From positions 62,001 to 126,000 of the forward strand of contig NGBS01001162.1 in assembly GCA_002245135.1 (NCBI GenBank): a DNA stretch of 64,000 bases, in the 5' to 3' direction. The position numbers and the translations under genes were made by a program. Below the pieces are notes generated by a model. It searched no databases. It was not told the origin of the DNA and saw only the letters and a list, made by a program, of their open reading frames with translations. The stretch comes from Proteromonas lacertae. Its lineage: Eukaryota. Position 1 is the stretch's first letter, and each line of letters begins with the position of its first letter. This document shows positions 1-64,000 of the stretch, piece after piece.

Positions 1-2217
1 ACTTCTTCACTTATTCCTGTATATTCTGGCTTAACACATACTAACGCAACACAATAACTGGATGATAAAGAACCATGAATACATATATTCTCAAGATATT
101 TACATGTTACTAAAGTAGCTTCAATCTTAGATAATGATAAATATTCACCTTGTTGTAGTTTAACTAAATCTTTCTTTCTATCAATAATCTCCAAGTTACC
201 TTTATCATTCCATTGTGCTATATCACCTGAATGGAACCATCTATCACCATTGTTATCAACTATTAATGCAGTTTCTGTTTCTTCTGGTCGATTATAATAA
301 CCCATTGCTATACAATCGCCTCTTACTAATATTTCACCTCTTGGATAAGGTTTATCAGTTGAGAAATAATTACCTTCAGGCCAATCTTTTAATCTTATTT
401 CAACAGAAGGAGTTGGTAATCCAACATTACCTACTTCTCTCAATAAAGGAATCTGTAAACAACCTCCACATACTGTCTCAGTCAAACCATATGCTTGATA
501 AACTACAGCTCTAAAGACAACTCTACAAAATGTTTGTGTTTCAGGTAATAAGTGAGAACCTGCGCAAATAAACATTCTTAATCTTCCACCAAATACCATA
601 GTACGAATTTTATCAAATAATAAGAAATCCCAAAATGGAGTATCTCTATAATCCTTTTGAGCTTGTACTTTCTGTTTAAATGCCATATCAAATAATACTT
701 TCTTAATTCCATGACTTACTTGTTTTTGTACTGTTGCTTTAATTCTTTCTAATAGTAATGGAACAACAGCCATCATAGTTGGTCTAGCTTTTTGAAAATC
801 ACCTTCACATCCAGGTGTTAATCCAGGAAATCCTTTAACTAATGTTAATGGACTAGCATAAGCAACACAACCACCTTTATATAATATACACAATTCACAT
901 TGGAATGCGAAGATATGAGCTAAAGGTAAAAACGATAAGAACGTATCATCAGGAGCTTCATCAAGTGTTATTATTCCTACAAACATTCCTCCCATTGATG
1001 ATAATATATTCTTATGAGATAATTGAACAGCTTTTGGAACACCACTACTACCACTAGTATACATAAATAAACAGATATCTTCTAACTCAGCTTTACAGTC
1101 ATCAGGATTTGGTTCACATTTTTTACCTAATTCTATTAATTCTTCAAAGGATGTTAGTTTAATATGATCAATTGTCCATGAGTTTCTAACATTGTCAATA
1201 TCACCACATGGATGCTTACCTCCATATCGATCTAATACTATCAAATGCTTTAACTCAGGCAATTCTAAGGCCAATTTCTTCATTTTCTCAACTATGTCAA
1301 TATCTACAGCTAATACACTAACATTTGATTCTTTCATTGCAAATATTAATGATTCATCTCCTAAGTTTGAGTAATAAGTTGTTAATGTGATTTTACCTCT
1401 CATACAAGCTTCAATCATGAAATGATATCTTACTTGACTTTGAGCTAAGATTCCTGCTCGTTTATCTTGTCCATGAAGTAAATTATTCAATCCAGCACTT
1501 ACTGCTTTGGTTATTTCGAAGGTATTATTAAAGGTATTGTATTTATAGTCACCAAATTCAATTTGTACTGGAATTTTACTACCTTCCGGATTTTTTACGA
1601 TTTTAATAATCTCTCTTTCAGCTACACATTTTCTATTTCCATATTTTTCAACTACTTTTTCAAATACTTGACCTACGTTTTTACATTCCGGGAATGGATT
1701 GTTGTATAATTCATCTGCTAATATTGATCTTCTTGGACGACCACCATCATTGTATACTCTTCCATCTTGAACTTCGTGTGAATGAACTATTTCTGAGTAA
1801 TGTTTTCGACGACGTACTTGTTTTGATACAAGAATATAGTGAATCATCATGTATATTGCTATTAATAACACGCATATAATAAATGCTATAAATCATTATT
1901 AAATAATTAGAAATATACGCCAATAAATATCCATTGTCAAAATGGTTGCAATAAAAACAACTATAGAGTATAAATCAATCATTTATACCTAAAATAACAA
2001 GAAATGCGAAACAATGACTACAAGCACTGCAGATATTTGCCTTATAATAACCCTACAAATACTAAATACACAAAAACCATACTTCCATACAATCTTCTCC
2101 AGCTAATTTTATATATCCTTCGGTATCAACTAGTCATGTTATTAAAACACAATGCATACTGATTTTTGATCCAGAGGATTTCAAAAGTGGGACTTTTAAT
2201 TCACGAGGAGTTGTCAT
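1..2217 (-). CDS. ACSL: Long-chain acyl-CoA synthetase (AMP-binding family), 3' end runs off the window
   Basis: Manual minus-strand translation: MTTPRELKVP start at 2217; introns 2130-2159, 2053-2082, 1961-1988, 1886-1918; N-terminal hydrophobic segments; motifs MYTSGSSGVPKAVQLSHKN, FLPLAHIF, QAYGLTET, GWFHSGDIA, IIDRKKDLVKLQQGEY. Absent from the ORF track because the stop lies outside the window. Confidence 0.95.
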
Positions 2218-2447
2218 TAAAAAAATTCAGTTAATACAGTATTTTTAAAATGATTTTTTTGACGTAGAATTTAAATTTGCCAGCGTGGATTTGAAAATGT
2301 TTCATTGTTCCCTTTTAAAAATAACTATACAATAAAAGTAACGAAATTAAAGTAAAGTGCATATTTGTAAATTTATTTTCGTGAAATATGATTGTTAATG
2401 ATTTCTATATTCCACACTATCCAAAGAAAAATATTAAAAAACAATAA

Positions 2448-4136
2448 TTAAGAAGATGGACTGCTTGTTAACTTAGTATATGATCCAAATCTAGACAATC
2501 TAATTTGACTTTTATTTGAAAAATTGCTCCAAGAAGACATATGGGGAATAGTTCTACTATTTGAATAAGTTCTATAAGGAGAATAATCTTCATGGTTTGT
2601 ATTTGGAGAAGTTAAGTCATCATTGTTACTATCAATCATATAGTCGTTATCATATATCAGACAAGGTGGTATATGCAAATCTCCACTGTCTGATGAAGGT
2701 TCTAACACTGGAAATTCTTGCATTATGGAAGGGATATGATTATTCTTTGTAGCAACAGGTGTAGTTTCACTATATAAATATCAATACAAATATAAATAAA
2801 ATACTTCGATCTCATATTACTTTGATTCTTCAACCAATTCAACGCCACTTCTACATTCGTAATTGTATAACCCATATTTGTAACAGATATATTTTCAAAA
2901 TGAAAATCATAAATATATATTAAATCAACATATAAATACTTAGTAGCAGGATAACTATCACATATTGTATATATTAATTGTGCTAATAGATCATCTGTTT
3001 CTAAATCATCTGTTTTGTTTGATTGATTATTATTATTATTATTTCTTTGTTTGATATTTTCTCTAACACAATCTAGAATTGTATCACATGTATTCTGAAG
3101 ACATTGAGCTTTTTCTAATGGCGTTTTATAACTAGAGATTTTAGATAACACTTTGGTAGCTAATGAAGTCTATTGAAATATAATATAATATAATATAATA
3201 TATACATCACAATTATATTTATCTTTAATATCAAAATCAGATTTCTTCTTCTTTCTCATATACATTATTCCTTTTTCCAACATATCTGTTTCATCTTCAT
3301 GTTCTATTAATATTGACTTATATATTTCATTATATAGATTAAACAATAGATAAGATTCTACACACTGCCTTAGTTGTTTATCATAAGCATGATATCTTTT
3401 ATTATCAACGATGTTGCTATCTATATTGTTACTATTGTATGCTTTATTACTTAACATTGCTTCTCTTAATGCACTTGTATTCCTTATATAAGATACGGTT
3501 TCATCACATCTTCGACATAATTGACCTGATAATGGAGTGATAAAAAAGTGATTTCCATTCTTTAGACTTTTCTTGACATTTCTTATAAATTTATCTAATG
3601 AGGCTAAAACTACTTCGTTTTCTGGATAAGAAAATATAAATGCTAAATATCTATTATGCATATAAATGAAATTATAGAGATACTCTGATAAATTAGAAAA
3701 TGTCATGTTATCTACACCAGAAGGAGCATCTATTCCACCAGTTAAAGGAGAATTGATATAAAAGATTAAACATATAGAAGTAGATGCACCATCAAATGCA
3801 GAAGGAACTATAACTTCTTGTGTTACTATAACTTTTACTATTCTACTTTCAGGAAAACCTTCACAGGTTGTGATTTCGTTATTACATAGTCGAATGGTCT
3901 TGCCTGATTTGGTTTTATATTTGCCTGTTTGATTAGTTGGAATTAAAACATGATCATCTATGAATGTATATTTTAATGGAAATACAAATATCTTCTTTTC
4001 TTAAATCCCTTCTTATAGAAAAGCTTTGAGGAAGACATACACGCCACTCTCTTTGAGCAGCTTCTTGCCAGATTGAGGGTTCTACTTCACTAATCAATCT
4101 GGCCAAGGTATTTGTAGTGATATCTTCACCTTCCAT
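2448..4136 (-). CDS. VPS9-domain Rab GEF with VARP/ANKRD27-like N-terminus, no ankyrin repeats
   Basis: Spliced ORFs 3954-4136, 3170-3706, 2723-3151, 2448-2723. VPS9 motifs KTPLEKAQCL, LETDDLL, MGYTITNVEVALNWL. The N-terminus (WRVCLPQ...HVLIP...YKTKSGKTIRL...ITTCEGF) resembles the VARP N-terminal region. Confidence 0.8.
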
Positions 4137-4521
4137 GTTATTTTAATTGCCTATTATTCCTTTTCTATATGGTTAAAAAACAATATTAAAAATAGGGTCG
4201 GTGTTCGGTAATCGGATCTATCTTCATCTTTTTTTTGAATTTGGTGAAGATGTAAATAGGATATACAACAAATAGAATGTTTTTATCAATATTTAGACGC
4301 ATAACATTTATATATTAAAGTTTTGAAGAATGATAAGTATGTTTTCTTTAGTTTGAGATTTTCTATCAGCGTTCTGAATTATTTTTTTCTATTTTGTGAA
4401 ACAATGAAACCTATTTATTTAATTTGACCATTTGGTTTTATCACTCTAACCTTCTAACCATAATAAAACTAAATACAAATAAGTGTATTAAGTGTTGTAG
4501 TATTATTGTGTATTTCATAAA

Positions 4522-4983
4522 ATGAAGGATATAATAGATAAGCATAACGATGAAAAGGATGTTTTGGGTATAGCTAGATTTGATGTATAAATTAGAAAGG
4601 TGTGAAAACGATTTGAAACAAAGTTTAAGTCAATTAGAAACATCTACAGTGAATTACATGTATATTGTTTTAAATGTAATAGAAATAGCAAACAAAGAAG
4701 TGATCAAACTCAATTCGTTCAAAAAGATATAGAGAAACATATTAATGACTATTCTGCTTCTTTAAACACAATAAATGCACAGCTAGCAAAGTATACAAAA
4801 GATATGCATACTTTCAGTTTGCAATTGGAAGTATATCAAAATATGTGAATTTTTATTCTCTAGACAATACCGGATATAGAAGCATGGAGCAAACATTTAG
4901 TGGGTGATTTATATGAAATATCACATGTTTTAGAGTATATTTGTGAAAAAGAATCAGATGAAATGAGGAATGTGAAATTATAG
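4522..4983 (+). CDS. BLOC1S1: BLOC-1/BORC subunit 1 (BLOS1/GCN5L1)
   Basis: Not in the ORF track. Removing introns 4568-4595, 4660-4682 and 4831-4863 gives MKDIIDKHNDEK...QKDIEKHI...FSLQLETIPDIEAWSKHLVGDLYEISHVLEYICE, matching the BLOS1 pattern FNQALKEIGDVENWARSIELDMRTIATALEY. Confidence 0.8.
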
Positions 4984-5064
4984 ACTAATATTTTTATTTA
5001 TTTTACTAACATTTCTTGTGAATTTTCATTATAGCAATAAAAATACTACATAATAGAAATTAAA

Positions 5065-6051
5065 TTACTTTTGATTAAAATACTTCAAAGCTTCAAGGTT
5101 CATTGTTGATACTCCTTTCAAAAATACTCTTTTCATATCTTCCAACATCAATACTCTTTCATTTTCATTCTCTTTTATTTGATTATTCAATTTATCAATT
5201 TCAATTTGATACAAATGCATTTTTGTTTCATATCTTCTAATTATTTCAGTTGCACTTTCTTCAACTTTACTTCTCCAGAATTCATTGATTTCATTATCAT
5301 GTTCACGTCTATATACATGTAACCATTCACTCATTATCTTTCTTAATATCTTTTTATTATGATATTTTTCTGCTTTTTTCATTTCATAATTAATTCTCTT
5401 TTTATTCTTTACTATTTGATTCCATTCTTTAAATATTGATTTTAAAGATGTGGAATTGATGAATAACAATCTCTATAGATATAAATAGAATAGAAATAAT
5501 GTATATTTATTATTATACATGTCTGATTTGCCTTGTTTTAACAAATTTGGTTAAGTTAGTTATAACAAAATTATTATAATTATCTTTATTCTTTAATTGG
5601 TATATTAATTCTTTTTTTTTTTCTGCTTCTTGTTGTAATTTTGTTGTTTCTGTTTGAAATTTCTTTTCCTGCTTAGATAAATCAGAGAAATATTTTGTTT
5701 GTATATTTGTTTTTGTTGTTTTCATATTTTCAATTACTGTTTCACGGAAATCCTTGAATAATGAGTTGAATGTTGCGTTCAATCTATCGATATCATCCAC
5801 TTCAGTTTCTACTTTGATAGTATTTTCTTTAGGTTTTATATCTTCTGTTTGTGATTGATTTTCTATATCACTTTCATTCTCTTCTTCATATGACACACTT
5901 TCTTCACAATTAGATGCAGAATATTCATATGAATATTCATTTGATTTCTCTGCCTTATAAGAACTATTAGAATAGTTTTGCATCTTCTTCATCAAGTCAT
6001 CATAATCTAGGAAATCGTATTAAAGTTGCTAATACCTGGTGTTTGGCTCAT
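5065..6051 (-). CDS. POC5: POC5-like centrin-binding centriolar protein
   Basis: ATG at 6051, introns 6007-6035 and about 5474-5518. Trp-containing Sfi1-like repeats (KSIFKEWNQ, RKIMSEWLH) and a C-terminal box EDMKRVFLKGVSTMNLEAL resembling POC5 DSMKKAFMRGVCALNLEAM. Confidence 0.8.
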
Positions 6052-6134
6052 CTTAATTTAAATTCAAAAATTACGAAAAATACACTAATACAGATAGATA
6101 CAAATTCGCTTGTATTTTATTTTCATTTGTTAAT

Positions 6135-7674
<1,540 letters not shown>

Positions 7675-7891
7675 GAATGATAAATATATTAAAACACATA
7701 TATATTTATTTGTAATAATGTACACCCAATAAATAGTATTGGTTGATTCTATCAGTTTATTTTAATAATTTTTATTGTTTTTGTATTGATTTCTTATAAC
7801 ATAAGCGTTATTTTCGATATTAAAATTCAAATTTGAGTTTGGCGGGATAATATCACTTCTTCTATTACTGCTGATTTAGAGTGAAATAAAC

Positions 7892-9888
7892 ATGGAAAAT
7901 GAAACAGTAGAATTATATAATCAGATAAAATCCAAGACAAGTATAGTTTTAAACGAAATCTTATTATTAGTGGAAGCATTGAAAGTAGAGATGGAGCAGA
8001 ACTTTCAAGTCAAGAGAAATCAAGAACTGCTCGAAGAATATGAAAACAAAATCAAGAAATATGAGGTAGATCATTAATTTCACATTCATTTACAGACTAC
8101 TATCGCTGAATCTCAGAAAGAGAAATGCACTTTAAAGGAGAAAATTCTACAAACAGAGAATAAGTTTGCGAAGATTAATAATCACAAATCAATATTTGAG
8201 AATAATTGTGAGACAGTGCAAGGTATTAACACTTTTTTTTAGAATATTAATAGAGTCATACAAGCTATTAAACACTCAAGTCAACCAATGTAAATATATT
8301 TTGTACATTTAATAGTGGAATCTTCAATACATCAGATATCAGCACAGAATTTACAGTCAAAGCAAAAGTCTGAAGTATTATCTCAGCTTATACTGAACCT
8401 ATTAAACCAATCTGTAGAATATAATCAACAAGGGAATGAATGTATATGTTTTAATTTTGTTATATGTTTTTTTTTTCTATAGATACAAAATGTGTCAATC
8501 AAAATCAGAATGATATTGATAGTTTATTATCAAAGAGAGATAATCTGTTAGAAGATATAAAGGCAAAAAGGGAATATAATGGTATATATACCTAATCTAT
8601 ATAAATATAAATGAATATAGATAAGTTATTACACCAAATATCATCAGCTAATGAGATAATCAACAATAATACTATTAAGGTAAAAGAGTATAAGAATCAG
8701 ATCAAAGATATAATCAATGAAAATGAAAAATATCAACAGAATATCATCTCATTAAAAGATAGTTTAAACGACTTAAAAAACACTGAGACATGCAGTATAA
8801 ATAAATACAATGAAGGAATGAATAATATCAATTCCAAACGAATGGAGATAGAAGAGAATATAAAGAATGAAGAGATGAGAATTGATGAATATACCAATCA
8901 ATTAAAGCAGTTAGAGGAGAGAATCAAACTGACAAATGAAGTGAAACAATCAAACACTATGATTATCAATGAATTAGATTTAGAAAATAATAAAATTAAT
9001 GAACAAATGTCTATTATCATAAACACTAACCATCAATTGCAACAAGATAATAGTAATATTGAGTCAAATATCCTGAATCAACAGAATATCAATGATAATA
9101 TAAAGAATGTATTAAACCAAAAGAAGGATCAGATCAAAGAGAAAGAAGAGTATTTATTTAAACTGAATGAAACATTATCTCATAATAATACAATCCATGA
9201 TGGATTATCTTTAAAATATCATGATAATATGAACAAATACAATGAGTTAAATAAACGATATGAAGATATATCAAAGTATCCAGATATTAATATTATTGTT
9301 GGTCAATTATCAACATTAAATCAGCAGAAAAACAGTATAAAAAGTGAGATAGAGGAGTTTGAGAAAGAAAAAACAGTATTAAGTGATGAAATTAAGATAA
9401 TATCAGAAAAGAATGATAAAATGAGTAGTAGTAAATCTAATGATAAAGACATAAAGAGTATAAAGAATAGAATAAAAGAGTTAAAACAGAAGAAGAAGAG
9501 TTTAGTTGGTGATGTTAGAGATATGGATAAGAATATAGAAAATGAAAAGTTATTAATAGAAGATTATAAGGATAAATATTCGATACTAAAAGAGGATTAT
9601 GAAAAGAAGAAGAAACAGAGTTATGAGAAAAGATTAGAAAAATTGAAAAGAAAGTATGAGGATGAGATTAAAAGTGAAAAATGTAAAGTGTTTGAGAAGG
9701 AAGAAAAAGAGTTGTATATATATATATATATATTCATTATGTTATCAATATAGAGAGAGTAAGCAAAAAGAACAGTTGAACATACTTGATAAAGAATTAT
9801 TAGAAGTATGCTATATATAGTTAGTTTTTATTATTAATAGGAAACGACAGAAAAGATCAGAAAAGCAGAAGAATCTCTTAGAATATAA
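7892..9888 (+). CDS. Multi-exon long coiled-coil protein of unknown function
   Basis: ORFs 7892-8077 and 8611-9753 are linked by short GT-AG introns. Heptad-rich N/K/E/I composition; the last exon ETTEKIRKAEESLRI* ends at 9888. Confidence 0.75.
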
Positions 9889-10135
9889 AGATTTCATTAA
9901 TATTGATTAATGCCATTATTTTTATACAATATTTTTTAATGAAATTGTGTATGTATAGTGATACTAATGACATTCTATATGTCTACTGTAAAAATGAAAA
10001 GTATTTCTGCAATTATATAATGTTTGTGTTCGAGCCTAAAGGTTTGATACATTATTGTTTCTTTGATTGAAAAGAGTATTTACGTTATCAAAAACTTCAA
10101 TTTTATACGATAATTATTTTTATCAACATATTATA

Positions 10136-12310
10136 ATGCAATTCACAGGTTATCAGCCTTTAGAACAATTTATGCTGAATATGGCTTCAAACGATAATAA
10201 TATCATCAGAGAAGCTAATGATAATATTAGCAAGTTTCTGTTAAATCCAAAAATGTTGGAAGTTGTAAGTACATTACTATTCTTCATCAAAAACAGTAAC
10301 CATATAGTAGTATATCTATTGAATTATGACACTAGGTTCGTCAATTATCAGCAATATTACTAAGAAGACAGCTTGAGACAACTCAGTCATGGCAAGCTAT
10401 TCCTGATGATATAACTGTACAAGCAAATAAAACAAGTGGTATGATATATAAATAACTATATTTATCTAGTAAAGAAGTTGATTCTCGAGTTAATAAGAAC
10501 AGAGCCAGAAATTGTTGTGAGAAGATCAATAGCAGGAGTTATATCTTCAGTAGCAAAACTTGAATTGTCATCAATCACTGATAAATCTCAATTAGAAGTT
10601 CATTCAAGTAAATGGGTTGAATTATTCTCATTTCTAGAAGAAGTATAATTTATTATATTTATTATTATTATTATTATATTAGTATTGTTCCAACAGTGAT
10701 GCTAAGAATAAAGAAATAGGATTTTTATTATTGTCATCACTTTGTGATTTTGTTCCTTATTCAGTTATTAATTATGCTCAAAACATAATTAATTTCTTTA
10801 TATCTGAAATACAAAACCATACAAATGATAGAGTATATTACAATAATAGTAATTATTAATATGAATAGATTGTTAATTACTCAATAAAAGGACTTTTCTG
10901 TTTATTACATTCACTTAATTTAGACGATCCATCTCATGTTTCTTTATTATCATTTTCCTTACCTGTTTTATTACAAGAAGTTAATAGAAGTTTAATGGCA
11001 AAAGATGGTTTATTAGTTGATTTTATATTCGAATGTTTTACTGAATTTTTTGATGAAAGAGTGGAAGTAATGGATATGTATGTTAAAGACTGTGTTGAAA
11101 AAGGAAGTGCCATTTTACAAAATCAAATAGACCATTTAGACAACTGTGAAATGAATGATTTGAAATGTGCAATATTAACATTATATGGTTCAATAGCAAT
11201 CAATTCACCAAAGGTTTTAGTTAGTAGTGATGTATATATATATATATTATAACTATTATTATCATTTATTTAATAGGATTTATTTCAAAAAGTGATTTTA
11301 GATCCTGTTGAAGTATTACTTGATCCTAGAAATAGAGAAGATGGTTTAATATCAAATTCATTAGGAAAAGAAGCAACAAGCACATTAGATAAGTGTGTAT
11401 TACATTTACCAGCAAAGTATTTGTTGTTATTTATTATTATAATTTATATAGACAATCATTTTCACTTATTTACAATAGAATTAATGGTTATTTACTCCAA
11501 ACAGAAGATTTATTTTTGAAAGGAATGTCTTTGTATATAATAGGAATTATTTCAGAAGTATTTCTATTATATATATATATATATATATAATATTTAACAA
11601 TAATAGGGATGTGGTAGTGCAATGAATGATTATTTAATAGAAATATTAAAGACAGTAAACAGTGTTATTGATTCTAAAGATGATTTCTTGATAGAAAAAG
11701 CTGGTTTGTGTTTAGGACAATTATGTGAATATTTGCAAGATAAAATATTTCAATATTATAATAATCTAGTTGTTATTATTAATAAAGTATATATTTATAT
11801 ATTTTTATCTTTCAATTATTAATTAGTTACTAATGAAAGATACAGATTCTGCCAAATTATCAGGTATTTATATATTACAGTGTTTATGTGAAGGTATTCC
11901 TAAAGAACAATTCAAGCCAAATTTAACCAGTTTTCTAGTATATTAATATATTATTCTATAATATGTAGATTGCATTATTCAATATATTAAAAACCAATTA
12001 CACTAAATTATGTAACAATGAACATATAAACTTAAAGTTATTAAGTACAATCCTATCAGCCTTCACATCCTTAGCAGCAAATATGCAAAGTGATTTACAA
12101 GCCAATATGTTTTCACCTAATGATCCAGATTTTTCACTTATAAAATTAGTATCAATATGTAAAGAATTAATGAGTATTAAGTCAGAAGAATATTACTCAA
12201 TCAGAGCTCATGCTACTGAATGTTTATGTACTATTTATGTGGATGTAGTAAGAGATGAACAACAGTTAATTAATAGTGGAGAATATGATTCATTTTTGAA
12301 ATTATGTTTA

Positions 12311-12347
<37 letters not shown>

Positions 12348-12501
12348 ATTATTATGATTTAGAATTTAAAAGTTGAAGATGATGAGTTAGCTGAATATAG
12401 TTTAATTTCATTAGGAAATTTAGTTGAAATTCATACACCATCTAATGAAGTAGTGGATGAAGTAATTAGTTTTATATTTAAAGTATTAGAATCATCACAA
12501 A

Positions 12502-12536
<35 letters not shown>

Positions 12537-14189
12537 TTTATTTAATAATCTTGACAATAGAATCATGTCAAATCACTACATTGTCTGCTAGTGAAGAGTT
12601 TGGAAAATTTGGAGATCCAGCTATATCTAATGATTCTTCAAATTTGAACAAATTTACATTCAAAGTTTCCTCCTTAGATTTAACTGCTGCTGCTGTTGAA
12701 ACACTTGGAATATATGCATCTGTATATATGTTTATAATAATAATAATAATTATTATTATTAGTGTATTCAAAGTCAATTTGCTCCATATATCAATAAGAG
12801 TTTAGAAATACTCATCAAACTATCAGATTATTTCTATCCAGAGATTAAGAGAAAATCTGTATGTTAAAATATTTATATTTATATACATATAGCTTTCATC
12901 ATTGAAAGAAGTTGTATTAAATGCATATCATGCTGCAACGGTATAATGATATTATTAACTTCTATATTAATATATGAATGTATAGGATGATGAAATAATC
13001 ATGAAATTAGTATCTACTGTAGTTACAATATATATTGAAATAATAAGACTATCCACTGATAAAGACTGCGTGATGTATTCAATGGAAGGAATTGGAGAAT
13101 TTATAAGTGAGTTTGGTTTGTCAGTGTTTGACTTAAATACGTTTAAAATATTGATAACATCACTATTAAGTTTATTATATGAAACTGTATTATAGATATA
13201 TATGATTATATTTACATTCTAATAGTCACCTTGTCAGAAACTAGAATTTGAAAATCGTGAATATGATGGAATATTATTTGATCCATTAGCTGGTCTTATA
13301 GCCACTTTAGCCAATGCAAGAAGTGATACTAATCCTTCAGAGTATAGTGATGTAGAAAAGGCATTACCTGAAGCAATTGATACTTTATTACCAGGAATTG
13401 ATAATCACTTACAATCCAATGATGAAACAACAGTTGCATGGGTAATGGGATGTTATTGTCAATTAGCACAGTATAATCAACCTTTTACTACTAAATATTC
13501 TGATAAATTATTAAATACTGTATATATTACCCATAAAAATATTCATTTAATAGTATTGTCAAGGTTTTTTATCAACCACCTCTGATTCTATAAGAAGAAA
13601 TGCAGTTTATGGTATTGGCTTATTGTATGATGCAGGAATAAAAGTATATATTGAATACTTATATATATATATATATATATATATATTGATTAGATTGATA
13701 ATAGTAAGACTAAACAAATCATTGACACATCTTATCAAGTATTAGGATCTTCACCAGAGAGAAATGCTTTTACTGATAATATAATTGCAGCATTTGGTAG
13801 AATGTTGAGATCTGATTATGTTGATAACAAAACAAAGGAAGATGTATATATAAGTACTTAACTTTTATCATATGAAATAGTTATTGAATAGAATATTGGA
13901 GAATATACCACTGTTATATGATATGACAGAAAATGAAGATGTTTATAATGAGATATGTATGATTTGCAGTAATATATCAAGTTCAAACAATGTAAGTCTT
14001 ACAGGGATATATCCGCATTTAATTAGAGAAATTGCTATTGGAATGAATGTTACAACACTCTCTGAAAACACAAGAGAGTTGATGGAAGTTGAATTGAGTA
14101 CTTTTAAAACAAAATATCCACAACAGTATTCAGAATTAGTTAATGTTGCAAATTTACAGATGAATAACTCTTCATTTGCAAGTAATTGA
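10136..14189 (+). CDS. IPO4: Importin-beta family HEAT-repeat karyopherin, importin-4/Kap123-like
   Basis: About 18 short introns. N-terminal IBN_N-like segment (DNNIIREAN...VRQLSAILLRRQL...W), VVRRSIAGVISSVAKLEL...W, AGLCLGQLCEYLQ, IRAHATECL, IRRNAVYGIG, DNIIAAFGRM. Confidence 0.8.
12314..12342 (+). repeat. (TA)n microsatellite starting at an intron 5' splice site
   Basis: GTATATATA... donor extended into a TA array; similar arrays at about 9713, 11232, 12502, 31160 (minus) and 58770 (minus). Confidence 0.85.
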
Positions 14190-14513
14190 AATTTGATTTA
14201 ATTGTTTTATTTTTTTTGTAGTTACTGTTGTATGATTTATACAACTAATAGAATAAAAGTTATATTTGATTGCTTTAAGTCATATAATATTTGAGAATAG
14301 AAAAAATAGTATGATGCACATGGCAGTTATACACAATATATCAATAAATCTTCATCATGATGCTATAATTTCTTAAGATAATGATATTATATGTGTTGAT
14401 AAATATAAAAATTACTTGAAAGATAAGAAGAGAATCCTCCATAAGCACTAAAATCATTATAATGATTTAATTAAAAAATTCTTTAAAAAAACAATTTCAT
14501 TATTTAAATACAT

Positions 14514-15700
14514 ATGTCATTAACTTACAAATCTTCCCAGCATTCGTCAATTTCACTGGACAATAACATACCACTTTCCAATGCTACTACAGAGGAAATA
14601 GTAGGACTTAAGTATATTTACTCATTTAGGAACAAGTTTATGCTATTCTCACAAAGAATGGTCATTTAGATAATACAAAGCTTTATATACCACTTTCTCC
14701 TCTTAGTACACATATGGCAAAGACTTTTATGCGTATTAGAATTTATATTTATTTATTTAGTCAATAACTATGAGATTAACAGAATATGTAAGGAATTTGT
14801 ATTTTTGTGGTCAAAATATCCAAAAAACAACTTCATTACAGTAGATGAGATGAAAGAAAGATATAGCAACATACAATACACATTTTTTTCCATTTTTTTT
14901 GACTCTAGTATATTTTTACTATAACTGTGTCAATAGATCCTGTATATTTCGATTATTTTTTTCAATTTTTCTGTATTTTCGTCTTTTTAACTCCCAAACA
15001 AATCATTTCACTGATTTTATCTGTACTTCAAATACGTAGCAACATTTTTATTACACAAGTATAACATATACATATAAACCAATCAAATATTTATAATTAG
15101 TCACAAATCAAAGAAGTTATTAAATATATCGGTGATATAATAACATTAGAAGAACTATCATTGTTTTATAACAATAATCAGATTCATTTGCCGGAGTATA
15201 GAATCTAATTATTGTAATTATTTAGTTGCGAAGAGAATGCGTACTGTGTGAAGAGTTTCATTAAGCTCTTATCAACCTCCTCCTCATTGCTATTAGAATT
15301 TAATAAAGTAAAAATAGTATTAACAGAAAGAGTATTTACTTCCAAAATATATAGACAAATATATCAAAGGCAGATGTTATTTTATTCAAATCCAATAAGA
15401 ATAATTGACCCACCAAAGGAGAAGTGTTGTGAATATCTATATAGAAGGTTTTTCACTGATGAGTTACCTCCTTTTCACTATGATTTTATATTACCCAATC
15501 CTGGTAAAGATTCTGTAGATAATTTAGTTTTGGCTATGAAACAGATTAAAGGATATGGTAATAGGAAGTATTCAAGTGTACATAAGACCTGTTTAAGTAG
15601 ACATAGTCTTGAAGGAGTTCTTTCTGTAGTTTCATCTCCTTCAATTACTTATAATTCATTGCGTCAAAATAGGAATAAAATCAACCCAGTTTCTAGTTAG
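14514..15700 (+). CDS. Hypothetical protein with degenerate EF-hand/calcineurin-B-like region
   Basis: ATG at 14514 and five short GT-AG introns join in frame to ORF 15248..15700. Segments LNNYEINRICKEF, NNFITVDEMKE, VYFDYFFQFFCIF, IFITQSQIKEVIKYIG follow EF-hand spacing but lack the acidic ligands. Confidence 0.65.
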
Positions 15701-16165
15701 TTTAATGTAATTGTATTTTTTTTTTGATAGATAAGTTGTTTTTATGGTTGAAATAGATTTAAGTCAAAGTATTCTTGTTTTTTGTTGAGAAAATATTATG
15801 ATATATAAGAGTGATCAGATGAAAAATCACTTTTTATTCATATATCATAAATAAACAAATTTAAATAACACTAACATATACATATATCAGGATAACGATG
15901 TTTTAGATTTTATTCATAGCATTACTTTCGGATATGGTAAATTTGGTTTTTAATAAAACTATTTTTCATGTCTTTTCAGTTTATACTACGAAAAAAACAT
16001 TCAAACAAGTTATCTATATATTTATTAAATGAAAGATGGTCACAATAAAAAAATACTTTTCAAAATTCATTTTTTAAATAAATAGGAGTTTAATAAAATT
16101 TAAGCCTCACAAGCCAAGTTTCTACGATTAAGGTTTCTCCGATCTTTCATTTTGATTTTATTAAA

Positions 16166-19100
16166 ATGAAGAGCATAGCAATCTTAATATCACTCGTACT
16201 GTGTATATTTCAATTATTTATTATTATAGGTTTCAGTTTTACTCTTTGTAGTAGCGTTAATGTTGAATGTTCAAAGAGTGAAATTGAAGTCAACGTACGT
16301 GAAGGCACACGCTTAGTTATTTCATGCAGTAGTAAAATTACAGTGACTGTAGGCGATCAAGCTTTATGTACAGACTCAGATTCTTGTTCTATAAGTGTTA
16401 ACTATCCAGCAGGTACGTACAAAGGAAATTATGCTTATAACGCAGGTGAGAGTTATGGAATTACCGTTACAGTAGAACCAGCGTTAGAGTGTGAGGGATA
16501 TGGTTATGAAAGCTTCACTTTCCCTTTAAATAGATATTATTATATTCTTCCACCAAAATGTTCATCATCTAGTGAATATTTATCTGTGAATTTAGAAGAT
16601 GGTTCTGTAATTCCTGATGGTTTGAATCTAGACAGTGATGGTAGAATATATGGTAGTGCCACTAAAGCTCAAGATGCAACTAGCATTACTGTTGTTGTTA
16701 GCCGTGAAAAAGCCAATGTAAGTATTACTATTTCACTGATAGTCAAAGAAATACCAACTGAATATGGTATGTTAGGTCAAACAACAGAAAATATAATGAC
16801 TGCGAATAATACAGTATCAGAATTTAAAAATTTATACAAAAACATAATGATTTGGAGTAAGATTGGTACATTTAACACAATTTATAAAAAGTCGGATGGT
16901 TACTGTAATAATAAAGATGATTGTAAAGTAAATATTGCTGGTGTAGATGAAATTAGTCACAATAGATATACAATATGGACTAGTCTTGTCAAATTTGATA
17001 CTGAAATAAAAGGGTTTTATTTACCATTAGATTCTTCAATCAAAGCTTATTGTGCTATGATTATCAATGACAATATCGATGATATAATATTACCCAGTAG
17101 TCAAGGTGTATATACATTTGAAAAAGAAATATTACATACTGAAGAATATATTCATCTTTCTTTTATTATTTATAGTAGTTCAATAAAACAACAATTAAGT
17201 GTTTTTTATTCTAATGATGGAAAGAAATTTATACCAATTCAAGAGAATTATCAAATCTATCCAAATCCTGTTCAATATATCGGTTATCCAAATAATAATG
17301 TAATAATATATAAAACAATTCCAAAGACAATAACACCAATGGTTAATGGTGAATATAATACAAATGGTTGGGAAAGTACTTTACCTGATTTCTTAAAAAT
17401 AAATAATTATGGTGAAATTATTTATGATGGCAATGGTGAAGTAATATTCCCAGATACTCAACAATTTTATACTATCAAACCAAAAGGTAATGCAATTGAT
17501 TATAATTTGTTGGTTGATTTTAAAGATTTAAAAATTGAAAATATGGGTAAAGGTTTAGTTGGTACGTATTATAAAGGAAGTGTTGATTGTAAATATAATA
17601 CATTATCACCATCAGCAGCTTTGAAATACAGAAAATATGATGATATGTCTTCTGTTTTTCATAATACTGAATCAAATGATGTGTGGAATGGATTAACATT
17701 TGAGTTTTATAATAATTATTATGTGAAATGGACTGGCTATATAAATGTTCCAACAACTGGAACATATGAGATAAGAATAACAGCAAATGATGGTGGAAGT
17801 ATAAAAATCGAAGATAATGAATTAATAACAGAAACATGTGGTGTAAGTAGTAAATCAAAAGATTTCATACTGAAGGAAGGATTACATCCAATTACATTAG
17901 AGTATTGGAAAAGTAATAAAGATTACAAGAAAATATTGAATGTTGAATGGAAGTGTAGATCATGTGAAGATGTTGAATTTATTCAAATTCCTTCTGATAA
18001 TTTCTATTATTTATATCCATCAAAATTCTATTATCAAAATGAGATAGCTTCTTATGATGCTATCAAAGGAGTATTTAATAAAGGATTATTCTCTCTAACA
18101 ACAGAAGAAAGTAAAAATTACAATAGTTTTAGTATTTATCAAAACGATGGAGAAGTGATACTCTCTAAACCTGATATTAGTCTGGATATGGTAAATGATT
18201 CACCATGGGAACAATTTCTTATAAAAGCTAAATCTATTAATCCAGAAATACATCCAACACTCTTTACTAAACTCATGATTGAAATTAAAGAAAATATTGA
18301 ACCAAAAGATTTTAGTTATAATGAAGATGTAATAAACAAAAATATTGGTGATGAAATAGATTTAAAGGCTAGTTTAGCAGCTGGATCTGATGGAGCAATG
18401 TACATAGTTCAATCGATGAATTTACCTATTGGTTTGACTCTTGATTTAGAAAATGGAAATATAAAAGGAAGATTATTAGAAATAATGAGTGAAAGAAAAG
18501 TTACTATTAGAGTTACTAATCCATTAGGATATTTAGAGGTGACGTTAACATTTACAGTTACAGGATGTAAAGAAAATCAAATTTTCTTTTATATCAAATT
18601 TACACCAACTGATACACATTTACAACTAAAAATCAAATCTGCTAAAGAAGGAGGTGAAGTGATATATGAAAATAATCAAGATCAAGAAGTGAATAAAGAA
18701 TACTTCCATTCATTTTGCCATGATTATAATTCCTTAATAGTAGACATGAAATATTCAGGTCATTTACATGGAGATTATGGTATTTATGGTGAAAATAATG
18801 TATTATACCATTATGGTTATTATGATGGATTAGAATATAAAGAATCAATCAATCAATTTGATATTGTTAAAGATGCTGATCCAGCTATTCAATATCCTGA
18901 TTTGAGTAAATATGAATTTGTAGTTGGAAAACCAATAATTATAGTTCCAATCAAATATAATTCAATTACTGCAATTCGAAATAACAATAACACATTATTA
19001 CCTGATGGATTAACAATTGATATGAAAAACGGAGTAATAAGTGGAAAGCCTAGTATTACTTTAACAAATAGATTATATCAAATAAAGCCAGAGAATGGTG

Positions 19101-22100
19101 AAAAAGATGGTTCGATAGTATCATTAACATTCACAATTAACAAAAAATGTTCTTTAGGAGAATTATACACAGTATTTATTCATAGTGCAGATAGTAAAGG
19201 AGATATAATGACATTAAAACTTCAAGATTCATCCAATGTCTTATATGATATGAAAGGATTTCCAAATAATTATGAATATGAATGGGGATTTTGTTATGAT
19301 AAAGAAGTACTAATAATTAATTATGGTGGATCTTCAATATGGGATGATGAATCAGAGATTATATTAACGAATATAGAAAAGAATGATAAAAGAGTATACA
19401 AATATAGTATAGCAGTCGAAGAAGGAATGAAAAGTGATGTAATATCTTCTTATAAGCTTGTATTAGATGAATCAACAATTTGGCAAAAGAGTGTAGTCTA
19501 TGATAAGAATTGGTTATATAATATGAAACTTGATGAAAATTGGTCTGAGGTAAATATAAATGATACAAAGAATGCAATTGATGGAAAACCCACTACTACA
19601 TATTACAGAACTTCATTTAAAAATGTTTCACCTTCAACAATACAATATTTAGTAGGCAGAATAACTATTTATCATGGTGGTGCATTTTATTTAAATGGTA
19701 ATTTAGTATATAAAATCAATTTACCAGATGATTTTACTCAGGAAACACTATCTGAAGGAGTAAATACTGCATCTACTTTTTATATTCCAGCCTTTCTTCA
19801 AATTGCTAATAGTGAGAATATATTCGGATTTGAATTTCATAAAAGTAATATTCCTTTAGCTTTATCTTCTACATTAACACTTCAACCATTTAGTGATAAT
19901 AGTGAAACATGTACTAATCAAAATTTAAATAATTACAGAATAAATTATAAACAACAAAATAATATAAAATTGAATGATTTGATAGATGGTGATTTGACAA
20001 CTTCTTTGAAATTTGAATCGGATAATATAATTACTGTTACTAATCCAGTTTCAATAATACTGAAAGCAGCAGTTGAAGCTCATTCGTTTTTATCATATAC
20101 ATTATCCACCAAAAAATATATAAGTGGTAATTGTAATAGTTTAATTCCCAAGAAATGGAAAGTATATGGTTCAGTAACACAAGAGAGTAAATGGATTGAA
20201 TTAGATGAAGTAGATCAAATGATGGAAAGTGGTAAAACATATTATTTCAATATCAAAACCAAAACTTCCTTAGTATTTGAAGCAATAAAATTAGTAATAA
20301 CTGAAACATTAGAGAAATCAAGTGATGAGGATAATTCTTGTGGATTTGGTGTAGAATTAAGTGAAATAAATGGAAGATATTGTAGATTAAATCAGTGTAG
20401 TACTGGATCATATCCTCCCAGTAATATTGGTTCATTCCATCAATATCCTTGTCCAAATGGTGATGGAAGTGATTCAGTGATAGTAAGATGTAATTTAGAT
20501 GGTTCGTGGGATGATGAAGATGATTCTCAATGTCCAAAAGCTTCATCAATAAGATATCCACAATCTGAATATACATTTACAGTTGGTTTAGCAATTACTC
20601 CAATTAAACCAGAAATCAATGGTGAGTTTATTAATTTAGAATTTGAACCATTATTACCAACTGGTATAAAATTCAATCCATCGAATGGTGAGATAAGTGG
20701 AACTCCAATATATGCCTTAGAAGATGGTGAAACATACACAATTCGATTAGTAACATCAGATAATTCAGGAATTCAACCAAGTACTCAAATAACAATAAAA
20801 ATAACAACAACGAATTGTGAAGGTGAAGGATTAATTCCCAAATCTCCAGTTGGTACAATATATAGAGATTATTGTGAAAATGATTTTAGTGGATATAGAA
20901 TCAAAACATGTGAAATGAAAGATAATAAACCACAGTGGAGTTCATGGAATGAAAATAATTGTGTAGAAAAAGTTAGACCTAAATGTAATATTGAAAAAGA
21001 ATACATTTATAAAATAAAAGAATCAGTGAGTATTGATTTTGGGTGTAATCCAGCAGTTAGTGAAGCAACAATTAGTCCTTCATTACCATTAGGTTTGAAA
21101 TTGAGTAATGACGGTAAACTAACAGGAGATGCTGAAACAGCTCAAAATGCTGAATATTCAATTACATTCAAAACAGCTGATGGAGGATTTGATACAATTT
21201 CATTTAATATGAGAGTATGGGATGTATTAAAAAGATGTTATTATCCTTTCACAGATAATAAAATGAAATTTGTGTTGAATGAAAAGGTTGAAATATTACC
21301 ACCTAAATGTAATACTGAAGTAGGAAGTTATGAAGTTAGTGGTTTACCAACTGGAATTAGTTACAATGCTGAAAGTGGTTTAATATATGGCAAACCTACA
21401 ACAAAAACAAGTGGAACAATTACAACGAAAGCAAAGAACGGAAATTCAGAAACAGCAGACGCAATAATAAAATATGAAATAGTAGAAGTGAATGTAGATG
21501 TTTATGATAATCAGTTAATTGGTTTATATAGTAAATCTGATTATATAAGTGATATACCCAATACATTTGAACCTTTTTGGAGTTTGTTTGAAAATACTGA
21601 GAAAAGCAATACATTTAGTTTTGAAGAAGGATTTTCACCAGAAAATGTGTTTAGTGATTTAAACCTTGATTCATCGAAACAAACATTCCAACCAAATATC
21701 GTAAGAAGTAACAATTATTTCATAAAATGGTATGGCTTTATAAAATTCCGACAAAGTGGTTCATATTATTTCAAGATTGAAAGTGAAGAAAGAGTTTGGT
21801 TATTTATTAATGATATGAAGAATCCAGTAGTATCAACAACATCAAATTCAGTAGAATCTAATGTTTATGTTTCTAAAGCAACTGTTGAAATAGGTAATTT
21901 ATTCTATCCAATAGGTGTAATGTATTATCATGGAAAAGATAAAAACTTCCATTTAAAAATCAGTTATTCTTTTGATAAAACAACATATTTTCCAATTGAA
22001 GATTCAATGTTATATCATGTAGCAAAACCATTGCAATCATTGAAATATCCTCAAACTCATTATTTATTCAGACAATCAGAGAATTCAATCGAAGAGATAA

Positions 22101-25100
22101 AACCAACAATTGATTCAACCATAGTTTCAGCTACAATTAGTCCATCATTTACAAATGGATTAGAATTTGATGCAAAAACAGGAGTTATAAGTGGAAGTCC
22201 TAGTATTGGATCAATTTCATCTGATTTGTCAAAATATGTTATAACAATTGAAAGTAAATTGAATTCAATCAATGTTGATGTTTATATAGATGTATTAGAA
22301 GATAAAATCGAGAATTATGAAAAAGGAGTAAATGTAAAATATTATTTGACAAGTAATAGTAAATGTGATACAATTCCATCTGTTGGTTCACCAACAATAG
22401 AAAGAATTGAATCAAAAATATCTCATTCTGTTGATATTGATTGGTATGATACAGGTAATAGTTACTTAACAAATTTCTTAGTGGAATTTGAAGGTTCAAT
22501 AAATGTAGATGTTGTAAAGGAAGGAGGAAATACATTTACACTAGAAAGTTATGATTCTGCTATAGTCACAATTGATGATAATGATATAATAAAATCTTTA
22601 AAATGTGGAGAGAATAGTGATAAAATCGAAAAATATGAATTATCAGCAGGAATTCATAAGATTCAAGTGAAATATTGGAAATCTTCTAGTGATATATTTA
22701 GAAAGATAATTTTAAAAATGAATGGAGAAGAAGTTCAAATATATAATTTCCTTGGTAGTTATATGAAATATACGGTAAGAAAATCAGAATATATATCTGG
22801 TAAAGAAATTACGAAATTTGGCCCATTATTCTTGAATAGTGGAACAAAGAATCAATTCACATCATTCTCAATTAATCCACCCTTTACTTATAGTGGAATA
22901 AGTGGTCTTTTATTCAGTAGTGAAACAGGTGAAATATCAGGAATTCCAGTAGTAACAACAAGTGGAATGAGTAAAGAGTTTGTAATAACAGCAACAGATG
23001 TGAGTGATAGTAGTAAACAAGAGAATAGTATAAGTGATTCAATAAGAATAACAATCAATATAGTATTAGCGCCATCTGAATTAAGATATGATAATATAAA
23101 TGCAGGAGTAGGTGAAAAGATATCTGTATTACCTAAATCTATTATAAATGGTAATGGAGTAAGATATTCAATAACAAGTGATATGAAATTGCCAGAAGGA
23201 TTAGAATTAAATCCTTTGAATGGAGAAATAAGTGGATCAACAAGTGCATCATTTAGTGGAACAATTGAAATAACAGCAACAAATGATGCTGGTTCAACTA
23301 AAGCGAATGTGATAATAAAAATAGAAGGATGTAATATATTGACTCAGACTAATATTGTAGTTAGAATATTTATCAACAGTGGATCTGACATTCAATTCAA
23401 ATTTGGAGTAACTCCAATTGATCCAATATTTAGTCAAGATGGATTTAATTTAAAAACATTATATGAATTTAAGAATTGTGTAGTATATGGAAAGAAGACA
23501 TTCACTATGACAGGAACTAATATTTATGGTTGGTATGAAATCTATAATGAAAATGATTTATTGAAATATGAAGAAATAGAAGGTAGTTCTAATGTTGAAT
23601 CTGTAGTAGAAACAAATGATTCTGGAATTCCAAGTATTTCTTATGAAAATACTGAAATAACTCAGTTCAATTCATTCAAATTTAAGCCTACAATTATTAA
23701 TGGTATAAAAATAGTAGAAATAAAGAATTTACCAAAAGAAATCAATTTAAATGAAACAAACGGTATAATAAGTGGTACAATGAATGAAATAATGAAAGAA
23801 TTTTTGTTTGATTTTGTTATTACAAATTCAAAGAATTTTGTAACTAATGGAATTATTCAATTTACATTTATTCCAGTTGATACAAATAGAAATACAATAG
23901 TAAAAGCAATAATTACAACCAAGTCAAATGGAAATGATATGATTATCAAAATATTAAAGAAAAGTGATGAAAGAGTAGTAATAGAATGGAGTAATTTAGG
24001 AGATAATAATGAAATCACAAAAACCAAATCAATACAACAAGATTTATATATATTAGAATTATCATCTACAACAATGTCTGCTTGGAGTGAAGGATCATCA
24101 GTTACAATCGAAATGGATGGAACAACAGTAGTAAATAATGCATATTTTGAAGGATCAACAACAAAAACTATTCCTCTTTCAAGTGATTCTAGTAGTTTTA
24201 TAAATAGTTACACAAAATGGGAATATAAATCCGATAATAGTAAACCACCAGCTGATTGGTATAAATCTGATAATACAAATTGGAATAAATATTCATCAGG
24301 TAATTTCCCTAAAAGAACATATATTACTAGTTATTATAAAACATCATTTTATTATTATGATAATTCAGTAGTATTTTTATATGGAGATATGAAAGTCGAT
24401 TTTGATGATGGAATAATCATTTATGTAAATGGAAATGAAATTTACAGAAAGAATATTATAAAAAAAGGAGTAACTAAAGATACAAAAGCATATTATCAAT
24501 TTAAGAAAGTTATAAGTTATTCAATTATAATTAATCCAAACTTAATATTAAATGGAAATAACATAATAGCAGTAGAATTACATAATAAAGATGATTCAGA
24601 GAAAGAAAATAAATTCAAATTAGAATTAAGTGCTACATCAGGTAAAGCCAATACAATCACTCAAATTACTCCAATCGAAAAAGGAAGAACAACAGAAATG
24701 AGATATGATTTTGATAAGAGTAAAATTAATTATCCAGATCAATTTGTTAATTGTAAAGATGATTATTTACTTCAATCATTAATTAATTCACATGATGATT
24801 CAACATGGGATTATAATAATCCAATACCAATGGCGAAATGTGAAGGAGACAAAGTAAAAACAAAAGGTTATTATTTCACTCATAAGCTATTCACTGATAA
24901 AGCTTATCCTTATAAAATTTCTTACATTTTTAAAGAATTTACAGCTAATGCTTTTGATTTAATGTATTATCATCCGTTTTCAAACGATAATAAATATGCT
25001 GCTGCTATATTTGACATATATGGATCAACTGATTATAATGATGATGATAAAACTCATAATAATGATAATTGGGAATTACTTTTTTCATATAACAACAAAG

Positions 25101-28100
25101 CAATTGATGCAAGTAAAGGAAAAACTTATTTTTTTACTTTTTCAAGTTTAAAATCATTTGAAGCATATCAAATTTCTGTCAAAGATGTCAAAGATGTCAA
25201 AGTAAATGGTAAAGGCTGGGTTCAATATGATGAATTGCATATGAGATTAAATGCTCAAAAATCTTGTGTTGCTGATGATAATCATGAAGATTATCCTAAA
25301 ACAGTTGCAGGAGATACAGTTGAATTTTTATGTCCAGATTCGAAACAATTAGGATCAATCAAAATTACATGTAAATCTGATGGTACATGGGATGATAATA
25401 CTGAAGTAAATACTTGCTTTGATACACCATCTGATAAAATATATTATAGTAAAGATAATATTATCAATTTTTATGTTGATTTTACATCATCAGTATCTCC
25501 ATCTTCTCCAATTAGTGGAATATTTTCAAAGGACTGTAGTTTACCAAGTGGTTTAAGTTTTAGTGAAAGTAATGGTATAATATATGGCAAACCAACCTCA
25601 ATAGAAGGAGAGAAGTTCACAGTAAAATGTAATATAAAAGTATCAGATCAATATCCATCAGAAGTGACAATAAATGTAATTCAATTGTATTGTGAGAGTA
25701 TAGGTGAATATGAAAAAACGAAAGCAGGAAGTAAAAATAATAAAGGATGTGGCGAATTATATAATGGTGAGAAATATAGATTTTGTCCATTACAATTATC
25801 TCCAAAATTTGAAGATGAAGTAAATGCATGTGATCCATTCCCTCCATTATTATCATATTCACAATCAGAGTATTACTTAGTAAAGAATGATATAGTTGAT
25901 ATAAAACCAATAACTGGAGGATTGATAAAAGAATGGACTATAGTTGATGAGACTGAATTGCCAAATGGAATTAAATTCGAAAATGGTGCATTTGCTGGAA
26001 CAGCAACTGAAGCAAAAGCGTTAACTAGATTTAGTATAACAGCTAAAAATGAAAAATATGAAAATACAACTCATATCTCAATTTTAGTTTTAAATGGAAT
26101 TCCAAAAACAATGACAATACCTGAAGAAAATGCAGTTTATACAAATGTAGAAATAAAGCCAATAAAAGCAATATTAGATGATGAAAGTAATGGATTTTTA
26201 GAATGTAAAAGTGATCCAGAATTACCAAGTGGATTGATTATAAATCCAATTAATTGTGGTATAACTGGTAAAATAACAGATAATTACTTAATAGGTGAAA
26301 AGAGTTATACTCTTACTGGTTCAATAAAAGAAAACAAAGTCTCCAGTAATTCTTTTAAAATTAAAGTATTAAAAGGAGAATGTGTAAAAGAAGAAGAAGG
26401 CAAAGATCCAATTCATATTGATGTAGGCAAAGAATTACAAGAGAAGAGATGTAGTGAAGAGCAAAAAGGATATAAAGCATTTGAATGTTTAGCTGATAAT
26501 CCACCTAAATTCAGTGAAGAAATTGATAAATGTGTTTATTTATATCCTTCTTCATTCTCGTATAATAAAGATAAAATTGATACAACAATGTATAATTATA
26601 TTGAATTAAAACCAGTGTTAGGAGGTTCAAGTGAAGGTTTAACAACATCAACTGTGTATAAGTTAAAGGAAGGAAGTTTACAATTACCAAAAGATTTACA
26701 TTTTGATACAAACACTGGAATTATAAATGGTACATTAAATGAATATATAGAAAGTGAAAGAATAATAACAATCGAAGTAGAAAATGAAATAAAACGAGAA
26801 ACTAGTATTAGTTTCATAATAGACTATGCATATTGTCCAGCAATAGAAGATGTAGTAGAGAAGACAAAAGTAAATTCTGAACCAAAGGAAGTTGCTTGTC
26901 CTTATCCTCAAACTGGTAATACAATATATACATGTAAAAAAGAGAATGAATGGACAATCGATAAATCAGGATGTATTGATCCAGAAGTAGGTACAGTCAC
27001 CTATTCATCTTCAGATTTGCTATTTAATGTTGGTTTTTCTGATGCATTTAAACCAACGATAGATGGATTTATAACTGATATAAAGATAGAAGATACACTT
27101 CCAAATGGCATTTCATTTAATGAAACTGATGGTTCTATATATGGAACACCAACAGATGCTATAGAAAAACAAAAAATTAATATTTATACATATTATAAAA
27201 CAGCCAATAAAACAACATCAATAACCATAACAGTTACTCAATTATATTGTGAAGAAGATGGTGATTGGCCAAAAACTAAGACAGGATCATCAGCTGAAAA
27301 AGAATGTCCAAGTGATAAAAGTTATGGGCAAAATTACAGAAGATGTCCATTAACAAGACCACATCCCAAATTCGATGATGAAATAAATACTTGTCATGTT
27401 GCTTATCCAGAATCGATAGAATATAATGGAAATAATGTAATATCTGCTACTTATGATAAAGATGTTAATCAACAAGTGAAAGTGAATGGGGTTTATCCTG
27501 TTGATATAACCTTCTCGTTAGGTGAAGGTACAAAACTACCAAATGATTTGAAGTTGAATTTAGTTGATGGTTCAATAACTGGAAAATTATCAACAAAACT
27601 TGAACCTGGAACTGATAATACTAAATTGTATAAAATATGTTGTAACGGTGATGTATCAGTTTGTGTTGATGTTAAATTTGATGTTAGATATGACAATTGT
27701 CCTAAAGATGATAATTATGAATCTACTAAACCAGGTGAAATAGCTGAAATTGATTGTACAAATGGAAGACCAAATAAAGAAAGTCGAAAGTGTAATAAAT
27801 ATGGTGAATGGGAAAAGGCTGACACTTCCAAATGTCTTTATCCTGCTCCAGAAATAAGTTATGCGAAGAGTGAAATAAAAGTATATATAAATGAAGAGAT
27901 TGAAACAAATAAAGTTAGTGTAGTTGGTGAAGGAATTACAGGTTTTGTAATAAGTCCCAAAGATAAACTGAATGGATTAGTATTTAATGAAGAGACAGGT
28001 GTATTAAGTGGAAAACCTACTTTACCTATTGATGAAACATTTACAATATATTGTGAAAATGAAGGTGGAAAATCAAATGAATTTACAATAAAGATAAAAG

Positions 28101-30781
28101 CATTATATAGAAAACCTGCTGATATTTATTATGGTGAATCTAAATCTGATACAAAACCATTAGTATTTATAGTGAAATTAATCCAAGAATTTAAATTGAA
28201 ACAAGATTCTGGAGGTATTCCATCCAGTTATTCAATAAGCGATTTGTCAAGATTAAATTCATATGGAATAAAATTTGATACAAAAACTGGTCGTATATAT
28301 ACCAACTTCAATTCTGATCCTCCAAAAGTAGTACCTGATATTAGTCCATTTACTGTAACTGCTGAAAATGAAGATGGTGAAGCAACTGTAGAAGTAAACA
28401 TCGAAATTATAATTCCAAATTGTCCAGCTGAAGATGGTTATGCAGAAACAAAACCAGGTGAAACAGCTCAACTGAAATGCACAAATGGTGTAGATGCATA
28501 TGAAACAAGAAAATGTTCAAATGATGGAAAATGGGAAACACGAAATACTTATGATTGTGGTTATACAAAACCAGATAGATGTAGATATGAAACAAATAAT
28601 GATTTTATTATTGACCCATTTGCTAAAGATACTAGTGTCAATAGAATTGAAATGAAGAAGCCTACTTTAGATACTCGAGTGAATAAAATTACAATCTCTT
28701 TACCTACATGTAAAACTAATTTAGAATCAATCGGATTAGAATGGGATGAAAGTAATGGCATTGCTGTAGGTATTCCAACTGCTCAAAAACTAAAGATCCA
28801 ATGTAGAGCAACAGCTACAAATGATCAAGGATCAAAAGTTAGTAATGACTTTTATATAAGTGTGTATTATAAAGCACCAACTGTAATGACATATAATCCA
28901 AATTCATTTGTTTTCTATACAAATGTAGAGATTGTACCAGTTGAAAATGGAGAAATCACCTTAGATTCAATAGTAACAAAAGATTATGAATTAGCTAGAG
29001 CAGATCAAAGTTCGTTATTAAATAGTCGTGGAATATCTCTTGACCCAAAAACTGGATTCTTGAAAGGCACACCAAATTCTCAAACCTTAGATGAAACTGT
29101 AATATTTGTAAAAGGTGTAAATGATAAAGGTTCAGCAACAGGTAACTTTACAATTTCTATAATCTTCCCCAATTGTCCAAAAGATGGAGAATGGCCATCT
29201 ACTCCAGCCAATAAAGTAGAAATATTAAAATGTGTTGAAGGATATACAGAGAGATTTAGAAGAAGAGAATGTTTGAAAAATGGAACTTGGAGTGAAATAG
29301 ATAGTTCTGATTGTTTTGATAAAGTAGTAACAAGTTTACATTATAATCCAAGTACAATTGTATTTTATGTAGGTAATGAAGTAACAATGAACAAACCAAC
29401 ATATTATGGCAAAGTAGTGGAATTTGAAATAAGTGATGTAGAAAAGTTTGAAAATATTGGTATAAAATGGAATAAGAGTGAAGGAGTATTATATGGAACT
29501 CCAACCGCTGAATTAGAAAAATCAGACTATGAAATAAGAGCAATCAATAATGGAGGAAAATCTGAGCCATTTAAATTAACAATAACAGTAGAAAAAGAAC
29601 CAGCAAGATTATTAGTAGTAATTCCTAACACTTATATTTGGAGTAAGAATGGAAATGACTCAGTAATAACAGCAGCTCCATATGTATTAGGAAACCCGAT
29701 AGATTATTCAATTTCATCAATATCTGTAATTACTTCATGTGGTTTGAAATTTGATCAATGGAGTGGCCAAATATATGGAACTCCAACTGAAGTGTTAGTA
29801 ACACAAAGTTTCATATTAACAGCTAATAATGCAGAAGGTACAAGTCCAACTACAACAGTGACAATAACGATCAAATCAGGAGATATATTAAAATGTGAAG
29901 GATTAGATGAAAATTGGTTAGAATCAACTGGAGGTGAAATATTATACAATCCATGTAGTTTGGTAGATGAAGGGAAGAGTGGTATAATTAGTAGGAAATG
30001 TTTATCAAGTGGAATGTGGGATAGTGTAGATGAATCTCAGTGTAAGTATATAAATAAGAATAAACCGGATAAAGGTTATTTACATTTCCCTCTATCATTT
30101 ATCGTTCATGGTTTAGATGTGAAGAATGTAAAAGAAGCTGAATATAAAATATTACAGGAGAAAATATTAAATGCTTTTGGAGCTTACCGAAATAATGATG
30201 AAATGAGTGTAGAATCAATAATTCGAAAGTATAAAGATTCTAGAATATTGGTAGATGATTCTAAAGGAGTAATATTTGAATCAGTTATAAAAATGAAAGA
30301 TAATGGAAATGACACAGATGAAGCAATTTCATTCTTTAAAACAACATTTACCAGAAGTTACATTGACAAAAACATTTTAAAAAGTCAATCAAGTGAATTG
30401 CTATTAGGTTCAATTAGTAGTGAAATAGAATATGAAGAAGTACAAAGATATATTCCAAATGATGATACAGAAGAAGATTCTGAATTTAATATCTTATTAG
30501 TAATCATTCCAGTTGCTTCAGTTGTAGGTGTATTGTTGATTTGTGTGATTGTTGTATTAATCTGGAAAGCTAAAACTAGAAAGAGAGCTAGATCAACAGC
30601 AGGAAGTACAGATTATAGAACTCATTTACCTTCTGTTTCATTCAGTGAAAGTAGAACAAGAGGAATGTCAACGGCTTCTCAAATGTCAATCAATTCTGGA
30701 AGTAATAATGATAGTGGAAGAAGTAGAGGAATGTCAATAGCTAATCAAGCAAAACACACTTCAAAGAAGGTAAGAGTATAA
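16166..30781 (+). CDS. Giant type-I membrane protein (about 4860 aa): He_PIG/cadherin-like Ig repeats, PA14 domains, galactose-binding/F5-8-like domains, HormR-like Cys modules, SEA-like domain, TM, cytoplasmic tail
   Basis: 4871-codon ORF with signal peptide; probable in-frame 27-nt intron at 16203-16229. Many LPxGLxxxxxxGxISGxP repeats; PA14 cores YYVKWTGYINVPTTGTYEIRITANDGG and YFIKWYGFIKFRQSGSYYFKIES; TM ILLVIIPVASVVGVLLICVIVVLIW. Confidence 0.9.
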   Translation: MKSIAILISLVLCIFQLFIIIGFSFTLCSSVNVECSKSEIEVNVREGTRLVISCSSKITVTVGDQALCTDSDSCSISVNYPAGTYKGNYAYNAGESYGITVTVEPALECEGYGYESFTFPLNRYYYILPPKCSSSSEYLSVNLEDGSVIPDGLNLDSDGRIYGSATKAQDATSITVVVSREKANVSITISLIVKEIPTEYGMLGQTTENIMTANNTVSEFKNLYKNIMIWSKIGTFNTIYKKSDGYCNNKDDCKVNIAGVDEISHNRYTIWTSLVKFDTEIKGFYLPLDSSIKAYCAMIINDNIDDIILPSSQGVYTFEKEILHTEEYIHLSFIIYSSSIKQQLSVFYSNDGKKFIPIQENYQIYPNPVQYIGYPNNNVIIYKTIPKTITPMVNGEYNTNGWESTLPDFLKINNYGEIIYDGNGEVIFPDTQQFYTIKPKGNAIDYNLLVDFKDLKIENMGKGLVGTYYKGSVDCKYNTLSPSAALKYRKYDDMSSVFHNTESNDVWNGLTFEFYNNYYVKWTGYINVPTTGTYEIRITANDGGSIKIEDNELITETCGVSSKSKDFILKEGLHPITLEYWKSNKDYKKILNVEWKCRSCEDVEFIQIPSDNFYYLYPSKFYYQNEIASYDAIKGVFNKGLFSLTTEESKNYNSFSIYQNDGEVILSKPDISLDMVNDSPWEQFLIKAKSINPEIHPTLFTKLMIEIKENIEPKDFSYNEDVINKNIGDEIDLKASLAAGSDGAMYIVQSMNLPIGLTLDLENGNIKGRLLEIMSERKVTIRVTNPLGYLEVTLTFTVTGCKENQIFFYIKFTPTDTHLQLKIKSAKEGGEVIYENNQDQEVNKEYFHSFCHDYNSLIVDMKYSGHLHGDYGIYGENNVLYHYGYYDGLEYKESINQFDIVKDADPAIQYPDLSKYEFVVGKPIIIVPIKYNSITAIRNNNNTLLPDGLTIDMKNGVISGKPSITLTNRLYQIKPENGEKDGSIVSLTFTINKKCSLGELYTVFIHSADSKGDIMTLKLQDSSNVLYDMKGFPNNYEYEWGFCYDKEVLIINYGGSSIWDDESEIILTNIEKNDKRVYKYSIAVEEGMKSDVISSYKLVLDESTIWQKSVVYDKNWLYNMKLDENWSEVNINDTKNAIDGKPTTTYYRTSFKNVSPSTIQYLVGRITIYHGGAFYLNGNLVYKINLPDDFTQETLSEGVNTASTFYIPAFLQIANSENIFGFEFHKSNIPLALSSTLTLQPFSDNSETCTNQNLNNYRINYKQQNNIKLNDLIDGDLTTSLKFESDNIITVTNPVSIILKAAVEAHSFLSYTLSTKKYISGNCNSLIPKKWKVYGSVTQESKWIELDEVDQMMESGKTYYFNIKTKTSLVFEAIKLVITETLEKSSDEDNSCGFGVELSEINGRYCRLNQCSTGSYPPSNIGSFHQYPCPNGDGSDSVIVRCNLDGSWDDEDDSQCPKASSIRYPQSEYTFTVGLAITPIKPEINGEFINLEFEPLLPTGIKFNPSNGEISGTPIYALEDGETYTIRLVTSDNSGIQPSTQITIKITTTNCEGEGLIPKSPVGTIYRDYCENDFSGYRIKTCEMKDNKPQWSSWNENNCVEKVRPKCNIEKEYIYKIKESVSIDFGCNPAVSEATISPSLPLGLKLSNDGKLTGDAETAQNAEYSITFKTADGGFDTISFNMRVWDVLKRCYYPFTDNKMKFVLNEKVEILPPKCNTEVGSYEVSGLPTGISYNAESGLIYGKPTTKTSGTITTKAKNGNSETADAIIKYEIVEVNVDVYDNQLIGLYSKSDYISDIPNTFEPFWSLFENTEKSNTFSFEEGFSPENVFSDLNLDSSKQTFQPNIVRSNNYFIKWYGFIKFRQSGSYYFKIESEERVWLFINDMKNPVVSTTSNSVESNVYVSKATVEIGNLFYPIGVMYYHGKDKNFHLKISYSFDKTTYFPIEDSMLYHVAKPLQSLKYPQTHYLFRQSENSIEEIKPTIDSTIVSATISPSFTNGLEFDAKTGVISGSPSIGSISSDLSKYVITIESKLNSINVDVYIDVLEDKIENYEKGVNVKYYLTSNSKCDTIPSVGSPTIERIESKISHSVDIDWYDTGNSYLTNFLVEFEGSINVDVVKEGGNTFTLESYDSAIVTIDDNDIIKSLKCGENSDKIEKYELSAGIHKIQVKYWKSSSDIFRKIILKMNGEEVQIYNFLGSYMKYTVRKSEYISGKEITKFGPLFLNSGTKNQFTSFSINPPFTYSGISGLLFSSETGEISGIPVVTTSGMSKEFVITATDVSDSSKQENSISDSIRITINIVLAPSELRYDNINAGVGEKISVLPKSIINGNGVRYSITSDMKLPEGLELNPLNGEISGSTSASFSGTIEITATNDAGSTKANVIIKIEGCNILTQTNIVVRIFINSGSDIQFKFGVTPIDPIFSQDGFNLKTLYEFKNCVVYGKKTFTMTGTNIYGWYEIYNENDLLKYEEIEGSSNVESVVETNDSGIPSISYENTEITQFNSFKFKPTIINGIKIVEIKNLPKEINLNETNGIISGTMNEIMKEFLFDFVITNSKNFVTNGIIQFTFIPVDTNRNTIVKAIITTKSNGNDMIIKILKKSDERVVIEWSNLGDNNEITKTKSIQQDLYILELSSTTMSAWSEGSSVTIEMDGTTVVNNAYFEGSTTKTIPLSSDSSSFINSYTKWEYKSDNSKPPADWYKSDNTNWNKYSSGNFPKRTYITSYYKTSFYYYDNSVVFLYGDMKVDFDDGIIIYVNGNEIYRKNIIKKGVTKDTKAYYQFKKVISYSIIINPNLILNGNNIIAVELHNKDDSEKENKFKLELSATSGKANTITQITPIEKGRTTEMRYDFDKSKINYPDQFVNCKDDYLLQSLINSHDDSTWDYNNPIPMAKCEGDKVKTKGYYFTHKLFTDKAYPYKISYIFKEFTANAFDLMYYHPFSNDNKYAAAIFDIYGSTDYNDDDKTHNNDNWELLFSYNNKAIDASKGKTYFFTFSSLKSFEAYQISVKDVKDVKVNGKGWVQYDELHMRLNAQKSCVADDNHEDYPKTVAGDTVEFLCPDSKQLGSIKITCKSDGTWDDNTEVNTCFDTPSDKIYYSKDNIINFYVDFTSSVSPSSPISGIFSKDCSLPSGLSFSESNGIIYGKPTSIEGEKFTVKCNIKVSDQYPSEVTINVIQLYCESIGEYEKTKAGSKNNKGCGELYNGEKYRFCPLQLSPKFEDEVNACDPFPPLLSYSQSEYYLVKNDIVDIKPITGGLIKEWTIVDETELPNGIKFENGAFAGTATEAKALTRFSITAKNEKYENTTHISILVLNGIPKTMTIPEENAVYTNVEIKPIKAILDDESNGFLECKSDPELPSGLIINPINCGITGKITDNYLIGEKSYTLTGSIKENKVSSNSFKIKVLKGECVKEEEGKDPIHIDVGKELQEKRCSEEQKGYKAFECLADNPPKFSEEIDKCVYLYPSSFSYNKDKIDTTMYNYIELKPVLGGSSEGLTTSTVYKLKEGSLQLPKDLHFDTNTGIINGTLNEYIESERIITIEVENEIKRETSISFIIDYAYCPAIEDVVEKTKVNSEPKEVACPYPQTGNTIYTCKKENEWTIDKSGCIDPEVGTVTYSSSDLLFNVGFSDAFKPTIDGFITDIKIEDTLPNGISFNETDGSIYGTPTDAIEKQKINIYTYYKTANKTTSITITVTQLYCEEDGDWPKTKTGSSAEKECPSDKSYGQNYRRCPLTRPHPKFDDEINTCHVAYPESIEYNGNNVISATYDKDVNQQVKVNGVYPVDITFSLGEGTKLPNDLKLNLVDGSITGKLSTKLEPGTDNTKLYKICCNGDVSVCVDVKFDVRYDNCPKDDNYESTKPGEIAEIDCTNGRPNKESRKCNKYGEWEKADTSKCLYPAPEISYAKSEIKVYINEEIETNKVSVVGEGITGFVISPKDKLNGLVFNEETGVLSGKPTLPIDETFTIYCENEGGKSNEFTIKIKALYRKPADIYYGESKSDTKPLVFIVKLIQEFKLKQDSGGIPSSYSISDLSRLNSYGIKFDTKTGRIYTNFNSDPPKVVPDISPFTVTAENEDGEATVEVNIEIIIPNCPAEDGYAETKPGETAQLKCTNGVDAYETRKCSNDGKWETRNTYDCGYTKPDRCRYETNNDFIIDPFAKDTSVNRIEMKKPTLDTRVNKITISLPTCKTNLESIGLEWDESNGIAVGIPTAQKLKIQCRATATNDQGSKVSNDFYISVYYKAPTVMTYNPNSFVFYTNVEIVPVENGEITLDSIVTKDYELARADQSSLLNSRGISLDPKTGFLKGTPNSQTLDETVIFVKGVNDKGSATGNFTISIIFPNCPKDGEWPSTPANKVEILKCVEGYTERFRRRECLKNGTWSEIDSSDCFDKVVTSLHYNPSTIVFYVGNEVTMNKPTYYGKVVEFEISDVEKFENIGIKWNKSEGVLYGTPTAELEKSDYEIRAINNGGKSEPFKLTITVEKEPARLLVVIPNTYIWSKNGNDSVITAAPYVLGNPIDYSISSISVITSCGLKFDQWSGQIYGTPTEVLVTQSFILTANNAEGTSPTTTVTITIKSGDILKCEGLDENWLESTGGEILYNPCSLVDEGKSGIISRKCLSSGMWDSVDESQCKYINKNKPDKGYLHFPLSFIVHGLDVKNVKEAEYKILQEKILNAFGAYRNNDEMSVESIIRKYKDSRILVDDSKGVIFESVIKMKDNGNDTDEAISFFKTTFTRSYIDKNILKSQSSELLLGSISSEIEYEEVQRYIPNDDTEEDSEFNILLVIIPVASVVGVLLICVIVVLIWKAKTRKRARSTAGSTDYRTHLPSVSFSESRTRGMSTASQMSINSGSNNDSGRSRGMSIANQAKHTSKKVRV

Positions 30782-30847
30782 ATAAAATATTAATTATTAT
30801 TCTAAATATTATTATTATTCATGTAAATGTGTGTGGGATTATAAATT

Positions 30848-32115
30848 CTATTTACATTTCTTTGATATTGATAGAAATATTTTCAATGTTTTATTGTCAT
30901 GAACTTTTCGTATTCTCTTTTCAATCTCTTTTAGATTTTCAATACTATTATTATTTAACCATAAATACTTTAGTTTACATACACAACTACAATTGTTGAT
31001 AAAGCAATTCATTCCTTTACCTGTTATTTTATTATCTATTAATCAAAATATTAATTATAAATTAATACATCCAACATCCAATTCTTCTAATTCTTTTGCG
31101 TAATGCAAATTATTACATAATAATTCAAAACTAATATCTGTTATTTCACAATCTAAAATGTATATATATATATATATATACTTTCAATATTTAAATAAAC
31201 AATATTTCTTATAAACATTATATTCTCACTTAACGATAATACTCCTATATCACCTATTGGATTTTCACCTATTCCAAATATCTTTAACTTTGGCAAATAT
31301 CTAAAATATGAAAATAATCCATTATATTGTCTGGGAGATATTAAATTATTATCTAATAATAACTCAGTAATGTTAGGTAAATATTTACATATTTCTGTAA
31401 AACATAGAAACCCATCAAGAGTAATTTTATTTACTAATATAATCATTATTTATAACATATATATTTATACATTGTAGATTCATTGAGGATATATATTTAA
31501 AAGTATGAATTTTTGTACATAAATATTCTAAACCTATTGAACCAATTTTACAAAAACAGAACAGAAATTCTGTTCTATTGTGACTTCGGCAGTATAATAT
31601 TCTACGGTTTATTTTAGCTTCTATTTATTGTATTATTAAATTGGTATTATACTTTTATAATGTTTTAATCGATGATATTTCCTAAAGTAGTACTTTTCTG
31701 CATTTGTTTTTAATAATTTCTTCATTATTTCATCTACATAGAAATTAATAACACACTCATCATTTTTAATTAATTCTTCTTCTAACAATATGCTATTGAC
31801 CTTCTTCGGCTGCTTCTTTATTAATCTCAAGAATTCATCTTCATTCATATTGATTATATCTTTCACCAATTTCATTCTCTCATTCATAGGCCATTCAGAT
31901 TTAGTTTTATATTTAGGGTTATATATTTCAATACTGTTATTATCAAAAGTAATTTTTGAGAGTAATAAATTATCCATTGACAAATATTTTAATAACATTA
32001 AACATTCTACTACATAAATATTCTCTTTCTTTGAAGATAACTCAGTTTTATATAAATCCTCAATATATTCATTCACAACATCACTATTTATAGCTTTACT
32101 TTCATAACAGCCCAT
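30848..32115 (-). CDS. RNI-like leucine-rich-repeat protein with MGC N-terminal acylation motif
   Basis: ORFs 31636-32115 and 31153-31446 plus further spliced exons to TAG at 30848-30850. LRR motifs ITELLLDNNLIS, LKIFGIGENPIGDIGV, LEELDVG, LKYLWLNNNSI; starts MGCYES. Confidence 0.8.
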
Positions 32116-32837
32116 TTATTATATTGCAGATCCTCTGTAATAATTATATCAGCGAAAAAACTGTGTAACAGAAACAGAAATGCTTGATGATGGTTTGAGT
32201 TTTCTTTTCTTTTGTTTTTTAAAATGAAATGGAAGTAGGAATAAAACGATAAGATGATAATACATTAATCTACAAGAATACAAACATTTTACTATTAGTT
32301 TATTATCAATTTAGGAGTATATCGATTTTGATTTGTGTATATTTAATTGTAGTATTATTTGATGATATAATTTGATTATTGAAATTAAAAAATATGCTTA
32401 ATCAATTAGTTTATGTTTTTTTATTGTTCTAGTGTGAGATTGAGGATAATTACACATGTAAAATAGATGATACTTCAACAGATGTTTATATAATAGAAAA
32501 TGTGATGAAATGATTGGATAGTTAATTAATAATATTACTGATACTACTTCTTCTAAAAAGAGATTGCTACTTTTTATTTAGGAGGATATAATTTTTATTA
32601 TTAATTCATGATATATTATAGTACAGAGATTAATACTATTTAACCTAGAGTAATGTAAAAAACAACATTTAAGTATTAATCTATCATAATATTCTAACTT
32701 TCAAATGAATATGTTTTTAAATTATGAAAGCAGAAATAATCCACTCTAATATGTAAATTAAGCTGAATTAACACAAAACCGTTACAACAAAGTAACGACT
32801 ATAATTTCGTTCTCAAAAATTCTTAGCCAATAAAAAC

Positions 32838-35800
32838 ATGCATTTGATTGATTTTGTTTTTATTGTAATTCTTGTTACAGTAGGAGCTGAAAGCAGTGGT
32901 GTCTACTTTAACAAGACAGTTGAGGTAGAAGTGGACTCAGGAGGTAACTACTATTTAGGTGTTAATTCGAAGAGTTACAAGATTGAAAATGCTGCCGAGT
33001 TCAAATTGGAATCTGGAATGAGTATATCAAGCTATGAGTTTGTTAAGATGAAGAGACAAGTTCACCTTTACTCTTATCAATACCTGCCAGAGTCAGAAGA
33101 GAATGAAAAACGAATGCTTGGTAGTAGTGGATGGTCCAAAAATTTAGAAGGTAAAAGAAACATCCGAGTGAAAGTGTGGCGTATAATGTGGTCCATGGCT
33201 AGTAAATATGCTGGTGAATGTATTTCCACAGAGCTGATGAGAGAGTTATTGTTCCATGTAGATTATGCTGCTAGAATCTGGTCTGGAAATCGAGTTTCCG
33301 TAGATGCAAAGAATTCTTTTATATCTGATTGTATTTATGCACTTGGTGAAACTGATTACTATTACGAGAGTGAAGCGCCTGCATTTGTTAGTATATTACA
33401 AGAAAGAGTTCCTGATTTACCCGAAACTAGAGATAATTATGCTTCTGTTATCTATATGATAGGTCGAGTTCGAGTCACTGCAGGTGGTTGGGCAGGAATG
33501 GGTATAGTGAGTAATTTTGGTACTTGGTCATCTCAAACAAATACAAAATGGACAATAGTGAATGGTTATGGTGGTTATCCAAATTGTCCTTGTTATTCAA
33601 CTGCCCTTGTTCATGAAATGCATCATAATATGGGATTTAGTCACAGTGGTAGAATAGAAGTAAGTAAAACTGGTCAATTCAATAATTTTGAATTATCCGA
33701 TGGTTATGGTGATCATGCATGTATAATGGGTGCTGGTGCTTGGTATCAACCAATTACAGCAAAACAATATTATTATAATGTAGTAGGCAAAGATCCTGAA
33801 AGCTGGTTTTGGAAGAAATTAAGTGATGTAGGTAATAATATAACTTATAGATTATATGCTTTTGATCATCCTTATTCAAGACATTATTTAGGTATTGACA
33901 AAGCTTATCATACTGATGATGAAAAAGTAGGAGAAATACCATTTAAATATCAAGGAATAGCGATAGAATTACCATTTAATAGAAGTAATATGATTAGCAC
34001 AGCAAATCAGCAATACATCTCAACAATATTAGAATATCGTTATATTGGTTCAGGTCAATATTCTTGGAAAGACAAATCTGTTCGAGTATTATGGGGACCA
34101 TCAACCAATCCAATAAAAGGAATATTAGATGATTTATTAGATGCTGATATAGATGGAATATCTGGTGGAGATAAAGGCTATGGTGATTCTCAAATCCCAT
34201 TAGGTGTAAAATGGGTTCCAAGAAATATTGATATTGGTACAATGAGTGTTTTAGTAAAGAGAATTCATTGGAGTAAAATTCAATCTAATACATATGAGAA
34301 TATAGGAAGTGAAGAGAAGAGAGAATATGATGAACCACAATATGTTGAAATTGAAATTGATTATCAACCTGATGCGAAATATACAAAACCAACAACAGCT
34401 GTTCCATTTCCAACTTATGAAAATTCCCCAACAATAACAAATTGTGTTTCAGATGAAAATGCAAAAACCATTAAATGTGAAAAATATAGTGAATCTTATT
34501 GGTTTTATTCCAAACCAGAATCAAGAAAAGATAATGTTCCTCGTGTTTATTCAAAAGAAGTAGCAACTAATGGTCGAATTGGATTTGTTTCTTATTTAGG
34601 TAAATCAGTAAATCCTCATAAACACTGTTTTGGTGAAACAATAAATCATCTATGTGTTGATATAACAACAACTAAGATAACATCGAATGATATTTCGAAT
34701 GTAAATATTTGGTCAAGTGTAAATGTTTATACGAAAGAAAAAGCATCTGATCCAGATACATCATATAAATATGTAAATCATGAAAATGTATTATATGCGA
34801 AAGTAACATTAGCAGATGGAGATAAATTAAAGATGATTGATTTATATGGAAATGAGATAAGCATAGATAGTAGTAATATAATTGGTGGCTTTTTGAATTA
34901 CAATATTCCTGATTTAAAAACTACTGGATTTAGTGAGATAATCTTATTATTAACTGATAGTAATGGTAAAGTAAAAGGTTCTGATGCATTTGATGTATAT
35001 CAATACAATAGTACTGAGAGAATAGCCTTTTATAAAGATGTTGATGATGAAAACAAGTATATATTAACCTCAGCAACAATTCCACCCAATCTTCATACAC
35101 TTCCAAGTATGATGAATAGTAAATCAATGAAAGCTAATGAAAAATTGATATATCCAATAGTGTCATTGAATAAGAATGATTATATTTATATTGATTTTGA
35201 AGGTAAGATTCCATCTGGTTTGAGTGTGAAGATAGAAACAGATAATGGTGATTATGATTTAGATTTAAGCAAGTTAGGTGGAAATAGTGATGTTTCTTAT
35301 AAATTAAGTTGTTATGAAACAAACAAAGCAACAGGTGGTATTTGTGAATATTATTCATTTACATTCAACAAAGATGTGACATTATTGAATATAAGAGCAG
35401 TAATGATGAATAAATATGGAAATAGTTTTAGTTATCGATCTAATGGAAAGAGTGAATATACTTTTGATGGTAAAAGATATAAAGTAGAAATAAATGAAAT
35501 AAAATCAACAATCTTCACTCCATTCAAAGGAACAATTGGTGGTGTAGAATATGAATTTGATAAAATAGATAGAATATATGAATTGGGAAACAATAAAATA
35601 CCAACAATTGCTCCAACTCCAAAACCTGAAGAGATAATCCCAATAATTTTACATCAAAGTGAAAGTATAAACAAGAGAATAATTGAAGGTGATAAAATAA
35701 ATTCATGTAGAGTTGAACCTGATTTACCAGCTGGAATCTCGTTATCTGATAAATGTGAATTATATGGTGTTAGTAATGGATATATGAATGAAGAAACCTA

Positions 35801-38800
35801 TCGATTATATTATAGAGAGAATGAAATATCCAAAGAAGTATTAATATCAATAATAATCTATAATGAGAATGTGGAATGTAGTTATGGTGTAGATGAAAAC
35901 ACAATTCGAATTGCTGGTAGTACAAGATTTAAAATCGAAGGTCCAAAATGTAATGGTCCAATCAAATCATTTTCAGTTGAAAATTTACCTGTGAGTATAA
36001 AATTCAATGAAAGTGATGGTTCATTATACACAATTGGTTCAAATGAAAGATTAAATCCAACAAATGTAATAGTTTATTATGAGACAGATGTGAAGAAGAA
36101 GAGTATTAGTTTGACTTTATCAATAATTGAAGAATTTGTGGAATCTTATTCTAGTCCAGTTCAACATTTAGAATATATAAGTGATTATTTGATATTAATG
36201 AGTGTAAATGATGTTTATTATATTCCAAGTTACAGTGGTAAAATAACCGAATGTAAATCATTGACCAAATTACCTGATGGAATAATGATAGATAATAATA
36301 ACTGTAAAATCAATTCAACGAAAGATGTAAGTGAAAATAAAGAAAGTATATTGTTTATTCAAGGCAAGAATCAATACAGTTCTTCAACAACAAGAGTTCG
36401 AATAGTTCAAATGAAATCTGATGAAAAGAATATGATAGAAGGTTGGATTAGTAATTATTACAAAGATAAAGTAGGTCAATGTAATGGAAGATATCGAGCT
36501 AGTAGATATGATTCTGTATTGAAATATAGTCGAATAGAAGATTCAATCAATTATGAAGAAGGTTCAATGTATTGGCCTAAATTAGGCTATAAATTAGAAC
36601 AAGAATCCTTTGTAAGTCGAAAAGGTATAATCTTCAGTAAAACGACATCTACTTGGGTATTGGGTGTAAAAGGAAGTGGTTCAACTCATTTTGGTGTTTC
36701 AAATGAAATATTAGATGGTCGAAGTTTTATTCCATCATGTGATGTAAAGAAAGCTGAAGAAAAGACTAAAACAATCAAAGAAGGTGGTCATATGTTTTTT
36801 TATGAAGAAAGTCGAGATATAACTGATAAACCATTAAGTAATGTATTTTATGTGGGTAAAAACTTTGAAGGAATTCCAGTAGGAACAATATTAGATAAGA
36901 AATATGTAAAACATTTAATAAGTAATGAAGTAGAATATAAATATTCATATGCAATCTATCCTCGTAATGTAAAGATTCCTGATAATAATCCATTGTTTTT
37001 ATATAAAGATAAGAAATATAGTTTTATTAGTGATAAAGTATTACCATCAGGATTGAAATTAGATATGAAGAGTGGAATAATAAGTGGAACTCCTCGAAGT
37101 GTAGTAGAAGTATCTGAATATAAAATCGAAGTTCGAAATACTGAAAATAATGAAGTCTTTATGATAAAAATACATATAGGTGTAGAAGAGATAAAAGAAA
37201 GTAATAAATTTGAATGTGAAGAAATTAAAGATGATATATATCTTTATTCTGATATAACAGCAATCAATTGTTCAACCGAGAATATAAATGCAATCTATTA
37301 TTCTAGTGAATTACCAAAAGGCTTAGAAATATCCGAAAATGGAATAATAAGTGGAATTGCAACTGAAGTGGTAGATAATAAGAATGTAACAATTTATCGA
37401 TATACTCCAAACAGTTTAGATAAAGCTGTAATAAACATGAAAATCAATAAAAAGATGTATAGATACTGGTTAAAACTAGTATATGTAAGTGAGAATGACT
37501 GTATGGAATATAAACTAAGTCATAATGGTAAAGAAATATTTACAAGTGGAGAATTAATAAAAGGTAAAAGATACATATATGAAAGAGGATTTGATGATAT
37601 AGATGGTACAACTGGTTATAAATTAGAAATATTAGGTTCTTACAACATAAGTGGTTCATATGAATTATCAATAAATGGATTGACAATTAGAACTGATTAT
37701 TTTGTAGAAAAAGAATCAATAGAATATTCATTTGATTTAATAGTTGATGGAAAGCCTAGAATTAGTTACAATGTATTAGTAGATCCATTCCAATGTGGTT
37801 CATATTCCTATTATGGTCCATCTTCAATCAAAAATGGTGTTTCTTATTTCAAGACTGACTATATTCCCAAAGGGTTAGAATTTAACAGTGAAACAGGTGT
37901 ATTTGATGGTTATGTAAATGAGATTTTGATAAGTAAAGAAGTAAGTATAACTGCAGTAAATCCAAGTGGAGAAAGTGAAGTAAAGATATATTTAACATCT
38001 GAATGTGAAAATAAATATCCCAATGTAACATATGAAAGTAAAACATATAGGATAGGTGAAGAAATCTATATAGAACCAGTTGAAATGACCTGTGATAAAA
38101 TTGAAAGTGATAATTTACCTGAATCATTATGGATGAATGAAATTGGTGAAATAAGAGGAGTATTATGTGAAAAAGGAGAATATTTAATAAATATAAAATG
38201 TATAGGTGAAAAAGTGAAAATGAATAATGTCAAGATAACTGTTGAAGGTGAATGTGGAAGTGGAGAAGAAATGATAAAAATTCAAGCCAAGAATTACATA
38301 GGTGATTATTTAATGAAATTGAATGTGAGTGACACAGCAGAAAAGAAGATAATGGAATTCAATCCATCAAGTGTCGAATCGAATGAAATCTATACAATGT
38401 GTAAATGTGTAGATAAAAGTAAAGAATATATATTATATGGTGAATGTAAAGTAGATTCAAATGGTTGGTATCGAATATATTATGGAGATAAAGAATTATA
38501 TAAAGTAGGAAATATGAACAAAGTGATAGAAGATCGAATTGAAATAAAGAGTGAGAAAAGTCTACCAAATATAATATATGAATATTCTGATATGTTATAT
38601 TTCAGTTTGAATTATGAAGAAGTGTTTATGCCAATAAAGATTGAAAATGGAGCAGATAAAATTGAAATAACAAATGTTGATAAATTACCTTCTTCAATAT
38701 CATTTGATTCTAAAACAGGAACATTTAGTGGAAAGCCAAGTGAAAAATTTGATGATGTTGAAATAACAATTCACTTAGAGAATAGTAAAACAAACCAAAA

Positions 38801-41800
38801 GAGTGATAAAACAGTGAAATTAAGTTCAGGTGAATGTGGTCATCATCGAATGTTATTAGATTATAATCTTAGAATAGGTGTAAATTCTAATTATGGTTTG
38901 AAAGCTGATGAATTGGGAATAGTAAGTAGTTCAATAAAGAATAAAGAAGATGTTGAAATCTACAAATATACCAAAGAAAACACGAAAGCTGATGATAATA
39001 TAAAGAGATTATGTGTATTAAAAGGATCAAGTGAAATAATATTATCTAGTTTAGATGATAATAGTACTCGATGGAATGCAAGTGAATTAATAATAAGTAC
39101 AATGAATGGAATTGAAATATTCCGAAATTACAAAGAAGGAAATATAAGTAAAGAAGTGAATGTAAACTATGAAAATTATGTAGAAAAATCTGAGATATCA
39201 TACAGTGATGTTGTTCAAAAAGATGAAAAATGGAAGAAAGATGCAAGTGGTTTTACCAAATTAGAATCATCTCCATTACCTGATTTAAAAGTTGATAAAA
39301 GATATTATGTAATAACAATAGATTTAAATGAAATGAATATGAAAGATAGTGTATTATTTGATTTGAGAATGATATTAAATGGAAAATCAATAATGTATAT
39401 GAATGGAGTTGAATTCTATGAAAGTCTATCCGAAACTGCAAGTGAGAATGATGAATATAAGATATTAGGCAATATTGAATTATTGAATATTGGATTAAAC
39501 TATTTATCAATTGAAATGACAACTAAGTCTGGAAATAAAGATAATATGAAATTGAATGGTTTTTACATAATAAGTGGAAATAATAACTGTGGATATAATC
39601 GAATCTATGATTATTCTGATTCAAATGTAGTAACACAACAAAGTGGTATTTCATATGATCAAAATGTGTATAAAATGTTTGATAATAATTACAAAACGAA
39701 ATATTCTGCTTCAGCAAAGAGTGTTGATATTTCTTATTATTATAAAGAAACCGAATCAGTGTATTTCAATGGAATAATAATCACAACTGGTTCAGATATT
39801 AATCGAGTTCCAACTTCAATAACATTGAAAGGATATGATAAATCTAATGCAACAAGTGAAATAGTTAAAGAGAGTGGTTTAAAAAATATAATAAAAGTAC
39901 CACTTCAGAGATATTCCTTTGAAAAAGATAATGATAATAATAATATGTCCTATTATGGATTTGAATTGTTAAGTGATGGAGTAAGTGGTGTAGAATATGC
40001 TGATATTTATACATTGAGTTGTAAACATCATTGTCTTGCTAATAATGAATGGCCATTAACAGCTGGTGAAACATTAGCAAAAGTGAAATGTATATCAGGA
40101 AAGACAGATCAAGAAATGTTTAGATATTGTAATTCTGATTTAGTTTGGGAAGAAATCAATGATATTCGATGTAAAGATATAAGTAATTGAATATGGTGAA
40201 TTAAATGGAGTAATAGGTGAAGAAATAATTCATTATCCAACGAAATTCAATTGTGAAAAAGTGAATCATAATTTACCCAAATCATTATCAATTGATAAGA
40301 ATGGAGTAATTCGAGGTAAATTCTATTCAAGTTATACTCAAGATATAGCATTAACCTGTGAAGTAACAGGTCAAGCAAGTGTTGATCATGTTTTAAAGAT
40401 TAATGTTCCAGATTGTAAAGCAGATGAATCAGTATTTGGATTTAGTGTGTTAGTAGAATATATCGATGATTTAGTGTCTATAAATATAACCAATGAATCA
40501 AATGAAGCAATATTGATGATAGATAGATCAAATATAACTGAGAATGAATTATTCAGAATGGGTAAATGTGTAAAATCTGGTGATTATAAAATCAATATAG
40601 TGAGTTTACATAATGAGATAGGTTGGTATAAGATCTATTATGAGAATGATATACTTTATAAATTTGGTCGAATTAACAATGATGTTCATGAAAAAGTGAC
40701 ATTGAAAAGATCAAGTGGTAAACCAATAATAAGATATGCTTATACAGATAAATTATATTTCAGTATTGATTATGAAGAAGAATTTATTCCAGTGGAAATC
40801 GAGAATGGAGCAGATGAATTTTCAATCGAAGATTCTTCTTTATTATGTAATGGAACAGAATTTGATAAAACAACAGGAACAATAAGTGGTTTATCTAGAT
40901 TAGAATGTCAATCAAGAACATTAAAAATAAGTGCAAAGAATAGTTATAGTGGAGAAAGTAATAGTCAAGAAGTAGTAGAAGAAGTTGGTAAATGTGGACA
41001 TCATAGATATCTAGTAGAATTTAACTTAGTAAGTGCAGTATTGAAAGATGCAAGCAAGAAAGTGTTATGGAGTGAATATGATCGAACTAATGCTCGAGTA
41101 TTTGATTCAAGTGCAGGATTATTATATACATTTGGTGATTTAAAAGGAGAGATAGATAGTCGAGGATATTGTACAATAGGTGGAGTTGGTAAAGTGACAT
41201 TATCGAGTTTAGATGGAAATAATTGGCAAGCCAGTGATATGACAGTAGCAGCTAGTTTTGTGGAATTAATGAGAGATTATAATCATGATGGAAATGATAT
41301 AACCTATATAGTGAATTATAATAACTATATAAATGATAGTTGTATAATCTATTATACTGATAATGAACAAACAAATGATGATTGGATTATAAGTAAAGAT
41401 ACAACTGGTTGGAGTAGTACAACCAAAAAAGTTGGAAAATTCGAAGCACTTGGTGATTCAAAGAGATATTATAAATTATTAATCGATATAAATAAAAAGA
41501 ATGCTAATATGAGAGATAGTGTATTATTTGATTTAAGAATTGAATTAAATGGTAAAAGTACAATGTATATGAATGGAATAAAATTCTTTGAGAATACTCC
41601 GAATATTGAATCTGATGCTAATGATCGAATATCTAAAATTCGAGCTCCAATCGAGTTTATGCAAATAGGACTAAATGTCTTAACAATCGAAATGGAAACT
41701 GTGAAAAGTCAAGCTGATTTAGCAAAATTTGTTGGATTATTTATAGTAGGTGGAGAAAATAAATGTGCTTATACAAAAGTAGTTCCCACCAGTGTTGATT

Positions 41801-44800
41801 TTGACAAAAATTCAGTAAAATGTAACCCAGATTGTACAATTACTGGTGATGTTAAAACTAATAGTATATATCGAGTATTTGATCAAGATGGTTTAACAGG
41901 AGTATCAAGAAAAAGTGGTTATATAAGATTGAATTTCACAGATGGTTGGTCAGTATATTTCAATGGATTTTATTATGCTTCTCACAATTCCGAAATTACT
42001 CCAACAAAAATAAGATTTAGTGGATTAGACAATGAAGGTAAATATAATGTATTAAATGATTATGAAAATCTTGAATTAGATGGTCCTTATCAACGATATG
42101 GTTATTCTGAGATAAATGATTTGCCATTAATGCCATTAAATGGATTTGAATTTGAATATTCGAGAGAAGATAATAAAGATCTTGGTATAGCTGAAATCGC
42201 TCCTTATACCTGTCGACAAAGATGTTTTGTAGATGGTGAATGGAAACCAACATTAATAAATAGCTTTTTGACACTTAAGTGTAAGAAATTTTCATCATAT
42301 GAAAAGAGAAGATATTGTAATGATGATTTTGAATGGGATGAAATTGAAGATTCTAAGTGCCCAAAAGATTCATTCTTCAAACTTGATGAATTAGAATATG
42401 AAGTTGGTAAAATAATAATAAAACCTGACATGAATTGTGATATTTTATCATTTGCTGATTTACCATCTGAATTGAGTTTTAATGAAAAGAGTGGTACAAT
42501 ATTTGGAGAAGTAAATAAACCAAATGAATATGATATAAAAGCAACATGTGATGATAAACAATTAAATTATAAACTAAAAATATTATCTTGCAAGAATGGA
42601 TATAGAAGTATATTATTAAGATTCTTAGTCAATCAACCAAAAGATATAAAAGTATTTGAATTAATAAATAGTAATAATGAAGTTGTATATAATATAAGTA
42701 ATACTGAAATGAAATCGAATGAAGAAATAAAGTATACAAACTGTTTAAAATCTGATATTTATACCTTGAATATACAGAGTAATATTGATAATAATGGATG
42801 GTATGAATTATATTATGATGTTACAGAAATGACTAAATATGGAAATATAAAAAAGAATATAGAAATAGAGTTTAATGTAAAAACAGAAAATTTAAAACCA
42901 TATATAATGTATGAATATGATATATTGAGTTTTAAAGAAGAAAGTGAATATATTCCAATTGAAATTGAAAATGGAGCAGATGTAATGACAGTAGAAGGAA
43001 CAATACCAGCTGGTATAACATTTGATGATAAAAAAGGAATAATAAGAGGAAAATTAACTACAGCTGGAATTGATACAACATTAATCATCAAAACTAAGAA
43101 TACTATAACAAAATTAGAAAATACTCAAACAATAAAATTAACATCGCAATGTGAAAGTGGTAAATCACTTTATGATTTTAATCTTAATTATAATAATATT
43201 GATAATGCTGAAGTTATAGTTACAATAAATGGAACTGAAACAAAACTGAATAGTCTCAATAAAAATGCAGATTTCTGTGTAAATGGATTAGCAAAAGTTA
43301 AGTTTAATTCGTTTGCAGCTTATAAGTTATCCGAATTTGTATTAATATCACCAGAAGGAGTTGAAATAATTAGAGATAATTTAGCTTATAGGGGTATGGA
43401 GGTTTTTGGTGTAAGTTTAAGAAATTACTTATCCTCATCAACAGTTGTATATTATACAGATACAATACAGAATAATGAAGAATGGTTGAATAATAATTAT
43501 TATAAAGAATGGAATAAAGGCTATAATCATGAGAATTTATTATCATTATCATCAACTAAGAGATATTACAATATCCCAATCAATTTAAATGGAGTTGAAG
43601 ATGAATATAAAAATATGATATTATTTGATTTAAGATTGAAAGTAAATGGTGAAATAAAGATGTATGTAAATGGAGTAAAATTCCATGAAAGTACAAAATC
43701 TTCAACAACCGAAACATTAAAAATCAGAGGTCCATCTAAATTATTTAATATGGGAGAGAATATATTATCAATCGAAATGACAGTTAAAGAAGGTAATAAA
43801 GATGAAATATTCAAATTAGATAGTTTATATTTCACGTATATGTTTAGTCAATTAAGAAATGAAGTAAATGGAGTATGTGGTTTTAGTAAGATAATTGATT
43901 TTAATGAAGATGGTGTTGAAGGAAGTGTTGAAGGAACAACTGACCATCCATTAACCAATATATTCCAAAATGATTATAGTAAATATGCCACAGTAAATAC
44001 CAATACAGGATATGTGAGTTATACATATTCATCAACAGAATATCAATATTTTACTGGAATACAATACAAAGCACCATCAGATGGTTCAAAATCTTTGACA
44101 AAATTCAAATTCTATGGAATAAATGAAGATGGTTCAACTGAAATAATAGGTGAAAAGAATGAATTAAGTTTAGTTGCATATACATCTTATTTAACATCAA
44201 ATGATGCATTACCAATCAAAACTTATCATGGATATAAATTTGAATATGAAGGAACTAATCCAATCAATGTAGGTCAAGTATTAGCAGTTACATGTAAAAC
44301 AAAATGTCCAAAATTGGGAATATGGCCTGAAACAGCACCAGGTGTAGAAATATCATTACCATGTGAAACAGATCCAACTAAATTTATGACAAGAGAATGT
44401 TCAAAAGCTGTATTTTGGTATAATGTTGATTATAAACAATGTCCAAAACCAACAGAAACACCAACAACTCCAAAGACAACAACATTACCTCCAACAACAC
44501 AAACACCAATTCCATTACCAACAGATCCTCAACCAACATGTCCAGCATTAAAGAATCCAGAACCAACAACTGCTACACCAATTGGACCAAGAGAACAAGC
44601 AAAAATTACATTGAGAGTAGCATTAAATAATGTAGAAAATATATCAACCACCAAATTAACAGAAGAAGAAATAAGAGTAATAAAATTGGCAATAATGGAT
44701 ATATATAGATTAAATGGTATAAATGTTAGAGAGATTGATATAGATGTAAAAATAAATTCCAAGAGTATGAGATTATTAGTTGATACTTCATCAAATCTTG

Positions 44801-45624
44801 AATTAGAAATCACAGTAAGAATTCTACCCGAAATTACTGAAACAAAAGGAAAAGAAGAAATTCAAAAGATTACAGATTCAATTTCAAATAAGCCAGAAGA
44901 TTTACAAAAGACAATTAAAGAGAAATCGACTGAAGTATCTGAAAGATTAACTAAGATTACAGTAGCAAAAGTAGAAAATAGCATATCAATGGAAACTGTA
45001 CCACCACCAACACCAGAACCAACAGATACTCCAACAACACCTATTCCATTAGAGATAAAGATAATTAGATTATATATCTCAAACTTATCATTACCAACAC
45101 AACCATTAATTGATTATGAGAAAAATATTATCAAACAAGCTGTTATTGATGTTTATTACTTTAATTTTGATGTAGAAATACCATTTGATAATGTAGAGAT
45201 TGAATCTCCTAAGAGGAGATTATTAGTTGATGATGTAGGAAGTATTACAATCGTAGTTATGATTTCAATACCAAAAGAGATAGATCCAGATGTATTTGAT
45301 ATAGCCACAAACAATTTAGCTAATTCTAAAGAGTCTTTATTAGACAGAATTAAATCTAGAGCTAAGAATAATAGGTTTAAAGATATTGTCTTAAATGTTA
45401 TTACTGTTGATGGAAGTGAAAAGAAGAAGAATAATAATACAGGAGTAATAGTTGGAAGTATTGTTGGTGTTCTTGTTCTTATTGGTATTATTATCTGTGG
45501 AGGAGTATTTTATTACAGATATAATCACAGAGAAAAAGATGGAAATAGATCAAGTAAAAGCAAAGTATATCCAGCAAAAGATTTCTCAGTAATATCTGAA
45601 TCTAAAGGTGATTCAACTGTTTAG
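32838..45624 (+). CDS. Giant membrane-anchored metalloprotease-adhesin (about 4250 aa): M11/gametolysin-like protease, He_PIG repeats, PA14-like, three about 700-aa super-repeats, Pro/Thr mucin-like stretches, two SEA-like domains, TM
   Basis: ORF 32838..40190 (signal peptide; HEMHHNMGFSH at 33612-33644; Met-turn YGDHACIMG) and ORF 40261..45624 (TM GVIVGSIVGVLVLIGIIICGGVFYY) are in different frames but continue one repeat architecture. They are joined by a candidate 34-nt intron (40183-40216) or a +1 frameshift. Confidence 0.8.
40183..40216 (+). other. Candidate 34-nt GT-AG intron or frame-break site joining the two halves of the giant protease gene
   Basis: GTAATTGAATATGGTGAATTAAATGGAGTAATAG. 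Its removal deletes the TGA at 40188-40190 and joins frame 32838 to frame 40261 (...DI S EEII...). Confidence 0.55.
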
Positions 45625-45748
45625 GTTCAACTATAAAAATATAATCTATTATTATGTTTTGATTGTAATTTTGTTAATTTATAAAACTAAAAAAATCATA
45701 ATAACATTTATATAATAATAATAATAATAATAGATAGTATAGCCTATC

Positions 45749-48700
45749 TTAAAAATAAACTTTTGCTTTTGAGGGATAGAATGAATGACTAGATTGAAAT
45801 TCATTGTAATTTTTTACTAAATTCTCAATTCCATCAGGATGTGGTTTTCCAACACAATACATTCTGTAATTAATGAATTTATATTCATCACTATTTTCAT
45901 CAAAATATTTCTTATAAAAATCAATCAATTCTTGTTTTGTCAATTTTTCTAACTCTTTCACTTGTTCTTTCTTTCTATCGAAATTGTAAAGTTTGCTTTT
46001 AATAGCTGCATAATGTTCATCATGTTCATTCATTAAGTTTACTATTTTCTTTGTTTTTTCAGTGATTAAACTCTCTTTGACAGTTTTAAATTCTTCATCA
46101 CTTAATTCTTCAATTAGTTTCATTGCTACTTCTTTCATATAAGTTTTAATATCAACAGTAACTTCTTCTGGAGGCTTCTTATCAGACTGTACTAAGATTC
46201 TAATACCAGTAACACCATCAGAATAATAGAAAGTAAACCAAACAACATAACCTAATTGTTTCTTTGTACGTAATTCACTGTAACAGGATTGGCTAAGAAT
46301 ATTTTCAATACATTGACACATTGCTGTTATTTTAGGAGTAAATAAATCAACCTATTTATTAATATAATATAATATATATATATATATACTAAATATAACA
46401 TAACAGTACAATAATTATTTTCATCAGGATTTTCACATAAATAATTAAACACATATTCTTCTTTCTTCTTCAACATAACATGTCTCTTTTCTACCATTAA
46501 TGATGGAAGTAATGGATTAACATCATTAAACTTATCAGATATTAATTTTTGAATAACTTTCACATTATCTTCAGTATAATTACCAATAACAAAACACTCT
46601 AAAAATGATGTTTTTAACATTGTCTTACTAAAATGTAATAAATCATCATATGTAATAGTTTGTAACAATTCTAATTTTGTTTGTACATTAGGACTTTGAT
46701 AATTTGTACTTCTCATAATAATAGTTGACATTCTTCTAAATGGCATTGATTTCAATTCACTTTCATATGATTTTAACACTTTATCTTTCATTGTATTGAA
46801 GATTTCTTCTTTTATATCAGTTATTCTCAATAAGTCCATTGCTTTTTCTAAGAGTACCACTGCTTTGTCATTAAATCCAACTACTGTGAATGATGGACCA
46901 TAGCTGTCTGTAGTCATTTCCATTCCTAAACCAGCTACTTCACAATAATAACTTTCACTGGAGAATATATGCTTTAAACATCTATTTATTAGTATAAATA
47001 TATTAGAAACAAAATATATTATTATATACTTTAGATAAATATTACATAATATAATATCTTTTGGATTGTAATAGAATAATGGTAAATGAATTGCAACATC
47101 AATAATTACTTTTGGTAATTTGTAAGTACAATCCTGTTTAAACCAAATTCTCATTCTTTCATTATTAAACATCATTTTTGGTGGTGTAAAACAATCAGTG
47201 TTCAATTCATTATGTAATGAAAAATCTTCTGGTATGAATGGATTTTTGACAGGTAAATGTAATTCAGGGTTTGATTCTGGTTTGTCACATTTTTTTAACA
47301 ATTCATTATCTATTGATTTAATATAATACTGACCTTTATTAATCGGTTCAACTTTAAAATCTTCTATTTTTAAACCCAATCTTTCATATTCTTGAGTTGT
47401 TAAATTGATAAATACATTATTTGTATTGAAATTCTTTCCCATCTCAATAATCTTTTTTTCATCATACTTTTCAGGTATATGTCCATAAGTTAACAGTTGA
47501 TCAGATGGTGCATGAAACATTTTGTTTGACAAACCATAAGCATAACTATTAAAAGTAATTAAATATATAAATATTTACCTTGGATTATTTGAGATAGATT
47601 TATATTTAAATGTAGTTGCATTCATTTTCGTATTCTCTTCCCAAATCCACTGTTCAACGTTCTTCTTAGCTAATTCGATGTATTGAAACACAATATAAAC
47701 AATTTCATCAATATGATTTAATCCTTCTTCACTCAAATCGATTGTAATATCAAAAGTTGACCATTTTACATAGTTATGATTAATTCCAGCATATAATCCT
47801 AATGACCAACACTTCTTTCTTAATAAATGCAATATTGAACCTTCACTTTCGTGACCAATCAAATGACTGTAATATCTATGAGCTAATACGTCATTATCAC
47901 TGTTTTTAACACTCGGAAATGGAAATGATATTGATAATTGTCTGGTTGCTTTTACTGGGATGTAAATTAATGTTTTCTTCAATAAATTATCAAAAATATC
48001 ACCATCACCTTCAACTCTTTCAATATTCTTGTTCTCTATTTTATTGAAATATTGTTGAACATATTCTTCTATCTTATCTATTGGATCTTTGCCTATTACA
48101 GCCAATTTCATTATGTTTGCAGAATAATATTCATTGTAATGTTTAATAACTTCATCTCTAATATCAATATTATGATCTTGAGGGTATTTTAGTAATGTAT
48201 CTAAGTTACCACATGAGAAGTGAGAAAATGGAGAGGATTGCTTTAATAAGGAACGAAATATCTCATGTCTTCGAAATGCATCACTTTGATTGTTTTTCTC
48301 ATATTCTGAATTAACTACCTATAATAATAATAATGCAATAAAATTAATTGAATACATTGATTTCACGATTTAAACACTCTGGATTGAATAATGGACAGAT
48401 GAAATAACTGCTAAATTGCTCTAATCCTTCTTTTAAGAAAGGTGTATTAACATTAAAGTAATAGACAGTTTCTTCAGCACTAGTGTATGCATTACTATAA
48501 CCTCCATGTTCATCTAAGAATTTAGAGAAGCTGTTTTCTTCTGGATAGTCTTTTGTTCCTAGAAACAGCATATGTTCTAATAAGTGACTTACTCCCGGAA
48601 TATTATCTGGATCACTGTTGCTTCCATTACCAACACTCATTGCTGCAGTTGCCATATCACAATCTGGATGACTGATCATCAGTACTTTCAATTGATTTTT

Positions 48701-48824
48701 CAGAGTAATAGTCTTATAAGATCTACTGTCACTTGCAGACTTTTCAATTCCATTTTCCTAGTTGCAATATATATTCTTTTTATACTATTTTTATGTAAGA
48801 AGATCTATCAAATGATGTAGACAT
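45749..48824 (-). CDS. IDE: Insulin-degrading enzyme (insulysin, peptidase M16A)
   Basis: ATG at 48824. Inverted zincin GVSHLLEHMLFLGTKDYPEEN, SNAYTS, HLIGHESEGS, ELRTKKQLGYVV; several short introns including an in-frame one at 46982-47029. Confidence 0.95.
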
Positions 48825-48985
48825 GAGACGAATGATGTTTTTAGTAAAATAGAAATTTATTCGTTTCATTTCTTCATTTCTTCTTTTTTCTTCATAAAAA
48901 CAACAAATGAATAAGAAAATAAATTAAATTATTACAGGTATATAATAAATAAATCTTATTGATTATATCCTAATCTAGAGAATAA

Positions 48986-49706
48986 TTAATCTAAAGAATC
49001 AATATAAATAGGTTCAACACCTTGGATGGATGATGGAATCTTCCAGTTTGGTCCATAATTTATTAAAATGCTTTTCAATGGATTTTTAATACAATATACA
49101 CTCGTTAGATATCATTGGCCATACATCCATATAGTATTTTCCAAATACACTTTTAATATAGATGTGAATATTTCTCAAATATTTAACTACAAATATAATC
49201 TCTTTTATATTCAGATCTACAACATATTTCTTGAACATTAACTCATATTCAGTGAAATTTTTATTACACAATTTATACTTGTCAGTTATTTTGATACTTT
49301 TGCTTTTATACCTTTTGCGATTAACAGGTTTAAATTCATCACATCCAAATATGTGTGTATTTAGCCAGATAGGAATTATAATATCAATATCATGATCATT
49401 AGCCTTTAGAATACCATCTCTATATGCTTGAAGCTCTGTACGAAATGCAATAAAATATGTAATATTCAACTTATCGACAGTATCAAACATAACATTACAA
49501 GACTGCTTTGCTTCTTTATCATAGTCTTTACCATTAATAGTCTTACTCCAAGGACATTTATCTTCAAAACTAGAGTTGTTACAGTATATACTATATTCTT
49601 TTATTACTTCAGTACTGTAATTATATCTTGTACTACTTTTTTTATTACATAAAATAAAGGACACGATTGATATTAGGGCAACGAAAACAATTAAATAAAT
49701 AATCAT
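48986..49706 (-). pseudogene. LicD-family (fukutin/FKRP-like) nucleotidyltransferase, copy 1, C-terminally frameshifted
   Basis: Type-II TM N-terminus; FRTELQAYRDGILKANDHDIDI motif. Relative to copy 2, about 50 nt are missing near 49100, giving a premature TAA at 49086; the homologous tail (KNPLKSILINYGPNWKIPSS) continues in another frame to TAA at 48986-48988. Confidence 0.7.
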
Positions 49707-50523
49707 GTAAAGAATAAATTAAGCTTATTAAATAAAGATATTAAAAAGAATGATAAAGAATGAGTTAAATGAATAAGAAATAAGAGATAGTAATTATGTC
49801 ATTAAATGTAATTTACATGTTTCTTTTTTATTCATTTTTCTTATTCCACAAAACCGATATTAAAGGAATACTTTTTTAGAAATAAATATTATTAACTATT
49901 TATTGTATATAGTCAATATCGTATTAAGTAATTTGTATGAATAATACTTACAACATTACTCAATAGAATTTATAAATGTTGGTCCTACACTTACTTTGGA
50001 AGAAGGAATCATCCAATCATATCCATAATTGATTATAATGCTTTTCAATGGGTTTTTCATACAATTAACATTTCTTCCACAGAGTTTGCATTTACAAATG
50101 TCAATCGTTTCATATGACCATTCATTAGATATGATTAACCAAGCATCCAGATAGTATTTACCATACACACTTTTAATATATATTTGAATATTTTTGGAGT
50201 ATCTAACTATAAATATTATTTCTTTTAGATTTAGGTTTTTAACATAATCTTCATACATGATTTGATATTCAGTATAGTTTTTATTACAGAGTTTAAATTT
50301 ATCAGTTAATTTTACATATGTAGAATTTAATTTCATTCTATTGATAGGTTTAAATTCATCACATCCAAATATGTGTGTATTTAGCCAGATAGGAATTATA
50401 ATATCAATATCATGATCATTAGCCTTTAGAATACCATCTCTGTATGCTTGAAGCTCTGTACCGAAATGCAATAAAATATGTAATATTCAACTTATCGACA
50501 GTATCAAACATAACATTACAAGA
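49326..50523. repeat. About 177-bp near-identical direct repeat (49326-49502 vs 50346-50523) inside the LicD paralogs
   Basis: Base-by-base comparison shows one substitution and one 1-nt indel, while the flanks are clearly diverged. Confidence 0.9.
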
Positions 50524-50694
50524 TTGCTTAACTTCTTTATCATAATTCGTCTTATTATTCACTACATTCCACAGACATTTATTAAATGTAAGTAATTTGT
50601 TGTTAATATGACTGGTTTTGATGGAATCATGTTTAAATAAATAAAAGGAAAGTATACACACTGCAAGAATAAATAATAATAAATAAATAATCAT
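49956..50694 (-). pseudogene. LicD-family nucleotidyltransferase, copy 2, with 1-nt frameshift (possibly an assembly artefact)
   Basis: ORFs 50419-50694 and 49956-50471 overlap in different frames. One extra base in GCATTTCGGTACA (about 50461) separates YFIAF from GTELQAYRDGILKANDHDIDI; C-terminal NYGYDWMIP motif. Confidence 0.7.
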
Positions 50695-50831
50695 ATGTTA
50701 AGGAATAATACAAGCCACACAAAATAAAAAATTAGAATGTAAATTACATGTAAATTACATTCTAATATTTTCATTATTTCACCAAAAACATAATTACATA
50801 AAATAATATAGTTATATAATAATAATTAGAA

Positions 50832-53800
50832 TTAGAATATTTTGCCAAATGAAGATTTTCTTCCATTGTCACTTCTAGAATTAGCTGATCCTGTTCTTCC
50901 CAAAGCTATAGATGAAGAAGCTCTTCTTGATCTTTGAGATAATAGGAAATTATTTTGGAATGAATATTCACCTGCTTCAGATCTACCTAATTGTGGGAAT
51001 AATTTAGCTGGAATAAATCTAACCAACTGATATACAACCCATGTAAAAGCACCAGCAATTATACATATACCATGATACGTACCATCTAAAGATTTCACAC
51101 TTAATGCTTTCCCTCCTACTTCAACTATTAAAAACTGTAAGCCTGTAGTTACAATAATAACACCTATGAATATTTTATTACTCCAAACATTGCCGAATAT
51201 ATTCCATTCACTATTAATCTTTCTACAATTCACTTCATTGAATAATTGCATCAACGTAAACATATGAAATACAACCGTTAAATGAACGGATGGATCAGAT
51301 CCTGGACCTAATTTTGTACCAATAGGAACACCTAAAATATCTTGTCCTCTGAATACAATAAACATAATAACTACTAATTGATATACTATTTGTGATATTA
51401 TATTTCTCATAATTGTGGGAGAAATGATTGATTCAGTTTTACTATTCGGTTTTCTTAATAATAATGTTTCAGTTGGCATTTCAGTTCCTAAAGCTGTACC
51501 AGCCATTGTATCCATAATTATATTAAACCATAATATCTGAACAGCTGTTAATGGTGATTCTTTAATCACACATGCAGATATAAATGTTAAACCTAATGCA
51601 GAATATGCAGCTGATAATTGGAATGATAAAAATCTTCTAATATTTTCATATACATTTCTACCCCATCTAACAGCAGCTACAATGGATGCAAAATTATCAT
51701 CCATTAGAATAATATCACAAGCTTCTTTTGCTATGGTAGTACCACTTATACCCATTGCAAAACCAACGTTTGATTTAGCTAAAGCAGGACCATCATTTGT
51801 ACCATCACCTGTTACTGCTACAACTTGTCCTCTTTCCATTAAACCACTTACTAATAAATGTTTATCGGTTGGAGCTGATCGAGCCATAACTTGAAGATTA
51901 TGTAAATAATTATCAAATATATATTGATTCTTTATGACATAATATTTCTGTTCAGCGGCTTTATTGTTTCTTTCTTTTTCAGACATCTGATATCTACATC
52001 CTCTTTGTTTACATTCTTCAGTACATTTCGTTTTACCTCCTCTTTTATTAATGGCCTCTTCACTCCAACTACAACAATATAAATCATCTTTATGTCCAAC
52101 TATTGATGGATAATCGTAGTGTGTAGGATATTTGGCAGTTCTATAACCTGATTTATAAGCAGGATCACTGGATAAGTCTTTACAATGACACTCATGATCG
52201 AAATGTGGTGGTAAAACAAATCCTCCAACTTGTTCTCTAAATACTGTACCAGTAACACATATTCCATTTCCATTGTATATATTACACTGTTTAGCAATAC
52301 ATTTAGCTGTATCTAATGAATCGCCAGTTACCATTCTTACAGCTATTCCTGCTTTTTGACATTTTAATACACATTCTGGTACTTCTGGTCTTATTGGATC
52401 TTGTACTCCAATCAAACAGATTAATGTTAAGTCTTCTTCTACTTTTGGACAATAACCTACTCCCTTTTGATCTGTAGATTTATATTCAATCATTTCTTTC
52501 CAATCATTTACTTCATTTTCATCATCATAGTCTTTATAACCCATTGCAATAACTCTTAAACCTGTTTTTGACATTGGTTTTATACATTTATTCATTACCA
52601 TAAACCTAGTACCACTACCATCAGCTGTACCATCACTATTTTCATAGAAATTTCCATCTAATTCCTTCATTTCCATATCCTTAGTAATTATTCTATTGGA
52701 TAATCTTAATAACATATCTGGAGCACCTTTTACATATACTCTATATTTACCATTTGGTAATCTGATTACTATAGATGATCTTTTACGATTTGAATGGAAT
52801 GGGAAACAACTAATAATTCCTGTGCTTGTTTGATCAACTTTATTATCTAATAACGGGAACTTCTCTCTAACAGTTTTATAATCAATTCCTAAATCTTTAC
52901 AGAAATTCAATAATGCAATATCTAATGAACTACCAATTCCTCTTTCTTTACCATCTTCTTTTATATCAATAAATGCATCATTATTGAGTATACTATCTTC
53001 TATAAATAATTCACGTAAACCATTTGGTAATTCCTTTATTGCTTTAATGAAGTTATCTCTTTCTTCTTTTGATAAGGATTCATATTTATTCATATATTTG
53101 GTTTGGTCTTTTTCTTTAGTATCTAGAATCCAACTCTGCATTACAGTCATTTGTCCTTTTGTTAATGTCCCTGTCTTATCACTACAGATTGTAGTAGCAC
53201 CACCCATTGTTTCACAAGCATTTAAATGTCTCACTAAATTATGATCAGTCATCATTCTTTTTACTGAGTAAGCTAATGCAATAGATACAGCTAATGGTAA
53301 ACCTTCTGGTATAGCTACCACCAATACAGCTATACCAGCAATTACAAAGTTAATTAATGAAGTCCAATTAGACATTGTCCATTCAGGATCACCATTTTCA
53401 TCAATAGTACCATCACCATTTGCATATTCAACTATATGAGTAATGAACATAATAATGACGGTTAAACCAGCAGCAATACCACCTAATATTGATAGTTGAC
53501 CTGCTAATGTATCTAATTTCATTTGTAATGGTGTTTGATCTGTATGATCATTAGTGATTAAATCTTTCATTTTACCATATACACTGTTATGACCAACAGC
53601 TACAACTATACAAGTCATTTTACCGTCAAAACATTCCGAGCTTGACACTATAAATGGATGTTCATGATCTTTCTTTAATTGCTCACTTTCTCCTGTTAAT
53701 TTTGATTCGTCCATTTTGATATTATCACCTGAAACATATAATGCATCTACTGGTACATTATTTCCACCTGTTATTATCATTATATCACCAACTACAATGT

Positions 53801-54449
53801 CATCGATTAATATTGTCTTCTCTATACCATCTCTTATTACAGATACATCTCTCTTGTTGTTTTCTGCATTGAGTTTTAAGAATTGACGATCTTTTTGCCA
53901 ATCATTGATTGCACCTACATTTAATACTATTACTACAGCTAGAAGTATGACAAAACCATCTAACCATCCTGTTTCTATACCTTCTCCTATGATTCCTGTT
54001 ACTATTGATACTGCCCCTGCGATTGTTAAGGCAATTAAGGTCATATCGTGATAACCTTCCCACAATAACTGTAGATATGAAACTGGATTACGAATTTCTT
54101 GCTTGTTTGAGCCATATTTTCTAATTCTTTCTTCTTCAGTAGCTTGAGTAGTTGTCAAACCCTAAGAAAAAAATAATAATTCAAGAATACATTTTTTAAA
54201 TCGCTGCCTAAAACCTTAGCGATGTTTTCAATACCACCAAAAGCTTGAACGGTCTTGTAACCTTCTTTATTCTCCCAGTTAAATAATGAATTTTTATTAT
54301 TAGCTGTAGGAGCAGACAGTTCTTCAGCAGAATAGCAAAATTTCTGTTAATAAACATAAATAATGACAATATACTGAGCTTGAGAATTTCACCACCGTTT
54401 CCTTCTCTTTTAAATTGATATCCACCATCTCAATAGCTTGTTCATTCAT
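50832..54449 (-). CDS. PMCA: Plasma-membrane-type Ca2+-transporting P-type ATPase (P2B, PMCA)
   Basis: ATG at 54449 and two 5' introns join to ORF 50832..54158. Motifs LTGES, QTPLQMKL, VVAIPEGLPLAV, ICSDKTGT, KGAP, MVTGD, VTGDGTNDGPAL, QILWFNIIMDT, QLFNEVNCRKI. Confidence 0.97.
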
Positions 54450-54587
54450 TGTTTTAAAAAAAAAGATGAATGAAACGGCTCTATTCGAATCTTTATAATT
54501 CAATTCAGGCAGTATTTGTTGTACATTTATTTATTTTATTATTTTAAAATTACATCACAAACAAAAGGCAACAATTTAATCTAAAAT

Positions 54588-57500
54588 TCAAAGACTCTTA
54601 CTAATTTCTATATCAAAACCGTCAATTCCACATATTGGGCAGAGTTTATCATTATCAAGTATTGCTTTACATCTCAAACAAAATAAATGCTTACAAGGGA
54701 AGAACAATATCTTACAGTAATTCATTCCACATCTTTCACATATAGGCAACTATATTAACAAAAATAAATAGATAAAATATACTTCATTTGCATGTTCTCT
54801 TTCAAATACAGTATTTCCTTCAAACAGTGAATATGGTTTACTATAATCTACTTCATTATTACTATCTATTGAAGGTAATACAATCGGTGTATAAGAATGT
54901 AAATATTGTAATGAAGATGGTGATGTCTCAATAACTTCATCTTTAGGAATAGCTTGTGGTGTATATGAGTTATAATCAAAGTACGTATTATCAAATATAT
55001 ATTGTTGATTTTGTAGATTGTCAGTTGGATATGAAACAGGAATTTGTGTCTGTTGCTGCTGTTGTTGTTGTTGTTGTTGAGGAGGAGGTGGTAGAGGTGG
55101 CTGCGTCTGATAAACCATTTGATTCATTTCAGGAAGCAAAGACATATTTGGATAATAATAAGACAATTGCTGAAGTAATTGCTGTTGAATTATAGGATTA
55201 GGAATATCATGATTAGGAGTATATTGAGTAAAAGGATTGAATTGAATTTGATTATCTGGAATAACTTGTTCAAACTGATACTGTGATTGAATTTGTTGAA
55301 TATGTTCAATCGGTAATTGCTGTTGTAATTGATGCATTTCTGGTGTATGTATTTGTTGAATAGGCTGTTGTTGAATGATTTCTTGTTGTTGAATTGATGA
55401 TGACTCAACTATCTGCTTCATTGTTTCATTCTGCTGCTGCTGCAGCTGCTGTTGTTGTTGTTGAGATGGATGCAGAATTGGCTGTTGCTGAGTAGGTTGC
55501 ATCTTTTGAATCACTTCTTGTTGATTCTGTTGTGGTTGATTATCTGAATCATTATTACTTTCAATTACTTTCATTTCTACATTTTCACTTTTTCTATTAT
55601 CATTACTATTTGATTTACCAAATATCGCATTTATATCTACTGGTCTAAATTGATTCAACGAAGGAGATGATGTTTGTAATTTACTGTCATTCTGTTGACA
55701 CAAAGGAGGAGGAGTTGATACTTTTGGTATTATGACACTATCTTCGGATACTATTTCCTTTTTATCATTTTCTAAATAAATTGGTTCAGATGATACTATT
55801 GATAACTTTGGCTTTTCTTTTTCCTTTGCTTTTTCCATTTCTTTTTCCATTTCTTTCTCTTTTCTTTCTCTTTCTTCTTCTTTCTCGTTTACTATTAGAG
55901 AATTAATTGATGTTGTTACACATAGTTTTATATTATTTTCTTCACTTCTTTCATCTACTTCTTTCATTTGTCCTTCAAGTGGGAATAAAGGTTCTATTAT
56001 TTTCAATTGTATTTCATCATCTTTCTTATCTTCAATATTCTCTTTTTCTTTCAGTTTTTCACTCAATTTATCAATTTCCTTTTTCAATTCTTCTTGAGTT
56101 TCTTTTTGTTTAGTAATATTATTATTGTTATTCTTATTTCTATTGTTGTTTCTTCTCTTCTTTCTGGACTGATTATTCATTTTTGGAGTTTGTTGTTGAG
56201 ATGTTGTAGCTGAAGATGATGAAGATGGAGGTGGATTATTATTATTATTCTTTTGTTGTTTTATTGATGGAGTAAGTTTTTCAGATTCTTTTATAACTGG
56301 TTTATCATTCATCTCTGTTTCTTTAGGGTTTTCAATTGGTATACTTTCATTTTTATCCTTCTCTTTTTCTACTTCTTTTTCAGCTATTTCTCTTTCTTTA
56401 TCTTTATCTTTAATCTTATTAATAGGTATTGTTTCAATCTTATCAATTATCAATCTAATTTCTCCATCTTCTATCTTCTTATCATCATCATCATCTTTAT
56501 CACTCTCTAATATTATTTCTCCTTCTTCTGCGAATAATTCTTCATCTCCACTAGCTAATTCACCTTCTTCTCTTTCATCATTATCATCAAATTCATATTT
56601 TACATCTTCGTCATCTTCACTATTCTTATCATCTTCTTTTAAATCATGCAACAGTCTTTCTGGAGTAATATCCATCAAATCATCGCTTGATATTAAATCT
56701 TCTATATTATACTCAAAGAATGATTGAGGCATTGAATTTTGATTACTTCTTATTAATCTCAACGCATCAATCACTTTATCAAATGTTTTAATATCAAAAG
56801 GACTAGTTAAAAGTGTAGCTTCATAATCAGATAAGCTGCTACTAAAGTCACTAATATTTTTTTCACTTTCATTTTCTTTCTTTTTGTTTGATTGTTTTGT
56901 TGTTGATGTTGAAGTTGTTGAAGGTGGTGGAGGTGGTTCTTTTTGTTGCTGTTGTTGTTGATCATTATTGTTATTGTTGTTATCTTTATTACCACTCTTT
57001 CCTTTCTTTTTACCCTTTTTATTCTTCCTTTTATTATTTTTTTTATTCTTTGCTTTTCTTTTAGCTTCTTCCTCTTCTTCTTGAACTAATAATACAGCCA
57101 TTTCATCTGCCAAATATTGTAATTGTCTTTTATTATATCCTTCATATATCCTTTCTCCAATTATTCTCAATATAAAACACTCTAATATATATCTATTCTG
57201 AATCCATTCATCTGATACTATCATTGGACATTTTGGATTACTTCTGATTATTTTCCTGAATATCTATTCATTTATAGTATTATATAAGATATACAAATGT
57301 TGGAGATGTATCTGAACAAATATTATTTCTATATCTTTCTCCAATTTCACTCATAACTTTAAATGTATCAATATTTCTATATTCTTTCTTTACATAAAAT
57401 GAAAAAGTAGATGGATCGTAATTGATTCTTGCAGTAAATATTTCATTCTCATTCCCAAACAATATTTGTCTGTGAATGCTCCAAAAATGATCTTGATATC

Positions 57501-59787
57501 CTCTACATAATAAATTCTTATTGGTTATTATCCAACTCATTTCTTGCTCACCTTCTCTTAATTCAACAAAATATTCATAAACATCTTTATAAGGGAATTT
57601 CTCTGGGAATTTATTGGATCGAAGTTCATTTGGTTTTATTTCACTCCATATATTATAAACAGGGTTTCTATCAGTACTATTCATACAATAAAATGCTATA
57701 GAAAATTATACTTAATAATATGTTTTGATATAAATGAATTACTAATATATGGTCTCTTTTCAGGATGTTGAGGATTTTTACAACATATTTGTCTTAATCT
57801 ATCTCTTATTCCACTAATAATAACTTTATCAACACATGGTGGAATAGATTTATAATATAAATGACTTAATACTTTAACACTTCCTTCTCCTTTTACATTT
57901 TTATTACTAATTATATTTGTTCCTGAGTTATGAAGTTTATATTCTGTTAATGCACAATTTGCATCAAGAAATATTTCTCTTTTTTCCCAAAAATGATCTC
58001 TAATACAACAACATACTAATATATCAATCATTGTATTCCAAACATTCATTGTAGTATGACTCATCGATATACATTTCTTTATTTTATCACCTAAAATACT
58101 ACTTAAAGCATCTAATAATAAGTTACGATAATATGTATTAATATTATTAGATGAAGTGGATAAATCATCATCATCAGTTAAATCTGATGATTTGATATTT
58201 GAATTTGTTGATTTTTTTTTAATACAACTACTACTATTATTATCTTCATTAATTTCATTTTCTATCCATAAACCATATGTTTTGAATATTGCATAGTATG
58301 CACTTTCCTGTAATAGATTCTGTTGAAGTGCTTTTCCATCTAATGAGTTCTGTGACAATCGATACATCAGCATCAATACTTCAGCAGGATGTAAATAATT
58401 AAAAGGATATACTTTAACATCAGGAATATAAATTGGATCACCTTCTTGTAATGGGATTATTGCTTCTATTAAGACAGAGAGAATATATAAAGATGGAGGA
58501 CTAAATGAAGCATTGGGATCTGATTTGAAAGTTGGAAATACGTCTCTATATATATCAAAAACAATAATTATTAATATACTTTGCTATTATAATTCTTCTA
58601 ACCAATTCACTTTTTGTTACATCTATTGGTTTTAATCCTCTTTCATTACTCACTGTTATATCAGCTCCAGCATCAACTAATAACTTCACTATATCTGTAT
58701 TGTTACTGTAACATGCAATATGTAATGCAGTATCACCATCCTCACTATTAACGGAGAAATAACATAAATATATATATATATATATATACTTTTGAACAGT
58801 TAAATCAGGTTTATGATTCAATAATATTTCCACTATATCTTTCATTTCTGTTCTACAAGCTAACATCAGTGGAGTATTACCTAATTTCGTCTTTATATTA
58901 ATATTAGCATCCATATTTAATAATGCCATAACTATTTCTTTATTTCCATTCCAACAACTACGATGTAAAGCTGTTTCATTATCATAATTTACTCCATTTA
59001 TGTTACAATCCTTGTTATGTAATAATAAATCGACTATTTTTATTTGATTATAATTTGATGCAATTATTAATGGTGTTGCTCCTGGAAATAAACTGTGATA
59101 TGGATATATAAACAATGGTGATTTAACATTAACAGATACATTATTATTTAACAAATCAATCACACTATCTTCATCACCAACTTTACTTGATAATAAGAAT
59201 CTTGTACCTGTATCGAGTTTGTTTACATCTTCAAAATTAATAGTACATATTATAGTCAGTATTCCATTATATATGAAATTCTTTTCCAAAATTTCACTTT
59301 TTCGAAACATGTATTTAAAACCCCAAGTACTTTGACTGCTGTTAAAAACGTAATGACGATGAGTTTTACAAATCGATAGTTTAGGTTCTAACATATTCAG
59401 AATAACTATTTGAAATGTAACAATATAATCTTTCATTACATCACAATAATCACCATCTAAATTTAAATATCTATAATAAGCATATATTTGTGTATTATAT
59501 ACACTGAGGTTGATTCTATATCCCGACAAGACACCGAACTTAAGAATAAGCTCCATCCATTTGTGTTCATCAGTTCCTCCTTTGTACAACTTCTATAAGG
59601 TACTACTTATATAGTTACAAAAAAAATAAATACCAAACGGTGTTGCTTTTCTGAAATACTCATAATAATCGAATCTCCACTCCATTTGAAGTTGATTATC
59701 ACCTTTAGAAGCTATATAAATTAAAATAAACAACGGTATACTAACGCATTTAGATCCTTTTAGTGTTTTATATTCAGTAGAATCCAT
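54588..59787 (-). CDS. Multi-domain putative E3 ligase: MATH/TRAF domain, ankyrin repeats, unknown domain, charged/poly-Q region, C-terminal C3HC4 RING
   Basis: Consecutive minus-strand ORFs joined by short introns. MATH signature HYVFNSSQSTWGFKYMFRKSEILEKNFIYNGILTIICTI; ankyrins GATPLIIAS, NETALHRSC, GNTPLMLAC, GDTALHIAC. The last exon (not in the track) reads CERC...PCKHLFCLRC...CPIC with TGA at 54588-54590. Confidence 0.8.
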
Positions 59788-60209
59788 TTCAATTAGTATT
59801 TGCTTTTATGAATTATTTATTAACGATTAATCTATTAGCACTATCAGATTACTCCTAGTTGTTAATAAAACAGAAAATCATTAATAATTCAAGCTTTGAT
59901 TTCAAGCCTTTAAGTAGTTTTTCATTAAAACTGCGTAACGATAAGTCAAATGATATAAAACTATCCATTCATGTATTTTATAAGAAATATTATATAATAA
60001 GAAGCTATATAAGATTTGTAGGTGGTATTTCGTATATATTAAGAATAACGGAAGAATTCAAATGGAATTTTGATGTAAAAGTATATTTGTTAAATTTTGT
60101 AAATATATAGAAACAATGATATTTCTTCAATTAACTCATATAAAACACAACGTTTGAAATATAACTATAATAATAATAATAATAATAGGGTTGTTCAATC
60201 ATTTCTTCT

Positions 60210-63200
60210 TTATATTTTCACATTCTTCTTCTTTTCAGTTGGTTTATGACTTGCATGTCCACTACTTTTAGATCTTAACACTAACAGAACAACTACAACT
60301 GCAATAATAACAACTACAACAACGCAAGCAGCAATTACTATAATGATTGTTGTACTTAATCCACCACTTTCATCATCACTACCACGATCTATATTTGTTC
60401 TTTCTACACTCACTTCTACACCAACAAATTTATATTCATTTTCTTCACCTTCTACATTTTCCTTGATTTCAGATGATAGTAATGATGGTGTTTTTATTAT
60501 TTTTTCAGCTAAACTATTCACTGCACTGTAAGTTGTTGTTTTAGGAATATGAATTATTATCTGGATTTCTGCTTTTGTTGATTCTTGCCCAACTATCTTT
60601 ATCTCTATATCATCCAATTCTAAAATTATTCCATTATTATTATATAATGATTGAACTGATATTTGAATCACATTTATATCAGAACTATTTAAAGAATCTC
60701 TCAAATTAGATAATGTAACTTTTAATCCTATCTCTGTTGGTGATTCAGGTTGTTTTTCGGAAGTTGTGATTTTTACACTTTTACCTTTCACATTACTTTC
60801 TTCAGTAGTTACTAAGTTGATTTCTTTTTGAAATATTGATGCATCATTCACTAAATCATAGATGATTGAAGTTACTGAGATTTTATCATCTTCATCAATT
60901 CCTAATGTTATTGTTATTGAAAATGTATCACTCACAGATAATGCTCTTCTTCTTCTTGAGGGAATTCCTATCTTTATTAACATATCAGAATATTTCAATT
61001 CCACATGATATTTTCTAAATGTTCGAATTATGGCTGTTCTTATTACAAAATCATCTTCATTCTTTAATTCACTCATTATAACATCATAAAATGTAATATA
61101 GAACAATACATTACTCTTAGATGGATTTAATGTTGGTATTGTATCACTTGAATGACATAATTCATCTTCAGGATCATTCCATATACCAGATGGTGGATAT
61201 TCTTCACTCTTTGTTATACATTCTCTTGTTTGATAACCAATATCATTTTCATCTTCACAAGGAATCATTGATGCAGAACCATATACTGCTTCACTCCATG
61301 GTGGATTATCTCTACAATAAATTCCTCTAATAACTAATGGTTGTGTATATGTATTGGTGTATTTATTATTTACTGTTAATCGAATTGAAATATTGAAGTT
61401 TTGTGGAATTGAACTTGACATATTGATTCTACCATTATTTTCATCTACTATTAAAACCATATCTGTTCTTGGTGTTAATAATTCATATTTTATATTATCT
61501 CCTCTTGTTAATATTGGCAATATTGAATATGTTTCACTTATATAAAACTGTTTTAAGTTATAATCAACTAATGGCTTACATTCACTTTCATCTAAATTTT
61601 CATATTTAGGATTAATCTCATGTGAACATCGGATTTTTATATTTCCATCTAAATTATATGGACAATCTCTTTCAACTGCATCTCCTGCATTGGTTGTACC
61701 ATATTCTTCACTCTTACACTCTGGTTGAATTAGTGATAATATAAATTTCGCTGGTGTAGATTCTTTATTATATGAACTTTTTGCTACAACAGTAAATTCA
61801 AATGATTTATCACCTACGGAGAATTGATTGATTGAAAACTCTCCATTTGTTTCATTAAATGTAATATAAAATGTTGCTCCTGATTTTAATACAAATGATG
61901 CAATATCTCCTAAGGCTGATTTAGGCTTTACAGTTATTACTTCGAATCCAATGTATAACATTTCTGTTTCATTATATTCTATCTCTGGAATACATTTACT
62001 TAAATCTGGTTCAAGCCAAACTGGATTTCTTGAATTGGAACATTTCACTGTATAATTTGCACTTACTCCATCACATTTTGCTTCATACACTGCATTTGCT
62101 GGTGTTGCTGGATATCCTTTCTCTTCATTTGCTTTACATTCTGGTTGTGTTACAACTAATGTTAATTCTACACCATTTGTATAAAATTCTTCTTCTTTAT
62201 AATTCACATAACCAGCTACAGATATTTTATATTCTCCTTTATCAGTTGGTTTTCCACTTATTACACCACTTGTCGATATTGTTATACCTTTTGGTAATTC
62301 TCCTTTCAATACTTTATATCCATTCAATGTCAATGAACCAGACTTTTTAGGAGTATCAGTCTTATCAGTAAAACCTATATAGAAATCATAACTTTCTTTT
62401 TCATAACTTATATTAACCATCGATTTACAATCAGTTATTTCTTCTCCCCATACTCCTGGATAGATTGCTTCACAGGTCTTTGTAACAAATCCGTATTGAT
62501 TATTGGAACAACCATTTTTACTAGTTGCTGTTTCTTTTATTGGAGTTGATGGGTATTCTTCATTTCCTTCACATTCTAAATGTTTCACTGTTATTATGAC
62601 TGTTAAATTCTTTGAATCAGCTCCATCTCCATTTCTTTTCTTTCCAATTACTATCATGGATAATTCTTCATTTTCTTTTGTTGAATAATCTGAATTTGCT
62701 CCATTATAGGTTATTTCACCACTTCCTTCATCAATTGTAACTAGAGATGAAATGTTTTCATTGATTTCTAATATTTGATAATAATCAATTGTATTAAGTA
62801 CATTTGTTACTTTACTACTATTCTTGAAGTAAGTATAAAATTCTATCTTGTTCTCTGAATTATATTCAAATTTTGGAACACAGTATCTATCATTTACTTC
62901 TCCAAATATTGGATTCTTTTCTAATGGACATAATCTATACTTATATCCTTCACCACTTTCACAATTCTCTAATTTTGATTTTTCACCTATATTCACTTCA
63001 CCAAATCCATCTTCACTTCTCTGACATTTAAGCTGTGTTATTTTCATTGTAATTGGTAGTTCATTTGATTGATATACAATATCTTCATCAGTTACATTAC
63101 CTTGAATCTTTAATACATATGTTCCATCTGAACCTTTACTTGGTATTCCTCTTAATTTACCATTCTCTTCATTAAATGACAAACCAATAGTTTCTATATC

Positions 63201-64000
63201 TTCTATTCTTACTCCATCTTTTGATAAGGTAAAACCATATTTCATTGATAATCCTTCATAATCGTTTGTATTACTCCATATGATTTCTTCAGTTTCACTT
63301 TCTAAATCAACAAATAATTCATTCATATTTCCACTATAAGATATTGAAGGTAAAATTCTGCAATGATCTTCTGTACTATCTTCGTCCCAACTGGCTGGAT
63401 ATTCAGCTTTACACTTCTTCAGTTTATAACCATATTTACCACTTTCACAAACACTAGATCTTCCTATTTCACCTGCCATTGTATCTGGAAATCCATTCAT
63501 TTTACTACATCCATGATATGTCACAATTACAGTTAAATCGATTGTTTTCTCATATTTACTATTCTTCAGTTTCAATTTTATATTGTAATTTCCTTCTAAT
63601 TTGGTTGTTCCATGAATTATTCCACTTTTTCTTTCGATTATCAATCCTTCAGGAAGAGTTGTACCATCTGTTAATTCATATGAATCTACTTGGATTGAAC
63701 TTAACGGAGGTATTGAATTCTGAACACCTGTATAAAATTGAAGAGTAGGATATGTTGCACTTGGTTCTGGCAATTCACATTTAGAATCATCAACAATAAG
63801 TTCAGGATTCTTTTTTTTTGGACATGTTAATGTGATTGTACCTATTTTTCCATCAGGACAACTGACTTCTTTTGTTTCACCTGTTAACATTTCATCCCAA
63901 CTATCACTTGTACATTTATATTCTATTCAATTATATAATTAATAATAACATTATACGTTTTATATATATCATTATATTAAAAGTTTTGGTTGTTTCTAAT
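60210..64000 (-). CDS. Third giant type-I membrane protein (He_PIG + HormR-like repeats, SEA-like domains, TM); 5' part lies outside the window
   Basis: 1226-codon ORF with LPEGLIIERKSGIIHG and LPKGITISTSGVISGKP repeats, Cys modules (CEGNEEYPSTPIKETATSKNGC...W), TM IIIVIAACVVVVVIIAVVVVLLVL. An intron at about 63923-63956 precedes an open upstream exon running to the window edge. Confidence 0.88.

Follow-up and report, generated by a model that had tools for sequence, protein, structure and literature searches.

Surface proteins with immunoglobulin (Ig)-type repeats form a known and expanded family in Blastocystis and Proteromonas. ST7 Blastocystis was described as having 26 IPR008009 genes, some of them cadherin-like, the products of which were proposed to be adhesins (Denoeud 2011, PMC3129679), and the per-proteome counts tabulated for Blastocystis and Proteromonas are 31 to 123 for cadherin-like, 12 to 107 for HRM superfamily and 32 to 138 for galactose-binding-like domains (PMC10690189). 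Research on Blastocystis proteases centers on cysteine proteases, and in the part of the source available to us the MEROPS table for ST1, ST4 and ST7 has no M11 row (PMC5608401). The InterPro table gives an M11 count of zero for eight Blastocystis proteomes and one Proteromonas proteome, and of two for Cafeteria (PMC10690189, available in part). We found no report of a gametolysin or other metzincin from Blastocystis in the open-access literature.

The enzymes that resemble the head of the protein described below come from elsewhere. Gametolysin (M11) lyses the Pro/Hyp-rich wall of the alga that makes it, Chlamydomonas (PMC8643629). The mucinase OgpA is annotated as M11 by NCBI (PMC7518263), Akkermansia Amuc_1438 consists of a metzincin, a β sandwich and a CBM (PMC9513282), and Pseudomonas Mep72 is a secreted metzincin that is processed off two CBMs (PMC4334185). 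In bacteria, the combination of M11 and Ig stalks is common: when prokaryote genomes were scanned for the motif, 102 loci turned up, 24 of which were examined further, and 16 of these 24 motif-selected proteins passed the Pfam M11 model, half of them (8/16) carrying Big/cadherin (Ig-type) stalk domains. The tails of the prokaryotic M11-like members are often of the Big, cadherin, PKD or NEW3 types.

The window analyzed here (the whole 64-kb stretch of DNA) contains a gene of 12.8 kb on the + strand, at 32838-45624, with one frame break inside it and the features listed in Table 1. Like the Blastocystis He_PIG (IPR008009)/cadherin-like surface proteins, its product has He_PIG repeats, PA14-like, HRM-like and galactose-binding-like modules, a probable signal peptide and a C-terminal transmembrane (TM) segment; unlike them, it bears a protease head, which none of those proteins is described as having in the parts of PMC3129679 and PMC10690189 available to us. 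It shares with M11/gametolysin and the prokaryotic M11-like family the HExxHNxGxxHS...YGD..MG signature, an upstream Y..GW.G.G motif, a prodomain and an ancillary β domain, but the domain scores under the family cut-off and the protein has a predicted eukaryotic type I membrane anchor, and its modeled length of ~4250 aa compares with 376 to 2389 aa among the 150 family matches listed. Akkermansia OgpA and Amuc_1438 are similar in having a metzincin with a β domain (and, in Amuc_1438, a CBM), in their gut setting and in fold (Z of ~10), whereas they are soluble bacterial enzymes with 11 to 12% identity to the window domain. Bacillus InhA (M6) is similar in that InhA2 aligns over both lobes of the predicted model, and neither InhA nor Mep72 has a stalk or TM segment as in the window protein. 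Going by the sources available to us in part, what is new is an M11-like head on this type of stalk in the Blastocystis/Proteromonas lineage. A preliminary description of this DNA had not recognized the architecture as a characterized one; we found no account of the combination in this lineage in the open-access literature, whereas the stalk is abundant there and M11 domains with Ig stalks are common in prokaryotes.

Table 1. Features of the protease-stalk gene (positions in the window)
Feature	Position	Strand	Basis or remark
Probable signal peptide (aa 1-~18)	32838..32891	+	hydrophobic window 1.9 at aa 6, weak
Putative prodomain ending KR/ML (aa 19-93)	32892..33116	+	EKRMLG motif at aa 90-95
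Metzincin catalytic domain, M11-like (aa ~100-330)	33135..33827	+	profile, Atlas and predicted-fold matches
Zinc-binding motif HExxHxxGxxH(SG)	33612..33650	+	H259, E260, H263, H269
Met-turn YGDHACIMG (M297), aa 290-298	33705..33731	+	motif; spacing within family range
Ancillary β domain on protease (aa ~331-512)	33828..34373	+	MAFFT YlEYR..LLD motifs; InhA2 alignment
Poorly matched region, probably 2-3 β domains (aa 520-926)	34395..35615	+	PPC E=0.11 only
Three He_PIG/cadherin-like Ig units	35616..36410	+	window-built profile
PA14-like domain (aa 1197-1320)	36426..36797	+	match to PA14 of neighbor gene
Ig, Ig, unnamed β unit, Ig	36921..38000	+	Pfam and window-built profile
Super-repeat 1	38016..40178	+	profile and self-comparison
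Frame break	40183..40216	+	34-nt GT..AG stretch; second frame reads first Ig-unit strands there
Super-repeat 2	40183..42366	+	self-comparison
Super-repeat 3	42367..44448	+	self-comparison
P/T linker 1, 49 aa	44443..44589	+	31/49 residues P or T
Membrane-proximal α/β repeat 1, RLLVD	44596..44991	+	SEA-like by pattern only
P/T linker 2, 18 aa	44995..45048	+	14/18 residues P or T
Membrane-proximal repeat 2, RRLLVD..GSITIVV	45049..45414	+	pattern
Single transmembrane helix	45439..45516	+	hydropathy 2.93
Cytoplasmic tail of 35 aa and TAG stop	45517..45624	+	translation

The N-terminal motifs that had been named previously, EKRMLG, the metzincin site HEMHHNMGFSHSG and YGDHACIMG, were all found in ORF1, at aa 90-95, 259-271 and 290-298, respectively, with the three His and the Glu of the zinc site intact and M297 aligned with the near-invariant Met. 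The signal peptide of the same description corresponds to a hydrophobic N-terminal stretch, albeit a weak one. The putative prodomain had no Pfam match and may be cleaved by a convertase at KR/ML; because there is no Cys ahead of aa 128 in ORF1, it would lack a cysteine switch of the MMP type.

The assignment of the head to M11 (gametolysin-like) was supported in part, by the HN.G..HS...YGD..MG signature and by similarity to M11-positive proteins that extends beyond this motif. The Pfam M11 model (PF05548) found no match in the whole of ORF1, and on the excised domain it scored 12.9 bits (E=0.056; cut-off 21 bits), level with Reprolysin_3 (reprolysin models). The NCBIfam Mep72 model matched the protease domain with an E of 1.8e-4, far under its family cut-off of 645 bits, and the best ESM Atlas clusters, at 0.96, were M11/M12B/M6. 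A profile of the motif-selected prokaryotic domains scored ORF1 aa 199-345 at 39.6 bits, a value that is partly circular because the members of the profile were selected by the motif, and with a second profile, made from 150 other members of the family, the score was 22.9 bits. The part of the profile upstream of the selecting motif, scored alone, beat 998 of 1000 shuffles (two were higher), and the part downstream gave no signal in two tests despite the YlEYR and LLD motifs aligned by MAFFT. The bacterial-family profile matched 24,846 clusters in a deep HMMER search that was seeded by the bacterial alignment and that returned the family core rather than the nearest kin of the window protein. 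Because the domain lies under the Pfam cut-off and yet can be aligned to proteins from prokaryotes and metagenomes that do pass M11, the head is, as judged from its sequence, a divergent M11-like metzincin with an intact site; we do not file it as M11 proper or as a demonstrated gametolysin. The head is a candidate zinc-dependent protease. A domain under this cut-off would be missed in the InterPro table of PMC10690189.

The fold of the head was predicted with AF2 from a 63-row alignment (pTM 0.72, pLDDT 64), the model being driven by bacterial sequences with 15 to 22% identity to the window protein; prediction from the single sequence gave a pLDDT of 32 and no usable fold. The predicted fold is that of a metzincin with an ancillary β domain, which in the model lies against the protease, an arrangement shared with M11-like/M6 proteins. 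Structure comparison with Foldseek and VIA agreed with a metzincin (best VIA Z of 12 to 14): in VIA the best 37 rows were all zinc metallopeptidase-fold entries, including ADAM17 (Z 13.9, rmsd 3.3, 185 residues) and InhA2 (Z 12.4, 325 residues, the alignment over both lobes mentioned above). The first Foldseek row was the Akkermansia O-glycopeptidase Amuc_1438 (E 3.8e-3), with the top rows tied and none at E 0.001. In VIA, however, Amuc_1438 (Z 10.4) and OgpA (10.2) ranked 18th and 19th, under ADAM17 and venom metalloproteinases, and mucin is therefore not indicated by the fold. Neither of these two enzymes was among the best 60 PDB sequence matches listed for the window domain.

In a protease tree of 38 rows, among which there was no named algal gametolysin, no supported set held the window row, which had a branch of 2.05, had at most 24% identity to any other row and was no closer to the algal-type rows than to the bacterial ones. 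The GC content at fourfold sites was alike in the protease (19/153) and the rest (7 to 11%), with one mis-framed M16 row left out of the comparison, and a recent horizontal transfer of the protease was set aside since codon GC gave no sign of it. No relatives of the protease domain were found by length-limited word search, PDB phmmer, plasmid tblastn, or related-locus searches of genomes and metagenomes, and no orthologue of the protease-stalk protein was found by the genome, metagenome, plasmid and PDB searches. In samples of genomes of the Verrucomicrobiota and Bacteroidota groups, 1 of 301 and 6 of 401, respectively, had matches, which were weak and mostly at the level of the motif (E > 0.002). 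Exact look-up of six proteins of the window in a sequence collection matched none of them.

The long branch, the frame break, and a His at the fourth position of HExxH, a site occupied by Gly in 136 of 137 bacterial rows, are what would be expected of a recently broken, decaying gene or of a catalytically idle adhesin that keeps the metzincin fold. We regard this as quite improbable: the zinc site (three His and one Glu) and the Met of the Met-turn are all intact, the 1813 codons downstream of the break are free of stops despite a genome of 27% GC, and some proteins passing Pfam M11 likewise have a residue other than Gly at the fourth position. A metagenome scan for such motif variants gave 21 loci, and four of the six examined passed M11, three with a similar Met-turn.

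The stalk that would carry this divergent metzincin contains He_PIG repeats, as described before, with Pfam scores above the cut-off in both ORF1 and ORF2, and a profile built from the window found 12 Ig-like units, 8 in ORF1 and 4 in ORF2. The previously proposed PA14-like domain had no direct match to Pfam PF07691 but is supported through the Pfam-verified PA14 of a neighboring gene (26% identity, E 3e-5). The three super-repeats were borne out, being ~700 to 730 aa long and 30 to 32% identical (E 1e-62 to 1e-89), and each has the order Ig, βA, Ig, βB, jelly-roll-like unit, CBM32/discoidin-like unit and HRM-like Cys module. A profile of the CBM32-like repeats matched, in the PDB, a module of the GH92 mannosidase 7nsn (E 1.6e-4), and the HRM label comes from weak Pfam matches in two of the three copies (E 0.004 and 0.021). 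The unit that we take to be a jelly roll, from a motif pattern, had no PDB or Pfam match, and PDB profile searches with the βA and βB repeats gave nothing credible. The stalk modules are predicted to bind glycans, which we consider likely.

Near the C terminus, the single strong TM helix was confirmed, and the mucin-like stretches of the preliminary description are indeed rich in P and T, although they amount to two short linkers. The SEA-like domains proposed there were not upheld: the membrane-proximal repeats had no Pfam or PDB-profile match, and what can be seen is an RLLV...GSxxxV pattern, with GSITIVV in one of the two repeats where the loop of a SEA domain would be of GSVVV type. The central claim of a surface-tethered protease on an Ig/lectin-like stalk agrees with the TM helix together with the motif, fold and kinship of the metzincin.

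ORF1 (32838-40190, 2450 aa) has no TM segment and ends with a stop at 40188-40190, which lies three codons past a complete HRM module, where one repeat gives way to the next. The second frame (ORF2), shifted by one base, is open from 40183 to 45624, so that it begins 8 nt ahead of the ORF1 stop. The first ATG of this frame lies 112 codons into it, in the middle of a domain, and the frame has no signal peptide. Super-repeats 1 to 3 stay in register across the break, and a leave-one-out Ig profile rose by 4.2 bits, from 25.2 to 29.4, once 12 residues after the break were included, a score that 7 of 500 shuffles reached. Two separately transcribed genes, an outcome that had been set beforehand as counting against a single tethered protein, would accord with ORFs that were listed 70 nt apart; this is highly improbable, as the frames in fact overlap, the supposed gap encodes Ig sequence, and ORF2 has neither a signal peptide nor an ATG before mid-domain. 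Therefore, from the opening of the second frame, the fit to the Ig profile and the late ATG, the two frames likely represent one ancestral gene. The ~4250-aa protein of the preliminary description thus probably reflects one gene, but its length is a model that joins two frames, since ORF1 ends at 40190 and the frame that follows is offset by one base.

The cause of the break may be an assembly error, a real indel or a young intron; in our judgement the first is the likeliest of the three, and the other two are about equally probable. No long homopolymer was found in the sequence around 40183-40216 and the other long ORFs of the window are unbroken, which means that a mistake in the assembly should not simply be assumed. 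Removal of the GT..AG stretch at 40183-40216 would join both frames, and its ends and length are typical of the local introns of this genome, which are GT-AG, AT-rich and 28 to 48 nt long (median 36). An ordinary old intron was nevertheless ruled out, because the stretch has 26% GC and still encodes Ig strands.

A genuine break, in which ORF1 would encode a secreted protease-lectin of 2450 aa, either as the sole product or as one of two forms, secreted and anchored, switched according to whether a young intron of 34 nt is retained or spliced, accounts for the position of the stop at a repeat boundary and for the intron-like length and ends, and frame-restoring GT..AG sites occurred in only 137 (loose) or 23 (strict) of 1807 coding 15-nt stretches. 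We consider it doubtful. The GC content of the stretch exceeds the 5 to 21% of 17 other introns, 15 of which were chosen through a low-GC filter; an Ig unit, the first strands of which the stretch still encodes, would lose these strands on splicing; and the AG derives from an I/V-G codon pair conserved in these repeats, which makes a chance GT..AG likelier here than the genome-wide rate. A bolder proposal seems to us a long shot: the protein would be the first mucin-cutting metzincin tethered to the surface in the Blastocystis/Proteromonas lineage, overlooked by InterPro, and a young intron that arose from Ig coding sequence would switch it between a secreted 2450-aa form, with its end at a module boundary, and an anchored 4250-aa form.

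The window, with 22 to 35% GC per kb and canonical stops, contains two further stalk genes, which are protease-less paralogues similar to the protease-bearing gene: no HExxH was found in their parts visible within the window, and their products carry similar membrane-proximal RIL/RRRAL loops. Other genes of the window encode VPS9, WD40, M16, P-type ATPase and ankyrin proteins (Pfam). The best named matches of the ATPase were Blastocystis proteins (52 to 55% identity), and in a quick 32-row tree (the window and 31 of the 120 matches listed) it fell into a clade of support 100 with Blastocystis rows, though apart from their main group of orthologues and with a long branch. The ATPase sequence would thus place the host either in a deep lineage of Blastocystis or close to that genus. 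GC contents in the literature are 21 to 23% in tortoise isolates and 27% in Proteromonas (Table 1 of PMC10690189, available in part).

We tentatively favor a model for this Blastocystis-related gut protist in which a tethered, divergent M11-like zinc metzincin sits at the tip of an Ig/glycan-binding-type stalk and cuts host mucus glycoproteins. If the break is read as an assembly error or as a spliced young intron, the tethered form would be made, as a predicted type I membrane protein of ~4250 aa from the joined frames. It would be secreted by means of its signal peptide and activated by a convertase cut at KR/ML, and about 30 stalk domains would then hold the enzyme some 100 nm out through the surface coat. 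The PA14/CBM32-like modules may hold both the cell and its enzyme to glycans, a role that CBMs play in bacterial mucinases, the substrate would be densely glycosylated proteins of host mucus, and the protein might be shed at the membrane-proximal RLL loops. Mucinase activity of the predicted protease is plausible; the link to mucin comes from Amuc_1438 being the first Foldseek row and from the NCBI annotation of OgpA as M11, according to the part of PMC7518263 available to us.

The same tethered enzyme could instead remodel or shed the fibrillar coat or cyst wall of the protist itself, in the manner of gametolysin acting on the Chlamydomonas wall. The two M11 genes of Cafeteria, a free-living relative, suggest that the function may predate life in the gut, and the protease-less sister stalk proteins with their RIL/RRRAL loops could be substrates. 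On the other hand, a position at the far end of such a long stalk would suit distant substrates better than a membrane-proximal coat, and in the tree the protein stands no nearer to the algal type than to the bacterial; we hold this alternative to be rather unlikely.

For the Ig-repeat surface proteins of Blastocystis, a role as adhesins has so far only been guessed (PMC3129679, available in part). The impact of the present finding is limited, in that proteases on Ig stalks are a familiar theme, the searches yielded no orthologue and the assembly has an interruption in the gene. An enzyme-headed stalk would nevertheless make this a surface family able to display predicted catalytic tips, and the head provides an expressible candidate of ~420 aa for how these protists cross mucus or cast off their coat. 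Since Pfam and InterPro miss the domain, heads like this one may have gone unnoticed in further Blastocystis proteomes, which can be screened with the present profile.

The stalk-family gene immediately 5′ of the M11-like metalloprotease gene, on the same strand, encodes a protein with a signal peptide, 21 Ig-like units, two PA14 domains, HRM modules and a TM segment; HExxH was looked for in the parts of this sequence that were viewed, and none was found. A third stalk gene probably extends beyond the end of the window. Downstream, the M16 peptidase gene is convergent with the protease gene. The P-type ATPase was at most 52–55% identical to its closest relatives among the matches listed, which suggests from sequence comparison that its lineage is thinly represented in the protein collection searched. 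A Pfam search with the 824-aa ORF gave no credible match.

Features in the window and, where prefixed L062 or L020, in loci from a motif scan of prokaryote genomes
Feature	Position	Strand	Remarks
Stalk-family gene, 4871 aa	16166-30781	+	intronless; type I surface protein
Its membrane-proximal alpha/beta domain	30074-30448	+	basic loop
Same domain, protease gene	44596-45414	+	basic loop
Insulinase-type M16 peptidase gene	45749-48816	-	five short introns
P-type ATPase, Blastocystis ATP4-like group	50832-54190	-	
ORF, 824 aa	54750-57224	-	coding strand T-rich
Third Ig/HRM stalk protein, C-terminal part	60210-63890	-	TM + RRRRAL loop
Its membrane-proximal alpha/beta domain	near 60950	-	basic loop
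M11-like protein + subtilase fusion	L062:2-5140	-	
M11-like protein + C-terminal Hint domain	L020:3761-7933	-	

The membrane-proximal alpha/beta domain was present in all three giant surface proteins of the window; its basic loop reads R-(L/I)-L or RRRAL and resembles the KRML of the protease's prodomain. Judged by these motifs, the loop is possibly a convertase shedding signal common to the three giants.
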